A DNA stretch of 64,000 bases from an uncultured Gammaproteobacteria bacterium (lineage in GTDB: Bacteria > Patescibacteriota > Patescibacteriia > Magasanikbacterales > UBA922), in contig CAYGHM010000002.1 of the NCBI GenBank assembly GCA_964349825.1, positions 620 to 64,619 on the forward strand, read 5' to 3'. The notes under the pieces are model-generated. The model had not been told where the DNA came from. It saw only the letters and a list, made by a program, of their open reading frames with translations, and did not search any database. This document shows, piece by piece, positions 1 to 64,000 of the stretch (the first letter of the stretch is position 1; the number at the start of each line of letters is the position of its first letter). The position numbers and the translations under genes were made by a program.

Positions 1-666
1 TATATCAAAGAACATTTCACCAAACCACATCAGGAAATCTGGCGAGAACTAAAAGGAGAATATGTCTATCCGGTGCTTATGGAAGAAAAAAATTCCTATG
101 CCTCAATTTCCAAAACTCGCACCTTTACTCCAGCAAGCAGCAACAAAGATTTTGTCTATGCGCAATTATTAAAAAATGTTGAAAACGCCTGTATTAAATC
201 TCGCCAATACAATCTCGTTGCCAAAAAAATTGTTATCTTCCTAAAAACACAAGACTTTCAGATCCGTGCCCTTGAAGCAACTCTCCCACGTGCATCGGCG
301 TACCCAAATGACCTTGCCCCTATTGTCAAAGAACTATTCGATGTCCTCTACAATCCAAAAACACTGTATCGCACGACCGGTATTACATTGAGCGAGCTCG
401 CCGATCATGTTCAAATACAACAATCCCTTTTTGAACCACAGCACATACTTGAAAAAATGGAGGGTGTCTATGCCAGCATTGATACATTGGCCCAAAAATT
501 TGGCAAGCACACGGTGCATCTCGGCAGCAGCCTCCCCGCTCACGCATTTGATGCCAAAGAAGAAAAACAACAGACAGAAACATCATGGAAAAAACTTTTA
601 CAACTGACCGGAGAAACAGCACGCATGAGATTAAATATACCGATGTTGGCATTGCAATTAAAATAG
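1..666 (+). CDS. Y-family DNA polymerase (DinB/UmuC-like), C-terminal part; the gene starts upstream of the window
   Basis: The frame is open from base 1. The translation ...SISKTRTFTPASSNKDFVYAQLLKNVENACIKSRQYNLVAKKIVIFLKTQDF resembles the little-finger region of Pol IV-type polymerases. The listed ORF 73..666 is only the internal Met. Confidence 0.45.
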   Translation, partial: YIKEHFTKPHQEIWRELKGEYVYPVLMEEKNSYASISKTRTFTPASSNKDFVYAQLLKNVENACIKSRQYNLVAKKIVIFLKTQDFQIRALEATLPRASAYPNDLAPIVKELFDVLYNPKTLYRTTGITLSELADHVQIQQSLFEPQHILEKMEGVYASIDTLAQKFGKHTVHLGSSLPAHAFDAKEEKQQTETSWKKLLQLTGETARMRLNIPMLALQLK

Positions 667-741
667 TCACAAGCATATATAAACACATACACAAACATAT
701 CAAAAGAAAATCACAGCTCTTTACAAGATGTGGCTATCTAC

Positions 742-775
742 AAAAAACTTCCCGATAATATCGGGAAGTTTTTTG
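742..775. terminator. bidirectional intrinsic terminator hairpin between convergent genes
   Basis: aaaaAACTTCCCGATAatatCGGGAAGTTtttt forms a perfect 11-bp stem with an A-run and a T-run on the flanks. Confidence 0.55.
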
Positions 776-798
776 TATTGGTGAATTGTATATGAGAC

Positions 799-1554
799 TT
801 ACTTTATTATTTTTGTTTTATGCACAACAAAAGACCAACCAATATTTACCTGCCGTACCGATTCCAGTCCATATACTTTTATTGCCACAACCACAATATC
901 CCACATCATGCCAAAACGGCGAATTAAGCCGAGTAATAATCCGTATTTTTTCTCCTTAATAATTTGACTCACCCCTGGCATCAATTCAAATCCCATTCCC
1001 CCTGGCATACGCTTCGAAAAATAATTCAATGCAATTTCAATCTGAAAATTTTTCTTAAAGCTTGTAGGTACTTTATACCACAGCTCTTTCGACAGAGCGC
1101 GTTCACCACCGAGAATTGGTGTAAAACGAAGAAGCGCATTCATCCAATATATTTTTCTTTCCCGAACACCAACATACATCGCATATTTCTTGGAAAGAAC
1201 CGGAGCCAAAATTCGATCAATCGCCTGAACATGCAGTCCAATAACATCCGCATCGCAAAAAAATATATACGATGATTTTGCGGCAGACACTCCAGCATTC
1301 ATTGCCGCAGATTTTCCGCAATTTCTTCGTAATTCAATAATTTTTATTGGCTTTTCTGATTGAGCCTTAAGTTCAAAAACCTCCTGAACCGTCCGATCCG
1401 TTGAACCATCATCAACGACAATCACCTCTCGAATCGCATCATGACATAATAAAGCGAGAATAACCTCGCGAATTGTTTTTTCTTCATTAAATGCCGGGAC
1501 AACCGCAGAGACACAACGATACGCATTCATATATATAATGGACAAAATAATCAT
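799..1554 (-). CDS. family-2 glycosyltransferase (dolichyl-phosphate sugar transferase-like)
   Basis: VVPAFNEEKTIREVI...VVDDGSTDRT...FFCDADV carries the DxD-type GT2 signature. The true start may be the internal MNAYR. Confidence 0.7.
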   Translation of the reverse strand: MIILSIIYMNAYRCVSAVVPAFNEEKTIREVILALLCHDAIREVIVVDDGSTDRTVQEVFELKAQSEKPIKIIELRRNCGKSAAMNAGVSAAKSSYIFFCDADVIGLHVQAIDRILAPVLSKKYAMYVGVRERKIYWMNALLRFTPILGGERALSKELWYKVPTSFKKNFQIEIALNYFSKRMPGGMGFELMPGVSQIIKEKKYGLLLGLIRRFGMMWDIVVVAIKVYGLESVRQVNIGWSFVVHKTKIIK

Positions 1555-1674
1555 CTTTCTATTTTTGTTTCTGTTTCTCTATACAGCATAACCCCACTTC
1601 ATCTTCTTGACAAGAGAAGTGATGAATAAAATCTAAAAATTTTGGATTATACAATAATGTTGTATTGACTGTCC

Positions 1675-2478
1675 TTATTTTTTTATAGCATTCATTAACC
1701 CAACAACCAATAACGTAGCCACACCGACCATAACGATCGTTGCTCCAGAAGGAAGATCAAAATAGTAAGAAAGAATAAGACCGAGGATAACAAAAAATAT
1801 ACTTGCAATCACGGAGTACCACTCAAACTGCACAAACGATCGAGAGAGCATTTTTCCTACCGTACTTGGCAAAATAAGAAGACCGCTGACTAGTACAATA
1901 CCCACTACCTTGATTGATAACACAACCGTCACGGCAATAAGAATAGTAAGCAACAGTTCCAACGGCGATCTTTTAATTCCGCTCATTGCCGCTCCCTCTG
2001 GATCAAGCGTAAGAAAAATAAATTGCCGTCTCAAAAGAAGAAGCGTCATAAAAATAAGCACACCAACCACACCCATGACGTAAATATCAACCGTACGTAT
2101 TGCCAGCAAATTTCCAAATAAATAACTCACGAGTTCCGGAACATACCCCTCATAAAACTGAAGTAAAATAATACCGAGTGCCATCCCGGTTACAAAAATA
2201 ACACCAATGGCCGTATCCTGAGAAACATTTTTTGTTTTTCCCAAAAGATGAATACCCGTAGCAATAAAGACACTCGCAACCAATGCGACAGGAAGCGGTG
2301 ACCATCCCAATAAAATTGCCAAAGCAACAGCAGCCAGCGACGCATGTGCTACACCATCCCCAACAAAACTCATTTTTCTTGCAATCGCATAAACGCCGAG
2401 CCATCCCAAAAGCACCGCAATAATAATCCCGGCAATAAACGCGCGTTGCATGAATGGGTAGGTCAATATATCAAACAT
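1675..2478 (-). CDS. znuB: zinc/manganese ABC transporter permease (ZnuB/ABC-3 family)
   Basis: A multi-TM protein, MFDILTYPFMQRAF...GWLGVY..., typical of ABC-3 permeases. It lies in an operon with znuC and znuA. The start was moved to the internal Met at 2478, because the listed N-terminal extension covers a palindromic repeat. Confidence 0.7.
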   Translation of the reverse strand: MFDILTYPFMQRAFIAGIIIAVLLGWLGVYAIARKMSFVGDGVAHASLAAVALAILLGWSPLPVALVASVFIATGIHLLGKTKNVSQDTAIGVIFVTGMALGIILLQFYEGYVPELVSYLFGNLLAIRTVDIYVMGVVGVLIFMTLLLLRRQFIFLTLDPEGAAMSGIKRSPLELLLTILIAVTVVLSIKVVGIVLVSGLLILPSTVGKMLSRSFVQFEWYSVIASIFFVILGLILSYYFDLPSGATIVMVGVATLLVVGLMNAIKK

Positions 2479-2489
2479 AGATGAAGGTG

Positions 2490-2592
2490 ATAGGAAATAC
2501 AGAATAGAGAATGAAGAATAGGGAATAAAATACACACGCTCTTCATTCTATATTCTCTATTCTTCATTCTCTATTCTGTATTCTGTATTCTG
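2490..2592. repeat. long imperfect palindrome built from GAATAGA/GAATGAA heptamer runs (family copy 1), lying between znuC and znuB
   Basis: aggaaatacagaatagagaatgaagaatagggaataaaa...ctcttcattctatattctctattcttcattctctattctgtattctg forms two inverted arms. Confidence 0.6.
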
Positions 2593-2593
2593 A

Positions 2594-3313
2594 TCAATGT
2601 TTATGCTCACAATCATGCGCATAATGTCTCACATGTCCGCCGTACATTTTTTCAATCACATCTGCAGTGAGTACTTTTTTGGGTAACCCGGTACAGAGCA
2701 AACGGCGATTAAGACAAATCACATTCGTCGCATATTGATACACAAAATCAAGTTCATGCGAGATAACAATAATAGTGGTGCCATCTTCATGATTCAAACG
2801 GTGTAATAATTCATACAATGCTTCTTCTCCACCAACATCAATACCACTCGTCGGTTCATCAAAAATTAAAATATCTTTTTTATGTAATAATGCCCGAGCA
2901 ACCAAAATACGTTGCAGTTGACCTCCAGACAATATTCCAAGTCGTTTCTTTTCACTACCCGCCAAGCCAACACGAGACAATGCACGAGAAATCAATCGAG
3001 CATCTCCGCCTTTTGCCAATAACAGAAATTCTTCTACACTAATAGGAATCGTACGATCGACATTAAACCGTTGTGGCACATAGCCAATATTACCCATGAA
3101 CGACACCGGATCTTTTCCATTGATCTGAATTTTTCCTTCGGTTGGATTTTCAAGTCCAATTAACAAAGTTGCAAGTGTCGACTTTCCCGATCCATTTGGC
3201 CCGACCAATGCAACAATATCTCCTTTTTCAATAGTAAAGGAAATATCTTCAAGTGCGACAAAATCACCAAATTTTTTGGTGACGTTTGAAACGCTGATAA
3301 AAGGAGTAGGCAT
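2594..3313 (-). CDS. znuC: zinc ABC transporter ATP-binding protein
   Basis: Walker A GPNGSGKST, ABC signature LSGGQLQR and Walker B ILIFDEPTSGID are present. The start MPTPFISVSNV overlaps the znuA stop (TAAtATG). Confidence 0.8.
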   Translation of the reverse strand: MPTPFISVSNVTKKFGDFVALEDISFTIEKGDIVALVGPNGSGKSTLATLLIGLENPTEGKIQINGKDPVSFMGNIGYVPQRFNVDRTIPISVEEFLLLAKGGDARLISRALSRVGLAGSEKKRLGILSGGQLQRILVARALLHKKDILIFDEPTSGIDVGGEEALYELLHRLNHEDGTTIIVISHELDFVYQYATNVICLNRRLLCTGLPKKVLTADVIEKMYGGHVRHYAHDCEHKH

Positions 3314-3314
3314 A

Positions 3315-4232
3315 TTAATGTGATACAGCGAGCGCCTGTTCCACTTCGCGAACATTTGCCGAAATTAAATCAATATAACTTTCTTTACCATCTTTTCCTC
3401 CCATTTCATCGAGCACACCAATCGCCGCACCAACATCGGCAGCAAACGCATCGAGTCCTGCTCGAGATAACTGTGGTTCGATAAACAAAACACGAATATT
3501 ATAGTCTTTCACTACGCCATGTAGATCAGCTAAATATTGTGGACTTGGTTCTTTGCCAACGAAGGGTTCATACGTAGCGACGACATGTAGATTAAAATGA
3601 TTGGCAAAATAATAAAGTGCGTCATGAAAGGTGAGAATATCACGCTTAGTAAATTCTGCCAATTGATTCTTCCAAAGAATATCTTGTGCTTCAAGTTTGG
3701 TAATGAACTGATCTTTGCGTTCAGTATATGCTTCTTGATGAGAAGGGTCCAATCGAATTAATTCATCCGTAATAGTCGCCGCCATAATTTTGGCATTATT
3801 CGGATCAAGCCAGTAATGCGGATCAACAGCACCTTGCTCTTCTTCGTCTTCGTGTTCATTACGAACGGTTTCACGAAGGGTAATACCTTTATCCATACCA
3901 ATTACCCGCACATTTGGTATCGCCTGCTGAATTGATGCGATCCAATCATCCACACCATACCCAATATTAAATATAATATCAGCACCCTGTAGACCTTTCA
4001 CTGTCTCCGCGGAAATATCAAATGAATGTGGACTGGTTCCAGGAGGGACAATTAATTTCACATCTGCATCCGGTCCAGCAATACTGCGTGTGATATCGTA
4101 GATAGGAAATATAGTCGCAGCAACAACGGTACGATTATTTTCAATAATTACATTTTTAGGAGAAAGAAAAACTACAGCAGTACCTGCGATGACTGCCAAT
4201 ATTCCCAAAATGATATATCCTGTTTTTTTCAT
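3315..4232 (-). CDS. znuA: zinc ABC transporter substrate-binding protein (TroA/ZnuA family), with an acidic/His-rich loop
   Basis: Has a signal peptide or TM, the HYWLDP motif and a NEHEDEEEQGAVDPH loop. It lies in an operon with znuC and znuB downstream of a Fur-family gene. Confidence 0.8.
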   Translation of the reverse strand: MKKTGYIILGILAVIAGTAVVFLSPKNVIIENNRTVVAATIFPIYDITRSIAGPDADVKLIVPPGTSPHSFDISAETVKGLQGADIIFNIGYGVDDWIASIQQAIPNVRVIGMDKGITLRETVRNEHEDEEEQGAVDPHYWLDPNNAKIMAATITDELIRLDPSHQEAYTERKDQFITKLEAQDILWKNQLAEFTKRDILTFHDALYYFANHFNLHVVATYEPFVGKEPSPQYLADLHGVVKDYNIRVLFIEPQLSRAGLDAFAADVGAAIGVLDEMGGKDGKESYIDLISANVREVEQALAVSH

Positions 4233-4238
4233 AAAAAA

Positions 4239-4631
4239 TTATATGGTGCAGGAAGTACACAACCCCGTCATGGTTAAAGAATGGTGAACATGGGAAAATC
4301 CTGAAATCTTTTTAGTTGGCATATCGCATGATATACAATCACTTGCAAGACATTTGGTACAAACAATGTGGTGGTGATGCGCTCCTTCTTGGTGCACTTC
4401 ATAATACTGTTGTCCTTCAAGTTGTGCTGCCCCATGAATAATATCCAGATCAGCCAATAATTCGAGTGTTCGGTAAATGGACACTTTATCCATCTTGGGC
4501 ATCGCTTTCAATATCTGGGCTGCACAAAAAATACCATCATGTTGTTCCACAAAAGCAAATATTTTTTCACGCTGGAGTGTTAATTTGTATCCCGCCTCTT
4601 TTACTTTTTGTTCAATCCAAGATTTGGTCAT
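4239..4631 (-). CDS. zur: Fur-family metalloregulator (likely Zur)
   Basis: DNA-binding N-terminus KLTLQREKIFAFV, an HHHH run and a CxxC...CxxC structural zinc site. It is the first gene of the znu operon. Confidence 0.75.
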   Translation of the reverse strand: MTKSWIEQKVKEAGYKLTLQREKIFAFVEQHDGIFCAAQILKAMPKMDKVSIYRTLELLADLDIIHGAAQLEGQQYYEVHQEGAHHHHIVCTKCLASDCISCDMPTKKISGFSHVHHSLTMTGLCTSCTI

Positions 4632-4775
4632 ATTTTTTATTGAAACTCATTTGCATTTAGATTTTACCGTGAATGACCTCTCCTGTCAAGAGTCTGTACG
4701 TAAAGAGCAAAATATATGATAAAATAAAAGCAGTAGACACAGTTGTGACATTCTCTTAATCTATTACTTCTTTCT

Positions 4776-5153
4776 ATGTCCTCCCCTTCCCTCAAAATTC
4801 TCCGCATCGGTCTCGGTATTACCTTCCTCTGGCTCGGATACCAAATTTGGATGGAGCCACTCGCATGGGGCAGTTTTATGCTTCCTTGGGCACAAGGGCT
4901 GATCCCTGGATCACTTGAATCATTTATGAAATCTACCGCGATTGGTGATATGTTCCTCGGTCTCTGGCTTATCATCGGCTGGCGCGTCTGGATTCCCGCA
5001 CTCCTTGCATCCCTACACCTCATCGGCGTCCTCGTAACCACGACCGGCAGCCTTGAACTCGCCGTACCCCGCGATATTGGACTATTGGCGGGCACCCTTG
5101 CAATACTGGTAGACACATTACCAACCTGGATAAAAAACAAGATGATCAAGTAA
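4776..5153 (+). CDS. small integral membrane protein (DoxX-like)
   Basis: Four hydrophobic segments, LRIGLGITFLWLGYQIW...LHLIGVLVTTTG; the similarity to DoxX is weak. Confidence 0.4.
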   Translation: MSSPSLKILRIGLGITFLWLGYQIWMEPLAWGSFMLPWAQGLIPGSLESFMKSTAIGDMFLGLWLIIGWRVWIPALLASLHLIGVLVTTTGSLELAVPRDIGLLAGTLAILVDTLPTWIKNKMIK

Positions 5154-5155
5154 AC

Positions 5156-5281
5156 AACATACGAATTACGAATCCTCGAAGACTCGGTACGAATAGCGAA
5201 TAATTAAAAGACGTTCTCCTAAGTAGAGAACGTCTTTTTTAGTTTAATTCGTTATTCGGTATTATTCGTAATTCGCATGTT
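5156..5281. mobile_element. MITE-like repeat copy A: 18-bp terminal inverted repeats flanking an internal terminator hairpin
   Basis: Left TIR aacatacgaattacgaat; right TIR attcgtaattcgcatgtt. The interior holds aaaagacgttctc-ctaagta-gagaacgtctttttt. Homologous copies sit at 15770, 30788 and 44953. Confidence 0.55.
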
Positions 5282-5317
5282 GTCATCTCTGGCAATTCAG
5301 GGACAAAACAGGTAATA

Positions 5318-5346
5318 TTGACAAAAGCAGGCAGTCATGATATACT
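5318..5346 (+). promoter_or_regulatory. sigma70-type promoter TTGACA-N17-TATACT (extended -10 TGa) driving GC-rich cassette 1
   Basis: tatTTGACAaaagcaggcagtcaTGaTATACT. Confidence 0.5.
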
Positions 5347-5517
5347 CACCCGTTCTCAAGATAGTGTATCTGAGGTTCTTTGACAACTGAATACCCTCGT
5401 AGCAGGGAGAAACATGCCCACGGACCCCGTGGCATGAGGTTCAAACCCCCATGCCCATTCGCGGGCATTATGTCACTCTCTGTTACAGAACCATTTCCCC
5501 AACACCACGAGGACACC

Positions 5518-6351
5518 ATGACGACGAAACGTACCCTCATCAGTGTGGCGACGGTCGCCATGCTCGCCCTCATCTCGGCTTCGGCATTCGCTGCCAAGCC
5601 CCCCAAGAAGGTCGCACCCTCGAGTGTGGCCGACAACAAGGAGGAGAAAGTTGCTGCTGAAGCGGCCCTGGAGCACCACTCCAAAGGAAACTTCGACAAA
5701 GCCGGCGCGCTCTACGCGGCCGCCTTCGAGAAGTGGAAGCGTGCCACGCACATCTTCAATGCAGCTCGGTGCTACCACAAAGGGAAGATGTTCGTCCGTG
5801 CAGTTCAGCTGTACAACCAGTATCTGGAACTCGCCGACGCGAGTGAAGAAGGCAAAGCTGAGGCGCGGCAGCATATCGCCGCGATCGAAGCTGAAACCGC
5901 CGTCACTACCCCGACCAAACCAGCCACCAGCAAGGAGCCGCCCACTCCGCAACCAGCAGATCCCACCACAACAACGGTGACGATCACCAAGCCCACGCCA
6001 CCATCGGCTCCAGACCGAATTCTCACCTGGAGCATGATCGGCGGAGGCAGTCTCCTGGCCCTGGCTGGAGCTGGCGGTCTCATCACGGCAGAGGCCAAGA
6101 TGACCGACCTCAACGGCAACGGCATGGACTGGGCCACACCCAATGCCCAAGCGACCTACAAGGACAGTGTCTCGGAGGTCAAAACCCTCCGCACCATGTC
6201 CATGGTGGGCGCCGGTATCGGACTCGCGGCTGCAGGCTGGGGCGTCTACCGGTTCTTTACGGAGCCAGAAGCACCTCCGTCGGGAATGCCGACGGTCCAC
6301 CCAACCATCACCCAGGACGGCGCTCGCGTCGTACTGGAATGGAAACGGTGA
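5518..6351 (+). CDS. GC-rich (about 60%) secreted or membrane-anchored protein: signal peptide, TPR-like helical domain, Pro/Thr-rich linker and two C-terminal TM helices
   Basis: SD GAGGA lies 5 nt before the ATG. The protein reads MTTKRTLISVATVAMLALISASAFA...HIFNAARCYHKGKMFVRAVQLYNQYLE...PTKPATSKEPPTPQPADPTTTTVTITKPTPP...LLALAGAGGLITA. Codon GC3 is far above the background. A GC-rich hairpin terminator follows at 6376-6420. Confidence 0.55.
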   Translation: MTTKRTLISVATVAMLALISASAFAAKPPKKVAPSSVADNKEEKVAAEAALEHHSKGNFDKAGALYAAAFEKWKRATHIFNAARCYHKGKMFVRAVQLYNQYLELADASEEGKAEARQHIAAIEAETAVTTPTKPATSKEPPTPQPADPTTTTVTITKPTPPSAPDRILTWSMIGGGSLLALAGAGGLITAEAKMTDLNGNGMDWATPNAQATYKDSVSEVKTLRTMSMVGAGIGLAAAGWGVYRFFTEPEAPPSGMPTVHPTITQDGARVVLEWKR

Positions 6352-6559
6352 CCAAGACAAAACCAAGGAGCACTGAGTGGGGCGGCAGGCTGGATCATCC
6401 AGACCTCGCCGCCCCACTCGGAGATATACACAGAGAGTGACATACCCAAACAATAATATATAACGCATAATAGGCGTTTTTTTATTTGGTAAATTCTGGT
6501 AAACTAGATAAGAATAGAGAATAGTGAATGAAGAATAAAGAATTTAATATTAATAATAT

Positions 6560-7015
6560 ATGGCAAAAATTCCGGCGTTTTCGCTTGCTGATCAGGATGG
6601 GAAAATTCATTCATTGAAAGACTATAAAGGCCAATATCTGCTTTTGTATTTTTATCCAAAAGATAATACGCCAGGCTGCACCACCGAAGCACAATGTTTC
6701 CGTGACCGCATGGGTGAATTTAAAAAACACGGTGTACAAATAATCGGTGTCAGTATTGACGATGAAAAATCACATAAAAAATTTGTTGATAAATATTCAT
6801 TGAATTTTCCACTACTTGCTGATACTGACAAAAAACTCGTATCGGCTCTTGGTCTCTGGGTAGAAAAATCCCTATATGGCAGAAAATATATGGGAACACA
6901 ACGAGATTCATTCCTGATTGGACCAGACGGAACCATTCTCAAACACTATGAAAAAGTAAGTCCGGCGAAACATGTCGATGAAGTGATGGAAGATATAAAA
7001 CAATTAAAAAACTGA
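6560..7015 (+). CDS. bcp: thiol peroxidase / peroxiredoxin Bcp
   Basis: YFYPKDNTPGCTTEAQCFRD is the peroxiredoxin CxxxxC motif. Confidence 0.85.
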   Translation: MAKIPAFSLADQDGKIHSLKDYKGQYLLLYFYPKDNTPGCTTEAQCFRDRMGEFKKHGVQIIGVSIDDEKSHKKFVDKYSLNFPLLADTDKKLVSALGLWVEKSLYGRKYMGTQRDSFLIGPDGTILKHYEKVSPAKHVDEVMEDIKQLKN

Positions 7016-7025
7016 GGCTATAACC

Positions 7026-7301
7026 TCAGTTTTTTAATTTATTTTCTAATGTGTTTTTCAATACCTTACCCAATGTCTCTCTTCCCCTACCAGTTTTGTA
7101 ATAAGACTCCTGATCCCGAGCATCTTGCTCACTTAAAAAAGATTCAGCGTGAATTAACTGAAGAGGGCGTCTGCCCTTGGTGGATGTATTGAGTCCAGCG
7201 TTATGTTGCTCAATTCTTTTTGATAAATCAGTAGTGTAACCGGTATATAATTTTTTATCTTTTAAACTAAACAAAACGTATACATAATACCACATACACA
7301 C
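7026..7301 (-). CDS. GIY-YIG nuclease-family protein
   Basis: YVYVLFSLKDKKLYTGYTTDLSKRIEQHNAG...GRRPL matches the GIY-YIG motifs. Confidence 0.7.
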   Translation of the reverse strand: MCMWYYVYVLFSLKDKKLYTGYTTDLSKRIEQHNAGLNTSTKGRRPLQLIHAESFLSEQDARDQESYYKTGRGRETLGKVLKNTLENKLKN

Positions 7302-7339
7302 CCCTTATTATACAAAAATCCGCCATAAAGGCGGATATG

Positions 7340-7423
7340 TGGGCCGGGCATGATTCGAACATGCGAAGGCGCAAGGCCAGCAGATTTACAGTCTGCCCCG
7401 GTTGACCGCTTCGGTACCGACCC
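7340..7423 (-). tRNA. tRNA-Tyr (GTA), type II with long variable arm
   Basis: The reverse complement GGGTCGGTACCGAAGCGGTCAACCGGGGCAGACTGTAAATCTGC...TGTTCGAATCATGCCCGGCCCA has acceptor, anticodon and T stems that pair, and an anticodon loop CUGUAAA. Confidence 0.75.
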
Positions 7424-7502
7424 ATCTAACTCATTTACAATGACAGCTAGTGATTATTAGTTAACAACGGTTAGTTAGCAATCATTAAATGTCCATTAAT
7501 TG

Positions 7503-7594
7503 TGGGCCGGGCATGATTCGAACTGCGAAGCCCGCCAACGTCGGCGGGCAGCAGATTTACAGTCTGCCCCGGTTGACCGCTTCGGTACCGACCC
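7503..7594 (-). tRNA. tRNA-Tyr (GTA), second copy, with an unusually long GC-rich variable arm
   Basis: Same acceptor, D, anticodon and T arms as copy 1. The variable arm is TGCCCGCCGACGTTGGCGGGCTTCGCA and the total length is about 92 nt. Confidence 0.6.
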
Positions 7595-7688
7595 AAGATC
7601 AATATTCAATTTTCAATTTCTAATTTTTAATTGCATTCCACTTAGCACATAAATGGAAATTGAGAATTGAAAATTGGAAATTTCTAAT

Positions 7689-7764
7689 TGGAGCCAACTC
7701 GGGGATTCGAACCCCGGACCGACGGTTTACAAAACCGTTGCTCTACCAGCTGAGCTAAGTTGGC
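7689..7764 (-). tRNA. tRNA-Thr (TGT), CCA encoded
   Basis: Reverse complement GCCAACTTAGCTCAGCTGGTAGAGCAACGGTTTTGTAAACCGTCGGTCCGGGGTTCGAATCCCCGAGTTGGCTCCA; the acceptor stem is perfectly paired and the anticodon loop is UUUGUAA. Confidence 0.85.
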
Positions 7765-7902
7765 ATAAATTTTAATTGCACACTTCCGGTGTAACCATCG
7801 AAAGCTACCTGTCCCGATGTACTCATCGGGAAGTTGGCATGGTATATTCAAAGAAACAAAAAACGGTGGCCTTATCCCACCGCCTATATGCGCTAATGGA
7901 AC

Positions 7903-8808
7903 TTATTTTATCTGCCGAATTTTATCCTTAAAGACATCCAATTTCTTGTTTTCTGGGTTGACTCGGCGCAAGCGCTGATACCCATCTTCTGCAATGTCTT
8001 TTCGCCCACATAATACACTAATTTCAATAAGTCTGTCAAGATATCTTGGATTTTCCGCTTCCAGCTCGACCGCCTGACTAATGGCCTCAAGAGCAGCTGA
8101 GTATTGTTCTAACTCTGAAAATAAATTTGCCAATCGAAAAAATCTTGGAGAAAGACCATCATTTAGCAAAATTGCCTCTTGAAGATATTCAACTGCAGCA
8201 GTCAAATCTTTTCTTTGCTCTGCCACATCGGTAAGACGCACATAGGTCAATTCATCGTTTGGATCAAGCTGCAAAAGAAAATTATACGTTTCTTCTGCTT
8301 CACGATATTGTTCTTGCGCAAAATAAACATCGCCAAGCCCACGATATGCATCTTTATTTTTCATATCAACCCGAATTGCAGCAATAAATTGCTTTTCAGC
8401 ATCCTCATACCGTTCTTGTTCATATGCCGCCATACCTTCCTGGATCATCCAGCGCAACTCATCTGGAGTAGCAACAGATACTTCTTCCGCATTACCCTTC
8501 TCTTCTTTTTTTCTCTGACCTTCTTCCTGCACTCGTTTCTGTACTTTTCCCACGATACTTCGAAATAAATTCTGACCCCTCTCGGCGTGTTGCTTAATAG
8601 GATGAAGACGTTGTGACCAGGTGTCACGTGCTTTAGAAATTCGTTCCTCAGCACGACGTTTTACTAATTCATCTTTTTTCTTTTCTTCTTTAATATCCGG
8701 TGCATTATCAATATCAAGAAGAGTAAGTTGTGGATATTTTCGGACAACAATAACAATAATCGTAGTAAGTGATGCAATAATCAAAATGAATGGAAGCACA
8801 GTCGCCAT
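7903..8808 (-). CDS. TPR-repeat protein with N-terminal TM anchor
   Basis: N-terminal hydrophobic helix; repeated TPR-like units (AYRGLGDVYFAQEQYREAEETYNFLLQLDPND...). Confidence 0.6.
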   Translation of the reverse strand: MATVLPFILIIASLTTIIVIVVRKYPQLTLLDIDNAPDIKEEKKKDELVKRRAEERISKARDTWSQRLHPIKQHAERGQNLFRSIVGKVQKRVQEEGQRKKEEKGNAEEVSVATPDELRWMIQEGMAAYEQERYEDAEKQFIAAIRVDMKNKDAYRGLGDVYFAQEQYREAEETYNFLLQLDPNDELTYVRLTDVAEQRKDLTAAVEYLQEAILLNDGLSPRFFRLANLFSELEQYSAALEAISQAVELEAENPRYLDRLIEISVLCGRKDIAEDGYQRLRRVNPENKKLDVFKDKIRQIK

Positions 8809-8818
8809 AAATAAACGT

Positions 8819-9562
8819 TTATGGAAGCTTTTCTGCTAGATGAATAATACGAGTAAATGAGTCAATATGAGTAGACGCGCTCCCAATAAGTACCCCATCT
8901 ATAGGATCTAGTGATAGATATGATACCACATTCTTTTCATCTACACTACCACCATACAGTACAGGAATCGTCATCTTGGTATATTGACGAAGTTCACGTT
9001 TGATGAACTGGTGGATTTCTGCCGCTTCGACAGAATCGCAGGCCTCACCTGTTCCGATTGCCCATACCGGCTCATAGGCAACTATCACCGTTGCATGTTC
9101 AGGAATAACAAGTCCGTCAAATAATTTCATTAACTGCTTTTTCAAACGGTACTCTCGCTTCCCTGCTTCCCGATCCTCTTTTGTTTCTCCAATACAGACA
9201 ACGGGAATAATGCCAGCATCAAACGATGCTTCTAATTTCTTACGAGCGGCTTCGTCTGTTTCACCAAAGATATGGCGACGCTCGGAGTGTCCAACCAATG
9301 CATACGAACAACCGAGCTCTTTATATATGTGCGCTGACACTGCACCAGTATAAGCACCCTTTGGTACCCATGCCACATTCTGTGCTCCTACACCAATTGC
9401 ACTACCACGACACGTGGCAATGACATCAGATGATGCAATGGAGATAGGAAAAACAACAACCGTATTCGTGCTAGGCAAATGCTCTGTCACCAATTGCTTT
9501 GCCAACATATTGGTTTCTGAAAAATCAAGATACATTTTCCAGTTAGCAAAGATATATTTCAT
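8819..9562 (-). CDS. tpiA: triosephosphate isomerase
   Basis: IFANWKMY, ALVGHSERR and IAYEPVWAIGTG are canonical TIM motifs. Confidence 0.9.
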   Translation of the reverse strand: MKYIFANWKMYLDFSETNMLAKQLVTEHLPSTNTVVVFPISIASSDVIATCRGSAIGVGAQNVAWVPKGAYTGAVSAHIYKELGCSYALVGHSERRHIFGETDEAARKKLEASFDAGIIPVVCIGETKEDREAGKREYRLKKQLMKLFDGLVIPEHATVIVAYEPVWAIGTGEACDSVEAAEIHQFIKRELRQYTKMTIPVLYGGSVDEKNVVSYLSLDPIDGVLIGSASTHIDSFTRIIHLAEKLP

Positions 9563-9587
9563 ATTTCAAGTATTAAGAGGCGGATAG

Positions 9588-10847
9588 TTAAAAGATGATA
9601 TTTTTTTCTTCTACATCTCCAATAATACCAACACGCATTTCTTTTAATACGAATAATTTTTTCGCAACTTTTTGTACATCTTCCTGGGTTACCGCATCAA
9701 TAAACGCAATGCGTTCCTGTGGAGTATATATTTTATCCATAAATAAATGCTGTTTGGCATACCAACCTGCCTGCGCACTCGAATCTTCCATAGACAAGGT
9801 TAACCCGCCATGAATATGCGTCTTCGCATCAGCAAGCTCTCGTTTTGACACGCCCTTCTCCGCCATCCGTTGGACTTCTTCTTGAATTGCCTTTATTGCT
9901 TTATTCAAATTTTTTGCCTCAAGTCCAGCGCGGATAAACACATATCCTTTGTCACGGAACGTATCCGATCCACTGCGAACACTATACGCTAGTCCTAACT
10001 TTTCTCGAATACGGACAAAAAGACGTGAACTCATAGAACCACCCAGAATCGTATTCATGACGGAAACAGCTGGATTGTGTGGATCAGTATGAGAAAAACC
10101 AGGAAATCCGAGCATGAGCTGTACTTGATCCGTCTTTTTATGCTGGATAAACAAACGCTCTTTTTTTCCACTACTTCCAAAACGAGCCGGCTCAAAAGGG
10201 CGGATTTTTGGCGCTTTTCCAACATGACCACCAAAATATTCTTCCACAATCTTTTTGGTTTCTTCGGTAATACGTCCCGCAACCACAATAGTCATATTTG
10301 CAGGATGGTAATACTTATTATGAAAAGCAAGGACCTCGTCACGCTTATACGACAAGACATGTTTTTCTGTTCCAGCAATATCTGACCCAAGCGCTCCTTC
10401 AAACATAACTTGTTCAAAGACGCTATCGATATTCATGAGTGGATTATCATGATACATCCGAATTTCTTCCACAATAACATGTTTCTCTTTCTCCATTTCT
10501 TTTGCATCAAAAACAGAATGGAATAACATGTCTGAAAGAATATCGCAAGAAATATGCGTATATGATGCGTCAGTTTTAATATAATACCCCGTATATTCTT
10601 TTCCCGTAAACGCATTATACTCTGCACCAAGCCGATCAATTTCACGGGTCAAAATAAACGAGTTTTTTCTTTTTTTTGTTCCTTTAAACATGAGATGTTC
10701 AATATAATGAGAAACACCTCGCATCTTTTCTGTCTCATAACGCGATCCAACCGGATACATGATCATGACCGTCGCCGAAGCAGTGTCTTTTTGCGCTACC
10801 AAAATAACATTTGCTTTGTTTTTTAATTGATATTGTTCGTAATGCAT
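9588..10847 (-). CDS. M16-family zinc peptidase (pitrilysin/insulinase-like)
   Basis: The inverted zinc motif HYIEHLMFKGT (HxxEH) is present, at about 419 aa. Confidence 0.8.
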   Translation of the reverse strand: MHYEQYQLKNKANVILVAQKDTASATVMIMYPVGSRYETEKMRGVSHYIEHLMFKGTKKRKNSFILTREIDRLGAEYNAFTGKEYTGYYIKTDASYTHISCDILSDMLFHSVFDAKEMEKEKHVIVEEIRMYHDNPLMNIDSVFEQVMFEGALGSDIAGTEKHVLSYKRDEVLAFHNKYYHPANMTIVVAGRITEETKKIVEEYFGGHVGKAPKIRPFEPARFGSSGKKERLFIQHKKTDQVQLMLGFPGFSHTDPHNPAVSVMNTILGGSMSSRLFVRIREKLGLAYSVRSGSDTFRDKGYVFIRAGLEAKNLNKAIKAIQEEVQRMAEKGVSKRELADAKTHIHGGLTLSMEDSSAQAGWYAKQHLFMDKIYTPQERIAFIDAVTQEDVQKVAKKLFVLKEMRVGIIGDVEEKNIIF

Positions 10848-10938
10848 ACTGAATAAACATTATTATTTTCTATCCTCTTATCATAACATGGATACCCCTC
10901 TTCCAAAAGAGGTGCGCATGCTCCAGTGATATAACGTC

Positions 10939-12318
10939 TTATCGGTTCAACTTCTCAGCAACGTACGCAGAAAGATCAGCAATAGCAATACGCTCCTGCT
11001 GCATCGAATCACGTTCACGAATCGTAATACTCTCATCATTGAGAGAATCAAAGTCAACTGTCACACAGAATGGTGTTCCGATTTCGTCTTGTCGGCGGTA
11101 ACTTTTTCCAATATTTCCACTCGCATCAAATTCACACATGTACTGCTTTTTCAATACATCAAAAATACCACGCGCTTTATCAACCAACTCTGGTTTATTT
11201 TTAAGAAGCGGCATAACAGCAACCTTGATCGGTGCAAGCGATGGCTTCAATTTCAATACAATACGTGTTTCATCCCCCACCGCTTCTTCTGTATAGGCTT
11301 CAGTAAGGAGTGCCAAAAACGTTCGTCCTACACCGACTGATGATTCGATAATATGCGGAAGATACTTTTCACTTGATTGTGAATCAGTATATCGTAAATC
11401 TTTACCGGAAAATGTACTATGCTGCGTCAAATCATAATTACCACGAGCATGGATACCTTCCAATTCTTTGAAACCAAATGGGAAATTATATTCGATATCA
11501 AACGCTTCCTTTGCATAAAATACCAAATTTTCATGCTTATGCCAGCGTAAATTTTCTGGTTTAAACCCAAGATCAAGATAATACTGCCAACGATAGTCCT
11601 TTAATTTTTCATACTCAACCATTTCCTGATCAGGTTGTGTGAAATATTGCATTTCCATTTGTTCAAACTCACGAGTACGGAAAATAAATTGACGCGCAGT
11701 AATTTCATTACGAAATGCTTTTCCAACCTGAGCAATACCGAATGGAATTTTGACACGTGAAGAATCCATAACATTCTTATAATTCACGTAGATTCCCTGA
11801 CATGTTTCACCGCGCAAATACGCCGGCTCTTTGGTCCAGTCTGAGGTAAAATTACCCAAGTTTGATTTTACCAATAAATTGAATTTTTTTGCATCACTAA
11901 AGTTGCTCGTCCCACATTTTGGACAGGTAATTTTTGCTTTATGTTCATTGAACAATGTATTTATTTCTTCTTCGGACATTTTTTCATCTGCCGCCACATG
12001 AATATCCTCAAGCAAATGATCAACACGAAGACGGCTATGACATTGTTTACACTCTGCCAAAGGATCGGAAAAACCACCAACATGTCCGCTCGCTTCCCAA
12101 ATCTTTGGGTGCATAAAAATTGCGGAATCAAGACCGACAATATCATCACGATATTGTACCATCCATTTCCACCATGCCGCTTTAATATTATTCAATAATT
12201 CAACGCCGTATGGGCCGTAATCATACACAGCAGCAAAACCACCATAAATTTCTGATGATGGAAAAACAAAACCGCGGCGTTTGCACAATGAGATGAGTGT
12301 GTCGATTGATACAGACAT
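10939..12318 (-). CDS. glyQS: glycine--tRNA ligase, dimeric glyQS type
   Basis: MSVSIDTLISLCKRRGFVFPSSEIYGG...; class II aaRS motifs; 459 aa. Confidence 0.9.
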   Translation of the reverse strand: MSVSIDTLISLCKRRGFVFPSSEIYGGFAAVYDYGPYGVELLNNIKAAWWKWMVQYRDDIVGLDSAIFMHPKIWEASGHVGGFSDPLAECKQCHSRLRVDHLLEDIHVAADEKMSEEEINTLFNEHKAKITCPKCGTSNFSDAKKFNLLVKSNLGNFTSDWTKEPAYLRGETCQGIYVNYKNVMDSSRVKIPFGIAQVGKAFRNEITARQFIFRTREFEQMEMQYFTQPDQEMVEYEKLKDYRWQYYLDLGFKPENLRWHKHENLVFYAKEAFDIEYNFPFGFKELEGIHARGNYDLTQHSTFSGKDLRYTDSQSSEKYLPHIIESSVGVGRTFLALLTEAYTEEAVGDETRIVLKLKPSLAPIKVAVMPLLKNKPELVDKARGIFDVLKKQYMCEFDASGNIGKSYRRQDEIGTPFCVTVDFDSLNDESITIRERDSMQQERIAIADLSAYVAEKLNR

Positions 12319-12498
12319 AAAAAAATAAAAAAGACCCTTACTAAAGGTCTTGGGGTCCCTGAGGTTATCGGGACGGTTCCACCCAAGCTCCCCCCGATTA
12401 CACGTCGGGAGACACTTTTATGATTGTCAGACTACTCGGAAGGAGCCACCCTTCGTCACTGCAGTCACTTATTACTATAGAGAAAGCAGAACAATTTG
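12319..12498 (-). promoter_or_regulatory. putative glycine T-box leader with intrinsic terminator upstream of glyQS
   Basis: On the minus strand the RNA reads ...GCUUGGGUGGAACCGUCCC... (T-box-like AGGGUGGNACCG; the UGGA bulge is complementary to tRNA-Gly UCCA). A GGC-containing loop lies upstream. The hairpin AGACCTTTAGTAAGGGTCT plus a U-run ends 14 nt before the ATG. Confidence 0.5.
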
Positions 12499-12954
12499 TC
12501 AACTTTTCTTTTCGGTATCAAGAATCAGTGTAAGTGGCCCATCGTTCACTAATGCAATATCCATATATGATCCAAATCTCCCAGTTTCCACCTTTACACA
12601 GGTCTCACGAAATCGACGCACCATGTATTCATATAATCGATTCGCTTGTTCAGGTGGAGCAGCATTAGTAAAACTTGGCTTTGTTCCCTTTTTACAATCA
12701 CCATACAAAGTAAACTGAGAGACAACCAAGAGATCCCCGCCAGCATCAATAATATTTTTCTCCATAAAACTATCTGATTCAGCATCAGAAAAAATGCGCA
12801 ATTTTATTATTTTTTCAACCAGCCAATCAGCGTCTTTTTCCGTATCAGCATGAGCTATCCCTACAAAAAGAAGCAGCCCATGGGAAATTTTCCCTATGAC
12901 AGAATCATTAATAGATACTGAGGCATTTTTTACTTTTTGCAATACGATCTTCAT
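12499..12954 (-). CDS. dtd: D-aminoacyl-tRNA deacylase
   Basis: MKIVLQKVKNASV...SQFTLYGDCKKGTKPSF...NDGPLTLIL; the start was taken at the internal MKIVLQ. Confidence 0.85.
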   Translation of the reverse strand: MKIVLQKVKNASVSINDSVIGKISHGLLLFVGIAHADTEKDADWLVEKIIKLRIFSDAESDSFMEKNIIDAGGDLLVVSQFTLYGDCKKGTKPSFTNAAPPEQANRLYEYMVRRFRETCVKVETGRFGSYMDIALVNDGPLTLILDTEKKS

Positions 12955-13009
12955 AAAAATGGAAAAGGCTAAAGTAAACACTTTAGCCCACAACTCTTTT
13001 ACTATTACT

Positions 13010-13561
13010 TTAAATCGTAGTAATCTCTATCTCCTTTTCCTCTCCGATCGCCCTTACTTTATCATTATATTCTTTTACTATTTTTTCCACAGCATCCTGC
13101 ATTTTAAATTTCTCATCCTCACTAATCTGTTTATCTTTTTCCGCTTTTTCAATTGCTTCGCGTACATCTTCGCGTACTTTGCGAAGCGTGATGCGAGCTT
13201 GTTCCAATTTCGTATTTAATACTTTAATCAATTCCTGACGTCGTTCGTGAGACAACTCTGGCAACGGCAGACGAATCATTTTTCCATCATTTACTGGATT
13301 AATACCAAGATTTGAATCACGAAGTCCTTTATCCAGGGCCTGGATAATACTTTTGTCCCATGGCTCAATAGCAAGTGTTTTGGCATCAAGAACAGAAATT
13401 GATGCAAGTGCTTTTACCGGCTGACGCATACCATAAGCTTCAACAACAATATCTTCAACAATTGCAGGTGTTGCACGGCCGGTACGAAGACTTGTGATAT
13501 CATGTTTCAAATGATCGATTACTTTATCGAACTCGGGTTTATGTTGATTGACAATAACCAT
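13010..13561 (-). CDS. frr: ribosome recycling factor
   Basis: LRTGRATPAIVEDIVVEAYG...IRLPLPELSHERRQELIK is the RRF signature. Confidence 0.9.
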   Translation of the reverse strand: MVIVNQHKPEFDKVIDHLKHDITSLRTGRATPAIVEDIVVEAYGMRQPVKALASISVLDAKTLAIEPWDKSIIQALDKGLRDSNLGINPVNDGKMIRLPLPELSHERRQELIKVLNTKLEQARITLRKVREDVREAIEKAEKDKQISEDEKFKMQDAVEKIVKEYNDKVRAIGEEKEIEITTI

Positions 13562-13703
13562 ATAAAAAAATTTAAGAGATGGGAAGCTGTAGATAGAAAA
13601 TATAGAGAAAAATCACCGTGTTGTCAAGTAGAACGCAGAAATGAAGAATCTGAGGAAGGCTCCCCAGATTCTTTCTTCTTATAGGTATGTTCTTTCTTAT
13701 TTC

Positions 13704-14789
13704 CTATTTTTTTGGCGGAATAGCAAAACCTAGGTAAAGATAATCTTTCACTGGATGTGTTCGCATGGTAATCGGAACTTGTCCGGTTGGAAGACGTTTG
13801 GTGGTCCAATTCTTGCCACCATCTATACTCCGATAGAATGTTGATCGACTAAGATCTTTCAATGTTGCGGTATAGTACATTTCCTGATCATTTTTTGGAT
13901 TGACCGCAAACGAGTAAATATTTACGCTTCCTGGAGGAGTAATGAGATCAATAGGTTGCCACGTATCTCCCGCATTAATTGAATAGAGAATACCGTATGT
14001 AGATACCCAATAAATAACATTTGGTTTTGTCGGATGCATGACAAATCCGCGGTATTCAAGTGCGCCTGAATAATCTTTGAGCGTATCAGCAAGCGGTACC
14101 CAAGTGACGCCACTGTCTGTGCTGCGGTACAAACCATTGTCACGAGTCACAATATATAATTGTCCTGCCTTAAGGCGATCCGCTTCAATATGGGTAATTC
14201 GACTGTCAAATCGCTGAAGCACAGTCCAACTTTTTCCTCCGTCCATACTCTGCAACAAATTTCCATTGTCTTCACCCATGAACAAACGATATGGTTCAGC
14301 ATGTTCGAAACGGAGTGCTTGAATCAACACACCACTTCGTGATTCGCGATATACTTCTTCATACGTACGACTGCAATCATTGCTACGGAATACCTGATTT
14401 CCATTTGTTACATAAATCGTACATTTATCTTTTGGATGTACGGCAACACTGTAAATAAAACCTGATTGTAAAATAGGATCAGTTGGCCGTTGCCATGTAC
14501 GCCCATCATCATAGGTATAATACATTCCCTGCGCACGCGTTGTGAGATACATCGCATTAGGATCTTGCGGATCTTCAAACATGCGGTAAACATTTGCATC
14601 GGCAATACTTTTTATCCCATCTGCTTCTGGAAGCGCAGTGAGATGATTCCAATTTTCTCCTTTATCCGTTGATACAAATACACCGGCCACCCCTTCGGTG
14701 GTTACTTTATTTCCACCAAGAGATACACATCCCTGACCAACAAGTAAGAGCATGCTCATCATAATGACGAGACTTTTCCACGTCGACAT
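13704..14789 (-). CDS. secreted BNR/Asp-box repeat protein (Ycf48/sialidase-like beta-propeller)
   Basis: Signal peptide plus six SxDxGxxW Asp-boxes (STDKGENW, DDGRTW, SMDGGKSW, STDSGVTW, SINAGDTW, SIDGGKNW). Confidence 0.7.
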   Translation of the reverse strand: MSTWKSLVIMMSMLLLVGQGCVSLGGNKVTTEGVAGVFVSTDKGENWNHLTALPEADGIKSIADANVYRMFEDPQDPNAMYLTTRAQGMYYTYDDGRTWQRPTDPILQSGFIYSVAVHPKDKCTIYVTNGNQVFRSNDCSRTYEEVYRESRSGVLIQALRFEHAEPYRLFMGEDNGNLLQSMDGGKSWTVLQRFDSRITHIEADRLKAGQLYIVTRDNGLYRSTDSGVTWVPLADTLKDYSGALEYRGFVMHPTKPNVIYWVSTYGILYSINAGDTWQPIDLITPPGSVNIYSFAVNPKNDQEMYYTATLKDLSRSTFYRSIDGGKNWTTKRLPTGQVPITMRTHPVKDYLYLGFAIPPKK

Positions 14790-14801
14790 AGGCCTAAAAA
14801 A

Positions 14802-15755
14802 TTATGGTATACGCAATAAAATTTGTTCAATAAGGAGACGAGGATGAATATTTTTTGCAATCAGACGTTCCGCACTCACGATACTATTATCAATATCGAG
14901 TACTTGGCTGCGAGATACACGAGGCACACCCTCTATCTCATGAATAGATCGGTCATCCTCTTTTTCTTGGTGCATCAATATGTCTCTCAGAAGTAAACGC
15001 CAGGTACGAAGGACGTCTTTTATTTCCTCGCGAGCCTGAATCGCATCAGTCTTATCCCCAAACAAGGAATCAACTGAAGACAATTTGTCATGAAATGTTT
15101 TTCCAAACAATTGCATGAACCGATGTACCTCTTCTTTGTAGCGCGCAAATTCATCACTAGTATGATACCACGAAATTGCCAATCCGGGGAGGCCTCTCGA
15201 TAAACGAGCAATATCTTCCGCTTTGTTTTCCTCTGCGCCCTCTATTTTTATCTGCTGTGCAATCAACATTGGGTCAACCGGAGCAAATCGAATCATGTGG
15301 CAACGAGAACGAATGGTAGGAAGCAAAAGCGCTTCGTCCGTGGTTAAAAGAAAAAGATGACTATTTGGGGACGGCTCTTCTAGCGTTTTTAATAATGCAT
15401 TCGATGCACTTGTACTCATTCTATTCGCCTCGGGAATAATAACAATTTTATGTCCATGTGCTTTCAATGCACTCCGCGCCATAAAAAGCGCAACGTCTTT
15501 CATTTGATCAATAGAAATATCTTTTTTTGTTTTTCCTGTTTTTTCATCTTGCAATCGTTCGACTATGAGCGCATCCGGAGATGCCCCCACGCGATCACTC
15601 GACGTGCCAAGAAGTACCCCTGCTAAATGACGGGCAACCCGTTCTTTTCCCACATGCTCTGGCCCAATAAAACAATACGCATGACCAAACATCCCCGCTT
15701 TCTGCGCTTGTTCCAATAATCTAATAATTGTATCGTGGCCGATGATAGTATTCAT
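14802..15755 (-). CDS. holB: DNA polymerase III delta-prime subunit
   Basis: HAYCFIGPEHVGKERVARHLA (Walker A-like) and LLKTLEEP; about 317 aa. Confidence 0.75.
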   Translation of the reverse strand: MNTIIGHDTIIRLLEQAQKAGMFGHAYCFIGPEHVGKERVARHLAGVLLGTSSDRVGASPDALIVERLQDEKTGKTKKDISIDQMKDVALFMARSALKAHGHKIVIIPEANRMSTSASNALLKTLEEPSPNSHLFLLTTDEALLLPTIRSRCHMIRFAPVDPMLIAQQIKIEGAEENKAEDIARLSRGLPGLAISWYHTSDEFARYKEEVHRFMQLFGKTFHDKLSSVDSLFGDKTDAIQAREEIKDVLRTWRLLLRDILMHQEKEDDRSIHEIEGVPRVSRSQVLDIDNSIVSAERLIAKNIHPRLLIEQILLRIP

Positions 15756-15769
15756 AATAGAGACATCAT

Positions 15770-15854
15770 AACATGCGAATTACGAATAATACCGAATTAC
15801 GAATATATATACTTTGGTAATTCGTTATTCGTCCCCATTCGTAATTCGCATGTT
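15770..15854. mobile_element. MITE-like repeat copy B (short, 85 bp) between the GT4 stop and the holB start
   Basis: aacatgcgaattacgaat...attcgtaattcgcatgtt: perfect 18-bp TIRs with an internal ccgaattacgaat/attcgttattcg subrepeat. Confidence 0.55.
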
Positions 15855-15856
15855 TT

Positions 15857-17065
15857 TTACATACCAAGCAGTACTTTTTTTGTCGCATCTGCACTAGCGC
15901 GCCAAGAAAAACGCGTAACTTCTTTATATCCTTTTATTATTGCAGCCTGCTGCAGTTCACGATCTTGCATAAACATATGCATTTTTTTCATTAATTCATG
16001 CACATGAAATGCATCGACATACGCAATAGCATTTCCTCCCACTTCTTCCAAACTATTCTCACGTGAGGCAATCACCGGAACCCCCACTGCCATGGCTTCC
16101 AGAATTGGCAACCCAAACCCTTCATACAAACTGGGAAAAACAAATACTTCGGCTCCAGCTAACAAATAAGGGATATGAGATTCTTCCACCCATCCAGTTT
16201 TAATAATATCAACGCTATGAACGCTTCCATTTATTTCATCCACCACTTTTTTATATCCAACACCCGGTTTCCCTGCCAAGACAAGCTGCACGTCATTATT
16301 AGGATATACACTTCTCATCTGGTCAAACGCTTTCACCAACCGCCACGTATTCTTTTTTTCTTCCAAACGGCCAACAGTCAGTATATAGGGTTTGGTAATG
16401 CCATATATTTCTTTTACCCGACGTATTTCTTCGACATCATCCTTCACCTCTTTTCTAAATACGCCCACATCATACGCATGTGGTACAACATAAATATGTC
16501 CAAATAATTTTTTTATTTCTTCGGAGACAACATCATATCCTCTATGAAGCGAAGCGTCTTTGCTTTCATGTTTTATTGCTTTAATGGTTTGATGACGACA
16601 AAGTCTCACCAGCTCATCGCGAGTAAAATAACTTGGTACAATAATACGCCACAAATTTCTCACCGCCACTTTTGCCGACCAAATACTGTACCATCGTTCA
16701 AACCATGTATACACAATTGGAAAACGAAAAGCCGCGACATCATGAACGGTCATGACTGTTTTTTCAGGATGAATAATGGGTGCCACATGCGCAGGAATAA
16801 ATAATACATCTGGGGCATGAAATACCATTTCCATACTCAACCGTATTTGTGTCCAAAATCTTTTTGGCGGCCATACGAGTACTTTCGATTGCCAATTTTC
16901 TGGTAATACAGCAAGTTCACCCACAAGTGGTTCTCTCGAATATAAAATAACCCGTACAGTGGACGGGATACTTTTTTTCAATTCCTGAATTATATGAAAT
17001 GCATAGACTTCCACACCAGTCTTTTCCGTATGGTTTGCCCGAGATGCATCAATACCTATTATCAT
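15857..17065 (-). CDS. family-4 (GT-B) glycosyltransferase
   Basis: The C-terminal motif VFVFPSLYEGFGLPILEAMAVGVPVIAS is typical of GT4. Confidence 0.8.
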   Translation of the reverse strand: MIIGIDASRANHTEKTGVEVYAFHIIQELKKSIPSTVRVILYSREPLVGELAVLPENWQSKVLVWPPKRFWTQIRLSMEMVFHAPDVLFIPAHVAPIIHPEKTVMTVHDVAAFRFPIVYTWFERWYSIWSAKVAVRNLWRIIVPSYFTRDELVRLCRHQTIKAIKHESKDASLHRGYDVVSEEIKKLFGHIYVVPHAYDVGVFRKEVKDDVEEIRRVKEIYGITKPYILTVGRLEEKKNTWRLVKAFDQMRSVYPNNDVQLVLAGKPGVGYKKVVDEINGSVHSVDIIKTGWVEESHIPYLLAGAEVFVFPSLYEGFGLPILEAMAVGVPVIASRENSLEEVGGNAIAYVDAFHVHELMKKMHMFMQDRELQQAAIIKGYKEVTRFSWRASADATKKVLLGM

Positions 17066-17074
17066 AGAGTGGGG

Positions 17075-17145
17075 AAGAATTTAGAATAAAGAATGAAGAA
17101 TCAAATGTATTTTATTCTCTATTCTAAATTCTTATCTCGTTGCCA
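17075..17145. repeat. GAATAGA/GAATGAA-type palindrome (family copy 3)
   Basis: gaagaatttagaataaagaatgaagaatc...tattttattctctattctaaattcttatc. Confidence 0.55.
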
Positions 17146-18139
17146 TAATACTACGCTTATAATTCTCAAGATTTTCAAGCGCAATACCCGTCCCCTTTGC
17201 GACACACAATAATGGTTCGTCTGCTACGTAGCACGGAACGCCTGTTGCCTGAGAAATCAATTCATCCAAATTGCGAAGTTGAGACGATCCACCACTCATG
17301 ATAATTCCCTTATCAATAACATCGGCAGATAATTCCGGCGGTGTTTTGTGAAGCACGTCTTTCACCGCTTCGATCAATCCTTCCAAATCATGTTGAAGCG
17401 CTTGCGTCACATCATTTGAGGTAACAGAAATCATTTTTGGCAAACCGCTTGCCATATCACGTCCTTTTATTTCCATTTTTAATGGGTTATCCATATACAT
17501 GGCTGACCCAACCTTAATTTTTAAATCCTCAGCCGTTCTTTCTCCGATGGCAAGCCCGTGCATACGTCGAATAAATTCACCAATTGATGCATCAAATCGA
17601 TTACCACCAATACGCACTGATCCACAAGACACAATACCACCAAGAGAAATAACCGCAATTTCGGCAGTTCCTCCACCAATATCAATAATCATATGTCCGC
17701 TTGCACTTCCAATAGGAATATCAGCACCAATCGCTGCAACAATAGGTTCTTTAATAATGTATGCGGCGCGTGCGCCTGCCATCATGGCTGCATCAATAAC
17801 AGCACGACGTTCTGTGGAAGTAATTCCCGCAGGAACCGCAACCATTACTTCTGGACGAAATAAACGAATACCACCAAGCGCTTTGTTAATAAAATAACGA
17901 AGCATGGCTTCTGTTGTGTGATAATTCGCAATCACCCCATCTTTTAATGGCCGTTCTGCGATAATGGTATCTGGCGTTCTTCCAATCATCTCTTTTGCTT
18001 CTGCACCCACCGCCAATACTTGTCTGTCATCTCGAGAAATTGCAACGACCGACGGTTCATTAATCACAATACCGCGCTTTGGAATATGTACCAAAACATT
18101 TGTCGTCCCAAGATCAATTGCTACTTTTTTAATCCACAT
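17132..18139 (-). CDS. mreB: rod-shape determining actin homolog MreB
   Basis: IDLGTTNVLV, PSVVAI and MIIDIGGGTAEIAVISLGG are actin-fold motifs. Confidence 0.9.
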   Translation of the reverse strand: MWIKKVAIDLGTTNVLVHIPKRGIVINEPSVVAISRDDRQVLAVGAEAKEMIGRTPDTIIAERPLKDGVIANYHTTEAMLRYFINKALGGIRLFRPEVMVAVPAGITSTERRAVIDAAMMAGARAAYIIKEPIVAAIGADIPIGSASGHMIIDIGGGTAEIAVISLGGIVSCGSVRIGGNRFDASIGEFIRRMHGLAIGERTAEDLKIKVGSAMYMDNPLKMEIKGRDMASGLPKMISVTSNDVTQALQHDLEGLIEAVKDVLHKTPPELSADVIDKGIIMSGGSSQLRNLDELISQATGVPCYVADEPLLCVAKGTGIALENLENYKRSIMATR

Positions 18140-18175
18140 AAATATTTCTAAAATTGTAGTGATCTACGGTCTATT

Positions 18176-19633
18176 CTACTCTATTTCAACCCCAAAACGT
18201 CTATCCATCCGTAAGTCAGTATCTACCCTATATTCAGCATCACCCCAGTATTTTTCTGCCTCTGGCGGATTTGCCCCCCTAATACTTGTACCAAAATTGA
18301 GGCGGAGCGTCAAACCATGAGCAATAGTTCCTGCCTGTTTTTGAATAAATAATTGATAGTCTTTTTGAGCAATTTTTGTAGTCAATGCGTCAGGAAGCAC
18401 ATAGGTAAAGCGGAGTGTCTTGGTCTGCCCCGGTTCAATGGAGATAAAAGTACCAAACCACGTTTTATTCAATTCAACTCCCTGATCGACACGTCCTGCT
18501 TCGGAAGATTTATCTTTGAGCATGGACCCTTCAACAGATACCAGCTGTGCGCCCTGTGGTACATACACTCGTGCATATGTGCGATATCGCGATGTACGCC
18601 AATCAAATGACCCTGTATTCACATAGGTCATCGTTGCCACAGCCACATATTTTCCTTTTCCGTCTGGACGTAATTCATAGGCAAGCGATCGTTTCATTGC
18701 ATGATCAGTTTTGAGTGCAGCCAAATTGGCATCTACCCACTGAAGATAGTCCCCATCAAATTCTTTTACTTTTCCAGACCACCCAAATTCATCTATCTTT
18801 TTTTGCACGTCTTTTGTGTCTACTGATAAAACAATTTGTTTTTCATCAGCCATTTTTTTCATTTCTGCAATAAAATCATTCAAATCAAAAAATGCATGCA
18901 ATCGAACCTTGTGGAGTAATTCTGTCATGAACGGTTTTAGAATTTGTTTCCGAGTTTCAAATGGAATATCTCGATCACGGTATCCATATTCTACTTCATA
19001 TTCCAATTTTTCAGTTACGTTTTCTGCGGTAAATGTAATATCTTGTATGGTAATTGGTCCGGTAATGCGAAGCAAAGCCTCAACCACGGTTGGAGTAACA
19101 GCAATAACGCCATCAATATCTGCCGCGGCAACACCTGTTTCTGCAGCATATAATTCACGCACTTTTTTTGCGCTTTCACTAAAATCAGGCGACCAATTTG
19201 CATCACGAAAATACCACTTTGACACACCAAGGTGTTCTGTAAGTGGAAGTGGTGGAACAGGCTTCCACTCCGGCGGCGTCCGTCGATCCAATTCTTCGCT
19301 TCCTTCTACTGCAAGCATGTCCATTTTTCCCTTATCAAGATGCACGGCTGCATAGGCGCCGATAAAGCCACCACTTGGACGCATTTCGGTATTATTTTGA
19401 AATAAAAACAAATACGTTTGTGGTTCAGTAAAACCCAAAAGACGTGGCATAAGTGCTACCACCTCATTGTTTTCTTCTCCTGCGTATTTTTTTATCGTAT
19501 CAGACGCAACAATTTTTTCTACCGTGAGTGTGCGCAGTCCGGTATACACCATCCATACACCTACCCCGACCAATACCAATAATACAAGTAGTGCCCATGG
19601 CCAAATGCGTCGTTGTTTTTGGTCAATAAACAT
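18176..19633 (-). CDS. hypothetical membrane-anchored extracytoplasmic protein (possibly DUF4012-like)
   Basis: N-terminal TM WALLVLLVLVGVGVW followed by a large hydrophilic domain containing MRPSGGFIGAYA. The start was taken at MFIDQKQRR. No catalytic motif was recognised. Confidence 0.35.
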   Translation of the reverse strand: MFIDQKQRRIWPWALLVLLVLVGVGVWMVYTGLRTLTVEKIVASDTIKKYAGEENNEVVALMPRLLGFTEPQTYLFLFQNNTEMRPSGGFIGAYAAVHLDKGKMDMLAVEGSEELDRRTPPEWKPVPPLPLTEHLGVSKWYFRDANWSPDFSESAKKVRELYAAETGVAAADIDGVIAVTPTVVEALLRITGPITIQDITFTAENVTEKLEYEVEYGYRDRDIPFETRKQILKPFMTELLHKVRLHAFFDLNDFIAEMKKMADEKQIVLSVDTKDVQKKIDEFGWSGKVKEFDGDYLQWVDANLAALKTDHAMKRSLAYELRPDGKGKYVAVATMTYVNTGSFDWRTSRYRTYARVYVPQGAQLVSVEGSMLKDKSSEAGRVDQGVELNKTWFGTFISIEPGQTKTLRFTYVLPDALTTKIAQKDYQLFIQKQAGTIAHGLTLRLNFGTSIRGANPPEAEKYWGDAEYRVDTDLRMDRRFGVEIE

Positions 19634-19770
19634 AGTTAATGCTTTAATATTTCCGAATCTACAAATTTGCCCCAATCAACGAATTCTACTAATCTACCAA
19701 TTATAAAATGCTGAATATCTGTAGTTTTGTAGAATTTGTAGGTTAGGAAAAATTTGTAGATTCGGACGTA

Positions 19771-21258
19771 TTACTTTCTTTTTTTCTTAGAAACATTGAA
19801 TCCTAAATATTTACCAAACATCATATGTGTTACCGCATCAATAGCGGGAATTGCACTTACAAAAATCATAGAAATAGGAACTAGTACCCACTGTAATGCC
19901 ATAGTAATCATTTTATAGCGCGGTTCAGAATCGGGCATTTTTGGCAAAAGTGGAAAACTCAATACAGCGGTCATAAACAGTCCAACCATAGAAATAGTCA
20001 TGAGCGTTTCGAGCATGTGTGGCGCATTAAAATATAATGCCGTTTGGCGAACTTCCTCACCGGCCACCCACATAGGCAGACGACCAAGAATAGTAATGAT
20101 AATTGCCACCAAACACCATGACCATTTTCCTTCCCATTCCAAAAAAATATATTTTGCTTTTTTCCACAGAGGAATTTTATTTCCTTTTAAACGGAATTCC
20201 CACAATAAATACGGCACGTGTTCCACGCCCCACGCCCAACGGCGTTGTTGTTTGTACAAATTTTTAATACTCTGCCACCACGAATCATCACGCGGCGTAT
20301 CCATAGACACAGGAAGATACATCGGTGTAACAGAATAATCTCCATTATACGTCAAAAGACATTGATAAAAAATACGAGAATCCTCACTCACAATACGCTT
20401 ATCATGAAACCCGGCATCAACCAGTGCGCGAAAACTCAATGAATGCGATGAAAATGTCACTAGTCCGTCCTGACGCGCAAGCGAGGTAAGCATCCAGAAG
20501 GTGGTACCAAATGCCATAATACGCAATACCGCAGGCGACTCCCACATATTATTATTATACAAAGCAATCGGCTGATAAGAACTTCTCGTTGGATTTGAAT
20601 GCGTACAGTATAAATACGTGAGATACCCAAAATACTGTGGATGGCACACGGTATCAATATCAAAAATAGTCGCAATAATATCATCGTATTCCCAGCCTTT
20701 TTTATCAATATATTTTTTTGCTTCCCGTTCTGCATAATGAAGATTGGATCCTTTGCCCGGAATTTCTTCTTGCAAATGCATAGGATGACAGGTGCCAATA
20801 ATCGTTCCAAAGCTATCGCCGTAAGTCTGTTTTACCAATTGCAAAATATGTTCATGATGTGTTTTAGCCCGTTCTTCACCAGCAATGACAATTAAAAACT
20901 GTTCTTTGTCATACGCGGCGTCACAAACACTTTGTATCGCAGTATGCACAACATCCCACGTCTCATCATACAATGTCAAAAATACAACATGTCTTTTTTT
21001 CTTCCAATCCGGAATCTCATGAAATAATTTATCTTTCCAATCAAGGCGTCTAGCCACACGGAAACGAGTCCAGGCAACCGTAAGATAAAAGGCAAAATTA
21101 AGTACTTTTAATACCCAATAAATATCAAATACAATAATAAAATAGATCATCCATAGAGGACGAACGTACGCAAGAAATAAAGACAAAATAAGAGTCAACC
21201 AAATAGAAAGACCCGGGAGCACTTCGTACAACCGATACCGATGATAATCCGACAACAT
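19771..21258 (-). CDS. processive family-2 glycosyltransferase (cellulose/chitin-synthase-like) with multiple TM helices
   Basis: The QQRRWAWG (QxxRW) motif, D-rich loops (LYDETWD, IFDIDTV) and N- and C-terminal TM helices are present. Confidence 0.65.
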   Translation of the reverse strand: MLSDYHRYRLYEVLPGLSIWLTLILSLFLAYVRPLWMIYFIIVFDIYWVLKVLNFAFYLTVAWTRFRVARRLDWKDKLFHEIPDWKKKRHVVFLTLYDETWDVVHTAIQSVCDAAYDKEQFLIVIAGEERAKTHHEHILQLVKQTYGDSFGTIIGTCHPMHLQEEIPGKGSNLHYAEREAKKYIDKKGWEYDDIIATIFDIDTVCHPQYFGYLTYLYCTHSNPTRSSYQPIALYNNNMWESPAVLRIMAFGTTFWMLTSLARQDGLVTFSSHSLSFRALVDAGFHDKRIVSEDSRIFYQCLLTYNGDYSVTPMYLPVSMDTPRDDSWWQSIKNLYKQQRRWAWGVEHVPYLLWEFRLKGNKIPLWKKAKYIFLEWEGKWSWCLVAIIITILGRLPMWVAGEEVRQTALYFNAPHMLETLMTISMVGLFMTAVLSFPLLPKMPDSEPRYKMITMALQWVLVPISMIFVSAIPAIDAVTHMMFGKYLGFNVSKKKRK

Positions 21259-21383
21259 AAAAAATTATGGGTAGCGACGCGATTTATCGCGCCGTACCCA
21301 AAAATAACAACCACTCTTAGAAATAACGTAGATATCATACGTTAAAATCGCCAAAAAGTCTATCACATGAACACCGCCAATTC

Positions 21384-21412
21384 TTGACAAAAAACAATGT
21401 TCCTGATATGCT
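21384..21412 (+). promoter_or_regulatory. sigma70-type promoter TTGACA-N17-TATGCT for GC-rich cassette 2
   Basis: ttcTTGACAaaaaacaatgttccTGaTATGCT. Confidence 0.45.
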
Positions 21413-21518
21413 CTTCGATTCAGATGGCAGATCCAGGCCTATTGCCTCATGTCTCTGAAAGACAATTAAAAAATGATTCGTGGCATAGTACAAAAAAGGA
21501 GGTACTCTCCCGCGAATC

Positions 21519-22139
21519 ATGTCGAAACGCGGTCATCCTGACTCATTGACCCAGTCCAAGCAAGGATACACCATGTACACCAACCCCAGTGAATCTCTCG
21601 CCCTCATCCTCCGTACCATGGGAGGTATCGCCCTCGTGCGCCCTGCGCTACCTGTCGACAATATCGACGTTGCAAAGTACTTGCGCCAGCGTTGGGCAAT
21701 GACGACGCCATCGGTAGAAATCGTCGTGGCGAACGCCTCGGAAAGCGGTATCGAAATCACGATGGCGGGGATTGTCGGCAGGAGCCCACTCACCGCCTCG
21801 GTGGACATTATGCCGCTCCCGCAGTGGCAACCGATCCAGTCAGCAAGCACCATCCTCGCACGATGGCATTCGCGGATCGACGAACTCATCCTTCGGCTAC
21901 ATCCATCTCCCGTACCGACTGATCGGCTCGTCGCCGTCATCGACGACAAGCAAGCGCTTGTCGAGCTGGCTCGACGGGTGATGTTCGAGCTGAATCTGGA
22001 GATGGACTTCTTGCACAAGGCCAGCGATTTCCTCGACCGGCCTGGTGATGGTCTCATCATCGACCGCCATGGCAATATCACGGACATGCCCGTGATTCCC
22101 CGCTGCCTCAAGCACGAGTCGGTCCTTGCCTTGGGCTAG
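21519..22139 (+). CDS. GC-rich hypothetical protein (no recognisable domain)
   Basis: About 60% GC; a GGAGGT SD lies upstream; MYTNPSES is an alternative start. A terminator hairpin CCCCCGGTATGCTTCATCGCTGCCGGGGG plus T-run follows at about 22255-22290. Confidence 0.45.
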   Translation: MSKRGHPDSLTQSKQGYTMYTNPSESLALILRTMGGIALVRPALPVDNIDVAKYLRQRWAMTTPSVEIVVANASESGIEITMAGIVGRSPLTASVDIMPLPQWQPIQSASTILARWHSRIDELILRLHPSPVPTDRLVAVIDDKQALVELARRVMFELNLEMDFLHKASDFLDRPGDGLIIDRHGNITDMPVIPRCLKHESVLALG

Positions 22140-22328
22140 TAGTACTCTGTACTAGCCCGACCACCGCTCCTTCTTGAGAGTAGTTTCCCAACCCAGTGTC
22201 TTTTTTCCTGCCCTACCCTCCCGACGTAATGTCGGGGACCAAGGCGGACGTTCTACCCCCGGTATGCTTCATCGCTGCCGGGGGTTCGTCATTTTTATGC
22301 TTATTTTAGCGTAAATATGGCAAAAGTA

Positions 22329-22357
22329 TTGACAAAACTGCCGAATTATGATACACT
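22329..22357 (+). promoter_or_regulatory. sigma70-type promoter TTGACA-N17-TACACT (extended TG) for GC-rich cassette 3
   Basis: taTTGACAaaactgccgaattaTGaTACACT. Confidence 0.45.
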
Positions 22358-22571
22358 TTGCCGTTCGGTAAACAATGAAATTACCCCTTTGGGAGACCTT
22401 TCTTGTACCCGATGATCTTTGACAAGAGAATAATGTGTGAAAAATGATTTGTGGGATTTTCAGTTTCTTAGGGAGATTGAAAAACCCACAAATCGACGCA
22501 AGGCGCGTCCGAATGTGGTAACCCCTGCTGATCCGTTAAGTCGGATTGGCCATTGCTCAACGGAGCTCATC

Positions 22572-23186
22572 ATGAACGACTTGCAATTCGTCCTCAGTCG
22601 CGGCAACAAAATCTTCTTCGTCCGCCACAGCCTTGCCGCCCCGGCCGCTGAAGGCCAAGAAGATTTCAACCGTCCACTGACCCAGAAAGGCCGAGAGCTC
22701 GCCAAAAAGACCCGCAAGGAAATCGACCTGAGCAAGGTCGTCTACGTCGCCTACAACCCGGCCATTCGGTGCAAGGAAACGGCCGACGTGCTGATGGACG
22801 GCCTCAAGACGTCGCGTCTCTCCATGCCGCTCGCCTATGGCCTCCACCCGGATTCACCGGGACGGGAGGTGATTTTCCCGGTCTTCCTCCAAATCCGGGA
22901 TTCGTCCCTCGCCGACTACGCCAAACATGGCTGTGCGGAAGCCTTCACGCTGCATGCAACCACGATCCTCGGTTACATCAACAGCGTGTTGAACGACCTG
23001 CCCGAGCTGTACGGCGATCTCATGATCGTCACCCACGGCACCATGGCCGCGGCCCTCGCCCTGCACCTGGGCCAGGCGCTGAAATTCAACACCGATGAGG
23101 TGATGAACTTCAAGCCGACGGAGTGCATGGTGATCACGGTCAGCAAGGACGGCATCACCTGCCACGACTCGCAACTCGTAGACTAA
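22572..23186 (+). CDS. GC-rich histidine-phosphatase-superfamily protein (SixA/PGAM-like)
   Basis: IFFVRHSLAAP (RH-type catalytic motif) and THGTMAAAL. The start was taken at MNDLQF with a GGAG SD; the AT-rich 5-prime extension of ORF 22437.. is probably leader. Confidence 0.5.
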   Translation: MNDLQFVLSRGNKIFFVRHSLAAPAAEGQEDFNRPLTQKGRELAKKTRKEIDLSKVVYVAYNPAIRCKETADVLMDGLKTSRLSMPLAYGLHPDSPGREVIFPVFLQIRDSSLADYAKHGCAEAFTLHATTILGYINSVLNDLPELYGDLMIVTHGTMAAALALHLGQALKFNTDEVMNFKPTECMVITVSKDGITCHDSQLVD

Positions 23187-23314
23187 CGACATCATTAGTC
23201 TGGGTAGATACTCGCCTGACTACAATGATGATTGTTCACACAATCCCCCTCTTGTCGAACACCCCTGGTTGCACATGCACCCAGGGGTTTCGCTTTTTTA
23301 GAGACAAAAAAATA

Positions 23315-23347
23315 TCACCCTAATGTTTAGGATGATATTTTTTTATT
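23315..23347. terminator. bidirectional terminator hairpin between convergent genes
   Basis: aaaaaaATATCACCCTAAtgtTTAGGATGATATttttttt. Confidence 0.5.
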
Positions 23348-23361
23348 TAAAAACAAATTTT

Positions 23362-24786
23362 TTATAGAATAGTAACACATCCATTATTCGCATCGACTTC
23401 AACATACATACCGCTCTCCAATAATTTTGTTGCCACTTTGGTGCCGATCACACATGGCTTTTTCATCTCTCTCGCAATAATTGCTGCATGGCAAGTAATA
23501 CCACCTTCATCAGTGACAAACCCAGCAGCACGTTCCATGGCAGGCACCATATCGGGTGTCGTCATAGCAGCAACAATAATATCGCCAGCTTCAACCAACA
23601 AAAGATCTTTTTTATGTTTAATTTTTTTCACCTTTCCTCTCACGAGACCACGATACGCGACAGCCCCCTTAATTTCCTCTATTTCTTCTGCTTTATGGAG
23701 ATATGTTTCACGCCAAATTACTTCATCCTCTTTTCTGTCTGAGAATTGTACATTCCCCGGTTCAAGAGCGAGTAACGCAAACCAGTCATCACGACGAGAT
23801 TTTACATCTAAACCAATTGTTTTCCACTGAGCAAGTTCATCCGCACGCAAGGCAGAAATTTCCTCAAGTGTCACCCCCATTCGTTTTGCAATTTCTTCCA
23901 AAAGAGGTACGATCCGAGCATACGCGCATGCGAGATAATCGGTACGGCATGTACGAAAATAAACTATCTCTTTGGCAATCGTTACCACATGTCGAATGTC
24001 ATCATCAGCATGCAATGTGTTGAGCAACTCTTTCGACCGCTGTAAATGTATATTTACGTCCTCCTTCATTTCATGAAGTACTTTTTCGCAATCATTTTCC
24101 AATACCTGATTTAATCGCACGCGAACATCAGAAACATCCCACGCTGTACCACTTCCACCACGAATATTTGTCCACCCAAATTCCTGAGCATGGTCTTGTA
24201 AAAGCTGATCTAACTTATCAGATGGATTTTCCAACTCGCCTCGCTGAATCTGAGCGCCAATCTCAAGTAATGCATATTTTTCAACCGTCTGCACATTTAC
24301 CTTTTCAGGAAAACTAATAATTGCCAATTCCTCCTCAAGATCAGCTCTGTTTTTCAAAAAATCACGCAAACGATCTTCTATCGGAAATTGCAGGCCGTAT
24401 CCTGGCAATGTAACCGCAAACGTCTGAAACATTGTGAGAAAATTATCCCACATAGCCATGAGTTCACTGTCTTTTTTCGAAGTAAAATCATTTTTTTCTA
24501 TCTCTTTCGCATACGCAACCATCTTTTCACCATAGGTATATATTGTATCAAATACACCAGCAAGAAATCCCCGCTCCTCGGTTTCTTTTTTGAGTAATTT
24601 TTCAATAAGCTCAAAACTTTCCGGTCCGTACCACCATTCACCATTAAAATATCCGCAAGTAATATACGTATTATCAAGATGATACAGTGTCTTATAATGT
24701 TCAGGCGTTGAAAGTCCCCGAACATAAATGTCCGCAATCAAAACAGTGTATGGACGAGTAACAATAAGATTTAATTTGTTGTGCAT
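23362..24786 (-). CDS. PEP-utilising-enzyme swivel-domain protein, paralog 4 (unique N-terminal domain + C-terminal phosphohistidine domain)
   Basis: The C-terminus GDIIVAAMTTPDMVPAMERAAGFVTDEGGITCHAAIIAREMKKPCVIGT is the PEP-utilisers mobile domain with its catalytic His. Confidence 0.75.
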   Translation of the reverse strand: MHNKLNLIVTRPYTVLIADIYVRGLSTPEHYKTLYHLDNTYITCGYFNGEWWYGPESFELIEKLLKKETEERGFLAGVFDTIYTYGEKMVAYAKEIEKNDFTSKKDSELMAMWDNFLTMFQTFAVTLPGYGLQFPIEDRLRDFLKNRADLEEELAIISFPEKVNVQTVEKYALLEIGAQIQRGELENPSDKLDQLLQDHAQEFGWTNIRGGSGTAWDVSDVRVRLNQVLENDCEKVLHEMKEDVNIHLQRSKELLNTLHADDDIRHVVTIAKEIVYFRTCRTDYLACAYARIVPLLEEIAKRMGVTLEEISALRADELAQWKTIGLDVKSRRDDWFALLALEPGNVQFSDRKEDEVIWRETYLHKAEEIEEIKGAVAYRGLVRGKVKKIKHKKDLLLVEAGDIIVAAMTTPDMVPAMERAAGFVTDEGGITCHAAIIAREMKKPCVIGTKVATKLLESGMYVEVDANNGCVTIL

Positions 24787-24788
24787 AA

Positions 24789-26117
24789 TTAATTTTTAGT
24801 AAGAATGGTAATTTTTCCTATATGCGCATCTACCTCGACCAGGTCTCCGTCCTTCAAAACTTTTGTTCCAATCTTTGTCCCAATGATACACGGCTTATTC
24901 ATCTCTCGAGCGACAATTGCTGCATGCGATGTAATACCACCAATATCAGTGACAAATGCCGCAGCGCGACGCATACCCGTCAAAAAATCAGGTGTTGACA
25001 TGGCAGCGACGAGAATATCACCTTGTTCAATCTTCGCGCATTCTTTTGCATGAAGCACTACTTTTACTTTTCCAACTACTTTCCCCGGCTGCGCGCACAT
25101 CCCGGTGATTTCTGTTGGCCGCTCTTCTGTGCTCTTCACTTGTTCCTCTTTTCCTTCAAATAATTCAACAGCGCTATCAGTAATTTCCAAAATAAAATTA
25201 TTGCGTGTATCAAATTTCGGCTTGATGTACATGCGGCCGTGCAATACATTTTTTACCTCCTCAATGCGCATGTGTAATAATTCATCATACTGCACAATAT
25301 CGGCAAAACATATCATGACCATTTCTCGAAATAAATATGTGCCATAACAATTGGCTTCCCATTTTTCCGTACGCAATCGAAGAAGTTGCTCAGCATACCG
25401 GACAAATGGTGAATCAACTGCTTCCATTTCTTTTTGTTCTTCGGGTGCATGATGAAGACTATCACGAAGCATCACATACGCTTCAATAACGGTCCATGGA
25501 TGGCCTTTAAAATATTTCATCCCGAGGTATCCATATTTTTTACAAAACGTTTGCAGATCTTCTGTAAGAGAACTCGATAATTCATGTAATTCTTTTCCTT
25601 CCGTATCAAGCAATTCATCACGATATCTGTTTGCCAACTCCGTCAACAGCACTGATGCGCGTGTCGTATCTGTCACAGCAGAACGCATCGCATGCGGTGG
25701 AATACCTTGTCTCGTCAATTCAGCGCTCAACCCGGACTCCAAAACAAATCGCGCAATAGATCCGGTAGCTCGCATTGCTTCATCGAAATATTCATCAATA
25801 AGTTCGGGATGCTGACGCGCAGTATGGAGTTCTGTTTCAAATCTTTTTAAAAATGTTTTGAAGCGATCAAAAATAGTTTCAATCTCATGAATAAGATTAG
25901 TATATTGTTCATCCGTAAGAAGTTTCGTTCCCATTTCCGTATACTGCGCCAATGACCAATTGATATCCCCATTAATATGATTGTACTGAATATACGGATA
26001 CTGAAATGAAAAACCTAATTTCGTAAAATCGGTATATGTATAAATACCACTCAATACCAAATCCTGGGTCAATAAATCAGACCGATGGTTGACAATAATT
26101 TCCCAATCTCTTTGCAT
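24789..26117 (-). CDS. PEP-utilising-enzyme swivel-domain protein, paralog 3
   Basis: C-terminal GDILVAAMSTPDFLTGMRRAAAFVTDIGGITSHAAIVAREMNKPCIIGT; the N-terminal ~330 aa are unrelated in sequence to the other paralogs. Confidence 0.75.
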   Translation of the reverse strand: MQRDWEIIVNHRSDLLTQDLVLSGIYTYTDFTKLGFSFQYPYIQYNHINGDINWSLAQYTEMGTKLLTDEQYTNLIHEIETIFDRFKTFLKRFETELHTARQHPELIDEYFDEAMRATGSIARFVLESGLSAELTRQGIPPHAMRSAVTDTTRASVLLTELANRYRDELLDTEGKELHELSSSLTEDLQTFCKKYGYLGMKYFKGHPWTVIEAYVMLRDSLHHAPEEQKEMEAVDSPFVRYAEQLLRLRTEKWEANCYGTYLFREMVMICFADIVQYDELLHMRIEEVKNVLHGRMYIKPKFDTRNNFILEITDSAVELFEGKEEQVKSTEERPTEITGMCAQPGKVVGKVKVVLHAKECAKIEQGDILVAAMSTPDFLTGMRRAAAFVTDIGGITSHAAIVAREMNKPCIIGTKIGTKVLKDGDLVEVDAHIGKITILTKN

Positions 26118-26121
26118 ATAT

Positions 26122-27540
26122 CTACGCTTTAGTCAGCACTTTAATAGTCCCTTTACTCGCATCGACTTCTACTATATCCCCATCTTTCAATATAGTCGTC
26201 GCCACTTTGGTGCCTACAATACAAGGCACACCAAGCTCGCGAGAAACAATCGCCGCATGAGAAGTAAGTCCGCCAGTATCCGTGACAACGGCGCTTGCCT
26301 TTTTCATGATAAAAACATATTCAGGTGTTGTCATGGAAGTAACCAATACATCTCCATCATCAAACCCTACCACATTATGCGGATCAAGCACAATTTTTAC
26401 TTTCCCTGTCACCAGACCCTTTCCTTTACAGGCAATAATACCACTAAAATTTTCAGTACTAGCGTCTACTTGCACATCCACATAAAGTTTCCAGCCGTCG
26501 AGTGTTTCTGATGAGCCCAAAAACTGAACGGTGTTTTCACTTCCGTACACACCAAAAGCTTTCTTTCTCTCATTCGGATCAACAGCGACCGTACGACCAT
26601 TTAGTAGTTCAATAATTTCTGCCCCGGAACAATTCAATAACGTGTTCACATCGAACTGTGGCAAACGCTGTGCTGCCTCAACAAGCAAAATATGCTTATA
26701 ATGCAAATAAATCCAGATATCTTTTTTTCGTGTATCCTGCCATACGATTGCGTCGGTAATCGCTTCTGCAATTGCCATAACTGAATCAGGCAATTTATAT
26801 TCTTCCTGTGTTTCAATTTTTTGCTGACGCACGAGAGCCAATCTTTCCTCTACCTCTTTTCGTATATCCAGAGAAAGTGTTTTTTTTCTTTCTGCAAAAA
26901 ATTCTACTGGCAATACTTCTACATTGGCATAACTATTTCGCAACCAAAAATATTTTTGTTGATGTACAGCAATATCATCCGTCTCGACCAAATCGATTTC
27001 TTCTTCCTGATAAAATGATTTTCCTTCAGGGGCAGTCAATATTTCCATGACATGCATCATCTGTTCTTCTGGAACAAACGGAACAAGCGAACGACGCAAT
27101 ACATCACTTGATCCATAGTTTGATAATTCTGGCAGAATGGCATATACCCAAAATGTCTTCAATAATTTTCCAAAACGTAATAACACATCTTGAAAGGCTT
27201 CGAATGATAAAAGGGACAAGTCAGTAGCGCCAATCTCTTGATTAAGCATGGTAAAATCATGATGTGCCACCATCCACTGTGCGCGAACAGACTCTCGTTT
27301 CTCACGTGGAAGCATCATTTCCAGAAACAGTTTTTCTCCATTTCGCTGCAATGCATCAGCTTCATGCATCCACACCATTCGATTCTCTTTAAATAAAGCT
27401 AAAAAATCTGGCCATCCATATCCAGGAAATTCCTCTGGATAGTCAATAAAAAAAACATCAAAACAATCTGCATAATAAATGTAGAATGGCGTAGGCCCCC
27501 ATTTGAAAATTTCTTTATGTGGATCAAGGTATTGTTTCAT
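26122..27540 (-). CDS. PEP-utilising-enzyme swivel-domain protein, paralog 2
   Basis: C-terminal GDVLVTSMTTPEYVFIMKKASAVVTDTGGLTSHAAIVSRELGVPCIVGT. Confidence 0.75.
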   Translation of the reverse strand: MKQYLDPHKEIFKWGPTPFYIYYADCFDVFFIDYPEEFPGYGWPDFLALFKENRMVWMHEADALQRNGEKLFLEMMLPREKRESVRAQWMVAHHDFTMLNQEIGATDLSLLSFEAFQDVLLRFGKLLKTFWVYAILPELSNYGSSDVLRRSLVPFVPEEQMMHVMEILTAPEGKSFYQEEEIDLVETDDIAVHQQKYFWLRNSYANVEVLPVEFFAERKKTLSLDIRKEVEERLALVRQQKIETQEEYKLPDSVMAIAEAITDAIVWQDTRKKDIWIYLHYKHILLVEAAQRLPQFDVNTLLNCSGAEIIELLNGRTVAVDPNERKKAFGVYGSENTVQFLGSSETLDGWKLYVDVQVDASTENFSGIIACKGKGLVTGKVKIVLDPHNVVGFDDGDVLVTSMTTPEYVFIMKKASAVVTDTGGLTSHAAIVSRELGVPCIVGTKVATTILKDGDIVEVDASKGTIKVLTKA

Positions 27541-27543
27541 AAA

Positions 27544-28548
27544 CTAAGTTATTTTTCTAATAATTCCTCTGTTCGCATCAACCTCAATAATATCTCCATC
27601 TTTCAACAATTGCGTTGCAATCTTCGTTCCAATAACGCAAGGAATCTTCATCTCTCTAGAAACGATAGCGGCGTGACAGAGTAATCCACCCTCATCAGTA
27701 ACAAAGGCTCCGGCCAATTTCATTGCTGGTAAAAAATCCGGAGTTGTCATTGGCGAAACCAAAATATCACCCTGAAGTACTTTTGATAAATCTTCCTTGG
27801 TATACACAATTTTTACCTTTCCTATTACAGTGCCTTTATACCCTATCTGTCCGCTAATTTCTTTTGCATCAACAACGTCATCAGATGTCAATTCAAAGGC
27901 TTTTTCTGTTGCAAGTTTTTCTATACTGAGAGGATAAATATTTGCAGCACAATCCTCCACAAATAGATTGCTTACATCTGAAATTCTAGAAAATTCTATA
28001 TATTCTATTAATTGTTTTACCTGTATAACTTTTACCTGTTCTAAGGGTAACCCGCTTGATACAAGAGATCTTCTTATAAAATCATCAGCGAGGCTCCAAA
28101 GATCATCTCCTTCTCTCTGTTCTTTACTCCAGCTACGTATATCATCCGGCCATTCTTCTGTCATTGAAGAAATAAACATGACGTGATTTGAAAAACGAAG
28201 GTCGTTAAATAGTCGACACATTTCCAAAACGTCTTTTGGATATACATCTTTTTTTTCTGAAAGTTTTCTTATGCTTTCGGCGATTCGTGTATAATCTTTT
28301 TTTGTTTGTTCAAATAATACACTATCAGTAAGTAGGCTATCTTTTATCTTATTATTCCAGTAATCAAACGATTCCTTGTTTAACCAAAATTCAACAACTC
28401 CATTTTTTACATACTTCAGGACCGGACTACTCAACACCGGATCAAAAGAATCAACCAAGGCTTCTGGAAAATGATAAAAACCAGAAGATGCTAGTAAAAA
28501 TGTAATATCTCTGGAATATGTTTTTTCAAAAACAATTTTTTTATTCAC
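27544..28548 (-). CDS. PEP-utilising-enzyme swivel-domain protein, paralog 1 (shortest, 334 aa)
   Basis: C-terminal GDILVSPMTTPDFLPAMKLAGAFVTDEGGLLCHAAIVSREMKIPCVIGT. Confidence 0.75.
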   Translation of the reverse strand: MNKKIVFEKTYSRDITFLLASSGFYHFPEALVDSFDPVLSSPVLKYVKNGVVEFWLNKESFDYWNNKIKDSLLTDSVLFEQTKKDYTRIAESIRKLSEKKDVYPKDVLEMCRLFNDLRFSNHVMFISSMTEEWPDDIRSWSKEQREGDDLWSLADDFIRRSLVSSGLPLEQVKVIQVKQLIEYIEFSRISDVSNLFVEDCAANIYPLSIEKLATEKAFELTSDDVVDAKEISGQIGYKGTVIGKVKIVYTKEDLSKVLQGDILVSPMTTPDFLPAMKLAGAFVTDEGGLLCHAAIVSREMKIPCVIGTKIATQLLKDGDIIEVDANRGIIRKIT

Positions 28549-28638
28549 ACTGTTTGAATCTTATTCAATCAAAATTAAATTACACTTCTCCTTCATCGTA
28601 TTTTACAAATAACTTTCAAATATATTTGGATATAAATT

Positions 28639-29583
28639 TTACCCCAAAGTCGTAATTGGTCGACTCTGCACAACATAAATAGTACTGTTCTGCATTGCCC
28701 ATTCAATATCACAAGGGAAACCATAGTGCTTTTCAATGCGCATAATCACATCCGACAATTCAACAATCTGTCGACCGGATAATTTTTGCACTGCCTTTTT
28801 ATTATCTTCAACATCTACCCATTCATTACCGCCCTCTGACTTTCGTACCATCATGCGTTCCTGATCAGCAATATTAATATCGAGAATATTACGTGGTTCT
28901 TTTTCCAATACATAACTATCTGGCGTAATCTGTCCGGACACCACTGCTTCTCCCAATCCCCAACCCGCTTCGATAATCATTTGATTATAATCTTGTGTTA
29001 CCGGGTGAACAGAAAATGCGATACCAGAAATTTCTGACTGAACCATCACTTGCACCACAACCGCCACTGAGACGTGGGTTTCACTAAATCCTTTTTCAAA
29101 TCGGTAAAAAATCGCACGCGGCGTAAACAATGATGCCCAACAACGACGAACATTCGTAAGTAAATTTTCTTCGTTTGTATTTAAATAACTTTCCAACTGT
29201 CCTGCCCACGCAGCCTCTGCTCCATCTTCTGCTGTCGCACTCGATCGAACCGCGACATATTCAGCATTCAATCCGTGAAATGATTCAATAATTGATTTTC
29301 CCAAATCTTCAGGAAAAGCCACATTCAAAATAAGCGCATGGATCTGCTCAGAAGCGTTTTCAATCGTATGAATTTCTTGAACATTTACCTTGCCTAAAAT
29401 CGCATTGATCTCTACATTCAAATCAGTTTCTTCAATAAAACGATCAAAAGCAGGAGCGGTAACAACAAATCCTGGAGGTACTGGAATGCCTGCTCGAGTC
29501 ATTTCTCCGAGAGAAGCACCCTTTCCTCCGGCAATATCAACATGATCTTTGGAAAGCTCAGTAAAAGGAACTACGTATTGCAT
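28639..29583 (-). CDS. stand-alone ATP-grasp nucleotide-binding domain protein of PEP synthase / pyruvate phosphate dikinase N-terminal type
   Basis: MQYVVPFTELSKDHVDIAGGKGASLGEMTRAGIPVPPGFVVT...AVRSSATAEDGAEAAWAGQ...FSVHPVT...IEWAM is the PPDK_N/PpsA N-terminal signature. It is the first gene of the five-gene operon. Confidence 0.8.
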   Translation of the reverse strand: MQYVVPFTELSKDHVDIAGGKGASLGEMTRAGIPVPPGFVVTAPAFDRFIEETDLNVEINAILGKVNVQEIHTIENASEQIHALILNVAFPEDLGKSIIESFHGLNAEYVAVRSSATAEDGAEAAWAGQLESYLNTNEENLLTNVRRCWASLFTPRAIFYRFEKGFSETHVSVAVVVQVMVQSEISGIAFSVHPVTQDYNQMIIEAGWGLGEAVVSGQITPDSYVLEKEPRNILDINIADQERMMVRKSEGGNEWVDVEDNKKAVQKLSGRQIVELSDVIMRIEKHYGFPCDIEWAMQNSTIYVVQSRPITTLG

Positions 29584-29686
29584 ATGAATAAATAGGTATA
29601 ATTATAGATAAATAATAGTAAATTTAGCGAAATTTGTCCAGCTCACGGCTCAAAAATAAAATGACGAGGTTTACCCCGTCATCCTT

Positions 29687-30070
29687 CTATTTCTTCTTCG
29701 TAATATTCGGCTCGGCACTATACTCCGGCAATATATACATTCCCGGCTTCTGTCGGAGTAATGTTTTAATCATATCCTGAGGCATTTTTGCCTGTTCTCC
29801 GGTTATGGCAAGAAGTGGCATATGAAACACATAGCCAAATGTATTTGCCACCGTCACCGCAATACGGGTACTGCTAAATCCTCCCGCCCCCACGACTACC
29901 AGTATACCTCGAATCTCTTCGACCTTCCGACCTAGTTCCGTTAAAAATAAGTCAATACAGGTAAGCACTTCACGGTTCATCACCTGATACATTTTTCTCT
30001 CAATTTTTTGCTCATCAAAAAAAGCCAGGACAATCTGGTCACGCACTGAGGTGTCAATAACTAGATACAT
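29687..30070 (-). CDS. tsaB: short TsaB/YeaZ-like protein (t6A biosynthesis partner of TsaD), N-terminal domain only
   Basis: MYLVIDTSVRDQIVLAFF...VVVGAGGFSSTRIAVTVANTFGYVFHMPLLAI parallels YeaZ MRILAIDTA...GPGSFTGVRIG... Confidence 0.55.
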   Translation of the reverse strand: MYLVIDTSVRDQIVLAFFDEQKIERKMYQVMNREVLTCIDLFLTELGRKVEEIRGILVVVGAGGFSSTRIAVTVANTFGYVFHMPLLAITGEQAKMPQDMIKTLLRQKPGMYILPEYSAEPNITKKK

Positions 30071-30078
30071 GGGATTTT

Positions 30079-30185
30079 AAGAGAATGAAGAATGAAGAAT
30101 AGAGAATAGAGAATAGAGTAAAATGCATTTAATTTATTCTTCATTCTTTATTCTCTGTTCTTAATTCTCTGTTCTTAATTCTCTA
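30079..30185. repeat. GAATAGA/GAATGAA-type long palindrome (family copy 4)
   Basis: aagagaatgaagaatgaagaatagagaatagagaatagag...ttattcttcattctttattctctgttcttaattctctgttcttaattctct. Confidence 0.6.
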
Positions 30186-30187
30186 CA

Positions 30188-30790
30188 CTAAACATCAAGT
30201 TTATTCACCACTTTAAAATTCTTCCCCTCAAACATGCTGAATAAAAACTTATCCATCATCTCACGACGGTCACGAAATTCACGTTCTGTCATGAGGGTAT
30301 AACGGATTTCATTGCCGCTTTCTTTTTCATACTCTTCGATCATGCGGGCAATAGTATTTTCTTTGAGGTCGCCAACGATAAGCATGTCACTGGTGGCATC
30401 GTATTCACCTACGAACCTTCCGGCGAGAATGAGAAGCAATACAGAACCGCTCTTATCTTGAAGGGTTCGCAAAAATTGCTGTTCTTCCATAACCTGCGCC
30501 TTCATAATAAGCTGGTGCAATTCCGGATGCATAAGAGACCCAGTATTGAGCTGATAGTATTTTCTCAATGTCGATCCTGCTTTATATTTGTCTGACCGTT
30601 TCTGATCTTCCGCTTCAATAATAATATCAGCATCAAGAAGAAGCTGCAGTTCACGACGAATCGCATTGATCTGGGTATCAATCTGACGCGCCAATTCACG
30701 AACAAAAAAAGTCTTCTCAGGATTGTGGAAGAAGAGCTTCAATAACTTAACCCGGGTTTTTGAACCAAAAAGGTGTTCAAGCATACTAAA
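30188..30790 (-). CDS. winged-helix DNA-binding protein (putative transcriptional regulator)
   Basis: MFSMLEHLFGSKTRVKLLKLFFHNPEKTFFVRELARQIDTQINAIRRELQLL has HTH character. The start was moved to the internal Met because the listed 5-prime extension runs through the MITE copy. Confidence 0.45.
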   Translation of the reverse strand, partial: FSMLEHLFGSKTRVKLLKLFFHNPEKTFFVRELARQIDTQINAIRRELQLLLDADIIIEAEDQKRSDKYKAGSTLRKYYQLNTGSLMHPELHQLIMKAQVMEEQQFLRTLQDKSGSVLLLILAGRFVGEYDATSDMLIVGDLKENTIARMIEEYEKESGNEIRYTLMTEREFRDRREMMDKFLFSMFEGKNFKVVNKLDV

Positions 30791-30909
30791 CATGCGAACT
30801 ACGAAAAATACGAAAGTACGAACAATACAAAGCGAAAATGATTCTGAACTGACAAATTTACAAGTTACCCCCATTTCGTAATTTCGTCCCATTTCGTAAT
30901 TCGCATGTT
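30788..30909. mobile_element. MITE-like repeat copy C (diverged, with internal ACGAA/TTTCGTAA direct subrepeats) in the divergent promoter region
   Basis: aacatgcgaactacgaaa...tttcgtaattcgcatgtt; its right end abuts TTGTCT-N17-TATAAT just upstream of the 30968 gene. Confidence 0.5.
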
Positions 30910-30967
30910 TGTCTATCACGATTACATAGAGTATAATACCGCTAGGCCCAAAAGTCAAAGTATCATT

Positions 30968-33232
30968 ATGAGCCATCTTGAACTACAGGAGTTTTTCGTT
31001 GAAGGGCACGAACAGCGGACATCCCACGTCCTCCTCCATATTACTGAACCGAGCACAGCCGATGAATTGGCCAAAGGCTATTTTTTTGCGTTGATAGAAA
31101 TTAATAGCGCAACTATCGGAAATATAGAGAAATTTCAAAAGATGATTGATGATATTGAAAAGGGATATTATGAAACCGATCACGGTGATGAAAAAGACCC
31201 TTTTGAAGCAACTCTGGAATTTATTAATCGACGTTCAGAGCAATTGCTCGAAGAAAAAATTGAAGTAAACGCCCTTATCGGCGTTATTCGAAACAATACT
31301 CTCGCCTTCGCAGTACATGGAAATCCACATGCCTATCTCTTTTACCGTCAAAAACAAGAGTTTGGCAGTGTAAATATTTTGGAAGGTAATGATGCACAGC
31401 ATACTCGTGAATTATTTCCTTCTGTTCTTCAGGGCAATCTCAATGCAGGTGATTTCCTCTTTGTAGGAACTCCACATGTTATAGAATTCATTGCGCCAGA
31501 CCGATTACAAAAACTCATCACTTCCCGTTCCACCAAACAAAGTTCGGAACATATTCAAAAAGTATTATCAGATACTAATAGCGAATATTCTTTTGGTGGT
31601 ATTATATTCCGTATTCTTCCTCATTCAGAGAAAATACCGCCAACATTCCAACAAAAAGCAAACACCCCACAAGGGTCAGAGGCATCACTGAATAAACTCA
31701 TGCACGCAAAACAACAAACAGCAGAAACACTGTCCCCGCCCGTATTCCGTCAATTACTTCGTCGCATCAAAGAAAAAATGGGGCAAGAAAAACAGACCAA
31801 TACCACCTCCACTCATACCACCAGACACTCGTCTGCCCCTTCCATTGCTAAACAGCATCAATATGACGAATCAACAAAGCATGTGCCAAAACATACTGGA
31901 CCAGAAGAAACAATTTCCAACGCTCTTCTCATTGGTTTCGGTCGTGCAATTGTTATTGGCTTGGTTGGATTTGGCAAAACAATCAAATACATCGTCCTCA
32001 CGCTAGTAAAACTTCTTATCGGACTCTTCATCCTTATTACTAATAAAAACAATAGTCGCAAAGAGGTCGTCCGATCTATGCAAACAAAAGGAAGAAACCT
32101 TCTTGATATCTTTGAAAACCTTCCTGTAATCAGTAAATTCCTATTTGTTCTTACCATATTTGCTGTTATTATTTTTAGTATTAGCCTCAGCACGCTGCAT
32201 ATTCGCAGACAATACGTGGTGAAACAAGAAACATACAAAAATATTATCAGCGCTGTGCAAAATAAAAAAGATGCAGCTGAAGCAAGTATTATTTACGACG
32301 ATAATACAACTGCCCTTACCCTTCTTACCGAGGCTCGCGATCTTCTCAACCAATTACCAGAAAAAGACAAAAAAGCTGATGAACAAAAATCACAATTTGA
32401 ACAAAGCATTCAAGAAAGTTTAAGAAAAGTACAAAAAATGAAAGAGGTATCACCAGAACTCATTACGTCTCTCGGAAGTCCGGGAAAACAAGTGGGTACA
32501 GAAAAATTGGTTCGTATAGATGATACACTCATTGCGTATGGACCAAATGATCCTCTCTTATACCGTGTTAATGTAAATACAAAAGCAATGGAAGAAACAA
32601 ATCACGAAACAATGACCGGACTTCGCATTGCCTCGACACCAAAAGAACAGGATACCATTGTATTTATTCATGCAGACAATCGTATTGCTACCTATCAAAA
32701 AGACTCTGGATTACTTTCACCAAAAACAATTGGCTATCCAGGAACCACTACCAATATTGTGGATGCGTTTATCTACAATGTAAAACTTTATACACTTGAT
32801 CAGAGTACCAATCAAATATACAAGCATAGCAAAACGCAAACTGGTTATGACAAAGGAACAGCATGGTTAAAAACAACAACTGACTTATCACAAGCACAAT
32901 CATTTGCCATTGACGGTGATATGTTTATATTGAACAAGGATGGCAACATCCTTAAATTTACCAGTGGCGAACAGCAGACATTTACCATTTCTGGACTTGA
33001 ACCAGCGCTCGATGAGCCATCACAACTCTGGACGTACAATGAGGTAAAAAATATCTACATTCTGGAACCAAAAAATAAACGTGTTGTTGTGCTTGATAAA
33101 ACAGGAAAGCTCGTTCAGCAATACACCTCTTCTTCTTGGCTTAAACCTACTGACATGGTGATTGATGAAACAGGTAAAACAGCATACATATTAGACGATA
33201 ATAAAATATATTCCTTTGCTTTAGAAAAATAA
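30968..33232 (+). CDS. large hypothetical membrane protein: N-terminal cytoplasmic domain, central TM pair, C-terminal beta-rich extracytoplasmic domain
   Basis: Start MSHLELQEFF; TM helices LLIGFGRAIVIGLVGFG and LFVLTIFAVIIFSISL; no catalytic motif recognised; 755 aa. Confidence 0.45.
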   Translation: MSHLELQEFFVEGHEQRTSHVLLHITEPSTADELAKGYFFALIEINSATIGNIEKFQKMIDDIEKGYYETDHGDEKDPFEATLEFINRRSEQLLEEKIEVNALIGVIRNNTLAFAVHGNPHAYLFYRQKQEFGSVNILEGNDAQHTRELFPSVLQGNLNAGDFLFVGTPHVIEFIAPDRLQKLITSRSTKQSSEHIQKVLSDTNSEYSFGGIIFRILPHSEKIPPTFQQKANTPQGSEASLNKLMHAKQQTAETLSPPVFRQLLRRIKEKMGQEKQTNTTSTHTTRHSSAPSIAKQHQYDESTKHVPKHTGPEETISNALLIGFGRAIVIGLVGFGKTIKYIVLTLVKLLIGLFILITNKNNSRKEVVRSMQTKGRNLLDIFENLPVISKFLFVLTIFAVIIFSISLSTLHIRRQYVVKQETYKNIISAVQNKKDAAEASIIYDDNTTALTLLTEARDLLNQLPEKDKKADEQKSQFEQSIQESLRKVQKMKEVSPELITSLGSPGKQVGTEKLVRIDDTLIAYGPNDPLLYRVNVNTKAMEETNHETMTGLRIASTPKEQDTIVFIHADNRIATYQKDSGLLSPKTIGYPGTTTNIVDAFIYNVKLYTLDQSTNQIYKHSKTQTGYDKGTAWLKTTTDLSQAQSFAIDGDMFILNKDGNILKFTSGEQQTFTISGLEPALDEPSQLWTYNEVKNIYILEPKNKRVVVLDKTGKLVQQYTSSSWLKPTDMVIDETGKTAYILDDNKIYSFALEK

Positions 33233-33534
33233 ACACATGTTTATCTATCGGTGTAAATCTTCTATCCTTGACAAAAGGACCTCTTCATCTAAGAAGAATT
33301 CAAGAGAACGGAACTCCGTTCTCCGAAGAAGTCAAACAATAGATACAGGAAATGATCGTCGTTGGAGAAACCCAAATCCCCTTTGATGAAATCAGATCTC
33401 TCACAGCTGCGATAAAAAACGCCCGGCAAAGCGGTCGAGGAGTTTGAAAGAGTGTTGCCTCGCTCTCTCCCCTACCAGTGTATATAACATGTCATGAATA
33501 CCAATGTCGCAAATACAGGCACATTAATAAATTA

Positions 33535-33571
33535 AAAAACCTCTCCGATATTCTCGGAGAGGTTTTTTTAT
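33535..33571. terminator. intrinsic terminator downstream of rplL (bidirectional)
   Basis: aaaaaaCCTCTCCGAtattcTCGGAGAGGttttttt. Confidence 0.7.
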
Positions 33572-33582
33572 CGATTGAACGA

Positions 33583-33990
33583 TTATTTCAAATTTACTTT
33601 TCCACCAGCGTCTTCGATTTCTTTCTTCAAAGCTTCTGCTTCTGCTTTTGGAAGTCCTTCTTTGATCACTTTTGGAGCAGCATCAACGAGACCTTTTGCC
33701 TCAGCAAGTCCGAGACCGGTTACGTTCTTTACCACTTTGATCACAGCGATCTTGTTTGCACCACATTCAGTAAGTTCAACATCGAATGAAGATTTTTCTT
33801 CTGCTGCTGGAGCTGCCGCACCTGCTGCTGGAGCCGCCATCATCATTGCTGGAGCTGCTGCGCTAACACCGAATTTGTCTTCAAGAACTTTTACAAGTTC
33901 TGAAAGATCAAGAACAGACATTTTTTCAACTTGCTCAACGAGCGCCTTGAATTTCTCTGGTACTTCTACCATTGTTTTTTCTTCTGACAT
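33583..33990 (-). CDS. rplL: 50S ribosomal protein L7/L12
   Basis: Ala-rich hinge followed by C-terminal [34 protein letters not shown]. Confidence 0.95.
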
Positions 33991-34031
33991 AAAAAAATAA
34001 TTATATTCTGTTAGTATATTTAGCCGTATTA

Positions 34032-34556
34032 TTAGGCTGGTTTCTGATCTTTGATCGCATTCAAGACGTTTGCAAGTCCACGGAGGTTACCAGCAAGCAC
34101 ATTCACGAAGCCGGATACCGGCGCGTTCAATGTACCAACCAATTGACCAAGGAGCTGCTGTTTGCTTGGAAGTGCAGAAAGTTGTGACACTTTAACACCA
34201 TCAATAAACTGTCCTTCAAGAATACCACCAAAAACCTTCACGACATCATGACTTTTCGCGAATTTCGCGACGATCTGTGCTGGCGCTACTTCATCTTTCA
34301 TTCCAAGAAATACTGCGACACCACCTTCAAATTCTTTGGTATCAATATCGTATCCAGCATTCTGGAGTGCGATTTTTACCAAGGTTTTCTTGCTGGCAGC
34401 GTAGTATACGTCTTGATCTTTACAGATGCCTCGGAGCTCGTCAATATCTTCCATCTTCAATCCTTGAAAATTCGCAAATACTGCGGATTTTGCAGATTGG
34501 AGATTCTGGGAGATAATGTCTACCGCTTCCTGTTTTTGTTGTCGGGTCTTTGCCAT
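34032..34556 (-). CDS. rplJ: 50S ribosomal protein L10
   Basis: [33 protein letters not shown]; adjacent to and upstream of rplL. Confidence 0.9.
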
Positions 34557-34729
34557 ATTGTAACCCAAAAAAATAAAAAATCTCTGGCACTACCAAAGAC
34601 TAAGTACAATCGACCTAAGAGAAAAATCTCTTAATTTTGCACCTCGGTAGCACTTATCCCCGAAGGGTGGCTACTGTCTTCAGTAATGAGTTGTGAAGAC
34701 ATAATACTATATATGCTGGCCGCTGTCAA
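34557..34729 (-). promoter_or_regulatory. rplJ promoter (TTGACA-N17-TATTAT at 34701-34729, minus strand) plus structured L10-leader-like 5-prime UTR
   Basis: Minus strand: cTTGACAgcggccagcatatatagTATTATg followed by a GC-rich stem region, GAAGACAGTAGCCACCCTTCGGGGATAAGTGCTACCGAGGTGC. Confidence 0.5.
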
Positions 34730-34794
34730 GAGTAAGAACTTTTCACCTCTTTTCTCTAAAATAAGCAAAAATCCCCATTTCTGAGGATTTTATA

Positions 34795-35148
34795 TTACGC
34801 AAGTGAAACCCGTTCTTTCAATTGAATTATATCCCGGCCCATAGCATTCAAATCCTCAAACGTGTTCTTTTTTAAAATTTTCACATCCGTCTCAATTCGC
34901 TGAGTTCTCTCATCAATAACACGCACTTCACCACGAAGAGAGCCGACTTCGTCACGAAGAGCATTAAATTCATCCTTTGTAGCAAAATTCTTTAACTCTT
35001 CCTTGAGATCATCCTTCAAAACAATATTCTCACGCAAAAAATCATTAAACTGAACCTGATCATTTATAAACACACGAACCTCAGCTGCGAAACCCCGCAT
35101 CTCGCTCATGAATTGAGGGAGCTTAGATAATACATCCTCCTTTGGCAT
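34795..35148 (-). CDS. hypothetical coiled-coil protein
   Basis: Charged heptad-like sequence, no motifs; 117 aa. Confidence 0.4.
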   Translation of the reverse strand: MPKEDVLSKLPQFMSEMRGFAAEVRVFINDQVQFNDFLRENIVLKDDLKEELKNFATKDEFNALRDEVGSLRGEVRVIDERTQRIETDVKILKKNTFEDLNAMGRDIIQLKERVSLA

Positions 35149-35280
35149 ATATGTATCGTTAAGATAATAATAAAATGATTATACTCCATCGAATATATTC
35201 TCTGTCAAGAAAATGCAACAAAATAGGGATATTTTAAACAAAACAGTTAAAAAACACCCCGACTGAGTCGGGGTGTTTTT

Positions 35281-35355
35281 TGGTAGCGCCAAGGGGAATC
35301 GAACCCCTGTTCCCAGGATGAAAACCTGGTGTCCTGACCACTAGACGATGGCGCC
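35281..35355 (-). tRNA. tRNA-Glu (TTC), CCA encoded
   Basis: Reverse complement GGCGCCATCGTCTAGTGGTCAGGACACCAGGTTTTCATCCTGGGAACAGGGGTTCGATTCCCCTTGGCGCTACCA; anticodon loop UUUUCAU. Confidence 0.8.
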
Positions 35356-35426
35356 ATAACAATTTTGTAACAACGAGATTATATAAGAAGTAGACATAGT
35401 TGTCAAGTGTCATTTTTCTAATATCG

Positions 35427-35455
35427 TTGACTCCATACCACATTTCTGGTATAAA
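35427..35455 (+). promoter_or_regulatory. sigma70-type promoter TTGACT-N17-TATAAA for GC-rich cassette 4
   Basis: cgTTGACTccataccacatttctggTATAAAt. Confidence 0.45.
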
Positions 35456-35531
35456 TCTCTCAATTCTCTTAACCATGGTGGTGTAGGGAAATACAGTGCA
35501 GATGCGGTCAAAAACCGCATGCGAGGACAAG

Positions 35532-36314
35532 ATGAAAACTACCGCCCAAGGCCATTCGATCGTCAATGTTCATGACATGATGCGGCTGATCCGCGAGCAT
35601 GCAGCCACGCACAGGGCGCACGGCTACGCGCCTGTGTTCTGTCTGGACGTGGACGGTCTCCTGATGGACAATCGACACCGGACCCTGGCCATCCTGCGCG
35701 AACTCGTCCTGGAGGCAGACATCCCCTGGTTCACTCAGGCCATGAGCCAGATGACCCTGGAGGATATCGGCTACGGCGCAAAAGAGACGGTTCGGGGCCT
35801 GCATCAGAAATATGGCTTCGATCCCGTCTACACGTCGAAGGTGATGGTCGAGGAACTTGCCAACACGGTCTACAAGTTCTGGTTCGATCGGTTCTTCACC
35901 AACGAGTATCAGGTCCATGATGTCCCCATCATCGGCGCCCTCCGCCTCGTACAGGAGCTTCGAGACGCCGACATCGGCATCGTGTATGTCACAGGCCGGG
36001 ACGAACCGGGCATGGGAGTCGGGTTCCGAAACTCGCTCCAGCAGCATGGCTTCCCTCTCCCCGGCACGGAGGGGGTGCGCGCGATCCTGAAACCCAAATT
36101 CGAGATGAAAGATCCGGAGTTCAAGAAGAACACGCTCGAACTGCTCCAAACGATTGGTATGCGCGTCATTGGCCTCCTCGACGACAACACGCACAACGTG
36201 AACATCGTCGTGGACCTCTGCAACCTGCCCATTCTCTACGTCAGCTCCTCGGTTTCAACACTCACCAACCTCCACCCCGGAGCATTGGTGCTCGAGAGTT
36301 TCACCACCAGCTAG
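35532..36314 (+). CDS. GC-rich HAD-superfamily hydrolase-like protein
   Basis: GAGGA SD before ATG (MKTTAQG); HAD motif I FCLDVDGLLMDN; a later GRDEPG...LDDN. A GC-rich terminator CGCCCGCC...GGCGGG plus T-run follows. Confidence 0.5.
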   Translation: MKTTAQGHSIVNVHDMMRLIREHAATHRAHGYAPVFCLDVDGLLMDNRHRTLAILRELVLEADIPWFTQAMSQMTLEDIGYGAKETVRGLHQKYGFDPVYTSKVMVEELANTVYKFWFDRFFTNEYQVHDVPIIGALRLVQELRDADIGIVYVTGRDEPGMGVGFRNSLQQHGFPLPGTEGVRAILKPKFEMKDPEFKKNTLELLQTIGMRVIGLLDDNTHNVNIVVDLCNLPILYVSSSVSTLTNLHPGALVLESFTTS

Positions 36315-36451
36315 TAAGTGTTCCCGACTGGATGTCGAGACACTTCGCACAAGAGAACGCCCGCCCAGCCTTTTAGGTTGAGGCGGGTTGTTCATTTTTA
36401 TAGACAAAATAAAATATTCTTTTTTAAAGATACGCCAAACAAATCTACTTT

Positions 36452-37606
36452 GTGATAAAATATAGACTAAATATTATGTGGAAACTCTATTTAATGACGA
36501 TCCGATCTTGGTATGCTCGCCACTGGTGGTTAACACCACTGACTGTTTTTGTTATCTGGAGAATTATTTTAGAAATTATCGGACAGTCTGCCTTCATCCT
36601 ACATCCAGACATAATAATACCTTGGAAAGATAATCCCAATCCTCCAATTTGGGCTCGATGGGATAGCGGTTGGTACTACTCGATTGTAAATGACAACTAT
36701 CACCTAAAAGAAACAGGAGCAATGTCCAATGTCACCTTTTTTCCACTCTTCCCTCTTTTGTGGAAATTTATTGAAATTATTACTCCCTTAAAAGGTTTTG
36801 CCGCAGCCCTCTTTACGACCAATATTCTCACCTGTTTAGGATTTATTATCTTTTACCGCTGGATGAAAGATAAGTGGGATAAACTAATTGCGTTAAAAGC
36901 GTTAATAGCTCTAGCAATTTTTCCGACCTCTTTCTTTTTTATCAGTGCCTATAGCGAATCAACACTTTTTCTCCTTATAGTAACAACACTTTTACTCAGC
37001 TCAAGACAGCAATGGAAGCTCGCAGCAATAACAGTTGCACTAGCGAGCGCGTCGCGTCCCACAGGTATTTTTTTATGGCCGCTCTTGCTATGGTTCTGGT
37101 GGTTACACTATGCAAACAAGTCAAAACCACGGCATGAATTTTTCACAATATTATTTATTCCACCAGTTGGACTTATTATTTTTTCCGCATATCTCTATAT
37201 CAAAACAGGTAATCCTCTTGCATGGTTCACCAGCCAATCAGCTGCTGGACGAGATTTAGTATTACCTACTAATCTCTTGTGGGCATATACCAAAAATATA
37301 TTTGTCAGAGGAGATTATTGGTTAAAACATGTGGCAGAAATGGGAGCATTACTTTTTACAGTAGCCCTATTACCCACATTGAGAAAAATACATCCAGCCT
37401 ATGTATTCTATACTATATTAAATCTTCTTCCATCACTTTTTAGTAATACGCTCACAAGCATACAACGTTTCGTCCTAGTGATAGCACCTTTATTTTTGGC
37501 AGTTGTGATGCAAAAAAAATGGATATATGCGATATATTGTACAATTTCTGGTATTTTACTCTTATACAGCATTCTTTGTTTTATTACTTTTCAATGGGCA
37601 GGTTAA
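36452..37606 (+). CDS. polytopic membrane protein, putative GT-C-type glycosyl/mannosyltransferase (DUF2029/PIG-V-like)
   Basis: About 10 TM helices; the loop motif WARWDSGWYYSIVNDNY is typical of the GT-C mannosyltransferase-like family. Confidence 0.45.
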   Translation: MIKYRLNIMWKLYLMTIRSWYARHWWLTPLTVFVIWRIILEIIGQSAFILHPDIIIPWKDNPNPPIWARWDSGWYYSIVNDNYHLKETGAMSNVTFFPLFPLLWKFIEIITPLKGFAAALFTTNILTCLGFIIFYRWMKDKWDKLIALKALIALAIFPTSFFFISAYSESTLFLLIVTTLLLSSRQQWKLAAITVALASASRPTGIFLWPLLLWFWWLHYANKSKPRHEFFTILFIPPVGLIIFSAYLYIKTGNPLAWFTSQSAAGRDLVLPTNLLWAYTKNIFVRGDYWLKHVAEMGALLFTVALLPTLRKIHPAYVFYTILNLLPSLFSNTLTSIQRFVLVIAPLFLAVVMQKKWIYAIYCTISGILLLYSILCFITFQWAG

Positions 37607-37635
37607 TGGTTTAAAAGGGCTATTTTTATTTAGTA

Positions 37636-37664
37636 TTGACAAAAAACTCAATTTATGATAAACT
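37636..37664 (+). promoter_or_regulatory. sigma70-type promoter TTGACA-N17-TAAACT (extended TG) for GC-rich cassette 5
   Basis: agtaTTGACAaaaaactcaatttaTGaTAAACT. Confidence 0.45.
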
Positions 37665-37778
37665 TCTTTGTTATTTATGTTGGTATAAATAACGGATATT
37701 TTGCTTATCTTCTCTTATGGAAGGTTATAAAAATACCCGTTAGTTTCCAAACACACTCAATACGGGTTGGAGGTGCAC

Positions 37779-38159
37779 ATGCGAAAGTGGACTCTCGTCG
37801 TTATCCTCTGGGATCACGGCAGCAGCTACGAAGCGACCACAATGAAGCTGGTGCGGAGGAAGGACGTGGAAGGATACCTGAAATCCGTGACAAAACACGG
37901 GCAAACACAGGCCATCCCGGGGTTCTTCCAACAGCAGAAGGTGGCGTTCCGGACGTTTTCCGAAGCGTTCCCTGGCCACGTCATCCCCCTGAAGGAGGAA
38001 AAGCGTCCCAGCTGGAAAACGCCGCTGGCAATGCTGACACTTTCCGTGGACAGGGAATCAGTGCTGCGACTCGCGGCCATCCTCAAAGACAGGCCAATCG
38101 CTGTCTTCGAGGGTCATCGCCGTCAAGGTGCCCCACCAGTACAACTACTGTGCGTGTAA
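37779..38159 (+). CDS. GC-rich small hypothetical protein (127 aa)
   Basis: GGAGGTG SD 5 nt before the ATG (MRKWTLVVILWDHGSSYEA...); about 58% GC; followed by a chain of hairpins. Confidence 0.45.
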   Translation: MRKWTLVVILWDHGSSYEATTMKLVRRKDVEGYLKSVTKHGQTQAIPGFFQQQKVAFRTFSEAFPGHVIPLKEEKRPSWKTPLAMLTLSVDRESVLRLAAILKDRPIAVFEGHRRQGAPPVQLLCV

Positions 38160-38285
38160 TACGCAAAATACCCCATCTTCCACCATACGGTGGGGTAGAG
38201 CGATATCTGACTTTATCGCTCCATCTGTTTGCAACAGATGTTCTCGGCTTCACAGCCTGTGAGGAAGGAAAGGTCAGACAACTTG

Positions 38286-38342
38286 GACCGCCCGCAATCA
38301 CTTAAAATTATAAAACATTATAATTTTAAGTGACGGGCGGTC
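38286..38342. terminator. very long perfect hairpin closing cassette 5 (about 24-bp stem)
   Basis: GACCGCCCGcaaTCACTTAAAATTATAAaacaTTATAATTTTAAGTGACGGGCGGTC. Confidence 0.55.
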
Positions 38343-38441
38343 TTTGTGTTTTTACCTATTTCACAAAACTATTTTTATTTATCTTGATTTTCCCCCGGTT
38401 TCATGTTTTAATGCTTTAATGTTTTATTGTTTTCATATCAC

Positions 38442-39569
38442 ATGATCATCCTCGCCATCGAATCCTCCTGCGACGATACTTCAGTCGCCTTACTCGACGC
38501 CTCCGACGAGGGTATTATTGTGCTCGAACAAAAAACTGCGAGCCAGATTGATATTCACAAAAAATATGGCGGTGTTGTTCCTGAAGTGGCAGCGCGCAGA
38601 CATGCGGAAGTTATTCTTCCTGTGGTCGAAACTGTCATGACATCTCTTTCTGTGGGATCATACCCTGGTATGATCCACTCTCCCAACAAACCGGATGCCA
38701 TTGCCGTAACCTCTGGTCCCGGTCTCATCACCGGCCTTATGGTTGGTATTGAAGTGGCAAAAACATTGTCATACACATGGAATGTGCCGCTTATCGGCGT
38801 GAATCATATTGAAGGACATATACACTCATCAATTCTAAATGACAAATTTCAAATTTCAAATTTCAAAAAAAATGCCTTTCCTGCGGTGTGTTTGATAGTA
38901 AGTGGCGGACATACGGAATTAATTTTGATGAAAGACTTTGGTGTATACGAAAAAATTGGTGGAACTAGGGATGATGCGGCAGGAGAAGCATTTGATAAAG
39001 TAGCAAAATTACTAGGATTGGAATACCCAGGCGGACCAAAAATTTCCGAATATGGAAAAACAGGAAATCCCCATGCGATTCGCTTTCCCCGCCCCATGGC
39101 GGATAGCGATGATTTTGATTTTAGTTTTTCTGGATTAAAAACAGCCGCACTCTACTGGTTGAGAGATAATTCTCTCCAGGAAATAAACACAAATCCATTT
39201 GGTGCGATTGCTTCGTGGTTTGGAACAAAAAAAGATGGCATTACCAAAAATGATTTTTGTGCATCTATCGAACAAGCCATTGTAGACGTATTGGTAAAGA
39301 AAACCATGAATGCCATTAAAAAATATAAACCAAAATCTCTCATTCTCGGAGGCGGTGTGAGTAATAATACAAAACTCCGAGAAACCTTGGTGTACGCAGC
39401 AGCACCAGAATTAGGAAAAGAACATATTCATATTCCGGAACGCGAATACACGATGGATAATGCAGCAATGATCGGCGCTGCGGCATATTTTAGACTGAAA
39501 AAAGGTGAGCACATTTCTCGGAAAGACATTCAGCCTGATCCAAATTGGAAAGTATACGATAAAAAATAA
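38442..39569 (+). CDS. tsaD: tRNA N6-adenosine threonylcarbamoyltransferase TsaD (Kae1/YgjD family)
   Basis: MIILAIESSCDDTSVALL..., GVNHIEGHI, VSGGHTEL and DDAAGEAFDKVAKLLGL are canonical motifs. Confidence 0.9.
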   Translation: MIILAIESSCDDTSVALLDASDEGIIVLEQKTASQIDIHKKYGGVVPEVAARRHAEVILPVVETVMTSLSVGSYPGMIHSPNKPDAIAVTSGPGLITGLMVGIEVAKTLSYTWNVPLIGVNHIEGHIHSSILNDKFQISNFKKNAFPAVCLIVSGGHTELILMKDFGVYEKIGGTRDDAAGEAFDKVAKLLGLEYPGGPKISEYGKTGNPHAIRFPRPMADSDDFDFSFSGLKTAALYWLRDNSLQEINTNPFGAIASWFGTKKDGITKNDFCASIEQAIVDVLVKKTMNAIKKYKPKSLILGGGVSNNTKLRETLVYAAAPELGKEHIHIPEREYTMDNAAMIGAAAYFRLKKGEHISRKDIQPDPNWKVYDKK

Positions 39570-39598
39570 AAGAGAACCTACGTAGGCTCTCTTTTTTG

Positions 39599-42500
39599 TT
39601 ATTCAACCACAGATACTGATTCTTCCCCCACCATTTCTTTCAGAAAACTCTCCACATCTTTATTCCATCCTATCGTTGCCTGGGCACGAATCACATCGTT
39701 ACCAACACGGATATACACCGTATGCTGTCCTGGGTAGCGAGAGAAGACTGTTTTCAATCCTTCGCTGCATGCTTTTAATTGATCCCGTGTCATAGTTAGC
39801 GTAATCGTTTTTTCCGGAGCGGCATTTTTTTGTTCTGTTACTTTGCCGAGCGACAACTGTCGCGCAAGCATCTGAACATTATCTTTATTCAAAACATGAA
39901 CATTTTCTACAAATATTTTATTATCCCCTTCTTCTTTTGGTGTTTTTCCGACAATACACACGACTGTATTTTCTTTCCACAGTGCCTGAGTCGTTTCATA
40001 AATTTTTGGGAATACCAGTACTTCCATAGTTCCACTCGGATCTTGAATTGTGACAAAAAGCATCACGTTCCCCTTCTTGGTAATTTTCTTTTTTGCGCTA
40101 TCAATAACACCACATACAACAACCCACGCATCACGATCACACGCCTCTATATCTGAAAGCGGAGTAACGGTTCCTTTCATTTGGGACAAATACACTGCGC
40201 ATGGATGTGATGATACATACAATCCGAGTAAATTCTTTTCCCACGTTAATTTCTGGTCCATGGTTGCGACGGGCGCATCTTTCAGAATCAATTTATTTTC
40301 CATTTCAATCGCTGTGCCAGCAAATAAAGAAAACTGGGTTGTTTCTCGTTTGTCTCTCGTGTGCTTGGCAAATGATAGAATATTTTCACTATTGGTAAGC
40401 AAAACACCACGATCATGACCAAAACAATCGAGCGCTCCCGCTTGAGCCATGCTTTCGATCGATTTTTTATTTAAATCTTTATCCTGCACACGTTCCAAAA
40501 GATCTTGTAAACTTATATATGTTCCATGTTCTTTGCGTTCACGATACACGACTTCACACACATGAGTTCCTACATTTTTAATTGCATTCAAACCAAAACG
40601 AATACGCCCTCGCTCCCCTGGTTTTGATACCATAGCAAAGTTTCGGAAACTTTCATTCACATCCGGAGGAAGTACCTCAATATTCATGCGATGACATTCA
40701 TGAACAATGGCCGCAACTTTCTCTGAATCGCCAAATTCCGCAGCCAAGACAGCTGTCATATACTGTACAGGATAATGTGCTTTCATGAACGCAGTCTGAT
40801 ACGCCACGATACCATAACTTGCCGCATGGGCTTTATTAAATCCATAGGCAGCAAACGGTTCGATTGCCCGCCACATTTCATCAACGATATCTTTTTTCAG
40901 TTTTCCATGATTCAAACAGCCATCGTAAAATTTAATTTTCTGCTGCGCCATTTCTTCTGGAATTTTTTTACCCATGGCTTTACGGAATTTATCCGCTTCC
41001 ATCCAGTCGTACCCCGCCAATTCAATAGCGGTCAACATCACATCGTCCTGATATACAAGAAGTCCGTATGATGCCTGTAAAATTTTCTCAAGGCGAGGAT
41101 CAAAATATTTTACAAATTCAGGATTGTATTTACGCTTAATATATTCAGGGATAGATTCCATCGGACCAGGGCGGTATAAAGCAACCATGGCCATGATATC
41201 ATCGATATTACTCGGACGAAGTTCCTTGAGCCAACGAGTCATACCGGAACCGGACAACTGAAACACACCCATAGTTTCTCCACGCGCGAGCATCTCAAAC
41301 ACCTTAGTATCATCAAGCGGCAAATTATAAATATCCACTTCTTCCCCTGTTGTTTTTTTTACAATTTCGACGGCATTTCCAAGAATCGCCAAATTACGAA
41401 TTCCCAAAAAGTCATTTTTTAATACCCCTGCAGTTTCAACGGCTTTCATTTCATACTGTGTCGTAATCCTATCCCCACCTGTTTCACGTTGGACGGGGGT
41501 ATAATCCGTCAATGGTGTCGGGGAAATAACCACACCTGCCGCATGAATAGATGTGTGGCGTGCACAGCCTTCTACTTTTTTTGCCAGATCAAGCAATCGT
41601 TGTGCATCTTCGTTTGAATCATACAATTTTTTCAAATCCGGTTCTTCTTTGAGCGCACGTTCAATAGTCATAGGAAAACCTTGCGCGCCTTGGGGAATCA
41701 TCTTTGATACCTGATCACAAAAATTATACGACAAACCAAGCGCACGACCCACATCTCGAACACTCGCGCGTGCAGCCATTGTCCCAAAGGTAATAATTTG
41801 AGCAACACGATCTGCACCGTATTTATTGGTAACATATTCAATCATTTCATCCCGACGATCATCGGCAAAATCGGTATCAATATCCGGCGCACTCGGACGA
41901 AATGGATTTAGGAAACGCTCAAACGGCAGTTTAAATCGCAATGGATCTACCGTGGTAATACCCATAACATACGATACCAGTGATCCGGCAGCCGAACCAC
42001 GAGTAGACTCCACGATACCTTTGCTTTTTGCAAAACGCACATAATCCGCTACACACAAAAAGTATGGAGAATATCCTTTTGTTCTAATAATACCCAATTC
42101 GTATTCCAAACGTTCGCGAATTTCATCCGTTAATTCTGGATAATACATGGAAACGCGAGCATACGTTTCTTCCTGAAGCACATCATCTTCTGTTTTTCCT
42201 GGCGGCAAATCAACGGGCGCAAAATGCCATATATTCAGTGGAATTTCCAGATTAATCCGATTGGCAATGACAACCGTATTTTGTACTGCTTCCGGAATAT
42301 GTTTAAAGCGTTCAGAAATTTCTTCGGCAGAACAAAATGACCGATCAATATCGCGATAATCAGCACGATCAGTATAACTTACTTTCCATCCCTCACGAAT
42401 ACAGCATAAAATATCCTGTGCTTCCGCATCTTCGGTATTAAGATAATGTACATCGCGACTTGCCACAAGCGGAATCCCCGTTTCTTGTGAAATCCGAATA

Positions 42501-43072
42501 AGTTCATTATTCACAATAGACTGACCTTCGAGCGCAGGATGATCTTGAATTTCCAAATAAAAATTTCCTTGTCCAAAAATATCATTGTATTCTTCTGCAA
42601 CGCGTTTTGCCTCTTCTAATCTTTGTTGTAATAATAATGAAGGAATTTCTCCATTCAAATCTCCCGAAAGCGCAATAAGTCCTTTTCCGTATTCACGAAG
42701 CAATTCTTTATCAACACGCGGTTTGCCATTAAAAAAACCATCCAAATGACTAATCGACGTCATTTTCATCATGTTTTGATATCCCTGAAAATTTTCTGCA
42801 AGAAGAATAATTGAAAAACGATCTTTATCAAGTTCCAAGTCTTTATCATAGAGCCGACGTGGCCCCAAATACATCTCTGTTCCAATAATCGGTTTGATGC
42901 CTTCCGCAAGGCAAGCCTGGTAAAACTCAATTGCACCATACATCGCGCCGGAATCAGTAATTGCCACAGCCGAAAAACCCCGTGCTTTAGCGGTTTTAGC
43001 AAGATATTTTGGCTTCATCAACCCATCGAGCAGCGAATAATGGGAGTGAACGTGAAGATGAACAAATTCCAT
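39599..43072 (-). CDS. dnaE: DNA polymerase III alpha subunit
   Basis: N-terminal PHP domain MEFVHLHVHSHYSLLDG; 1157 aa; polymerase core motifs. Confidence 0.95.
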   Translation of the reverse strand: MEFVHLHVHSHYSLLDGLMKPKYLAKTAKARGFSAVAITDSGAMYGAIEFYQACLAEGIKPIIGTEMYLGPRRLYDKDLELDKDRFSIILLAENFQGYQNMMKMTSISHLDGFFNGKPRVDKELLREYGKGLIALSGDLNGEIPSLLLQQRLEEAKRVAEEYNDIFGQGNFYLEIQDHPALEGQSIVNNELIRISQETGIPLVASRDVHYLNTEDAEAQDILCCIREGWKVSYTDRADYRDIDRSFCSAEEISERFKHIPEAVQNTVVIANRINLEIPLNIWHFAPVDLPPGKTEDDVLQEETYARVSMYYPELTDEIRERLEYELGIIRTKGYSPYFLCVADYVRFAKSKGIVESTRGSAAGSLVSYVMGITTVDPLRFKLPFERFLNPFRPSAPDIDTDFADDRRDEMIEYVTNKYGADRVAQIITFGTMAARASVRDVGRALGLSYNFCDQVSKMIPQGAQGFPMTIERALKEEPDLKKLYDSNEDAQRLLDLAKKVEGCARHTSIHAAGVVISPTPLTDYTPVQRETGGDRITTQYEMKAVETAGVLKNDFLGIRNLAILGNAVEIVKKTTGEEVDIYNLPLDDTKVFEMLARGETMGVFQLSGSGMTRWLKELRPSNIDDIMAMVALYRPGPMESIPEYIKRKYNPEFVKYFDPRLEKILQASYGLLVYQDDVMLTAIELAGYDWMEADKFRKAMGKKIPEEMAQQKIKFYDGCLNHGKLKKDIVDEMWRAIEPFAAYGFNKAHAASYGIVAYQTAFMKAHYPVQYMTAVLAAEFGDSEKVAAIVHECHRMNIEVLPPDVNESFRNFAMVSKPGERGRIRFGLNAIKNVGTHVCEVVYRERKEHGTYISLQDLLERVQDKDLNKKSIESMAQAGALDCFGHDRGVLLTNSENILSFAKHTRDKRETTQFSLFAGTAIEMENKLILKDAPVATMDQKLTWEKNLLGLYVSSHPCAVYLSQMKGTVTPLSDIEACDRDAWVVVCGVIDSAKKKITKKGNVMLFVTIQDPSGTMEVLVFPKIYETTQALWKENTVVCIVGKTPKEEGDNKIFVENVHVLNKDNVQMLARQLSLGKVTEQKNAAPEKTITLTMTRDQLKACSEGLKTVFSRYPGQHTVYIRVGNDVIRAQATIGWNKDVESFLKEMVGEESVSVVE

Positions 43073-43238
43073 AATAAAGAGAATTGGAGGGGTAGTGCGG
43101 CTATCCTACCACTTCCGCGCGCCAAGTTCAAGATTTCACAAAATAGACCACTTCAACTATAATAAGATGCAGGCAATAAGTATTTGACTGTTGCTTATAA
43201 CTTATTTACTTACAGCTTTTTATTAATAATACTGTTTT

Positions 43239-43808
43239 ATGAAGTCATTGACAGCATATCTTCTCGTTCTTTCTACCTTGGTATTTATCGGCGCAGGGTG
43301 CAAATCTACTGAAGTAAAGAAAACCGAGGTGTCTGCTCCTCAACCAGAACCGATTGTTCAGGAGGAAAAACAAGATGCTAAAAATCCAGCAACTACAGAT
43401 GAAAAAAATGATGATGAGGTAAATACACAAGGTGAAGTGAAGACTGACATAAAAACCGTATCCCCTATCACAAAACCACAACCTACCCCTGAAAAAAAGG
43501 AAGAAACGCAACCAAAACCAGTCGTGTCAGCAGTAAAAGAATTCACCATGGTTGCCAAAAACTGGAACTTTGAGCCATCAACCATCACGGTCAAAAAAGG
43601 TGATACAGTTAAACTTCATATTAAAAGTGTCGACGTTGATCACGGATTTACCTTAAGCGATTTCGGTGTAAGTAAAACATTGAAACCAGGCGAAACGGTA
43701 ACTGTCGAATTCATTGCTGATAAAGCGGGCAATCACTCCTTCTTCTGCTCAGTATTTTGTGGCGCTGGACACAAAGAAATGCGAGGGACACTCGTGGTAA
43801 CCGAATAA
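43239..43808 (+). CDS. CuA-type cupredoxin-domain lipoprotein (COX2-like copper centre, no oxidase partner nearby)
   Basis: Lipobox LVFIGAGC; C-terminal VDHGFTL...FFCSVFCGAGHKEM matches the H...CxxxCGxxHxxM CuA ligand spacing. Confidence 0.6.
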   Translation: MKSLTAYLLVLSTLVFIGAGCKSTEVKKTEVSAPQPEPIVQEEKQDAKNPATTDEKNDDEVNTQGEVKTDIKTVSPITKPQPTPEKKEETQPKPVVSAVKEFTMVAKNWNFEPSTITVKKGDTVKLHIKSVDVDHGFTLSDFGVSKTLKPGETVTVEFIADKAGNHSFFCSVFCGAGHKEMRGTLVVTE

Positions 43809-43876
43809 CCAAAAAAGACCTGTCCAGCAAGACAGGTCTTTTCTTTTTAAAGGGGTTGGGCTAAGATACCATTACT

Positions 43877-44866
43877 ATGGTAGTTATTATCATTATCTTA
43901 TTAATCCTTATTATCATCCCACTTATGTCCCACGAAACTGGCGCATCACCAAAACATGTATTCATGTACCTGCTCCTCATCGCCATGCTTTACGTAAGTG
44001 TGGTCAGTTTTATTGCAATTATTTTTCAATATATTAATGTTCTTCTTCCTGATCCACTTCAATACTATTTACCGGGAATTTACGATACCATTCGATTTGC
44101 CTCATCCTCACTTGTTGTGGCCTTCCCAGTATATTTACTCATGTCTTGGCTTCTTGAAAAAGAATATATCCGTGTCCCCGAAGCAAAACAATTAAAAAGC
44201 CGAAAATGGCTTGTCTACCTCACTCTCTTTATTGCGGCAATCACTATCATTGTTGACTTGGTTCAATTGGTAAATAACTTTTATCGTGGTGAACTAACAT
44301 GGTCATTCACATTGAAAATAATGACTGTTCTTATTGTGGCGGCCACAGTATTTGGTTATCACTTATGGGATTTACAAAAAGACCTAGAAAGTAAAGTCAA
44401 AAAAATGATTGGAGGAATCATCTCAGTCGTTGTCCTCGCAACACTTATTGCCGGATTCTTCATTGCTGGCTCTCCACAACACCAACGAAATGTACGATTT
44501 GACCAGCAGCGCACGACAGATTTGAATACTATTCAATATCAAATTCTTGATTATTGGCAGAGAAAAAAAACATTACCTGCCCAATTGTCTGATTTGGAAG
44601 ACTCCATTACTGGATTCCAAGTACCAAAAGATCCGGCAACTGGTACAGCGTATACATATGAAATAAAAGGAAACCTTTCTTTTACTCTCTGTGCTGATTT
44701 TGCAGCGGAACAAGAAGGAGGAAAGGGAGACTCCCGCAATATTGCCCCCATGTATCCTATGAATGAATTTGGCGCGAACGACAACTGGTCTCACAAGGCA
44801 GGCCGCACCTGTTTCGACCGAACTATCGACCCGGAGAGACATGCTTTGCCACAACAGAAAATATAG
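43877..44866 (+). CDS. hypothetical polytopic membrane protein with hydrophilic C-terminal domain
   Basis: Five to six TM helices in the N-terminal 200 aa; the C-terminal DLNTIQYQILDYWQRKKTLPAQLSDL...DPATGTAYTYE is weakly pseudopilin-like. Confidence 0.4.
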   Translation: MVVIIIILLILIIIPLMSHETGASPKHVFMYLLLIAMLYVSVVSFIAIIFQYINVLLPDPLQYYLPGIYDTIRFASSSLVVAFPVYLLMSWLLEKEYIRVPEAKQLKSRKWLVYLTLFIAAITIIVDLVQLVNNFYRGELTWSFTLKIMTVLIVAATVFGYHLWDLQKDLESKVKKMIGGIISVVVLATLIAGFFIAGSPQHQRNVRFDQQRTTDLNTIQYQILDYWQRKKTLPAQLSDLEDSITGFQVPKDPATGTAYTYEIKGNLSFTLCADFAAEQEGGKGDSRNIAPMYPMNEFGANDNWSHKAGRTCFDRTIDPERHALPQQKI

Positions 44867-44952
44867 TGAACATGCGAATCCCTCCTTCGCTAAGAAGCTA
44901 CGGTCCGACGTAAAGTATGGACTCCGTATCGCAAGCATCGGAGCGGGCACGT

Positions 44953-45065
44953 ACGAATAATACCGAATTACGAATTATAATAAAAAAGACACCCTCTACT
45001 AAGCAGGGTGTCTTTTATTATTCGCTATTCGTACCGAGTCTTCGAGGATTCGTAATTCGCATGTT
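44953..45065. mobile_element. MITE-like repeat copy D (inverted relative to copy A; left TIR truncated) carrying a terminator hairpin with compensatory stem changes
   Basis: acgaataataccgaattacgaat...aaaaaagacaccct-ctactaagc-agggtgtctttt...ttattcgctattcgtaccgagtcttcgaggattcgtaattcgcatgtt; the 45-bp block is identical to the reverse complement of copy A. Confidence 0.55.
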
Positions 45066-45067
45066 TG

Positions 45068-45415
45068 CTATCGTCGTGCTTTTTTCTTTTTCCGCTTTAC
45101 CTCTTTTTCAAGGTCGATATCATCGAAATCCATAGAAGAACTTTTGTCGATCTTTCCAACAATATATTTTTCGATGACGCTTGCGAGCATAGAACTCATT
45201 ACACCCATTTTTCCAGATACACCATCCATTTTATCGCGGATAAATTCAACAGCATCGGAAATCATTTCCAATTGATTGGTGAGCTTTTCAATAATACGGT
45301 TTGCATTACGCAAAACTCGCGCGGCTTGATAGAGGAGCCAGCAAAGAAATACAGTGAACCATACGATCGATAACGAAAGAACAATATAAAATAAATCTTG
45401 ACTAGTGGTAAACAT
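45068..45415 (-). CDS. small membrane-anchored coiled-coil protein (hypothetical)
   Basis: N-terminal TM IVLSLSIVWFTVFLCWLL and a C-terminal charged tail; 115 aa. Confidence 0.35.
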   Translation of the reverse strand: MFTTSQDLFYIVLSLSIVWFTVFLCWLLYQAARVLRNANRIIEKLTNQLEMISDAVEFIRDKMDGVSGKMGVMSSMLASVIEKYIVGKIDKSSSMDFDDIDLEKEVKRKKKKARR

Positions 45416-45480
45416 ACAGGCAATGTTTAATTTTGATAGAGGTAGTATATCACATTTTTATTTGCAATAATATATTATAA

Positions 45481-45512
45481 AAAAAACGGCGCGATAAATC
45501 GCGCCGCCACTG
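45481..45512 (-). terminator. intrinsic terminator downstream of pheT
   Basis: Minus strand: CGGCGCGATttatCGCGCCG followed by TTTTTTT; the palindrome core CGCGATAAATCGCG recurs at 21268. Confidence 0.55.
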
Positions 45513-45554
45513 GGGAAAATACTTTCTTATAGACCTCTACATTTCTTAATAATG

Positions 45555-48011
45555 CTACACACGAATTTTTGCACCAAACATTTTTGTAAGCATCCTCACT
45601 GCTTCTGCATGGACCTTCTCCACCTCTTCTGTTCCTAATGTTCTTTCAAGTGATCGGTAGACAATATGATACGCCATACTTTTCTTTCCTTCTTCAACAT
45701 GTTTTCCTTCGTAGACATCAAATAATTCTACTGATGCGATAAGTGGATCATGCGATAATAGGGTTTGTATAATATGGGTGTGAGCAATAGATCGATCAAC
45801 GATAAATGCCACATCGCGAGAAATTGATGGGTAAACAGGGACAGCTTGATATTGAACCCTGTCCGGCACCTCAGCAGATAAAAGATCAAGATCAATTTCT
45901 GCATAAGCGATCCGTTCAGAAACACCGATTTGCTCTTGTGTTGCCGGATGAATCTCATATATCTGCCCCACTTCTCTTTCCCCACAAAAAATACTTGCAG
46001 CTCGTCCGCTATGCGCAAACACAGGGGGATTCTCCAGTTCTTTTATCACCAATACCGCATTCATATGTCGAGCAATAACATCAATTGCATGGCGAAGAAC
46101 AAAAAACGGTGTCTTATTTCCTTTTTCAGAAAAAATAATTCCCAACATTTGCGCTTGGCGAGGAAGGAGTTCATCACTATTTGGTGTTGCGCGCTCCCCT
46201 GCTTCCTCGATCTTGTACGTGCGGCCGATTTCAAACAAAGCAACACGGTCAAAACGGTGCGTATTATCTTCAACATTTTCTAAAAGTCCGGACAATAATG
46301 TACGTCGAAGTAATGGACGATCTTTTGCAATAGGATTATCGAGCTCAATATGCAAGGCTTCATTCAGACCAATCTTTTTTATCCAATCACGAGAGACGAA
46401 CGAATAATTATATACTTCGGCACTATGTAATTCTTGAGATAAAACAGTACGAACAAGACGCTCAGCACGATGAACTGGTTGCTGAAGCGGCGGCGCAATA
46501 GAAAAATCAGGGAGTGTAGCTGGAATTTGATCATAGCCATACATGCGAGCAATTTCTTCAATCAAATCTTCTTTTGCAACGACATCTTTTGTTGCTCGCC
46601 ACGTCGGCACCGTAACAGAAAGTACATTCTTTTTTTCTTTAATAGAAAAACCGAGACGTACCAATATATCTACAATAGTTTTTTTATCAATAGCAATACC
46701 GATTTTCTTTTCCACCACGTCAAGAGACAATTCAATCGGCCCTTGTGAAACAGAGAAATTTTTTTCATCCGCAATATTGCTCACCACCGCTGCTCCAGGA
46801 CAGGACAGTGTAATCATTTCTACTGCGCGCCGAAGTGCGAGATCGCAGAGATGAGGATCCAATGTTTTTTCAAAACGGCTTGATGATTCAGTGCGCAAAT
46901 TTAATGCCTGCGCCGTTTTTCGAACCGATACTGCGTTAAAATTTGCAGATTCAAGAATAATCGTTTTTGTTGTATCGGTAACACTTCCCACTTCTCCACC
47001 CATAACACCTGCAATCGCCAGAGCCTTTTCAGAACTTGCGATCACAAGCATGGCGTCAGATAATATGTAATCTTTTCCATCCAGCGCCTGAATGGTTTCT
47101 CCCGCTTCAGCATGCCGAACTGTAATATGAGCATTGATACCCTCTTTTCCTACGGCCACATGACTCGCGTCAAACGCATGGAGCGGTTGACCAATATCAA
47201 GCATGACATAGTTGGTAATATCAACAATATTATTGATAGGACGAATACCAACAGCAATCAAACGTTCTTGTATATGTGCAGGCGAAGGTTTTACTGTTAT
47301 TCCATCAATCATTACCCCCATATAGCGAGAACAAAGTGTTTTTTCCTTTACCTCAACACGTACAAGACGACCCTTTGCCGCTTTTACTGCGGCAGGTTTT
47401 GGTTCAGATAATTCTTTCCGATAGATTGCAGCAATTTCACGAGCCAAACCAAGATGACCCCACAAATCAGGACGGTGGGTCATGGATTTATTATCAATTT
47501 CAAAAATAACATCATCGAGACCAAGTGCTTGTTTGAGAGGTGTTCCTGGTTTATTCTTCAAATGACTAAGATCCAAAATTTCTTTCTCATTTTTTTTGGG
47601 AAACATGGTGCCAAGGCCAATTTCATCTGCGCCACAAATCATGCCGAATGATTCAATGCCGCGAATTTTTGTTTCTGCGAGCACTACAGGTTCTCCTTCC
47701 CCATGCCACAATACTTTTGCACCGATTTTTCCAAGTGCAACTTTCATTCCTTCCACAACGTTCGATCCACCGCAAACAATTTGAATCTCTTCATTGCCAA
47801 TATTTACTTGGCATACTTGCAATCGGTCTGCACTAGGATGCTTTTCTGTTTTTTTCACCAATCCCACGACCACATGTTCTAAATATTCACCCTGGGCAGT
47901 TATTCCTTCGACTTCAACGGTGGTAAGTTTTAATTTTAATGCCAATTCAGCCGGATCAAGTGAATCAGGAAGGAATATGTAATCTCGTAACCAGTTTTTG
48001 CTTATTAACAT
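45555..48011 (-). CDS. pheT: phenylalanine--tRNA ligase beta subunit
   Basis: MLISKNWLRDYI... N-terminus; tRNA-binding, B3/4, B5 and FDX-ACB domain order; 818 aa. Confidence 0.9.
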   Translation of the reverse strand: MLISKNWLRDYIFLPDSLDPAELALKLKLTTVEVEGITAQGEYLEHVVVGLVKKTEKHPSADRLQVCQVNIGNEEIQIVCGGSNVVEGMKVALGKIGAKVLWHGEGEPVVLAETKIRGIESFGMICGADEIGLGTMFPKKNEKEILDLSHLKNKPGTPLKQALGLDDVIFEIDNKSMTHRPDLWGHLGLAREIAAIYRKELSEPKPAAVKAAKGRLVRVEVKEKTLCSRYMGVMIDGITVKPSPAHIQERLIAVGIRPINNIVDITNYVMLDIGQPLHAFDASHVAVGKEGINAHITVRHAEAGETIQALDGKDYILSDAMLVIASSEKALAIAGVMGGEVGSVTDTTKTIILESANFNAVSVRKTAQALNLRTESSSRFEKTLDPHLCDLALRRAVEMITLSCPGAAVVSNIADEKNFSVSQGPIELSLDVVEKKIGIAIDKKTIVDILVRLGFSIKEKKNVLSVTVPTWRATKDVVAKEDLIEEIARMYGYDQIPATLPDFSIAPPLQQPVHRAERLVRTVLSQELHSAEVYNYSFVSRDWIKKIGLNEALHIELDNPIAKDRPLLRRTLLSGLLENVEDNTHRFDRVALFEIGRTYKIEEAGERATPNSDELLPRQAQMLGIIFSEKGNKTPFFVLRHAIDVIARHMNAVLVIKELENPPVFAHSGRAASIFCGEREVGQIYEIHPATQEQIGVSERIAYAEIDLDLLSAEVPDRVQYQAVPVYPSISRDVAFIVDRSIAHTHIIQTLLSHDPLIASVELFDVYEGKHVEEGKKSMAYHIVYRSLERTLGTEEVEKVHAEAVRMLTKMFGAKIRV

Positions 48012-48061
48012 ATAGTAAGTATCTGTGAAAGTCGTGTATTTAAATTCTAAGAAGTTGGGCT

Positions 48062-49099
48062 CTATGAATTGAACTGATTCAAAAATCTCAAATCCCCGCT
48101 CTGTAAATGGCGAACATCCTCAATCTTATATTTCAACATAACCAATCTGGTCAATCCAAGTCCAAACGCAAATCCCTGATATTCCTCTGGATTCGCTCCG
48201 CCCGCATTCAATACATTTGGATGAATCATGCCCGCACCAAAAATTTCCAACCAACCGGTAAATTTACATAGTTTACAACCGTTCCCTGCACAAACGTGGC
48301 AGGTAACTTCTCCATTCATACCTGGTTCGACAAATGGATAAAACTTGGGACGAAGACGGACTTTTGTTTCTGGTCCGTATAATTTTTTTGCGATCGTTTC
48401 AAGCACACCTTTCATATGACTAATGGAAACATCTTTTCCAACGACCACGCCTTCAAGCTGATAAAACGTATGTTCATGACGAACATCAGTTGCTTCATTA
48501 CGAAAACAACGACCAGGCGCAATCATACGCAATGGTACGCCATATTTTTGCATAGCGCGCACCTGAACAGAAGACGTGTGTGTACGCATGACCCAATCGG
48601 AATGATCTTTAATATAAAAGGTATCCTGCATATCACGTGCAGGATGATCAGCAGGGACATTAACACTTTCAAAATTATAATAATCACTTTCGAGCTCCGG
48701 CCCGTCTGCGATAAGAAATCCCATGGAGGTAAATAAATCCTCAAGCTCTTGTTGCACAATAGTATTTGGATGCAATGATCCATGAGGTGTACCCGGCAAT
48801 CGAGGCTGTGTAACATCAATATGTTCATCCATCAACTGTTGTTCCCACTCGGAACGTTTTACTTCCTGTTTTTTGTCTTCAAATGCAGTGTCAATCGCCA
48901 TTTTTATTTCATGCACTTCTTTTCCAATCGTTTTACGCTCGTCTTCACTCAATTCTTTCATTTGTTTGAGGAGTGTGGTGATGGCACCAGATTTACGAGA
49001 AAAATATTCTTGTTCAAGAATATCGAGGTCGGCAACAGTTTTTACTTTCTTAAGTGCTGCTAAGAATTTTTTTTGTAATGCAAGAGCGTCATTTACCAT
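48062..49099 (-). CDS. pheS: phenylalanine--tRNA ligase alpha subunit
   Basis: Class II motifs (FRNE, GWLEIFGAGMIHPNVL); adjacent to pheT. Confidence 0.9.
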   Translation of the reverse strand: MVNDALALQKKFLAALKKVKTVADLDILEQEYFSRKSGAITTLLKQMKELSEDERKTIGKEVHEIKMAIDTAFEDKKQEVKRSEWEQQLMDEHIDVTQPRLPGTPHGSLHPNTIVQQELEDLFTSMGFLIADGPELESDYYNFESVNVPADHPARDMQDTFYIKDHSDWVMRTHTSSVQVRAMQKYGVPLRMIAPGRCFRNEATDVRHEHTFYQLEGVVVGKDVSISHMKGVLETIAKKLYGPETKVRLRPKFYPFVEPGMNGEVTCHVCAGNGCKLCKFTGWLEIFGAGMIHPNVLNAGGANPEEYQGFAFGLGLTRLVMLKYKIEDVRHLQSGDLRFLNQFNS

Positions 49100-49108
49100 A
49101 CAGAATAA

Positions 49109-50278
49109 TTAAAACAAACGTGCAATATCGCGATAGGTCACGACAACAATTAAAAGCATAAGAAGTAAAAAACCAATCGAATGCGCGGCCTGTTCATATT
49201 TTTGTGAAACAGGACGACCAATAACTTTTTCAATAATGACAAATAATAATCTTCCACCATCAAGCGCTGGAATTGGTAAAATATTAATCGCCGCAAGACT
49301 CAAAGAAATCATCGCTGCGACATTAATAAGATACTGGATTCCCATACGCGCACTCTGTCCTACTATGGTCGCAATACCTACCGGTCCAGAGACATCAAAA
49401 GCAAGACCTTTGCCAAGAACGAGCCCCTTAATAAGAAGAAAGAACGCAATAAAAATATTAATAAGACCAACACCTGATGCGATAATTCCTTTATATATTG
49501 CCAAATACCATGGATAACGAATAACTCCTGCATCTGCAAGCATGACACCAAGACGCGGCACATTATCTTCTCCAATATCAGTAGGCGTTAGTTCAACGGT
49601 TTTTATGACCCCTTCACGTCTGATCTCAACGGAAATTGGAACAAAGCCATATTCTTTAATACGTTCTCGCATCTGCTCGGATGAATCCACGGGCACCCCA
49701 TTTAACGAAAGAACTGTATCACCAAACTGAAACCCTGCTTTTTCGGCGGGAGAATCTTTTTCCACTTGCTGAATACTTATTTCAGGAGGATGAACGACAA
49801 TAGCTTTTTTATCCACCCCACCACTAAAATCAGTAGGGAGACCAATCATAAACCCAATACTGAGAAGAACCGCAGCGAGAATAACATTCATTGTTACTCC
49901 GGCAATGAGTACAAGAACACGTTTCCAAATTTTTTGTGCAGCAAAACTATCAGAGGCATTTGCATCTTCACCATTTTCTCCTTTAATTTTTACAAATCCA
50001 CCGAGTGGTAACCAATTCACCGAATATAAAGTACCCGAATATTCTTCCTGGTGAGCTTCACCACCAACGGTATCTTGAAGACCACCTTTTCCTTTGCCCC
50101 ATACCCACACCCATTTTTTTGTTTTTGGGTCTTTATAGGCGCCAAATGCCCGAGGTGGAAAACCCCAGCCGAATTCATATACCTTCATGCCGCTTTTCTT
50201 GGCAACAATAAAATGACCCCATTCGTGGGCCAAAACCAATACACTGAGAACAATAAGAAATACAATAAGAGTCATCAT
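49109..50278 (-). CDS. rseP: RIP zinc metalloprotease (site-2 protease, M50 family)
   Basis: HEWGHFIVAKKSG is the HExxH motif; a PDZ-like middle region; LDGG. The start was taken at MMTLIV, since the listed extension has no support. Confidence 0.8.
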   Translation of the reverse strand: MMTLIVFLIVLSVLVLAHEWGHFIVAKKSGMKVYEFGWGFPPRAFGAYKDPKTKKWVWVWGKGKGGLQDTVGGEAHQEEYSGTLYSVNWLPLGGFVKIKGENGEDANASDSFAAQKIWKRVLVLIAGVTMNVILAAVLLSIGFMIGLPTDFSGGVDKKAIVVHPPEISIQQVEKDSPAEKAGFQFGDTVLSLNGVPVDSSEQMRERIKEYGFVPISVEIRREGVIKTVELTPTDIGEDNVPRLGVMLADAGVIRYPWYLAIYKGIIASGVGLINIFIAFFLLIKGLVLGKGLAFDVSGPVGIATIVGQSARMGIQYLINVAAMISLSLAAINILPIPALDGGRLLFVIIEKVIGRPVSQKYEQAAHSIGFLLLMLLIVVVTYRDIARLF

Positions 50279-50432
50279 AATTGACGAAACAGACAGTAAA
50301 AAGTACAATAGACGTATATCGAGTATGCCACAGGTAAGGGTGTTTTTCAAGTAGGCCCGAGGCGCTGCCTCGGGGCCCTTATAAGAACAGCGCCCCACAT
50401 CACTTATTATTTTATTCATTGTCCCCTCAACT

Positions 50433-50996
50433 ATGACAGCAGTGTATATCCTTATTGGTATAATTGTCCTCCTCGGCCTGTGGATCATTGGCCTATACAA
50501 TGGCCTTATTACCCTACGAAACCGTGTAAAAGAAGCATGGAGTGATATTGATGTTCAATTGAAACGTCGGCACGATCTTATTCCAAACTTACTAGAAAGC
50601 GTAAAGGGGTATATGACCCATGAACGCACTTTGCTTGAAAACATCACAAAAGCTCGTTCCCAAGCTATGACTGCACAAGCAAGTGGGAACACAGCCGAAC
50701 TCGCAAAAGCAGAATCCGCCTTATCCAGTATGATGGGAAGTTTGCGTATTGCCGTTGAAGCTTATCCAGATCTCAAAGCAAATCAAAACATGGCACAGCT
50801 CATGGACGAATTATCCGATACAGAAAACAAAATTCAAGCATCACGTCGCTTCTACAATGGACAGGTGCGTGATTTCAATACAAAAGTTGAACACTTCCCA
50901 ACAAATATGATCGCAGGATCATTGAAATTCGAAAAATTTGGATACTTCGAGATTGAAGATCCAAAAGAACGCGAAAATGTACAGGTGAAATTCTAA
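50433..50996 (+). CDS. lemA: LemA-family membrane protein
   Basis: N-terminal TM followed by YNGLITLRNRVKEAWSDIDVQLKRRHDLIPNL, the LemA signature. Confidence 0.8.
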   Translation: MTAVYILIGIIVLLGLWIIGLYNGLITLRNRVKEAWSDIDVQLKRRHDLIPNLLESVKGYMTHERTLLENITKARSQAMTAQASGNTAELAKAESALSSMMGSLRIAVEAYPDLKANQNMAQLMDELSDTENKIQASRRFYNGQVRDFNTKVEHFPTNMIAGSLKFEKFGYFEIEDPKERENVQVKF

Positions 50997-51070
50997 GAAT
51001 AGAGAATAATGAATAAGGAATATCGAGATGAAAAAAATTCTTCATTTTCAATTCTTCATTTTCAATTCTC
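50996..51070. repeat. GAATAGA-type palindrome (family copy 5, shorter)
   Basis: aagaatagagaataatgaataaggaatat...ttcttcattttcaattcttcattttcaattctc. Confidence 0.5.
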
Positions 51071-51079
51071 AAAAAAAAT

Positions 51080-51964
51080 ATGTACAATCAAATAACAGAA
51101 AACAAAAGAAAGACCCTCTTCCTTATTTTTATCTTCCTTGTCTTCATTATCGGCATCGCATGGTTTGCCGATGTCTATTTGGGATATGGATACAGCCTGG
51201 TAAGTACTGCGATTGTTATTTCCGGAGGAATGACACTTATTAGTTATTTTGCAGGAGATAAAATAGCACTCGCATCAACCGGTGCAAAAGAAATTCAGGC
51301 AAAAGACAATCCTTATATCTGGCGCATGATAGAAAATCTTGCAATCACATCTGGATTACCCATGCCACGCGTCTATATTATTAATAGCCCGGCACTCAAT
51401 GCCTTTGCTACTGGTCGAGACCCTAAACACGCATCTATTGCTGTTACTACCGGACTCATTCAAGCACTTGAGAATGAAGAAATGGAAGGTGTACTTGCTC
51501 ACGAACTATCACATATCCAAAATTATGATATTCGTGTCATGACCATCGTTGTTGTCTTGGTAGGCGCCATTGCTATTCTTTCTGACATGTTCTTTCGTGC
51601 CCGTTTAATGGGCCATTCCGATAATGACAATAGATCATCAGGGCAACTTGGCAGCATTCTTGCCATCTTCGGTATTGTACTGATTGTACTGTCACCAATT
51701 ATTGCTGAACTTATTAAACTATCCATCTCTCGCAGAAGAGAATATTTAGCCGATGCTTCCGGAGCCTTACTCACTCGCTATCCAGAAGGATTAGCAAGAG
51801 CGTTGGAAAAAATTTCGACATCTGCAACACCCTTACAAACAGCAAGTACGGCAACAGCACATCTATTTATTTCAAATCCATTGAAGGGAAAAACGATATC
51901 ACATCTCTTCTCTACTCATCCGCCAATTGAAGACCGCATCAAAAAACTGCGGGAGATGGCATAA
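51080..51964 (+). CDS. htpX: M48 zinc metalloprotease HtpX
   Basis: HELSHIQNYD is the HExxH motif; N-terminal TM helices; the LemA-HtpX pairing is common. Confidence 0.85.
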   Translation: MYNQITENKRKTLFLIFIFLVFIIGIAWFADVYLGYGYSLVSTAIVISGGMTLISYFAGDKIALASTGAKEIQAKDNPYIWRMIENLAITSGLPMPRVYIINSPALNAFATGRDPKHASIAVTTGLIQALENEEMEGVLAHELSHIQNYDIRVMTIVVVLVGAIAILSDMFFRARLMGHSDNDNRSSGQLGSILAIFGIVLIVLSPIIAELIKLSISRRREYLADASGALLTRYPEGLARALEKISTSATPLQTASTATAHLFISNPLKGKTISHLFSTHPPIEDRIKKLREMA

Positions 51965-51973
51965 TCCTATTCT

Positions 51974-52303
51974 ATGACTGAACTACTTTTCGTCTATGGC
52001 TCCCTGCTCGAACGCTCGGTGCAAGAACAAGTAATCAGTCGATTTGAAGAAGGGGTAGATGATATTCTTGACCAGCATAAAAAAATTCCCGCTTTTGTCG
52101 AAGGACAACAATACTCAACCGTTATCCCGGACAAAAAAAGTGAGACAAAAGGAAAAGTATTATCACTGACAGAACAAGAATTGGAAAAAATTGATATGTA
52201 TGAAGAACCAGAATATTCACGAGAAAAAATAAAACTCAAAAGTGGTATTCTCGTATGGATATACACCTATAAAAATACGAGATCAGAAGGTTCTTGGGTA
52301 TAA
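51974..52303 (+). CDS. gamma-glutamyl cyclotransferase-like (AIG2/GGCT fold) protein
   Basis: LFVYGSLL...E...Y is the GGCT signature. Confidence 0.65.
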   Translation: MTELLFVYGSLLERSVQEQVISRFEEGVDDILDQHKKIPAFVEGQQYSTVIPDKKSETKGKVLSLTEQELEKIDMYEEPEYSREKIKLKSGILVWIYTYKNTRSEGSWV

Positions 52304-52386
52304 CAAAAACAGACAAACAAAAACACCCCTCTTACGGGGTGTTTATTTTTCTAATATGGCCAGCCCTGAAAACACTTGTGGTCATA

Positions 52387-52815
52387 TCAGGGCACTTGGC
52401 CGGGCACCTCCTTGGGGTAGTTGATCGGGCGCAGATAACCGCGCCGGGTGACGTAGTTCGTCAGGTAGCTGCTCGTGTAGCTGAAAAAGACGGGCGACAC
52501 ACACGACATCAGGAGCTCAGGCGAATCATTCCACCAATGGCCTGTGAAACTCATCGCAAACGTGAGCGATCCAGCAGCAAGACTCCCCAAGAAATACGAA
52601 CGAAACGCATTGCGAATGGGAGAAAAATGCTGGACAAGCCGTGCGGATACACCAGTTGACAGGAAGCTCGCACATGCCTGGGCGAAGGCAGCAGAAGTGG
52701 CCAAGCCTACCCCATGCTCCCAATTCACACAACAGGCAATTATTGCCTGAAACACAGCGGCCGCACAAGCGAACTTCAGGTTGAACAGGTTGTGATACAT
52801 CAAACGCCAATTCAC
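52387..52815 (-). CDS. GC-rich small membrane protein (hypothetical), GTG start
   Basis: Minus-strand promoter TTGACG-N18-TATACT (52841-52870), SD GGAGGTGA and a GTG start. Hydrophobic segments AAAVFQAIIACCV and FLGSLAAGSLTFAMSF. About 58% GC. The + strand ORF 52294..52659 was rejected. Confidence 0.4.
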   Translation of the reverse strand: MNWRLMYHNLFNLKFACAAAVFQAIIACCVNWEHGVGLATSAAFAQACASFLSTGVSARLVQHFSPIRNAFRSYFLGSLAAGSLTFAMSFTGHWWNDSPELLMSCVSPVFFSYTSSYLTNYVTRRGYLRPINYPKEVPGQVP

Positions 52816-52872
52816 TCGTCACCTCCACTTTGTCGCTATCAGTATAGGCATGGAAAGGTGTTTACGTCAATA

Positions 52873-54243
52873 CTATTCTCCGATTAATCCTTTTATTTTT
52901 TCTACTTCTCTCTCCATTACTTCTTTCGTCTTCGCTTCCAAATTCAATCTGAGTACTGGCTCTGTATTACTTTTTCGGAGATTAATCCATCCCCAATCAC
53001 ATTTCATCCAAATTCCGTCAATCGTAGACACTTCTTTTATCTCGTCTTTATATGCTTCTTGAATACGTGCAATTGCTCCATCTTTGTCATGGACTTCAAA
53101 ATTAATTTCACCTGAGTGGAAATATTTTTTAAGTGGCGACGTCAGCTCACTTAATTTTTTGCCTGATTCTGATAAAAGTCGAACAATATAGAGAAAGCTC
53201 AAATCACTTGACTCAATATCATACAGATCATGATAATACAGATGCAAAGACAATTCGCTCGCAAAAATAGCTTTCTTTTCTTTCATGGTCTTTTTAATTA
53301 AGGCATGGCCGACAGAACACATTTCCGTCGTCGCTCCATGCGATTCCCATGTTTCTTTTATAATTTCACTGGAACGTAAATCATAGAGCATGTGTCCACC
53401 TGGATGAAGTTTTAATACCTCAAGACCTAGCAATGTTCCCACAAATGACGGATCAACAATTTCCCCATTCTCATCGACAAGACCAATGCGATCCGCGTCC
53501 CCATCAGTCGCAAACCCAAAATCTGCACCCAATTCTTTCACTTTTGCTTGTAAATCTTTTAATGTTTCAGATTTTAATGGATTTGCTTCATGGTTCGGAA
53601 ATGTTCCATCTGGTTCTTGAAATAAAAAAGTGGTTTGAAGAGGTAAACCAGCAATAACAGCAGGCATAATCGCGCCACCCATACCATTTCCAAAATCAAT
53701 GACTGCTTTAAGCGGTTTAATTGTATCTTTATTTACCAGCTCATATAACCTCCCCATATAGTCCGGCATAGTATCTCGCGTAGAGACTGACCCTTTTCTT
53801 TCTGATGGTTTCCATACTCCTGCCTCTACTTTTGCCCGGATATCATCCATGCCATTATTTTTTCCAATAGGAAGACCGTTTTCAAGCGTCATCTTGAATC
53901 CATTATACTCGGCAGGATTATGACTTGCTGTTACCATAATACCCCCAGCGTATTCTGGAAAATGTGCACAGGAAAAATTAAATACAGGGGTAGATGCAAG
54001 TCCAATATCAACCACATTGATACCCGCATCGGTAATCCCCTCAATAACTGAGGCTTGATATGTAAGACTGGTATCACGCATATCATAACCCACCACCAAA
54101 GATCGGCCGTCAACTGAAATTCCTTTTTCACGAATGGTTTCGGCAAACGCCCGACCAATACCATAAGCAAGCGAGGCGCTCAATTCCCCCACTACGAGCC
54201 CCCGAATATCATACGCCTTAAAAATATGTGTAGGAAAGGTCAT
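52873..54243 (-). CDS. phosphomannomutase/phosphoglucomutase (alpha-D-phosphohexomutase)
   Basis: AYDIRG N-terminal motif; active-site TASHNPAEYNGFK; GDGDADR metal loop. Confidence 0.85.
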   Translation of the reverse strand: MTFPTHIFKAYDIRGLVVGELSASLAYGIGRAFAETIREKGISVDGRSLVVGYDMRDTSLTYQASVIEGITDAGINVVDIGLASTPVFNFSCAHFPEYAGGIMVTASHNPAEYNGFKMTLENGLPIGKNNGMDDIRAKVEAGVWKPSERKGSVSTRDTMPDYMGRLYELVNKDTIKPLKAVIDFGNGMGGAIMPAVIAGLPLQTTFLFQEPDGTFPNHEANPLKSETLKDLQAKVKELGADFGFATDGDADRIGLVDENGEIVDPSFVGTLLGLEVLKLHPGGHMLYDLRSSEIIKETWESHGATTEMCSVGHALIKKTMKEKKAIFASELSLHLYYHDLYDIESSDLSFLYIVRLLSESGKKLSELTSPLKKYFHSGEINFEVHDKDGAIARIQEAYKDEIKEVSTIDGIWMKCDWGWINLRKSNTEPVLRLNLEAKTKEVMEREVEKIKGLIGE

Positions 54244-54371
54244 ATTTCAACAAAATGATTAATAAACCCGTACATAAGGTAAGATAATTGAAAATAAAGC
54301 AGATTACCTATATACTAATGGTAGATTAGAATAAAGTTCACAAGATAGCAAGTCTATAAATAAACTCTGAT

Positions 54372-56930
54372 ATGGAACCGAAACAAATCCTAGAAAACTT
54401 CTCAACCCACTTAAAAAATGTGATTGCTCGCGCAATTTCTCTCGCCGCGCAATTTAAGCATGAAAAAGTACTTCCGGCGCACCTCCTTCTTGCCATAACA
54501 GAAGAAACAGGGTGCGTAGGAGCTGAGCTCCTCAAAAAGAATAACTTTACCAATAAATCAATTGTATCATATTTAGCTACTCTCAAAACAATTGATTTGG
54601 AAATAAGTTCTGAACAAGGAAAATCAGCTATCGCAACCTTGCCAGAATTACATGAACATGCAAAACAAGTGTTGGAAAAAGCCATGCTTATTGCCTATGA
54701 GTATGCGCACAACCATGTAGGAACAGAGCATCTTTTGCACGGAATTATCACAACAGAAAGTCCAGATTTGTATGACATTTTTATTGCAAGTAAAATAAAA
54801 ACAAAAGAAATTGAAGAACAGCTCCAAACTATTTTTCAAAGTACTAGTAAATTCCCTGATATAGAAGAAATTTCTGAGGTAATGAATCATCTTGATGATA
54901 TGGGAGAAGATATGGAAGACGGACATGAGATGCCGGGACCGCATCCACGACATCCGCCTGAAAAAACAAAAATGAGAAAACCGGGCCCAAGTGCGCTCGA
55001 CATGTTTGCAACCCGACTTACTGACGAAAAAATTCAGGAAACCATCGACCCTGTTATTGGTCGGGAAAAAGAAATCGAACGCGTCATCCACGTATTATCT
55101 CGTCGCAATAAAAATAATCCGATTCTTATTGGTGAGCCGGGTGTTGGAAAAACAGCGATTGTTGAAGGGCTGGCAAAACGGATTACTGCCGGTACTGTTC
55201 CGGCAGTACTCAAAAATAAGCATATTTTTTCTCTCGACATGACCCTGCTTATCTCCGGGACAATTTACCGAGGGGAATTTGAAGCACGCATCAAACAACT
55301 GATCGATGAAGTATCTGCCCATCCTGACTACATTCTTTTTATTGATGAAATACATAATATTATCGGCGCAGGATCAAACCAAGGTACTATGGATGCAGCC
55401 AATATTTTAAAGCCAGCACTTGCTCGTGGTAAATTACGCTGTATCGGCGCAACTACATTTGATGAATACAAAAAATATATTACCAATGACCCGGCGCTTG
55501 AACGACGATTCCAGTCTATCCGCGTGGATGAACCAAGCAAAGGTGATGCTACCAATATTCTTCGCGGGATTAAAAAATACTACGATGCATTTCACCATAC
55601 CGATATTACCGACGATGCAATTCAAGCATCGGTAGAATTAAGCGCGCGCTATATCCATGATAATTTCTTACCCGACAAAGCGATAGATCTTATTGATGAA
55701 GCGGCTGCAGCAGTCCGAACAAAACAAAAAATAACACCACAAGAAGAACAACTCTTTTCATTACAACAACGTGTGAATGATTTATTAAAACAAAAAGAAG
55801 TTGCGATTGATGAAGAAAAATTGGAACAAGCAATTAAACTCAAAGAACAATTAAAAAAGATAGAAAAAGAATTGGCAACAATTCAAAAAAAGGCCAAAAA
55901 ACCAACCAAAAAACGAGCGCTTGTCGGTCGTGATGATATTATTCGTGTTCTTAGTACACGTCTTAATATTTCTCCAGAAATACTCGCGCAAAAAGAATGG
56001 GATCGACTGAGAACGCTTGATACTCGCTTAAAAAAGCATATTATTGGACAGGATTCTGCACTCACTACTATCTCGACCGCATTAAAACGTTCTCATTTGG
56101 GAACAAATCCAAATAGCCGCCGGCCGATTGCTTCTTTTCTCTTTGCTGGCCCAAGCGGCGTAGGAAAGACAGCATTAGCCAAAGCGCTCGCAGAGGAACT
56201 CTACCAAGATCCAAAAGCCTTAATTCGTCTCGACATGAGTGAATTTTCCGAAGGCCATGGTATTTCAAAACTACTCGGCTCCCCTGCTGGATATGTGGGA
56301 TACAAAGACCGCAATCGTTTTGTTGATGAATTAAAACAACGCCCCTATTCAGTTGTTCTTCTCGACGAAATTGATAAAGCACATCCGGATGTGCTCAAAC
56401 TCTTATTACAAATTCTTGACGAAGGGACATTGACTGATAGCGGCGGAAAACACTTATCGTTCCAACATACTGTCATTATCTTGACCACCAATATAGGTGC
56501 TGAATTATATAAAAGTGCAGGTATTGGATTTGGGAGTGTTGGGAGCGATGGAAATGCGCAAGTAGAGCGACGGACGTCAGCCATTGAAGCGCGGTTACAA
56601 GACGCTTTCGGTACCGCCATACTCGGACGCCTTGATGCCCTCTGTGTCTTTAATCCGCTCACACACGATACGGTCACGGCTATCGCCAAAAAACATCTTG
56701 AGGCACTCTCAGCAGCGATGAAAGAAAAAAATAATATTGCCATTCATATTACGGAACCAGCAATTGAACAACTCATCAAAGACGCAAAATACGCGGATAT
56801 GGGGGCTCGCCAGATTGAACGCGTTGCAGACCGAGTAGTACAAGATCTTCTTGTCGACATACTTATGAAAACAAAACATAAAAAACAATATAAGCTTGTT
56901 CATACTGATAATACCTATAAATTGGTATAA
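54372..56930 (+). CDS. clpC: Clp ATPase chaperone (ClpC/ClpB family): two AAA+ modules and Clp_N repeats
   Basis: [15 protein letters not shown] and [15 protein letters not shown] Walker A motifs, with sensor and arginine-finger regions; 852 aa. Confidence 0.85.
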
Positions 56931-56938
56931 CTTTCTCT

Positions 56939-57289
56939 ATGCCAACAGCCGACCAGGAGCGTTTGTGGGCGCATCAATTGCAAAAGAATAAAAACCAAGA
57001 GCATCAAACAAATGCGACCGATTGGGGCCTAAAAGCAGCCTCAATTGTTCAAGATATGACACAAACAAAAAAATATCTAAAACAAGCACTAGAAGAAAAA
57101 AATACAAAAAAAATTCAGGAATACGCAAATACGCTTATTAATCTTCGTGCAGAACAATTTACTTGCGCACTACATCAATACAGAAGAGATGTACAAAAAA
57201 CTGATCCTGATTTTATATCCCGAATGGTTGCTCAGTATAAAAAAGATTGCTCCAATCTTCTTGCAGCAATTACCACATTGCACACATAA
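56939..57289 (+). CDS. hypothetical protein
   Basis: ORF directly after clpC; no motifs. Confidence 0.3.
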   Translation: MPTADQERLWAHQLQKNKNQEHQTNATDWGLKAASIVQDMTQTKKYLKQALEEKNTKKIQEYANTLINLRAEQFTCALHQYRRDVQKTDPDFISRMVAQYKKDCSNLLAAITTLHT

Positions 57290-57298
57290 TCAGCTCCC

Positions 57299-58435
57299 AT
57301 GTCTGAAGAACCACTCGATCTCAATTCACTAAAAACGGGAATGGATAGCGCGCTCCGGAAAGCACTTCCTGATTTTTTGTCTTCCGATGAAAATGCCGAT
57401 ATTATTTCGAGACAAATTGAAGAGATATTGAAAAATAGTCTACCAAACATGGTCGCGGAATCCGCGCAATCTGGCATGGCGCCGCAACAAGCAGAAGACA
57501 TGCTCAACCAATTTGGTGCAAGCCCTCAAGAATCATCACAACCACAAGAAGACGATGCCCAAAGTGGGGCATACGAGGCAGCAGAACCAGATGAGTACGG
57601 CAAAGAAAAAAATGACGAAGAAAATGCGGAAGACAAAGACTCCACTGGTGAAGAACAAGGTAATGAAAAAGACGAAGCGGGAGAACCAGGACAAGAAGAA
57701 GCTGCCGCTGAACCAGAAAATAATCCACAAGAACAAGAACCCCAAACAGAAGCTCCGGCAGCACCAGATAAAAACCCCCAAGAAAATCCCTCTTCTCCAG
57801 AAGGTGAAACAGAAGAACAACCACAAACAAAAGAGGGAGATTCGCTTGGATTTGATAAGCCCACGACAGAACACCCCATGTACGACGAGGCAAATGCAGC
57901 GACCAATCCTGAAGAAAAAAAAGATACAAAGCCAGATGAACAAGAACGTGAAAAAAAACAAGCCGAAGCGCTCCAGCAGGAAAGAAATCAAGCACGTGCA
58001 CAACAAACACAAAATGCCCAACAAGGGCAACAGGCAGCCAATATTTCTTCCCAAAAAAAACAACTTCTTACGAATGCTTCCCGTCTTACGATCAAAGGGT
58101 TGTTTGCATTAAAGGCGGGATATATCGTGACCGACTCTATTGATGTTCTTGAATCTATAGACGGAGCCACAGTTTCTGCCCTCTTCAATATCTTTACTGT
58201 TGCAACTACTGCCAGCATATTTATGGCACAAAATGGAGAAACAAAAAAATTTATTCTCAAAAAATATGCACTTAAAGCATGTGGAGCAGCAATTGCAGAA
58301 TCCATTCCTATTGTGAATATCGTTCCATGGGATACAATAAACGGTTTTATGCTCGCACGTGCTGTCAAAAAGCAAAAAAAAGAGTATACTGAAGAAGCAA
58401 AACGCCTTGAATCAGGAAATCAAACGTCATCATAA
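57299..58435 (+). CDS. acidic low-complexity (E/Q/P-rich) protein with hydrophobic C-terminal region
   Basis: Long EEQPQ/EKDE low-complexity stretch, then LFALKAGYIVTDSIDVLE...ASIFMAQ. Overlapping ORFs in other frames are low-complexity artefacts. Confidence 0.4.
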   Translation: MSEEPLDLNSLKTGMDSALRKALPDFLSSDENADIISRQIEEILKNSLPNMVAESAQSGMAPQQAEDMLNQFGASPQESSQPQEDDAQSGAYEAAEPDEYGKEKNDEENAEDKDSTGEEQGNEKDEAGEPGQEEAAAEPENNPQEQEPQTEAPAAPDKNPQENPSSPEGETEEQPQTKEGDSLGFDKPTTEHPMYDEANAATNPEEKKDTKPDEQEREKKQAEALQQERNQARAQQTQNAQQGQQAANISSQKKQLLTNASRLTIKGLFALKAGYIVTDSIDVLESIDGATVSALFNIFTVATTASIFMAQNGETKKFILKKYALKACGAAIAESIPIVNIVPWDTINGFMLARAVKKQKKEYTEEAKRLESGNQTSS

Positions 58436-58473
58436 AAATAAAAAATTAACTTCCTTAAACCGCAATTACCCAT

Positions 58474-59718
58474 TTGTCATTTCTCCCTATGGACAAAAGA
58501 CGTATCATTATTATCACTATCTTCACGCTCGTGTGTATCGGCATTGGCTATCTTCTTTATCGTGTATTCTTCTATACGGCACCCAAACCACTTATAACAA
58601 CAACAGAAGAATCAACAGAAGGATCTCAATTTCCTCAAGCGAATCAAGGTGGCCCTAAACCAGGAGAAATTACCGAAACAGGAGCACTCCCAGCAAGTGA
58701 AACGCAGCAATCTGGCTCAGAAGAAGGCGGACCTGGAACAGATTTCACCCCAGGACAAGTAGACCAAGTAGTAAGCAATGCCATCACTGGTGTATCCAAA
58801 GATTCCACCTCTGGCAATCCACGTTTTTATAATAGCCAAGATGGAAAATTCTATCGGATCGGCGCAAATGGACAACCTGAAGCATTAAGTGACCAAGTAT
58901 TCTATAACGTTGACGATGTTACCTGGTCTCCAATATCCGATGAGTCAATTATTGAATATCCAGATGGGGCAAATATTTATTATAATTTTGATACAAAAAA
59001 ACAGGCAACGCTTCCAAAACATTGGGAATCATTTTCTTTTGCTCCGAGTGGAGATAAAATTGCCGCAAAAAGTCTTGCCTTCTCACCTGAAAATCGCTGG
59101 CTCGTTGCATCTGATCCAGACGGCAACAATATTGAACTTGTTGAACCGTTAGGAAATAATGCAGACAAAGTTATTGTGGATTGGTCACCAAATAAACAAA
59201 TAGTTGCCTTGTCTACTACAGGAGAAGATTTGGGAAGCGATCGTCAAGAAGTACTTTTTATTGGAAAAAATGGAGAAAATTTTAAATCAACCGTAGTCGA
59301 AGGACGTGGTCTGATAACAAACTGGTCTCAAACAGGAGAAAAATTACTATATAGCGTACATAGCGCGCGAAACGAATTCAAACCTGAGTTATGGATTGTC
59401 CACTCTGCAGGTGATGCAATTGGTGAAAATCGCAAACCTATCCAGCTCAATACATGGGCAGACAAATGTACATTTACTGATGATCGTTTTGCGTATTGTG
59501 GTGTGCCAAGAGAATTACCAAAAGGCGCAGGCTTTGCCCCATCACTTGCAGACAATATTCCTGACGATCTCTACAAAATTGATGTTGAAACTGGTATAAA
59601 AATAAAATTGCCAATAGCAACTGACCACGTCATTGAATCCATGTTTGTCGGCAAAGATGGAAAAACGATTTATTTTACGGATAAAAACCAACCAGGTTTA
59701 TTTACCGTATCCCCATAA
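58474..59718 (+). CDS. membrane-anchored PD40/TolB-like beta-propeller repeat protein
   Basis: N-terminal TM; repeated WSP-type segments (VDWSPNKQIVAL, FAPSGDKIAAKS, TNWSQTGEKLLY). Confidence 0.45.
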   Translation: MSFLPMDKRRIIIITIFTLVCIGIGYLLYRVFFYTAPKPLITTTEESTEGSQFPQANQGGPKPGEITETGALPASETQQSGSEEGGPGTDFTPGQVDQVVSNAITGVSKDSTSGNPRFYNSQDGKFYRIGANGQPEALSDQVFYNVDDVTWSPISDESIIEYPDGANIYYNFDTKKQATLPKHWESFSFAPSGDKIAAKSLAFSPENRWLVASDPDGNNIELVEPLGNNADKVIVDWSPNKQIVALSTTGEDLGSDRQEVLFIGKNGENFKSTVVEGRGLITNWSQTGEKLLYSVHSARNEFKPELWIVHSAGDAIGENRKPIQLNTWADKCTFTDDRFAYCGVPRELPKGAGFAPSLADNIPDDLYKIDVETGIKIKLPIATDHVIESMFVGKDGKTIYFTDKNQPGLFTVSP

Positions 59719-59723
59719 TTGCT

Positions 59724-60365
59724 ATGGATACCAAAAAATTACTCCTCATTTTTATTCCTGCCCTTCTCTTTGTATTACTCGGGTTTGCTTTTCGTGTGTA
59801 CCAATACGAACCACTGATCCCAAACAAAAAAAATACGCAGGAAGAAAAAAAACTTGATCTTGTTCCCCTTCTCGCTGAAGATCCTATAATCGGAGAAAAA
59901 AAAGCTCCTATTACCATAGTAGCTTTTGAAGATCTCGCTTGTGGCGGCTGTCGCGCACAATCAGAAATATTCGACGCGCTCATTGCACAATACCCAGGAA
60001 AAATAAAAATTATTTGGAAATTATTAAACGTCACCACATTTCCTCACAATACTGAGTTGGCACATGATTATGCCTTTTGCGCTCACGAACAAGGAAAATT
60101 TGTTGAGTTTAAAAAAGCTGCATTTGCCAATAGTACAAATTTATCTGAAAACATACTCAAAACCATTGTTTCATCTAGTGGTTTAAACGAGAAAAAATTC
60201 CTTGCGTGTCTTGCAACTGATCGACCAAAACAATACCGAGAAAAAAACCACGCTATTGCCTCCTTACTTCATATTCAGGCAGTACCGGCATTGTTCATGG
60301 ACAATAAACAAATCCAAACACCAGCTACTATAGAACATTGGAAGACACTTCTTAATCTTGAATAA
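59724..60365 (+). CDS. DsbA-family thiol:disulfide oxidoreductase (membrane-anchored)
   Basis: N-terminal TM; thioredoxin CxxC motif in EDLACGGCRAQSEIF. Confidence 0.65.
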   Translation: MDTKKLLLIFIPALLFVLLGFAFRVYQYEPLIPNKKNTQEEKKLDLVPLLAEDPIIGEKKAPITIVAFEDLACGGCRAQSEIFDALIAQYPGKIKIIWKLLNVTTFPHNTELAHDYAFCAHEQGKFVEFKKAAFANSTNLSENILKTIVSSSGLNEKKFLACLATDRPKQYREKNHAIASLLHIQAVPALFMDNKQIQTPATIEHWKTLLNLE

Positions 60366-60379
60366 ATAATTCTGGCTTT

Positions 60380-62173
60380 ATGCGGATTGGCAATACATCT
60401 CTCTCCACTTTGAGCGCAAGAGTAATCGCGGTTTTTTCTGTCCTCATTTTTTTCTGTTTACCAGTATCAGCATTCGCAAAAAATAAAGTCGCAGTTATCG
60501 GCTCATCGAGCTATGCAGGAGGCTGTAGTTATTCGTACGGTTTTGTTAATAAATTAAAAAAAGCCTATCCAGACACTGAATTTGTCTGTTTTACGAAGAG
60601 TGGTTCATCGGCAAATTTTTTCCTAGAACAATACAATGCCAATGTGAAAGGAAAAGGCTATAACGATATTATTGTATTTGGCGGATTAAATGGACTTGGT
60701 AATGCAAGTGGATTAAAGAGCACTCAACAGCATTTAAAAAGTATTTTTATTGCAGCCGAAGCAGAAAAAACTCGTGTGATCGTGACAGGCAGCCAACCCT
60801 TTAAAGGATACAGCTCTTGGACCCAAGAATGGTCTGATAATTTGAAAAAAAATAATGCGTGGCTTGCGACAAAACCAAACGGACTTGATATTTACATAGA
60901 AATATATCCACTCGTTGATAAAAACAATGATGATGCGCTCGACAGTGAATTTGATTCTGGGGACCATTTGCACATGGGTTCAAAAGGACACGCCCTTCTA
61001 TTTGGACTCATTGCCAATAGCGCATATGGTGCCAGTGTCCCTGCGCCAGCAGCAGGAGCAGCAACAGCAGCAGAAGCAGACACGCCTCCTTCTGGACCAC
61101 CCCCTGTTGCATTAGAAGAAATCAAAAAAATTATTGAGGTACCACAAATAAAAATAAAAATCCCAGGTGTTAATTTTACACCCGTCGATGACATACCCAA
61201 TCTGGTTAAAAAAGAAGCGGGACTTAATGGAAAAGAAGGTGTCTATATTACCCTTCCTTTTATTGGAGAATACCTTGCAAGCATCTACCGTTTTGCTGTC
61301 GTTGCAGCATCTATTCTCGCTGTCATTTTTATTATCATTGGTGGATTTATTTGGACCACATCTGCTGGAAGCGCTGACAAAATCACCTCTGCCAAAACCA
61401 TGATCCAGCGTGCCCTTACTGGCCTTGTCCTTGCTACAGGTTCCTATGTTCTTCTCTTTACTATCAATCCAGAACTCGTACAATTCAAAAGTCTTAAAAT
61501 TTTATATATTCCTACGTCTGATATAGACGGATTAGTTTTTGATGGAAATGATGATAATACACCTGAAGATAATTCAGGAAAACCGTATGGTTCAACAGCT
61601 TATGATGAAACATTTAAAAAATTTGCAACCTGCTCGGGTATGAATTGGGAATTATATAAAGCAGTAGCACATCATGAATCTGGTCTCAATCCATCCATCG
61701 TTAACCCAAGAGGGACAGCAACTGGCCTGTTCCAGTGCATAGATGGTAATGCGCATAGAACATGTCGTCGTGTATTAAAAGGTATCGGATGGGATGACAA
61801 ATGCGATAATCCAGGCCTCAAAGATCCTGAAGTTAATACTGCATATGCGACACTCCTCTTCAGATCTAATGCCAAAACAATTAATGGCAGATGCAGCAGC
61901 GCTTCATTTGATGATAAAGTATTTATGTTATATTTTGGACATAGCAGCGGTCCTGGTGCCCTCACGGCAGCAGTGCGTTTGTGGGGATGTGATATTGATG
62001 ATTGGGCAAAGGAAGGAGAGTGGCCAAAAGAAGCTTTATACGGTCTAGGAGGAAAGAAAATTTACAATGGCGCCTCTCGTACCTATATCGAAAAAATCGT
62101 AAAAAAAATTAATAAATTTGATATTAAAAATTTCGAAGGACCAAAAGATAGTTCCTGCCCTATTGGAAAGTAA
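60380..62173 (+). CDS. secreted multi-domain cell-wall enzyme: SGNH/GDSL esterase domain, Ala/Pro linker, two-helix membrane hairpin module, SLT lytic transglycosylase domain
   Basis: Signal peptide; SGNH blocks (VIGSSS, FGGLNG, DSGDHLH); linker PAPAAGAATAAEADTPPSGPPP; hairpin FAVVAASILAVIFIIIGGFIWTTSAGSADK...ALTGLVLATGSYVLLFTINPELV; SLT motifs VAHHESGLNP and ATGLFQ; Cys-rich. Confidence 0.55.
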   Translation: MRIGNTSLSTLSARVIAVFSVLIFFCLPVSAFAKNKVAVIGSSSYAGGCSYSYGFVNKLKKAYPDTEFVCFTKSGSSANFFLEQYNANVKGKGYNDIIVFGGLNGLGNASGLKSTQQHLKSIFIAAEAEKTRVIVTGSQPFKGYSSWTQEWSDNLKKNNAWLATKPNGLDIYIEIYPLVDKNNDDALDSEFDSGDHLHMGSKGHALLFGLIANSAYGASVPAPAAGAATAAEADTPPSGPPPVALEEIKKIIEVPQIKIKIPGVNFTPVDDIPNLVKKEAGLNGKEGVYITLPFIGEYLASIYRFAVVAASILAVIFIIIGGFIWTTSAGSADKITSAKTMIQRALTGLVLATGSYVLLFTINPELVQFKSLKILYIPTSDIDGLVFDGNDDNTPEDNSGKPYGSTAYDETFKKFATCSGMNWELYKAVAHHESGLNPSIVNPRGTATGLFQCIDGNAHRTCRRVLKGIGWDDKCDNPGLKDPEVNTAYATLLFRSNAKTINGRCSSASFDDKVFMLYFGHSSGPGALTAAVRLWGCDIDDWAKEGEWPKEALYGLGGKKIYNGASRTYIEKIVKKINKFDIKNFEGPKDSSCPIGK

Positions 62174-62243
62174 TACTATTACACAAGCAATTAATTGTCA
62201 CCGGTAATCGATACACATAGATACATCACCATTACCGCTTTAA

Positions 62244-63536
62244 TTGCTTTTTTCATCTATGAAAACAAAACATACTCTCCTTAAAAAAATACTCTTCCTT
62301 GGTGGAATTATTCTTTGTACGACACTTCTCTTTTCTACGTTACCCGCACAAGCAGAAACAAATTTGCAAGATATTATTTCTGCGCCACAACCTCGTATTA
62401 AAATTCCTGGACTTAATTTTAGTAGTAATGAAACCGTAATTAACAGTCTCAAAGAAGAGGATGGTCCAGCAGGTAACGGACAATATATTAGCATCCCCTA
62501 TATCGGAGAATATCTTGGTACAATCTATCGATTTGCAGTTGTTTCAACATCTATCATTGCTGTTATCATCATCATTATTCAAGGTTTTGTTATTACTACG
62601 TCTGCTGGAAATTCGTCTCGTATGTCTCATGCCAAAGAGCGAATTGGACAGGCACTTACCGGTCTTATTATTGCTGCAGCATCGTATATAATTTTATTTA
62701 CCATTAATCCGGAATTGGTGAAATTTAAAAATCTCAAAGTATTATATATAAAAAGACAGGATATCCAATTATCCCAATTTGATTCTTCTGATACATTCGA
62801 TGGAACTCCCATCTCTGTTCCGGATGCAAAAAGCAAGTTCAATTATACTATTACTCAATACAAACAATTTGATGGACGGTGGGCAGAAAAACCAATGGAA
62901 TGTAAACCTCCTTTTGCTGGAAACTTAGATATAAAAAGTAATGGGTGTGGATTGGTCTCCAGCCTTATTATTCTTAATGCATTATACCCAGATAAAAAGA
63001 TGGACCCGATCCAATTTATGGATTTTTATCATTCGCATAGTGCCGGCGCTGGCGGAAGCTGCAATTCTAGTGATTATATAAGTCCTTCCTACTACAAAAC
63101 AGAGTGGATGCAAGAACGGTATCCCGGATTAAACGTTCGTCTCAGTCGTACCCAAGGAAATGCCACTGCAATGACAGAAGAATTAAATAAAGGTAATCTG
63201 ATTATTGTGCTTGTGGGTGCCAGCGCCCTTACGAAGGGTGGACATTACATTGTCGTATATGACGTAAGTGAAAAGGACGGACGCTATTGGGCACATGTAT
63301 CTGATGCTGGTGCTGGCCAACCAAAATGTGTCGTCGATTTAGATGGAAAAAATTTAGAAAAAGATCACGAGATAAAGTTAAAAATAAAATCAAATCAATG
63401 TGGAAGCGGCAGCCAATTAGAGCGATGTAAGACTTGTGGTGGTACCACGCTTATGGGACCAGATGTCTATCCACTTTCTTATGTATTACAAGCAGAAAAA
63501 GGATCGCGCATTGTATTCGAACCGCCAAAAAAATAA
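62244..63536 (+). CDS. secreted protein: same two-helix membrane hairpin module fused to papain-like (C39/NlpC-P60-like) cysteine peptidase domain
   Basis: Signal peptide. The module IKIPGLNF...YIGEYLGTIYRFAVVSTSIIAVIIIIIQGFVITTSAGNSS...ALTGLIIAAASYIILFTINPELV is paralogous to the one in the previous gene. Putative catalytic Cys in SNGCGLVSSLIILNA; His in GGHYIVVYDV; Asp in HVSDAG. Confidence 0.5.
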   Translation: MLFSSMKTKHTLLKKILFLGGIILCTTLLFSTLPAQAETNLQDIISAPQPRIKIPGLNFSSNETVINSLKEEDGPAGNGQYISIPYIGEYLGTIYRFAVVSTSIIAVIIIIIQGFVITTSAGNSSRMSHAKERIGQALTGLIIAAASYIILFTINPELVKFKNLKVLYIKRQDIQLSQFDSSDTFDGTPISVPDAKSKFNYTITQYKQFDGRWAEKPMECKPPFAGNLDIKSNGCGLVSSLIILNALYPDKKMDPIQFMDFYHSHSAGAGGSCNSSDYISPSYYKTEWMQERYPGLNVRLSRTQGNATAMTEELNKGNLIIVLVGASALTKGGHYIVVYDVSEKDGRYWAHVSDAGAGQPKCVVDLDGKNLEKDHEIKLKIKSNQCGSGSQLERCKTCGGTTLMGPDVYPLSYVLQAEKGSRIVFEPPKK

Positions 63537-63542
63537 ACACCT

Positions 63543-64000
63543 ATGTCAAAAGAAACTATTTTATTTGCCTGTAACGGCTGTGACGCTCAATACCAGAAAT
63601 GGATTGGGCGTTGTTTAGAATGTGGAAAGTGGGGCACAATTACAGAAATAGAAAACGCAAAGTCAAATAAGCAAATAAGCAAAAATAAAACGCCAGGAAC
63701 AAAAACACAGACATTACAAGACATTTCTGGAAAAGATATTGCGAGAAAAATGACCCACATGCCAGAATTTGACCGAGTACTTGGCGGTGGTATTGTACCA
63801 GGAAGTTTGATACTCCTTGGTGGTGAGCCAGGTATTGGAAAATCAACGTTAACGATCCAGCTTGCATCCGCCCTAGCAAATACCTTGTATATTTCTGGAG
63901 AAGAATCAGTGGAACAGGTAAAATTGCGCGCTGACCGGCTAGGTATTACATCCACGACATTGAAACTCGCGAATGAAACTAATGCTGAAATCATTTGTGC
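63543..64000 (+). CDS. radA: DNA repair protein RadA/Sms (N-terminal part; continues beyond the window)
   Basis: C4 zinc finger CNGCDAQYQKWIGRCLECGKWG; Walker A GGEPGIGKST; no stop before the window end. Confidence 0.85.
   Translation, partial: MSKETILFACNGCDAQYQKWIGRCLECGKWGTITEIENAKSNKQISKNKTPGTKTQTLQDISGKDIARKMTHMPEFDRVLGGGIVPGSLILLGGEPGIGKSTLTIQLASALANTLYISGEESVEQVKLRADRLGITSTTLKLANETNAEIIC

Follow-up and report, generated by a model that had tools for sequence, protein, structure and literature searches.

One ATP-grasp subunit and four swivel acceptors: a likely two-component dikinase operon of the rifampin phosphotransferase type in a CPR bacterium

What chemistry is performed by a locus that encodes one ATP-grasp nucleotide-binding subunit and four proteins ending in a PEP-utilising swivel domain? 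In CPR bacteria and DPANN archaea the genome is very small and little metabolism can be recognised. The pieces of such a locus are publicly annotated as 'pyruvate, water dikinase' or 'PEP-utilizing enzyme', and the first of these labels can falsely assign a gluconeogenic PEP synthase to CPR and DPANN organisms. A sequence-only reading of the present DNA, a 64 kb window that is the whole stretch analysed, had described five tightly packed minus-strand genes with the domain logic of rifampin phosphotransferase (RPH). The five ORFs, G-S1-S2-S3-S4, were recovered with exactly the boundaries assigned there and are separated, in gene order, by 90, 3, 4 and 2 bp. A six-frame scan of the window found one grasp ORF and four swivel ORFs and no more. 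We consider it likely that the locus is a multi-acceptor, two-component RPH-type dikinase, with one G for four acceptors. The cluster probably supplies four ATP-dependent kinases, each with a different molecule as its substrate.

The first gene, G (nt 28639–29583, minus strand), encodes a stand-alone ATP-grasp subunit of 314 aa, as had been read from its letters. PF01326 PPDK_N matches residues 16–313 at E 2.4e-101, that is, over the whole length of the protein. In PEP synthase and RPH models, the part that aligns with G is the N-terminal ~330 residues. The gene for G adjoins that of an acceptor, S1 following on the same strand after a gap of 90 bp. In 30 homologues, K21 and R113 are invariant and T136 is invariant or nearly so. 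These numbers are close to those of RPH Lys22, Arg117 and Thr136 (PMC4844700), and judged from position the residues may be equivalent. G is proposed to be the loader of the swivel histidines.

The four genes that follow, all on the minus strand, encode the acceptor subunits, each consisting of an N-terminal X domain and a C-terminal swivel. S1 (nt 27544–28548), is a short acceptor of 334 aa with a GTG start; its X domain (aa 1–235) is helical and reduced, and its swivel at aa 236–334 (nt 27547–27843) contains the catalytic His292 in TDEGGLLCH292. The 472-aa S2 (nt 26122–27540) carries a RIF-binding-domain-like X domain at aa 1–370, and its swivel at aa 371–472 (nt 26125–26430) holds His428 (TDTGGLTSH428). 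Similarly, S3 (nt 24789–26117, 442 aa) combines an orphan-like X domain (aa 1–340) with a swivel at aa 341–442 (nt 24792–25097; His398 in TDIGGITSH398), and S4 (nt 23362–24786, 474 aa) an X domain at aa 1–375 with a swivel at aa 376–474 (nt 23365–23661; His433 in TDEGGITCH433). The C-termini of S1–S4 are PF00391 PEP-utilizers domains with E values from 1.8e-26 (S4) to 2.7e-24 (S3). The swivels share 48–66% mutual identity, and the catalytic His of GGxx[CS]HAA is present in all four, which agrees with the similar PEP-utilising ends described earlier. The swivel His of T/SxxGGxxxH is invariant in two sets of homologues (n=84 and n=82).

The N-terminal regions had been called completely different, and this part of the sequence-only reading did not survive. 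Pairwise BLAST among the four regions gave nothing significant. The null result reflects a limit of sensitivity and is not evidence of non-homology, since it was overturned by profiles. For leave-out jackhmmer profiles, the sequences came from other genomes and every window protein was excluded; a small database was searched. The S2-seeded profile found S4 at 4e-40 and S3 at 8e-9; the S4-seeded profile found S2 at 2e-100 and S3 at 6e-18; and the S1-seeded profile found S4 at 3e-9 and S2 at 1e-7, with a central insert of about 145 aa missing from S1. By hhalign, the S2 family matched the S4 N-terminus over 274 columns (probability 98.4%, E 7.9e-15). Against single sequences the same family had no match with S1 and reached E 0.013 with S3, too weak alone; these weak comparisons are superseded by the leave-out profiles. 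Because the profiles and hhalign link them, the X domains of S1–S4 are placed in one superfamily and, judged by these alignments, are very divergent copies of one fast-evolving domain. The tie of S3 to the superfamily comes from iterated profiles in a small database, and BLAST of its X domain against 182 X domains taken from other genomes found no relatives. A word-index search with the S4 N-terminus returned 2 close relatives only.

The superfamily resembles the RIF-binding domain of RPH. The S2-family profile aligned by sequence to RPH residues 698–866, reaching ~70 residues into the RIF-binding domain, and the partial alignment of S1 with that domain extends about 88 residues beyond the swivel. 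The alignment of S4 with NCBIfam models of RPH type begins ~45 aa before its swivel; in a PDB sequence search, the match of S2 was confined to the swivel. All X domains appear RIF-binding-domain-like, the match being partial for S1 and drawn from sequence profiles for S3 and S4, and the acceptors show a plan in which an RPH-type substrate domain comes first and the swivel forms the C-terminus. Basic residues recur ~90–100 residues before the swivel: R145-E146 in S1, with R145 invariant in 82 sequences, and R271/K272 in S2, with K272 invariant in 84. Comparable positions in S3 and S4 read R-T-E-K and R-T-C-R. In the RIF-binding domain of RPH, Arg666, Glu667 and Lys670 are essential for the second phosphotransfer (PMC4844700), and the conserved Arg/Lys of the X domains may be likened by position to R666 and K670.

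Alternatively, the locus could be a conventional PEP synthase or PPDK in pieces, in which G, one S protein and a separately encoded TIM-barrel subunit form the enzyme and the other S genes are redundant or decaying. Source databases name the relatives 'pyruvate, water dikinase'. G matches true PEP synthase best (NF005057 at 1.2e-103), and the best matches of the swivels are the PEP synthase structures 8a8e and 9dae (E 1e-24 to 6e-45). Both G and the swivels obtain better scores with true PEP synthase than with RPH; the catalytic modules are therefore PpsA-like, and the locus may be linked to PEP/pyruvate chemistry. However, the PF02896 TIM barrel was found in no window ORF of at least 250 aa and in none of 49 fused relatives, in agreement with the earlier statements that no such barrel is encoded here or nearby and that the locus is not a PEP synthase or PPDK. 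Nothing occupies the place that the barrel has in PpsA; here the swivel is preceded by a domain of RPH type. TIGR01418 and NF005057 matched the grasp or swivel portions only, with scores below their cut-offs. The four S genes are all intact and keep the catalytic His, and S1, S2 and S4 are not decaying duplicates because their own X types recur in other genomes. A conventional split PpsA is therefore rejected for want of a TIM barrel in the window or the fused relatives, and we regard it as highly improbable.

As a multi-acceptor RPH-type dikinase, the locus would work by a mechanism that we infer from homology with RPH, PpsAB and HpeHI. G would bind ATP and phosphorylate the conserved swivel His of an acceptor, yielding AMP, Pi and His~P. 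The swivel would then swing back to its own N-terminal X domain, where the phosphoryl group would pass to a hydroxyl, or a similar group, of the bound ligand. One G would serve S1–S4, translated from one tightly packed operon. Four different phosphorylated products are most likely, because the X domains are ancient, strongly diverged paralogues, and the acceptors of S1–S4 would be four different small molecules.

Sharing of one grasp is suggested by the relatives. Among Patescibacteria and DPANN archaea, ATP-grasp relatives with 58–68% identity, stand-alone or fused, are encoded by at least 567 species-level genomes, with 1–7 acceptor modules per system and with a single-protein form, grasp-(X-swivel)n, in which n is up to 5. 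Of 82 related loci, 33 have a free G, and 31, 12, 3, 2 and 1 have a G fused to 1, 2, 3, 4 and 5 X-swivel modules, respectively. For instance, one 2350-aa protein contains 1 PPDK_N and 5 PEP-utilizers domains. Since relatives fuse the grasp to 1–5 X-swivel modules, one grasp would work with many acceptors by Rosetta-stone reasoning, which supports the earlier proposal of one ATP-grasp partner for several acceptor modules. The acceptors are diverse: among 182 of their domains, drawn from 80 genomes, there are 86 sequence clusters. Many CPR/DPANN genomes give 3–8 kb to this system. A literature search of limited coverage found nothing relevant describing this dikinase family in CPR/DPANN, and the arrangement, common in ultra-small bacteria and archaea, appears not to have been described from them.

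The earlier note had also presented the division of RPH logic between two polypeptides as a feature of this locus. The division stands; the form is already known from PpsAB, CreHI and HpeHI, characterised two-component RPH homologues in which both subunits are required and the swivel His is used (PMC12167813). What is new here is the scale, namely the spread in Patescibacteria/DPANN and the several acceptors per grasp, and not the split form. Like the present locus, these systems have a separate ATP-grasp subunit (HpeI/CreI/PpsB, ~40 kDa) encoded by an adjacent gene, and, like S1–S4, their acceptors carry an RPH-type substrate domain and then a swivel with the catalytic His, with no TIM barrel (PMC12167813). 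As found here, RPH was the sole PDB structure aligned with HpeH over most of its length (PMC12167813). In contrast, they have one ~70 kDa acceptor per grasp, whereas four of 334–474 aa are present here; PpsA, CreH and HpeH are ~45% identical to each other, whereas the X domains of S1–S4 have no detectable pairwise similarity. Their substrates are phenolic, their hosts are free-living degraders and their genes adjoin carboxylase or catabolic genes, whereas the present genes belong to a CPR bacterium and their recurrent neighbour is a phosphatase of the His_Phos_1 family. Nor do the proteins group with the phenolic kinases: the PRK08296.1-x models gave 62–96 bits against cut-offs of 578–730, matching at positions ~495–608 (the swivel) only.

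RPH itself (PDB 5FBS/5HV1; PMC4844700) is a single ~865-aa polypeptide whose one acceptor domain is specific for rifamycins, whereas here the grasp is a separate protein, with four acceptor proteins beside it. The locus proteins are 17–24% identical to it. They are not RPH proper: against model NF041857 (cut-off 999), G scored 285.7 bits and S1–S4 56–66 bits, and against NF000283 (cut-off 1700), G scored 200 and S1–S4 44–52. PpsA and PPDK are the closest sequence relatives of the grasp and swivel, and the PpsA motif GGxT[SC]H is kept in S2–S4. Their order is grasp-swivel-barrel; here there is no barrel, the substrate domain precedes the swivel and the parts are spread over five proteins.

A further group, the prodigiosin ligases PigC/RedH/HapC, has an RPH-like three-module plan, with NCBIfam similarity to the present proteins in grasp and swivel. 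It suggests that phosphorylation might be purely activating, ahead of a condensation, elimination or substitution of the PigC/RedH kind, so that the four modules would be ligase- or synthase-like, belonging to one or several pathways, and not kinases with stable phosphorylated products. The PigC/RedH models match G at E 1e-76 and the swivels at 1e-13 to 1e-20, and PigC/HapC-type enzymes are reported to have the grasp, substrate-domain and swivel plan in common with RPH (PMC13534948). However, these scores are far under the curated cut-offs (255 bits vs 1300). The known enzymes are single polypeptides of ~880 aa in pigment biosynthetic clusters, and no such cluster is present here. No conserved biosynthetic partner genes stand beside the clusters, and the phosphatase as recurrent neighbour fits a stable phospho-species better than transient activation. 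We consider such activation enzymes unlikely.

In the window this neighbour is a gene of the histidine-phosphatase superfamily (nt 22572..23186, plus strand; PF00300 E 3.8e-07) that is convergent with S4, the two stop codons being 176 bp apart. The ORF is open from GTG 22437, and ATG 22572 is its likely start; public gene calls place two antisense ORFs at this position instead. Its catalytic residues R18, H19, R66 and H155 are invariant across 37 cluster neighbours. His_Phos_1 genes are enriched inside or next to the clusters (23/191 vs 4/765 genes; odds ratio 26, p 2e-13), and LMWPc (5), HAD (3) and HD (3) phosphatases also occur among 146 neighbours. Neighbours other than phosphatases are heterogeneous, with 135 Pfam families among the 146, and the gene context points to no substrate.

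By analogy, the convergent His_Phos_1 is most likely a phosphatase opposing the dikinase. Its target could be the phosphohistidine of the swivel, which it would hydrolyse in the way that SixA acts on NPr and Ndk; alternatively, it could dephosphorylate a product. The likeness to SixA acting on PTS-Ntr NPr and Ndk lies in a His_Phos_1-family phosphatase paired with a phosphohistidine transfer chain (PMC6282199, PMC7948535, PMC12934123). Unlike SixA, the 37 cluster phosphatases gave generic CobC/SixA/dPGM-like sub-threshold NCBIfam matches only: 16/37 matched the SixA model weakly, none at its cut-off, and a CobC-type resemblance was more frequent (21/37).

A kinase beside a phosphatase could also mean a regulatory phosphorelay and not metabolism. 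The X-swivel proteins would then be phosphocarriers or sensors that pass His~P to proteins or control them, with His_Phos_1 and LMW-PTP-type enzymes as the matching protein phosphatases. Against this, the fold of the X domain is that of the small-molecule-binding domain of RPH, and the characterised proteins with an RPH-type substrate domain all phosphorylate small molecules (PMC4844700, PMC12167813). An HPr/NPr-like or response-regulator partner was not seen in the window. A protein-directed relay is judged improbable.

Reading the locus as an RPH-type dikinase removes a false PEP synthase call and adds a large and diverse set of uncharacterised small-molecule kinases. For organisms with the lifestyle of this bacterium, the most plausible substrate classes are scavenged metabolites, phosphorylated for salvage or trapping, and toxic compounds that are inactivated. 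Should host metabolites or antibiotics prove to be the substrates, the system would bear on how episymbionts feed on their hosts or survive beside them, and on the reservoir that RPH-like resistance enzymes have in the environment. More tentatively, and with less than even confidence, it is possible that a lineage-wide phosphorylation platform of ultra-small episymbionts, both CPR and DPANN, has spread by horizontal transfer. A conserved ATP-grasp would charge a changeable set of 1–7 hypervariable acceptors, free or in grasp-(X-swivel)n megaproteins, each phosphorylating a different host or environmental molecule for salvage or for toxin or antibiotic inactivation, and a dedicated His_Phos_1 would reset the phosphohistidines. 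The system is also a natural setting in which to ask whether many swivel carriers can be served in trans by a single ATP-grasp, and the grasp-(X-swivel)5 fusions and the conserved phosphatase partner are direct experimental handles.

A known anti-phage defence system was rejected because PADLOC gave no family match for G and S1–S4 at E≤0.01. The GC-rich island adjoining the operon matched no RNA family in an Rfam scan, and the 206-aa GC-rich ORF at nt 21519–22139 had no relatives among 86 loci and no Pfam match. On the other side, a consensus scan placed a promoter-like site, TGGACA-17-TATTAT (nt 29612..29640, minus strand), 29 bp upstream of the start codon of G; such sites are not more numerous in the region than shuffled expectation, which lends this one little weight. 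Just upstream of it, a terminator-like hairpin (nt 29658–29685) lies 3′ of the gene preceding G.

The five consecutive minus-strand genes proposed by the sequence-only reading were all recovered by ORF listing and translation. They comprise G, a stand-alone ATP-grasp subunit of 314 aa (28639–29583), and four acceptor subunits, S1 (27544–28548, 334 aa), S2 (26122–27540, 472 aa), S3 (24789–26117, 442 aa) and S4 (23362–24786, 474 aa), separated in this order by gaps of 90, 3, 4 and 2 bp. In Pfam searches, PPDK_N (PF01326) spans G residues 16–313 (E 2.4e-101) and the PEP-utilizers mobile domain (PF00391), the swivel, occupies the last ~70–100 residues of S1–S4 (E 1.7e-25 to 2.7e-24), which bears out both domain assignments; the four swivels, described earlier as highly similar, share 48–66% pairwise identity. 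Each carries the phospho-carrier histidine in the motif GGxx[CS]HAA (S1 H292, S2 H428, S3 H398 and S4 H433). K21 and R113 of G are invariant among homologues, and judged by these residues G is predicted to be a competent ATP-grasp. A six-frame scan of the 64 kb with HMMs made from these domains yielded one grasp ORF and four swivel ORFs, and none further. Just upstream of G, sequences resembling a terminator hairpin and a promoter hint that the five genes may be transcribed as one unit.

In Pfam scans no window ORF of at least 250 aa, and none of the fused relatives tested, had a PEP-utilizers_C TIM barrel, in agreement with the earlier claim that no such domain is encoded here. A conventional split PEP synthase would need a TIM-barrel partner encoded far away, and we regard this explanation as very improbable. 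What the scans did pick up among the other window ORFs of at least 250 aa were ordinary housekeeping genes (aminoacyl-tRNA synthetases, DnaE, MreB, ClpB, TIM, ribosomal protein L10, glycosyltransferases and DUF4012). The window corresponds to a contig from a metagenome (ENA ERZ27247837), and its nearest relatives bear Patescibacteria/Paceibacterota labels.

The variable segments preceding the swivels (X domains) had been called completely different, and pairwise BLAST among S1–S4 gave nothing better than E 0.03. At the superfamily level the description proved wrong, as leave-out profiles and hhalign connect all four. The profiles drew on 182 X domains from 80 related genomes and 150 S2-type cluster representatives; window-derived sequences were removed, iterated profiles were seeded for each window X domain, and the four window domains were then scored. 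With the S2 seed, S4 scored E 4e-40 and S3 8e-9; with the S4 seed, S2 scored 2e-100 and S3 6e-18; with the S1 seed, S4 scored 3e-9 and S2 1e-7, the match to S4 being made of two co-linear blocks that leave out S4 residues 146–288. Alignment of an 84-sequence S2-family alignment with the S4 N-terminus by hhalign gave a probability of 98.4% and E 7.9e-15 over 274 columns.

Similarity also extends to rifampin phosphotransferase (RPH). RPH residues 698–866 align with the S2-family profile (E 1e-28), reaching ~70 residues into the RIF-binding domain, and the alignment of NCBIfam RPH-type models to S2 and S4 begins ~45 residues upstream of the swivel. For its second phosphotransfer RPH depends on Arg666 and Glu667 in its RIF-binding domain, together with Lys670 (PMC4844700). 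Basic residues occur about as far ahead of the swivel in the S proteins: Arg145, which is invariant in the S1 family and followed by Glu in S1 itself, Arg271 and Lys272 in the S2 family, of which Lys272 is invariant, and the motifs R-T-E-K in S3 and R-T-C-R in S4. By position alone, these basic motifs would be the counterpart of RPH Arg666/Glu667/Lys670.

The X domains are hyperdiverse, with the 182 segments falling into 86 clusters at E<1e-20; among the conserved parts, the grasp shows 58–68% identity and the swivels a median of 52–57%. The S1 X domain has a 50%-identical counterpart inside a fused archaeal-labelled protein, and for that of S2 three other genomes contain counterparts of ~34% identity. 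In the 182-segment sample the S4 X domain has distant relatives only, and the S3 X domain has none among the segments from other genomes. As judged from sequence, the window S paralogues are old, not recent duplicates. The S2-type X domain is represented by 417 cluster representatives among 1.8 billion proteins, and the S1 type forms a large family of proteins of ~335–345 aa.

A word-index search for the stand-alone grasp returned 7922 proteins at E<=1e-30, the best 120 of which are, a handful of closer copies excepted, nearly all ~314 aa long and 62–70% identical. Scanning one genome per GTDB species confirmed at least 567 grasp loci, the best 80 being 58–68% identical, in many Patescibacteria lineages and in MAGs labelled DPANN archaea. 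One locus lies in a complete Iainarchaeum genome, flanked by genes for the NOG1 GTPase and a RIO-type kinase; since such neighbours are expected for an archaeon, the context is archaeal. ATP-grasp copies from CPR bacteria share 60–68% identity with those of DPANN archaea. This comparison suggests that the system has been transferred across domains, between these two groups of ultra-small organisms.

Architectures were counted in 82 non-redundant loci by our own ORF calling and HMMs, with taxonomy taken from MAG labels. The grasp is free-standing in 33 and fused to one X-swivel module in 31, as an RPH-like single chain of 670–850 aa; fusions to two, three, four and five modules occur in 12, 3, 2 and 1 of the 82 loci, and Pfam finds one PPDK_N and five PEP-utilizers domains in a protein of 2350 aa. 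Swivel modules number from 0 to 7 per fetched locus, with at least four in thirteen loci, both counts being lower bounds because each locus was truncated at 10 kb or by the end of its contig. Relatives in which one grasp is fused to several X-swivel modules are Rosetta-stone evidence for a single grasp working with more than one acceptor module, which lends support to the earlier idea of one partner serving four modules. On the strength of these fusions, G and the acceptor modules are predicted to be functionally linked.

Five loci (L007, L010, L015, L021 and L071) contain giant single ORFs of 1905–2388 aa, in which one ATP-grasp is followed by 3–5 X-swivel modules; L021 has one X-swivel module ahead of the grasp. 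Their MAG labels are mostly Nanoarchaeota, Woesearchaeota or archaeon. Elsewhere, an X-swivel protein (L070:9857–11908) ends in a region resembling Peptidase_M29 (E 6.6e-09).

The split RPH-like form is already known and has characterised precedents. HpeHI, CreHI and the phenylphosphate synthase PpsAB are two-component dikinases made of an ATP-grasp subunit and a subunit of RPH-type substrate-binding domain with swivel; they need both subunits and the swivel histidine, and HpeH by itself can move phosphate from one substrate to another (PMC12167813). The window system matches this architecture. It falls outside the phenolic-kinase clade, since NCBIfam PRK08296 models match the swivel only and far below cut-offs. 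Identity with RPH, PigC/RedH or PEP synthase was rejected, as curated NCBIfam cut-offs are not reached, and a PADLOC search found nothing for G or S1–S4.

The RPH-type reading of the operon gains support from the fusions, the lack of a TIM barrel, and the composition of the four acceptor proteins, each of which is assigned an RPH-type domain and a swivel histidine. By analogy with RPH, PpsAB and HpeHI, G would turn ATP into AMP and Pi while phosphorylating the swivel histidine of an S protein, and the swivel would then go back to its own X domain and phosphorylate the bound acceptor. S1–S4 would share G, and their X domains would bind different acceptors. We consider this general mechanism, loading of the swivel by G followed by transfer to an X-domain acceptor, rather likely. 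Phosphorylation could instead be a transient activation of the PigC kind, which seems unlikely to us.

The loading and transfer mechanism may be accompanied by a phosphatase. A His_Phos_1 gene (22572–23186, plus strand; PF00300, E 3.8e-07) lies directly downstream of S4 in convergent orientation, and an iterated search found comparable genes inside or adjoining the clusters of many loci. Of 37 cluster-associated proteins, 30 are confirmed by Pfam, and all 37 share the catalytic residues Arg, His, Arg and His. Counting strong matches only, His_Phos_1 accounts for 23 of 191 non-core genes in or flanking clusters versus 4 of 765 farther off in the same loci (odds ratio 26, Fisher p 2e-13), and occurs in 21 of the 82 loci. 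The commonest families among 146 other immediate neighbours are also phosphatases (LMWPc 5, HAD 3, HD 3), the rest being heterogeneous. NCBIfam gives CobC-like and SixA-like matches, all under cut-off, and assigns no subtype. SixA, a His_Phos_1 member, dephosphorylates phosphohistidines of NPr and Ndk, whether these are catalytic or carrier residues (PMC7948535, PMC6282199, PMC12934123). With SixA as precedent, the phosphatase may reset the system; dephosphorylation of the product is equally possible. That the cluster is a phosphorelay directed at proteins is, in our estimate, also unlikely. A CPR/DPANN family with one loader and many hypervariable acceptors, grasp-(X-swivel)n megaproteins and a conserved His_Phos_1 partner appears to be undescribed in the searchable literature.

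In one relative a single protein (L040:12427–14397) combines a His_Phos_1 domain with an N-formylglutamate amidohydrolase (FGase) domain (E 2.4e-30). The window phosphatase gene (GC 0.595, GC3 0.82) lies in a GC-rich island at 21500–23250, with 57–60% GC in 250-bp bins versus 41% for the window and no Rfam family match. The island holds two plus-strand genes with an AT-rich spacer between them, the other being an orphan 206-aa ORF (21519–22139, GC3 0.72) with no Pfam match and no relatives in 86 loci. In public gene calls the phosphatase gene is covered by two short ORFs on the opposite strand. Cluster His_Phos_1 genes elsewhere are also GC-richer than their loci (L004 0.62 vs 0.44, L051 0.55 vs 0.43, L005 0.54 vs 0.46). 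Transfer of the phosphatase gene and a constraint on codon usage are both possible origins of the island.

Directly upstream of the dikinase operon, a 262-aa HTH protein (30188–30976, minus) gives a PADLOC match (E 6.5e-22) to PDC-M05A, a candidate defence family, and the divergent gene for a 775-aa protein (30905–33232, plus), with no significant family match, overlaps its ORF by 72 bp; together the two may form a candidate defence pair. A 127-aa ORF (29687–30070, minus) matches TsaB/YeaZ (TIGR03725, E 1.8e-10, below cut-off) over no more than the N-terminal ~90 residues of the family, and could be a TsaB that is truncated or minimal; the gene for a full-length TsaD lies at 38427–39569. A tRNA cluster (7339–7764, minus) contains Thr(TGT), Tyr(GTA) and Tyr(GTA), the second tRNA-Tyr copy (7502–7595) being 94 nt long and scoring 38 bits in Rfam versus 52 bits for the 85-nt copy. 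An Rfam L10_leader (34565–34701, minus; 50.3 bits, above the gathering score) precedes the ribosomal protein L10 gene (34032–34568) and is an ordinary feature.

Follow-up and report, generated by a model that had tools for sequence, protein, structure and literature searches.

A chain of hairpins behind an orphan gene upstream of tsaD in a Candidatus Magasanikbacteria genome: probable 3' UTR with an over-long intrinsic terminator

The chain of hairpins that follows a small GC-rich gene next to tsaD in our 64-kb window (the whole stretch of 64,000 nucleotides of DNA analyzed here) is real and non-random and favors the sense RNA strand. It probably represents the 3' UTR together with the over-long Rho-independent terminator of an inserted, self-contained and lineage-specific unit. 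The element as a whole is of an ordinary kind in an unusual form, and it is carried by a genuinely orphan gene. TsaD, encoded at 38442-39569, places the host in Candidatus Magasanikbacteria (CPR/Patescibacteria), with 64% TsaD identity to the best relative. The region 37636-38353 is one monocistronic unit composed of promoter, Shine-Dalgarno sequence, ORF, 3' UTR and terminator (Table 1), and apart from minor corrections its sequence agrees with the preliminary description of 37636-38345.

Table 1. Features of the unit upstream of tsaD, its flanks, and promoters of the same type in the window.
Feature	Position	Strand	Evidence or remarks
Perfect 13-nt direct repeat CTATTTTTATTTA, left copy, separated by 3 nt from the downstream -35 box of the unit	37620-37632	+	
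Promoter TTGACA, 14 nt, TGA, TAAACT (-35 box and extended -10)	37636-37664	+	10 of 12 matches, TG present
AT-rich 5' UTR	37665-37778	+	From sequence
Shine-Dalgarno sequence GGAGGTG	37769-37775	+	From sequence
126-aa ORF, orphan family of four sequences	37779-38159	+	Codon-position GC, homologues
H1, 9-bp hairpin, 11-nt loop, one G-U pair	38169-38197	+	-12.7 kcal/mol, z -2.4
H2, perfect 8-bp hairpin GAGCGATA/TATCGCTC, 8-nt loop	38198-38221	+	z -5.3
H3, perfect 8-bp hairpin CATCTGTT/AACAGATG, 3-nt loop	38222-38240	+	z -4.4
H4, weak ambiguous hairpin, CUUCACA/UGUGAGG or GGCU/AGCC	38241-38270	+	z -0.7, not significant alone
H5, compound terminal hairpin, proposed terminator stem	38286-38342	+	-34 kcal/mol, z -11.2
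U-tract TTTGTGTTTTT, directly 3' of the GC clamp	38343-38353	+	9 T of 11
Perfect 13-nt direct repeat CTATTTTTATTTA, right copy, separated by 2 nt from the -35 box of the downstream putative tsaD promoter	38369-38381	+	
Putative tsaD promoter TTGATT-N14-TGt-TTTAAT	38384-38412	+	Sequence; downstream of the terminator
TTGACAAAA-N12-TGATAnnCT promoters	5318-5346, 21384-21412, 22329-22357, 37636-37664	+	Each heads a GC-rich single-gene unit

Folding of the 201 nt at 38160-38360 yielded a minimum free energy of -86.5 kcal/mol compared to -44.6 +/- 4.5 kcal/mol for shuffled sequences (z -9.3), and none of the 200 shuffles folded as well, so that the ~190 nt after the stop codon, which had been described as a chain of hairpins, are structured beyond chance. 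The two stems of H2 and H3 that had been listed before are each perfect over 8 bp and individually significant (Table 1), and H1, absent from the earlier list of stems, precedes them. H1, H2 and H3 abut each other directly, with linkers of zero nt. The GGCT/AGCC stem noted before can be kept as a possible alternative pairing, but it is weak, and the minimum free energy structure of H4 prefers CUUCACA/UGUGAGG. H4 is followed by a purine-rich, GGA-containing single-stranded stretch, GAGGAAGGAAAGG, and then by the 57-nt H5, which consists of a 9-bp GC clamp (GACCGCCCG/CGGGCGGTC), a CAA bulge, a perfect 16-bp AT-rich stem and an AACA loop. Within H5, the perfect palindrome TCACTTAAAATTATAA-N4-TTATAATTTTAAGTGA occupies 38298-38313 and 38318-38333. 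What had been reported as a 24-bp perfect inverted repeat is actually composed of 9 bp and 16 bp, with CAA unpaired on the 5' arm only.

A bias towards the sense strand is seen even without H5: H1-H4 fold with a z of -5.2 on the sense and -2.9 on the antisense strand, and sense-strand G-U pairs are present in H1 and H4. Folding of the hairpin region as single-stranded DNA is likewise significant (z -9.0). The region is not the strongest fold outlier of the window, as AT-rich palindromes at 2481-2600 and elsewhere score equally high or higher.

On the coding strand only, the GC clamp of H5 is directly followed by TTTGTGTTTTT, and no T-tract is found after H5 on the opposite strand. Because this tract directly follows, H5, located ~125 nt past the stop codon of the ORF, reads as an intrinsic terminator whose stem is overly long. 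A typical intrinsic terminator has a stem of ~5-15 bp and a loop of 3-8 nt, and the other terminators in the window have 8-15-bp stems. H5 provides a stable GC-rich stem-loop on the transcribed strand and a U-rich tract right after the stem, but with 25 paired positions and a 3-nt bulge it departs from the typical geometry, and a consensus terminator scanner did not call it.

Based on these features, we propose that the hairpin chain would form the GC-rich 3' UTR of the mRNA of the 126-aa ORF, and that H5, with its 9-bp GC clamp and 16-bp AT-rich apical extension, would act together with the U-tract as a Rho-independent terminator. Termination at H5 would stop transcripts started at the strong extended -10 promoter from running into the tsaD promoter and could in this way insulate tsaD. 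The putative tsaD promoter starts ~30 nt past the U-tract and ~40 nt past H5, and its -35 context, ATCTTGATTT, is common to the closest relative, L001. The packed hairpins H1-H3 would most likely fold the 3' end of the mRNA and thereby slow its degradation by 3'-to-5' exonucleases, or alternatively serve as a back-up for termination or pausing. The perfect AT-rich inner palindrome within the GC clamp may have been added later to a terminator that was at first a simple GC stem, possibly by a template-switch or palindrome-perfecting event, or it may be a site acting at the DNA level. Two features count against a terminator and 3' UTR: the 25-bp bulged stem is far longer than that of typical intrinsic terminators, and the four hairpins go beyond what the homologous genes carry. 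At the 5' end of the transcript, the 5' UTR showed no significant fold and no riboswitch-like structure (z -1.2 to -2.1).

The gene of this unit runs from an ATG at 37779 to a TAA at 38157-38159. The preliminary description had identified the same ORF and stop; its length of 127 aa holds only as codons including the stop, and the protein has 126 aa. The GC contents of the three codon positions (0.61/0.42/0.69) follow a GC-rich coding pattern, and an exhaustive HMMER scan retrieved three full-length homologues (P0002, P0003 and P0004) of 120-131 aa with ~30% identity, among which W11, TT20-21, FF49-50, E62, FPG64-66, P70 and W79 are invariant. All three homologues are found on CPR-like contigs, each in its own promoter-ORF-terminator unit. 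Codon composition and homologues together support the 126-aa ORF as a real coding gene. An overlapping ORF of 216 aa (37655-38305) shows a frame-shifted GC pattern and starts with an ATG inside the -10 element, which points to a wrong frame. Public predictions (NCBI, ENA and Logan assemblies) contain this 216-aa ORF, which extends across H1-H4, and not the 126-aa ORF. Because public gene callers chose the 216-aa ORF, exact look-ups failed, and a word-indexed search of 5.8 billion proteins did not return any relative of the 126-aa protein. The public gene call is corrected here by replacing the wrong-frame prediction with the 126-aa ORF.

No match to the 126-aa protein was found in Pfam, PHROG, PADLOC or NCBIfam, no relatives of the ORF turned up in scans of genome, metagenome or viral contigs, and BLASTN and TBLASTN searches of phage and plasmid collections were likewise without a match. 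An AF2 model reached a pLDDT of 74.6, and no fold match to it was found. Together with its homologues, the protein defines a tiny new family of four members without recognizable fold. The 3' UTRs of the three homologues are only 55-75 nt long and each contains one simple terminator, so the hairpin chain is not conserved within the ORF family. In line with this, the earlier remark that the region holds more structure than a terminator needs is borne out by comparison with these relatives.

Comparison of tRNA-Glu/tsaD loci in Magasanikbacteria (L001-L034) points to an accessory origin of the unit. In most Magasanikbacteria compared, a spacer of roughly 70-420 nt separates tRNA-Glu, which is sometimes accompanied by tRNA-Met, from the downstream tsaD (e.g., in L001-L005, L009, L012, L013, L027 and L029), whereas the gap spans 3087 nt here, within 35281-38442, and contains a GC-rich unit encoding a HAD-like protein (C4), an AT-rich 384-aa ORF, and the 37636-38353 unit. 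The cargo at this position differs between lineages: L021 harbors 2.8 kb of different sequence, L011 and L014 carry 0.95 kb of other cargo, and L007 encodes a Cys-rich secreted protein. In L030, the spacer holds 0.7 kb with a small GC-rich ORF and a ~20-bp terminator stem; this GC-rich unit is unrelated to ours, yet it also ends in a long-stem terminator. The presence of unrelated cargo in several lineages marks the tRNA-Glu/tsaD spacer as a hot spot of recurrent insertion in Magasanikbacteria and the 37636-38353 unit as accessory DNA. Judged by the other genomes, the unit sits inside a lineage-specific insertion of 3.1 kb, which agrees with the earlier idea of a cassette. Two further assemblies of the same species are at least 99.94% identical over the region and have zero differences in 35400-38400, so the unit is not an assembly artefact. 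A literature search on Magasanikbacteria, horizontal gene transfer and GC content returned nothing relevant. Elsewhere in the window, two tRNA-Tyr(GTA) genes lie adjacent to each other (7339-7423 and 7502-7595); the second is 94 nt long, reaches only 38 bits against the Rfam tRNA model, and could represent an atypical copy or one with an intron.

The unit is flanked by the two copies of CTATTTTTATTTA, the only ones in the 64-kb window. Among composition-matched shuffles, 21 of 3000 (0.7%) contained a repeat of at least 13 nt, and no flanking direct repeats were found around the other five GC-rich units. The repeat suggests an insertion or a duplication of a promoter region and is not proof of either. 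If anything, it is this repeat and not the palindrome that marks an insertion boundary: its copies are located outside the hairpins, which places the junction away from the palindrome. Both the position of the repeat and the uniqueness of the palindrome in the window speak against the proposal that the palindrome is an attachment site bounding the cassette.

With 52-59% GC compared to ~41% for the window, six islands stand out as GC-rich (4848-6471, 21475-22316, 22477-23297, 35465-36411, 37729-38258 and 52304-52837). Each holds one monocistronic accessory gene under a promoter of its own, and they are interspersed among housekeeping genes. The UTRs usually comprise a long 5' UTR of ~50-240 nt and a structured 3' UTR, and the cargo includes HAD-like, histidine-phosphatase-like, TPR-membrane and unknown proteins. 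A structured GC-rich 3' UTR with a terminator recurs in other units, and the 37636-38353 unit is the extreme of this trend and not an object of another kind; on the sense strand, z-scores of the 3' UTR were -7.2 (C1), -5.0 (C3), -5.6 (C4) and only -2.3 (C2) in four of the five other units. The window contains four matches to the promoter pattern TTGACA-N14-TGnTAnnnT, compared to 0.24 expected, and all of them belong to GC-rich units; the more specific TTGACAAAA-N12-TGATAnnCT form is common to four of the six units. No TGATA extended -10 accompanies the perfect TTGACA boxes of host promoters. Promoters of this type are common in related loci, where their link to GC-rich downstream DNA is only partial. 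At 33268-33570, a fifth TTGACAAAA -35 box is followed by ~250 nt of moderately GC-rich sequence with only a 31-aa ORF, and the stretch is closed by a strong terminator (33541-33570); it could be a small-protein or ncRNA unit.

The window also contains AT-rich palindromic intergenic repeats, which fall into two families. Family A, characterized by CGAATTACGAAT-type words, is found at 5150-5290, 44952-45065, 15760-15865 and 30789-30910; a pair of its copies share 89% identity across 115 nt, and a terminator hairpin is nested within one copy. Family B, with GAATAGAGAATGAAGAATA-type words, is found at 2490-2582, 30080-30170, 17074-17133, 6503-6549 and 50994-51069 and has arms of up to 32 nt with 97% complementarity; its members are the strongest fold outliers of the window. 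The approach that detected these families was also applied to the unit, and the H5 palindrome belongs to neither of them. Its arm TCACTTAAAATTATAA has no second copy in the 64-kb window, even with three mismatches allowed. Pattern scans with the palindrome and with H2-H3 gave no match in viral contigs and only two unrelated AT-rich palindromes in metagenome contigs, and short-word BLAST searches in which both UTRs were compared to the window and to 86 loci returned chance matches only, those in L017 and L020 being inspected by eye.

Among the other readings of the hairpin chain, a functional RNA would be either a 3'-UTR-derived sRNA or a cis-regulatory element such as a protein sponge or a leader-attenuator of tsaD. 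The strong sense-biased folding, the direct abutment of H1, H2 and H3, and the GGA-containing stretch between H4 and H5 would suit such a role, but we consider it quite unlikely. Searches of the hairpin region against Rfam returned no family at gathering thresholds; the best matches were miRNA-precursor models at ~30 bits compared to thresholds of 60-100 bits, a level of hairpin noise. Furthermore, the chain is missing at the three homologous loci and in the tsaD upstream regions of related genomes, the tsaD promoter lies downstream of H5, an internal promoter is not evident, and pairing of the 3' UTR with the ribosome binding sites of its own ORF, tsaD and the neighboring unit C4 was not significant. 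The only other copies of the 3' UTR are 100% identical and hence offer no variation for covariation. Alternatively, the chain may have no function as RNA: the 16-bp palindrome would then bind a dimeric protein as an operator, be prone to cruciform formation or result from a recent mutation that perfected it, and H1-H4 would be a functionless relic of a GC-rich donor. This is unlikely in our view, even though the perfect palindrome taken by itself could equally be a protein-binding or recombination site at the DNA level. Its 16/16 complementarity and host-like AT composition inside an otherwise GC-rich hairpin, the equally significant fold of single-stranded DNA, and the many long intergenic palindromes tolerated by this genome are consistent with it. 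On the other hand, the geometry of GC clamp and U-tract is exactly that of a terminator, the sense-strand G-U pairs in H1 and H4 favor a structure at the RNA level, and a second half-site is missing from the window.

By analogy with integron attC or tyrosine-recombinase core sites, the palindrome or the whole folded 3' end could also be the place where a trans-encoded recombinase inserted a promoter-bearing cassette. The unit does lie in a hot spot beside tRNA genes and between direct repeats that occur nowhere else in the window, and H5, with 57 nt and an unpaired bulge, is inside the attC size range. Nevertheless, such a site appears very unlikely: the RYYYAAC and GTTRRRY core motifs are absent at or near 38271-38360, the palindrome occurs only once in the window, and the 3' hairpins of the other five GC-rich units bear no relation to those described here, nor do these units have flanking direct repeats. 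No terminal inverted repeats were detected around the unit (score of 7.5 compared to a shuffle mean of 6.9), and a scan of ~50 of roughly 58 window ORFs, all of which are housekeeping or unknown, revealed no integrase, transposase or reverse transcriptase. Moreover, each unit has a promoter of its own, the units are scattered and not arrayed, and the position of the direct repeats places the palindrome off the junction. We regard it as highly improbable that the GC-rich promoter-bearing single-gene units of Magasanikbacteria are undescribed mobile cassettes which would enter AT-rich promoter-proximal targets with the help of a recombinase encoded elsewhere that uses the folded 3' hairpin or palindrome; if they were, the 37636-38353 unit between its 13-nt repeats at tRNA-Glu/tsaD would be one such insertion. 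A lack of conservation and a unique palindrome had been named in the preliminary description as speaking against a structured ncRNA and a recombination site, and both are what we observe, the uniqueness applying to the 64-kb window.

A 3' UTR with a terminator thus remains our preferred reading. Taken alone, the element is of little weight, being a well-formed and unusually elaborate 3' end on an orphan accessory gene. The wider pattern of GC-rich single-gene units in Magasanikbacteria, with consensus extended -10 promoters and structured UTRs and located between housekeeping genes, may merit study.

Compared to known systems, the unit resembles integron attC cassettes in that a single small accessory ORF is followed by a folded imperfect palindrome at a variable locus. 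Integron cassettes are promoterless and arrayed beside the intI integrase and attI, and their attC sites carry R'' (RYYYAAC) and R' (GTTRRRY) core sites at the ends of the palindrome. In contrast, our unit has its own promoter and terminator, R''/R' motifs, integrase, attI and a cassette array are lacking, and the 3' hairpins of the other units are unrelated. An integron gene cassette was rejected on the grounds of the missing core motifs, the own promoter, the dispersed units and the lack of an integrase among the ~50 ORFs. Likewise, a transposable element with target-site duplication was rejected: the 13-nt repeat is present, but terminal inverted repeats were not found, nor was a transposase among the ~50 ORFs. 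REP/BIME-type and MITE-like intergenic palindromes, which stabilize upstream mRNA, resemble our chain in combining stable palindromic hairpins with an intergenic 3' UTR location; the hairpins described here differ in being single-copy in the window, mutually unrelated and outside both window families, and a REP/MITE-like repeat was discarded for its single copy. From known Rho-independent terminators, our putative one differs by its 25-bp stem with a 3-nt bulge and perfect AT-rich apical 16 bp, and by the three or four abutting hairpins that precede H5. Long-stem intrinsic terminators are known to serve as 3' mRNA stabilizers ("retroregulators"), e.g., the cry terminator of B. thuringiensis. 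With Rho-independent terminators, our element shares a GC-rich stem base and a U-tract on the coding strand, a very stable hairpin, and a location after the stop codon and before the promoter of the next gene.

Follow-up and report, generated by a model that had tools for sequence, protein, structure and literature searches.

A stand-alone CuA-type cupredoxin lipoprotein of a CPR bacterium and its relatives in Patescibacteria and DPANN archaea

An apparently monocistronic gene in the window (the whole 64-kb stretch of DNA analyzed here) encodes a small protein with a lipoprotein-type signal, a long low-complexity tether, and one C-terminal cupredoxin domain that carries the complete ligand set of a CuA center. 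We propose that this protein is a tethered extracytoplasmic one-electron carrier with a CuA center and is neither a subunit of a heme-copper oxidase nor a nitrous-oxide reductase, a reading to which we give a probability of roughly 0.55. To our knowledge, CuA centers are confined to cytochrome c oxidase, N2O reductase, and one NO reductase, together with the PmoD dimer. A canonical CuA site outside a respiratory enzyme is unusual, and the site described here is borne by a single membrane-tethered domain with no enzyme attached. With this gene, a large family of free-standing CuA cupredoxins, which has been noticed before and is biochemically uncharacterized, gains a new bacterial (CPR) member. 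Because this family is concentrated in CPR and DPANN organisms, which largely have no electron-transport chains, it points to an unrecognized extracytoplasmic redox or copper function. The protein is neither an oxidase subunit nor NosZ, and its presence in metabolic reconstructions is therefore no evidence of aerobic respiration or N2O reduction. For bioinorganic study, the family supplies small natural CuA proteins (90 to 95 residues), along with variants in which the metal-binding loop is of the type-1 or the CuA kind.

Gene layout, membrane anchor, and CuA ligand set

The open reading frame and the motif strings quoted in a preliminary description of this DNA, which had been made from the sequence alone, are present as described and yield a protein of 189 amino acids (Table 1). 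An identical 189-aa protein is present on five independent metagenome contigs. The promoter-like site upstream agrees with the consensus at 11 of 12 positions and is the top-ranking site in the 2.7 kb scanned, as a consensus match only. The hairpin predicted just past the stop codon sets the gene apart from the downstream DUF5671 gene as a monocistronic unit, and the promoter-like site and the terminator-like hairpin together would frame this unit. Past the DUF5671 gene lie a DUF948-like gene and pheTS. GC content is ~0.40 throughout, with no anomaly, and composition gave no sign of recent transfer.

Table 1. Features of the window, ligand codons of the cupredoxin, and gene orders at homologous loci
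Feature	Position	Strand	Basis or remark
dnaE, divergent from cupredoxin gene	39599-43072		upstream
Promoter-like site TTCACA-17-TATAAT	43135..43163	+	consensus match, ~76 nt 5' of start codon
CDS, stand-alone CuA-type cupredoxin lipoprotein	43239..43808 (including stop)	+	189 aa, ATG start
Signal peptide with lipobox, residues 1-21	43239..43301	+	PROSITE-type pattern; predicted lipidated Cys21
Low-complexity K/E/P/T/Q-rich tether, residues 22-95 (~75 aa)	43302..43523	+	predicted disordered
Cupredoxin domain, residues 96-189	43524..43805	+	Pfam, AlphaFold2, structural superposition
His135	43641-43643		codon; in VDVDHGF
Cys170	43746-43748		codon; in CSVFCGAGHKEM
Cys174	43758-43760		codon; same motif as Cys170
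His178	43770-43772		codon; same motif as Cys170
Met181	43779-43781		codon; same motif as Cys170
Intrinsic-terminator-like hairpin, 12-bp stem and T-run	43813..43842	+	5 nt past stop codon
DUF5671 membrane protein gene	43877-44866		downstream of cupredoxin gene
DsbA-like thioredoxin	59724-60365		Pfam scan
Homologous locus L047			DoxX - Trx - VKOR - DsbD_2/cupredoxin - CopA - CuA cupredoxin
Homologous locus L018			DoxX - CuA cupredoxin - VKOR
Homologous locus L039			DsbA - DsbA - CuA cupredoxin
Homologous locus L015			ArsR - CuA cupredoxin - MerT - HMA
Homologous locus L075			YHS-CopA - YHS-CuA cupredoxin - RnfD-like

The lipoprotein signal named in the preliminary description was borne out by pattern matching. 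The N-terminus, MKSLTAYLLVLSTLVFIGAGC, matches a PROSITE-type lipobox pattern (FIGAG-C21), with a lipobox of the form [LVI..][ASTG][GAS]C following a hydrophobic signal. In an AlphaFold2 model built from 63 homologs, the sole helix N-terminal to the domain spans residues 4 to 17 and lies within the signal peptide, and residues 21 to 100 have no secondary structure (block-mean pLDDT, 53 to 87). Both the sequence and the length of the tether differ between homologs. No Lgt or LspA processing enzyme was found among the ~45 window ORFs scanned against Pfam.

All positions that ligate copper in CuA centers are present in the domain: H135, C170, V172 (through its backbone carbonyl), C174, H178, and M181. 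The spacing, H-x34-C-x3-C-x3-H-x2-M, is that of Thermus ba3 subunit II. Among solved structures, the best sequence matches were the soluble Thermus ba3 CuA domains 6pty and 2cua (E = 4e-14 to 5e-13), in which all ligands align column for column with those of the window protein and the first His and first Cys are 35 residues apart, as they are here. Since all CuA ligands align to solved CuA domains, the ligand pattern is homologous and not a chance resemblance, and the earlier claim that the spacing is exactly that of oxidase subunit II holds. The HMM search that had been proposed as a check placed the domain above the cut-off of two Pfam families, Cupredoxin_1 (PF13473; 54.7 bits versus a cut-off of 27, residues 97 to 187) and COX2 (27.9 bits versus a cut-off of 22).

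The cupredoxin domain was modeled with high confidence (block-mean pLDDT, 96 to 98). We compared the model with the PDB by using Foldseek, and it superposed on real CuA domains, a result that answers the proposed structural check for the fold only. The CuA domains of NosZ were closest (rmsd, 0.8 to 0.9 A over 89 columns; 37 to 40% identity), followed by Thermus ba3 CuA (rmsd, 1.0 A; 32 to 35% identity) and nitrosocyanin (rmsd, 1.8 A; 41% identity over 81 columns). The likeness of the model to nitrosocyanin counts against the CuA reading, because close structural relatives can hold other sites.

Family spread, type-1 sister clade, and gene neighborhoods

At least 618 clusters (50% identity) among 1.84 billion representatives matched the domain profile at E <= 1e-30. 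With few exceptions, the best 150 family representatives are short proteins whose C-terminal part is this domain; in most of them, as in the window protein, Cupredoxin_1 is the sole globular domain. A word-indexed search returned 117 homologs, and the motif C-x3-C-x3-H-x2-M is present in 105 of these. H135, C170, C174, H178, and M181 are invariant in the 63-sequence alignment. Among the best 150 representatives, 132 proteins were newly returned; the motif occurs in 130 of them, a lipobox in 92, and a hydrophobic N-terminus in 109. The membrane anchor is conserved among homologs, being a lipobox in most and an N-terminal helix in others. A genome collection was scanned with a 15-sequence domain alignment, and the 60 loci from species-representative genomes belong mostly to Patescibacteria and DPANN archaea, with a minority from Spirochaetia, Thorarchaeota, Binatia, Acidobacteria, and Bathyarchaeota. 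Homologs are abundant in Woesearchaeota, Aenigmatarchaeota, and Micrarchaeota. Closed genomes in which the gene occurs include OZ246410.1, OZ246400.1, and OZ252287.1. One homolog is encoded by the cultured Firmicute Metabacillus arenae, where the gene context is uninformative. The source databases label the homologs in general terms, either as "cupredoxin domain-containing protein" or as "cytochrome c oxidase subunit II." The literature found on CuA-type cupredoxins in Patescibacteria contained no biochemical characterization of the family, and no report of binuclear copper occupancy for any of its members.

A sister clade in Patescibacteria is 45 to 51% identical to the query domain, versus 33% for Thermus CuA. 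This clade keeps the anchor, the linker, and the strands, but three residues are missing from its loop (CSV---GxHRxxGM), which, as judged from sequence, supplies the Cys-His-His-Met ligand set of a type-1 copper site. The window protein itself does not belong to the type-1 class: it scores 16.7 bits against PF00127 (cut-off, 21.2 bits) and has two Cys residues in the loop. We know of only one function common to type-1 and CuA sites, namely, outer-sphere electron transfer. Because the sister clade appears to be of type-1 and the two kinds of site share only this function, we take the clade as the best evidence that electron transfer, and not copper storage, is what has been conserved.

Pfam scans took in ~45 ORFs of the window, and the genes called on the ENA contig that matches it were also checked. 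The window encodes DUF5671 and DUF4012 proteins, tRNA synthetases, glycosyltransferases, MreB, ClpB, a Fur-ZnuABC operon, and a peroxiredoxin, and by gene content it appears to be a typical CPR/Patescibacteria fragment. Neither COX1 nor any other family of oxidases or respiratory proteins was detected in the ~45 window ORFs or the ENA-contig genes, in agreement with the preliminary description as regards oxidase subunits. Nitrite-reductase and nos genes were likewise absent from this set, and the scanned window ORFs contained no CuA assembly factor of the Sco or PCuAC type. No thiol-redox, reactive oxygen species (ROS), or copper gene lies within 3 kb of the window copy. The order dnaE/cupredoxin/DUF5671 is kept only in a close relative (L013; 55% identical), and DUF5671 adjoins the cupredoxin gene only at these two loci. 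The presence of pheT near the cupredoxin gene extends to loci labeled Magasanikbacteria, which suggests that the window comes from that lineage or a neighboring one. No conserved operon partner of the window gene was found; the family had already been reported, and the window locus adds no partner gene to it.

At 21 of 54 homologous loci, phmmer detected one or more thiol-redox, ROS, or copper genes within 3 kb of the cupredoxin gene, the genes counted in these domain-specific searches being DsbA-like, VKOR, DoxX, superoxide dismutase, glutaredoxin, and CopA/HMA. Such genes made up 40 of 376 proximal ORFs versus 12 of 503 distal ORFs at the same loci (odds ratio = 4.9; Fisher p = 3.5e-7, a value that ignores the shared ancestry of the loci), and their pairing with the cupredoxin occurs in bacteria as well as archaea. 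Among the 279 ORFs within 2 kb at the 54 loci, the commonest neighboring Pfam family was Thioredoxin_4/DSBA (11 proteins), followed by Fe/Mn superoxide dismutase (6 proteins) and then by VKOR, glutaredoxin, DoxX, and HMA. COX1, multicopper oxidase/NirK, and NosZ did not recur in this set. Representative gene orders are given in Table 1. The superoxide dismutase and DoxX neighbors may be compared with the SodA-DoxX complex of mycobacteria. A short RnfD/NqrB-like membrane protein (243 to 258 aa) is encoded directly 3' of the cupredoxin gene at two unrelated loci, L023 (a Parcubacterium) and L075 (a metagenome contig), and in a DPANN genome (L007/L020) an RnfD-like gene is the second gene downstream.

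Domain fusions add to this picture. Some cupredoxins are fused to surface modules (SLH, DUF7282, DUF6799, DUF4399, and Big_7), which indicates that they are exposed on the outside of the cell. A YHS domain is the fusion partner in one homolog, and a calcineurin-like phosphoesterase is the partner in Spirochaetia. In a Thorarchaeote, the cupredoxin is fused to a polyferredoxin membrane protein of the NapH/MauN type, and a second, free CuA cupredoxin follows. The family context thus points to extracytoplasmic thiol/ROS redox enzymes (DsbA-like, VKOR, DoxX, and superoxide dismutase) as partners, and likewise to small membrane redox proteins (RnfD-like and NapH-like); it does not favor energy-conserving respiration. 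The contexts with CopA, HMA, ArsR, MerT, and YHS fit copper handling equally well. Both halves of the earlier suggestion, that the protein has an extracytoplasmic role in electron transfer or in copper handling, therefore find support in the gene context of the family.

Proposed function and alternative readings

In the mechanism that we propose, the Sec pathway would export the protein, and a lipid anchor at Cys21 would hold it on the outer face of the cell membrane. Two copper ions would be loaded, with a CopA-type pump as the likely supplier in the homologous loci, and the single cupredoxin domain would assemble a binuclear, mixed-valence CuA center in which Cys170 and Cys174 bridge the coppers and His135, His178, and Met181 serve as the remaining side-chain ligands. 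The domain could then shuttle single electrons as a mobile carrier at the outer membrane face, and with its flexible tether of ~75 residues it may be able to contact partners on a host cell or within the wall zone. The redox partner would be encoded away from the cupredoxin gene; as to its type, we infer no more than the two groups favored by the family context. We also offer a more speculative and rather doubtful extension, in which cells that have no respiratory chain run a minimal redox chain outside the cytoplasm, with the tethered CuA cupredoxin as its outlet. The cupredoxin would receive electrons from the machinery of disulfide formation and ROS handling (DsbA-like/VKOR proteins, DoxX, or the short RnfD-like or NapH-like membrane proteins) and would hand them to an external acceptor, for instance, O2-derived species, Cu(II), NirK, or the host surface. 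If this were true, CuA would be used independently of respiration, and the family would be a natural case of interconversion between type-1 and CuA sites by loop exchange.

The same neighborhoods could be read in terms of copper handling, with a protein that, like CopI or the Scs proteins, buffers, traps, or passes on the copper exported by a CopA-type pump and that shuttles no electrons. We regard this as unlikely, though it has several observations in its favor. A CopA-type ATPase is encoded directly upstream of the cupredoxin at L047 (44 bp) and L075 (48 bp) and within 3 kb at L037; the cupredoxin of L015 sits in an operon with ArsR, MerT, and HMA; one homolog carries the YHS fusion; and the DsbA-like and DsbD_2 neighbors resemble the Scs copper-tolerance sets. 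However, metallation would equally predict a copper exporter beside a cuproprotein, and the window copy has no copper gene nearby. The site itself also argues against storage: the six-position CuA geometry, with its axial Met and both His residues, is nearly invariant, which a simple Cu(I) trap would not require, and the sister clade has converted to a type-1 electron-transfer site instead of losing the site. A second alternative, that the protein serves specifically to donate electrons to a copper nitrite reductase (NirK) whose gene lies elsewhere in the genome, seems improbable to us. Every nirK-bearing CPR bin in one study had a putative cupredoxin that was proposed to feed NirK (PMC5581439), the same role has been proposed for a plastocyanin-like protein (PMC12931201), and an extracytoplasmic, tethered protein would suit it. 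Yet multicopper oxidase/NirK did not recur among the 279 neighboring ORFs, the Pfam scans found no nirK among the window ORFs, and the family is far wider than the carriers of nirK, which number 4 of 34 high-resolution genomes (PMC5581439). The published cupredoxins may, moreover, belong to the type-1 sister clade.

The two enzymes from which CuA domains are best known fit the protein far less well, and we consider both readings very improbable. Were it subunit II of a cytochrome c oxidase, the other subunits would have to be encoded outside the window. The Pfam COX2 score above cut-off and the label "cytochrome c oxidase subunit II" that JGI pipelines give to several homologs would favor this, but there is no COX2_TM match, the sole helix is that of the signal peptide and is followed by ~75 disordered residues, the score against TIGR02866 (CoxB) is 44.7 bits versus a cut-off of 147.7, and the domain is nearer to the CuA domain of NosZ than to CoxB. 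By its predicted layout the gene is monocistronic, and no subunit I turned up across the 64 kb. Beam et al. (PMC7507113) detected oxidase subunit I in only 0.6% of the single-cell genomes of Patescibacteria and never in a DPANN genome, a rarity that also speaks against a subunit II. Given the missing subunit-II membrane hairpin and this literature on the phylum (PMC7507113), no cox operon is expected elsewhere in the genome. We rejected an oxidase subunit II on the grounds of the absent transmembrane hairpin, the subthreshold CoxB score, the monocistronic layout, and the lack of COX1 in the window. A minimal nitrous-oxide reductase ("nosZ-like," the annotation used in DPANN genomes from oxygen-deficient zones) has the closest matches on its side: the top-scoring NCBIfam model is that of Sec-type NosZ, matched in its C-terminal part (TIGR04246; 72 bits, positions 487 to 577), the top structural matches are NosZ chains, and a monophyletic clade between Cox2 and clade II NosZ has been reported (PMC10936187). 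Those 72 bits, however, compare with a full-length cut-off of 625, and the protein has 189 aa versus ~640 aa, with no beta-propeller and no CuZ histidines. None of the nos accessory genes (nosR/DFYL and nosB/G/H) is found near the cupredoxin gene, whose neighbors are dnaE, DUF5671, DUF948-like, and pheT. When a nosZ mutant of Pseudomonas aeruginosa was complemented with DPANN homologs, it did not consume N2O to a significant extent (PMC10936187). We therefore rejected NosZ as well, the protein having the CuA domain only.

Comparison with known systems

The CuA domain of NosZ (Pseudomonas stutzeri, 3sbp and 6rl0) has in common with the window protein the cupredoxin fold and the pattern H...C-x3-C-x3-H-x2-M. 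In NosZ, however, this is the C-terminal domain of an enzyme of ~640 aa and feeds the CuZ center in a seven-bladed propeller, whereas the window protein is a free, lipid-anchored domain at the end of a long tether; it lacks the propeller, and its gene has no nos genes as neighbors. Subunit II of the Thermus thermophilus ba3 oxidase (2cua and 1ehk) likewise aligns with the window protein at all ligands. It is held on subunit I by a transmembrane helix or hairpin, in contrast to the window protein, which has a cleavable lipoprotein signal only. Nitrosocyanin (1iby) belongs to the same Cupredoxin_1 family, and the window protein scores 51 bits against its model TIGR03096 (cut-off, 143 bits); nitrosocyanin has a mononuclear red copper site, whereas the window protein has the second Cys and the Met of CuA.

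In architecture, the closest parallels are small electron carriers that are lipid-anchored or otherwise tethered to the membrane, namely, the lipid-modified azurin Laz of Neisseria, the lipoprotein cytochromes c of Bacillus, and halocyanin. Like the window protein, they combine one redox domain with a lipid anchor and a flexible linker at the outer membrane face. Their redox centers are type-1 copper or heme and their respiratory partners are known, whereas the window protein has a CuA-type site.

Two reported groups place a CuA-type site outside the respiratory enzymes or outside respiring organisms. PmoD/AmoD is a cupredoxin that forms a CuA-type center apart from oxidases and N2O reductase (Fisher et al. 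2018, PMC6189053). Its site spans a homodimer, with one Cys, one His, and one Met contributed by each monomer, whereas the window protein has the canonical set within one domain. Zhang et al. (2024, mBio, PMC10936187) described "nosZ-like" proteins of DPANN archaea that are short and extracytoplasmic and have CuA without CuZ; these proteins carry the motif C-x3-C-x3-H, come from organisms with no respiratory chains, and were left with their function unsolved (PMC10936187). They are archaeal, whereas the window protein is from a CPR bacterium. Judged by their description and the taxa in which they occur, the "nosZ-like" proteins appear to be the DPANN arm of the family to which the window protein belongs.

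Membrane redox and metal-linked genes at homologous loci

Two kinds of membrane redox protein were detected beside or fused to CuA-type cupredoxins at homologous loci in other genomes. In a Thorarchaeota MAG (L064), a NapH/MauN-type polyferredoxin membrane protein is fused with a CuA-type cupredoxin (CSVPCGNFHPFM), and a second, free CuA cupredoxin directly follows the fusion gene. A short RnfD/NqrB-like membrane protein (243 to 258 aa) is encoded near the CuA cupredoxin at three loci, either directly after it (L023, a Parcubacterium; L075, an anaerobe) or two genes after it (L007, a DPANN archaeon). This protein is a possible membrane redox partner of the cupredoxin.

Homologous loci also place the cupredoxin together with metallophosphoesterase or metal-linked genes. 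In Spirochaetia MAGs (L066, L069, and L071), a calcineurin-like metallophosphoesterase is fused to the N-terminal side of the CuA cupredoxin, and in the DPANN genome (L007) a separate, divergent Metallophos gene adjoins the cupredoxin gene. A Woesearchaeota MAG (L015) carries, in compact and co-directional order, genes for an ArsR-family regulator, the CuA cupredoxin, a MerT-like transporter, and an HMA-domain protein; this set looks like a metal-responsive operon that includes the cupredoxin.

For several MAGs with homologous loci (L021, L026, L030, L047, L058, and others), the record title reads "uncultured Gammaproteobacteria" or, in other cases, "uncultured Methanosarcinales." Some of these match CPR loci in gene order, either dnaE-cupredoxin-pheT or the cupredoxin-SOD-gltX arrangement of Roizmanbacteria, and others have sub-1-Mb chromosomes. 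The titles look unreliable.

Other features of the window

The window also encodes metal-uptake, thiol, and peroxide functions (see table). Its DsbA-like Thioredoxin_4 protein is of the same kind as the cupredoxin neighbors in other genomes and here lies 16 kb from the cupredoxin gene. Elsewhere in the window, a PPDK_N (ATP-grasp) gene is followed by four tandem paralogs in which the C-terminal PEP-utilizers mobile domain is the sole Pfam domain; the long N-terminal region of each had no match in Pfam. Judged by predicted domains, this is an unusual PEP-synthase/PPDK-like array, both split and expanded. One of two neighboring tRNA-Tyr(GTA) copies, of 94 nt, scored low in Rfam (38 bits) and may be an insertion-bearing variant or a degraded copy. 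In the Pfam scan, none of the ORFs of 775, 378, 414, 384, and 216 aa matched at E ≤ 1e-5.

Positions of features in the window and at homologous loci
Feature	Locus	Position	Strand	Source
Fur-family regulator and ZnuA/ABC-3 metal-uptake operon	window	1675-4631	-	Pfam
Peroxiredoxin (AhpC/TSA)	window	6560-7015	+	Pfam
Two tRNA-Tyr(GTA) genes adjoining tRNA-Thr	window	7339-7764	-	Rfam
PPDK-like array, entire	window	23362-29583	-	
PPDK_N gene	window	28639-29583	-	Pfam
Mobile-domain paralog 1	window	27544-28548	-	Pfam
Mobile-domain paralog 2	window	26122-27540	-	Pfam
Mobile-domain paralog 3	window	24789-26117	-	Pfam
Mobile-domain paralog 4	window	23362-24786	-	Pfam
Large ORFs without Pfam match	window	30905-33232, 57299-59718, 36452-38305	+	Pfam scan, E ≤ 1e-5
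DsbA-like Thioredoxin_4	window	59724-60365	+	Pfam
NapH/MauN-type fusion	L064	7981-9882		
Free CuA cupredoxin	L064	9887-10261		
RnfD/NqrB-like gene	L023	5692-6453		
RnfD/NqrB-like gene	L075	8639-9370		
RnfD/NqrB-like gene	L007	11461-12237		
Metallophos gene	L007	8787-9947		
ArsR-to-HMA gene set	L015	6556-8201		
Metallophosphoesterase fusion	L066	9134-10261		
Metallophosphoesterase fusion	L069	9107-10237		
Metallophosphoesterase fusion	L071	9140-10261		

Copper-site variants among the homologs

The domain profile matched 3 to 9 times in tandem in three proteins, P0120 (1,166 aa), P0143 (669 aa), and P0118 (382 aa). P0120 and P0143, which are poly-cupredoxin proteins, lack the CuA motif altogether.

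A sister clade from Patescibacteria (P0102, P0107, P0108, P0111, P0115, and P0116) shares 45 to 51% identity with the query domain of the window's cupredoxin. Its copper loop, CSV---GxHRxxGM, is three residues shorter than that of the query and gives the same scaffold a type-1 ligand set. The clade would be a naturally occurring parallel to the type-1/CuA loop swaps made by protein engineering.

Follow-up and report, generated by a model that had tools for sequence, protein, structure and literature searches.

Two intergenic palindromes of the 64,000-nt stretch of DNA analysed here (the window; G+C content 41%), termed elements A and D, enclose hairpins that differ in stem sequence and remain perfectly paired. 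Judging by homologue names and by the samples, the window belongs to an uncultured Candidatus Magasanikbacteria (Patescibacteria) from groundwater. When a third version of the hairpin (X) is added, every changed stem pair is found to be changed on both sides. The explanation preferred here, which is held to be probable without being secure, is that a resident terminator is enclosed by a palindromic shell that evolves in concert and is prone to recombination.

Repeat Elements of the Window

Four copies of one repeat family (A, B, C and D; Table 1), 85-197 nt in size and all located between genes, are present in the 64 kb, with the termini AACATGCGAAT...ATTCGCATGTT. The arms are composed of degenerate tandem units of ~7 nt (NNCGAAT) and end in AACATGCGAAT; in A and D the units are irregular, 7-10 nt long, and for copy C periods of 8-9 were reported by Tandem Repeats Finder. 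The same program reported periods of 7, 14 or 21 at 2496-2592, 6510-6543, 7599-7682, 15776-15804, 17075-17101, 30080-30184, 38843-38867 and 51004-51069, i.e., head-to-tail units with a period of 7 do occur in the window. The terminus has seven matches in the 64 kb at 0-1 mismatch and nine at up to three mismatches, where 3.1 would be expected at up to three. As palindromes that are scattered between genes and form long hairpins, A-D are similar to REP/REPIN sequences, and by their terminal inverted repeats and small size to MITEs; the folding z-scores of the four copies range from -4.6 to -8.7 (B -8.7, C -5.9), and element A in full folds at -54.6 kcal/mol (z = -7.7). Rfam 15 contained no family that reached the gathering threshold for A or D, and in permissive Rfam scans there was no match at A and at D the matches were far below the gathering scores (best E = 0.028).

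Element D fills a gap between convergent genes, beginning 3 nt behind the stop codon of 43877-44866 and ending 2 nt short of that of 45068-45415. The original prediction placed copy D at 44953-45065, which is too short: its first unit, AACATGCGAAT at 44869-44879, stands right behind the stop codon (44864-44866) and was split off by a 72-nt insert. Its position is exactly the border of two units of D, and it folds at -20.7 kcal/mol; no duplication is found at its ends, and no second copy of it in the window or at any fetched locus (fetched loci carry L numbers below). The neighbours of B, both on the minus strand, are genes for a glycosyltransferase and for the delta' subunit of DNA polymerase III. 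By sequence and folding, the centres of B and C contain neither a GC hairpin nor a T-run.

Table 1. Coordinates and context of the elements, hairpins, genes and related features (window positions unless a locus is named).
Feature	Position	Strand	Description
125-aa membrane protein gene	4776-5153	+	DoxX-like by the source's name for the homologue; stop codon abuts element A
Element A	5154-5283		composite imperfect palindrome, ~7-nt CGAAT units, termini ACAACATACGAAT...ATTCGCATGTTGT, long arm left
Central hairpin A and T-run	5206-5240	+	predicted intrinsic terminator of 4776-5153 (folding, consensus scan)
Near-consensus promoter	5318-5346	+	TTGACA-17-TATACT with TG, 35 nt past A; followed by a leader, then gene 5518-6351
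Element B	15770-15854		same termini and units; centre ATATATATACTTTGG without GC hairpin; between two minus-strand genes
Element C	30790-30910		same termini, CGAAA-type units in both arms; centre ~45 nt, non-palindromic
DUF5671 membrane protein gene	43877-44866	+	converges on element D
Element D	44869-45065		same subfamily as A, inverted relative to A
72-nt insert in D	44880-44951		unique; separates the terminal unit from the rest of the arm
Central hairpin D	44984-45016		predicted bidirectional terminator (folding)
orf115	45068-45415	-	weak DUF948/YoxC-like match; last gene of the pheS-pheT-orf115 string; converges on D
Plain bidirectional terminators	739-777, 6997-7044, 33526-33576, 35249-35281, 39563-39600, 43813-43842		same A-run/stem/T-run design
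dnaE/tsaD nested palindromes	L252 15631-15727; L253 ~10490-10600; L255 4214-4310		CGAAT palindrome within the outer GC stem

Central Hairpins and Covariation of Their Stems

The stem of copy A is formed by 5206-5218 and 5226-5238 (AAAAGACGTTCTC / GAGAACGTCTTTT, 13 bp) with the 7-nt loop CTAAGTA, starts 53 nt past the stop codon of the plus-strand gene 4776-5153 and carries the plus-strand T-run TTTTTT at 5235-5240. Its energy is -16.8 kcal/mol (z = -5.9 against shuffles), and it was the top match of a terminator-like consensus scan of 20 kb. In copy D, 44984-44995 pairs with 45005-45016 (AAAAGACACCCT / AGGGTGTCTTTT, 12 bp) around the 9-nt loop CTACTAAGC; the energy is -18.5 kcal/mol (z = -6.4 against shuffles) and T-runs are found on both strands (T6 on the minus strand, TTTTATTATT on the plus strand). 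This copy was missed by the terminator scan, since its loop exceeds the maximum of 8 nt that the scan covering D allows. In A as well as in D there is a stable GC-containing stem-loop, a U-tract 3' of the stem and a matching orientation downstream of a gene, and both hairpins share the A-run/stem/T-run design with the plain bidirectional terminators of the genome. It had been claimed that the two copies contain hairpins with differing stems and intact pairing and that the A-run and T-run flanks are retained; both hairpins are indeed present as quoted, without a mispair, in the order A-run, stem, loop and T-run. The central stems are 100% complementary in A, X, D, L252 and L258, and the arms that surround them 42-83%.

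When D is reverse-complemented and compared with A, the arms are 96% and 91% identical and the hairpin 76%. The differences affect 8 of 25 hairpin positions against ~5 of 90 arm positions (Fisher p ~0.006), which makes the stem ~5-fold more diverged than the arms, and the six differences that lie in the stem amount to three exact complementary pairs. The third version, X, is found on contig L247 and has the hairpin AAAAACGTCCTC-TTTGTA-GAGGACGTTTTT; on L247 the 125-aa gene is identical, and the left arm differs from that of A by one mismatch. In the alignment of A, D and X, four of the 12 stem pairs carry changes in both partners, a one-sided change does not occur and 97% of the cells are paired, whereas slid controls of the same alignment gave 40-74% pairing and 0-1 double changes. 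Since the pair changes exceed these controls, the covariation is considered real, on three sequences, which are all the hairpin-bearing copies known. The view that covariation of the stem points to a selected secondary structure is thereby supported, and such selection is the best reading for the stem; we infer that the hairpin probably functions as an intrinsic terminator, the pairing of which is maintained by selection. Compensated changes are also seen in plain orthologous terminators compared with L252, e.g., at 43813-43842 and in the pheT/orf115 gap. The A/D-specific arm sequence CCTCGAAGACTCGGTACGAAT had no matches in the metagenome collection. The possibility that the central hairpin was flipped relative to its arms was rejected, because the loops fit a plain inversion of the entire element.

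Gene Context and Predicted Termination

Both A and D lie immediately 3' of plus-strand membrane-protein genes (4776-5153 and 43877-44866), in agreement with the original prediction. The role of a bidirectional terminator, which was also proposed for the element, would fit D, where genes converge, and would not fit A, where there is a gene to terminate in the plus direction only; since the next gene, 5518-6351, is on the plus strand too, only that direction matters at A. This gene is 33% identical to its L258 orthologue, and the leader of ~100 nt that comes after its promoter (TTCTCAAGATA...GTAGCAGGGAGAAACATGCCCA; window 5314-5450, L258 6500-6620) is conserved in L258. No Rfam match to the 5314-5450 leader was obtained, and the promoter box recurs without the leader at 22325 and 37632. 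As a near-consensus promoter and a conserved leader follow 35 nt on, a terminator is to be expected at A. The terminator at A would end the transcript of the DoxX-like gene before the strong promoter that follows, and the one at D would end both convergent transcription units.

The A and D Loci in Related Genomes

In three syntenic relatives, L252-254 (84% amino acid identity in orf115), the convergent gap that D fills in the window is occupied by a palindrome of 114 nt. The centre of this palindrome reads AAATACACCC-TTGCACAAGCT-GGGTGTATTT and has the stem core ACACCC/GGGTGT in common with D; the arms are barely alignable with those of D (63-73%). The hairpin of D is 73% identical to that of L252 with seven of eight stem positions identical, and the stem core of D is nearer to this orthologue than to A. 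All of the 3-4 differences among L252, L253 and L254 are in the arms and none is in the hairpin. In L255, L256 and L260-262 (~67-71% amino acid identity) plain, armless intrinsic terminators are located directly after orf115. At the A locus of L257-259 (74-78% amino acid identity) the element begins right behind the same stop codon with a first unit that is still recognisable and alignable (CATGCGAAC, CTTGCAAGC or CACACGAAC), and it has arms and perfectly paired hairpins other than those of the window. At these positions the relatives thus have either elements that have diverged or plain terminators, and a precise empty site was seen in none of them; on the evidence of these comparisons both loci are long occupied.

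The arms of orthologues are 63-75% identical overall, vs. the 96% and 91% of the paralogues in the window. Between orthologues the hairpin is conserved and the arms drift; between the window paralogues the reverse is the case. Such a contrast would be expected if the arms evolve in concert, or if a replacement at the level of the arms took place very recently, and it seems hard to reconcile with a recent transposition of the whole element followed by ordinary divergence. The loop of D agrees with that of A at seven of eight positions, while the stem of D resembles the L252 orthologue, and each of these likenesses has a chance of ~1e-3 before correction for several comparisons; for this reason the residency of the hairpin at the D locus is suggestive only. 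Where relatives derive from one and the same sample (L252 with L258; L253 with L257), the arms at the A locus and at the D locus are unlike each other, so that homogenisation of arms is not a general property.

In L247 (ERZ5996431 NODE_71034, 640-760) the left arm of A is joined to another hairpin and right arm and to an inverted DUF7205-like gene. In L257 this DUF7205-like lipoprotein gene is located ~7 kb upstream, and its terminator is a plain one. An inversion breakpoint inside element A, by which the DUF7205-like gene came to converge on the 125-aa gene, appears to have arisen in the related strain L247, at a coverage of 1.1 that makes a chimera possible. In the Logan contig L122 a C-type arm follows right after the DUF5671 gene, i.e., at the D locus. 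Together L247 and L122 would suggest recombination between copies. Contigs from several independent samples (L121, L122, L123, L248, L249, L251 and L257) end in or at the first units of A and D; since contigs of independent samples stop there, or in the case of L122 switch to a C-type arm, the repeats evidently break assemblies.

Palindromes with Tandem-Unit Arms Within and Beyond the Window

The same design is seen with AGAGAAT/ATTCTCT units at 2496-2592, 17075-17133, 30080-30184 and 50996-51075, and as a half-element at 6509-6553 that ends at the ATG of a peroxiredoxin gene (6560); the arm 51036-51075 likewise stops just before an ATG, at 51080. A palindrome of CAATTTT units (7599-7682) adjoins a tRNA cluster, and a CTACAAA-type palindrome (19645-19773) has arms of 53 nt. 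The palindromes of the window occupy intergenic gaps almost exactly, from the stop codon to the next gene. In the convergent dnaE/tsaD gap the window has a plain bidirectional terminator (39563-39600). In L252-255 a CGAAT palindrome lies within the same outer GC stem; this inner palindrome differs strongly between the relatives, and in L253 and L254 there is an additional nested mini-hairpin. The LemA/M48 gap holds palindromes of 7-nt units in the window and in L252 that differ in their unit. In L252 a very large palindrome (4958-5130), with AGTATTA heptamer arms of ~40 nt each and a centre of ~75 nt, occupies the divergent M50/LemA promoter region.

Other repeats of the window were noted as well. 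Two tandem tRNA-Tyr(GTA) genes (7339-7595 and 7026-7301 region), of 85 and 94 nt, are 98% identical in their 3' halves and lie beside a small ORF with a GIY-YIG domain. Four tandem paralogues at 23362-29583, each ending in a PEP-utilizers mobile domain and located downstream of a separate PPDK_N gene, share a 184-nt repeat at a spacing of ~1.4 kb.

Metagenomes were scanned with the pattern CGAATTACGAAT-N31-91-ATTCGTAATTCG, which matched at least 120 contigs with a G+C content of 0.26 to 0.72 among the matches listed. Of the 71 element contexts that were callable among the listed matches, 56 are co-directional, 9 divergent and 6 convergent, and the listed elements typically begin 8 nt past a stop codon. 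Since a strict central terminator was found in only 1 of the 122 palindromes listed, such a terminator is a feature of the A/D/X subfamily and not of the TACGAAT-armed class. A scan of the genome collection with the 15-nt terminus TTCGTAATTCGCATG returned 118 loci, mostly by chance as the query is too short, and ~10 of them have CGAAT repeats. Termini together with units were seen in MAGs labelled Magasanikbacteria, Patescibacteria, Bacteroidetes, Anaerolineae and Chloroflexia. When inner arms were compared in mirror image without gaps, 5.6 vs. 4.3 of 14 positions matched, a signal that is weak because indels are frequent. The literature on palindromes or MITEs of CPR bacteria yielded nothing relevant.

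The metagenome matches include a TACGAAT-armed subfamily (L161, L171, L234, L132, L208 and L236) with GAGCGAAGCG / CGCTTCGCTC in one arm, which contains GCGAAGC, a motif known as an unusually stable DNA mini-hairpin. At 7826 of L021 (Patescibacteria MAG) and 1643 of L071 (Anaerolineae MAG) the terminal CAT of CATGCGAATTACGAAT... is apparently a start codon on the opposite strand; the heptamer array in these two cases would therefore abut an ATG, with no visible Shine-Dalgarno sequence.

It may be that palindromes with arms of tandem 7-nt units, placed around or inside terminator hairpins, form a phylogenetically widespread and apparently undescribed class, which would spread or be homogenised without a transposase, by conversion or template switching that spares the centre, and would act as rearrangement breakpoints. 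This generalisation is put forward as a tentative one.

Origin of the Elements

The preferred reading, that of a resident terminator within a concertedly evolving shell, would be as follows. A, D and X would belong together as one subfamily within a family of intergenic repeats of a Candidatus Magasanikbacteria genome, each element being a composite palindrome with a canonical Rho-independent terminator at its dyad centre. The terminator would be the functional, locus-resident core, in which stem-breaking changes are purged by selection and only compensated pair changes persist, as in the plain terminators of the lineage. The arms would be the repeated part, kept near-identical between loci in the lineage of the window, most likely via recombination or gene conversion among dispersed copies, of which conversion is the homogenising process that we infer; the self-pairing centre would have retained its own sequence while the arms were homogenised. 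Owing to the shared homology of their arms, the elements may serve as rearrangement breakpoints. As to the role of the arms, one could guess that they extend or protect the 3' structure of the RNA.

In the original prediction the element was regarded as a MITE that carries a portable terminator. In this explanation, a non-autonomous MITE with the terminal inverted repeat AACATGCGAAT and its own bidirectional terminator was lately copied to A, D and X, after which the stems diverged while selection maintained their pairing. It is the weaker explanation and seems unlikely to be correct. The near-identity of the arms, which extends to the idiosyncratic stretch CCTCGAAGACTCGG, agrees with it, as do the enrichment of the terminus in the 64 kb, the existence of at least three hairpin-bearing copies and the graded series that their stems form (GTT, GTC, ACC). 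Moreover, the A-locus hairpin of L259 resembles the D-locus hairpin of L252, which suggests that whole modules may move between loci. However, no target-site duplication is present at A, B, C or D, the flanks of which prolong the inverted repeat (AACA/TGTT) without any direct repeat, and a Pfam scan of the ~50 window ORFs of at least 80 aa detected no transposase, recombinase, integrase or RAYT domain. Elements are positioned at the same nucleotide in relatives with 74-84% amino acid identity at both loci, i.e., the loci were occupied beforehand, and each locus has a single hairpin, next to which no second, resident terminator is present. The excess divergence of the stem over the arms is the opposite of the pattern between orthologues. 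Finally, within the family itself B (15770-15854) and C (30790-30910) are copies without a pairing-competent centre, the refuting observation that the original prediction had itself named, so that not every member has the hairpin.

An origin at the DNA level was considered as well, in which intrastrand template switching during replication would correct and lengthen quasi-palindromes and copy a mutation of one arm to the other, so that no selection on RNA function is required. Variants of the unit recur in both arms (CGAAA in C vs. CGAAT in B; TACAAAT mirrored in L113 and L124), the arms of L252 and L253 are set apart by an A:T to G:C change for which L254 is the half-step, palindromes are nested in one another, e.g., inside the dnaE/tsaD terminator stem of L252-255, and the same gap holds different 7-nt units in different lineages. 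Yet template switching should perfect the arms too, and their complementarity falls well short of that of the central stems; nor does it account for the terminator-like asymmetry of the hairpins, with their T-runs and their location at 3' ends, or for their conservation between orthologues. Such an origin is considered quite improbable. It is very improbable that the heptamers serve to bind a protein or an RNA-binding factor, an idea put forward for the TAACTGA repeats and the Nostoc heptamers, and that the central hairpin is incidental, for although half-elements or arms end at start codons (6509-6553, ATG 6560; 51036-51075, ATG 51080) and there resemble published heptamer arrays (PMC4679880; bioRxiv 10.1101/2022.06.06.494920), and although the contexts among the listed metagenome matches are mostly co-directional (56/71), unrelated units coexist in one genome (CGAAT, AGAGAAT, CAATTTT, CTACAAA), units that differ at orthologous gaps argue against one sequence-specific binder, and the perfect GC stems with T-runs are left unexplained.

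Two further candidates were rejected: an integron attC site, since the left flanks misfit RYYYAAC, core sites and an integrase are absent and the gene orientations are mixed, and a hairpin downstream of a DGR target (an Avd-like gene is located just upstream of the window), since the changes are transitions at paired positions and not adenine-specific.

Relation to Known Repeats and Significance

The hairpins of A and D are like bidirectional Rho-independent terminators in their A-run, GC stem of 9-13 bp, loop of 7-9 nt and T-run, in their location after stop codons and between convergent genes, and in the compensated evolution of the stem. Unlike plain terminators, they are placed at the dyad of a repeated palindrome of ~115-200 nt, the arms of which are common to several loci. 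REP/REPIN sequences, which are associated with RAYT, are also short intergenic palindromes that fold into long hairpins, are dispersed in many copies, often at the 3' ends of genes, and evolve as a family within a genome; effects of REP/BIME elements on termination and mRNA stability have been reported. In contrast to them, the A-D family has arms of ~7-nt tandem units and a central GC hairpin that is variable and sometimes absent, and no RAYT (Y1 transposase) gene flanked by repeats was found in the 64-kb window of this incomplete genome. With MITEs such as Correia, ERIC and RUP the elements share terminal inverted repeats, a size below 300 nt, intergenic location, multiple copies and RNA that can fold, and there are reported cases of bacterial MITEs that act on transcription or termination; A-D differ from Correia, ERIC and RUP in that they have no target-site duplication, no cognate transposase in the window and no clean empty sites in the relatives compared, and in that they occupy the same positions in diverged relatives. 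The A/D elements are best filed with the REP/MITE-like palindromic repeats, as a separate variant.

Intergenic heptamer tandem repeats include the cyanobacterial STRR. Others were described as TAACTGA repeats in Beggiatoaceae, Cyanobacteria and Bacteroidetes (PMC4679880) and as TTTTGAA repeats in Nostoc (bioRxiv 10.1101/2022.06.06.494920). These published repeats are, like the A-D family, intergenic tandem 7-nt units, often ending at a start codon and with the same unit across distant phyla, and such direct repeats (TAACTGA, Nostoc heptamers) are the nearest described phenomenon. They are, however, direct repeats, with one inverted case among the 170 sets of the TAACTGA survey (PMC4679880), whereas the arrays seen here are paired in inverted orientation, with a terminator hairpin either between them or enclosing them.

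If the preferred reading is true, a functional structure, here the terminator, can be separated from a concertedly evolving repeat shell by comparison of paralogues with orthologues. It also calls for caution, as covariation among the copies of a repeat does not prove that the entire repeat is a mobile functional module. The pattern has a bearing on assembly, since contigs from several samples break or swap partner exactly at the elements, on the annotation of intergenic regions in CPR genomes, and on the nature and origin of bacterial heptamer repeats, given that armed palindromes, outside or inside terminator stems, occur in at least 120 contigs. The elements would be of more interest if the class of heptamer-armed palindromes proves to be general; were that so, the covarying stem would be a trace of a general remodelling of intergenic spacers in the streamlined genomes of CPR bacteria and beyond.
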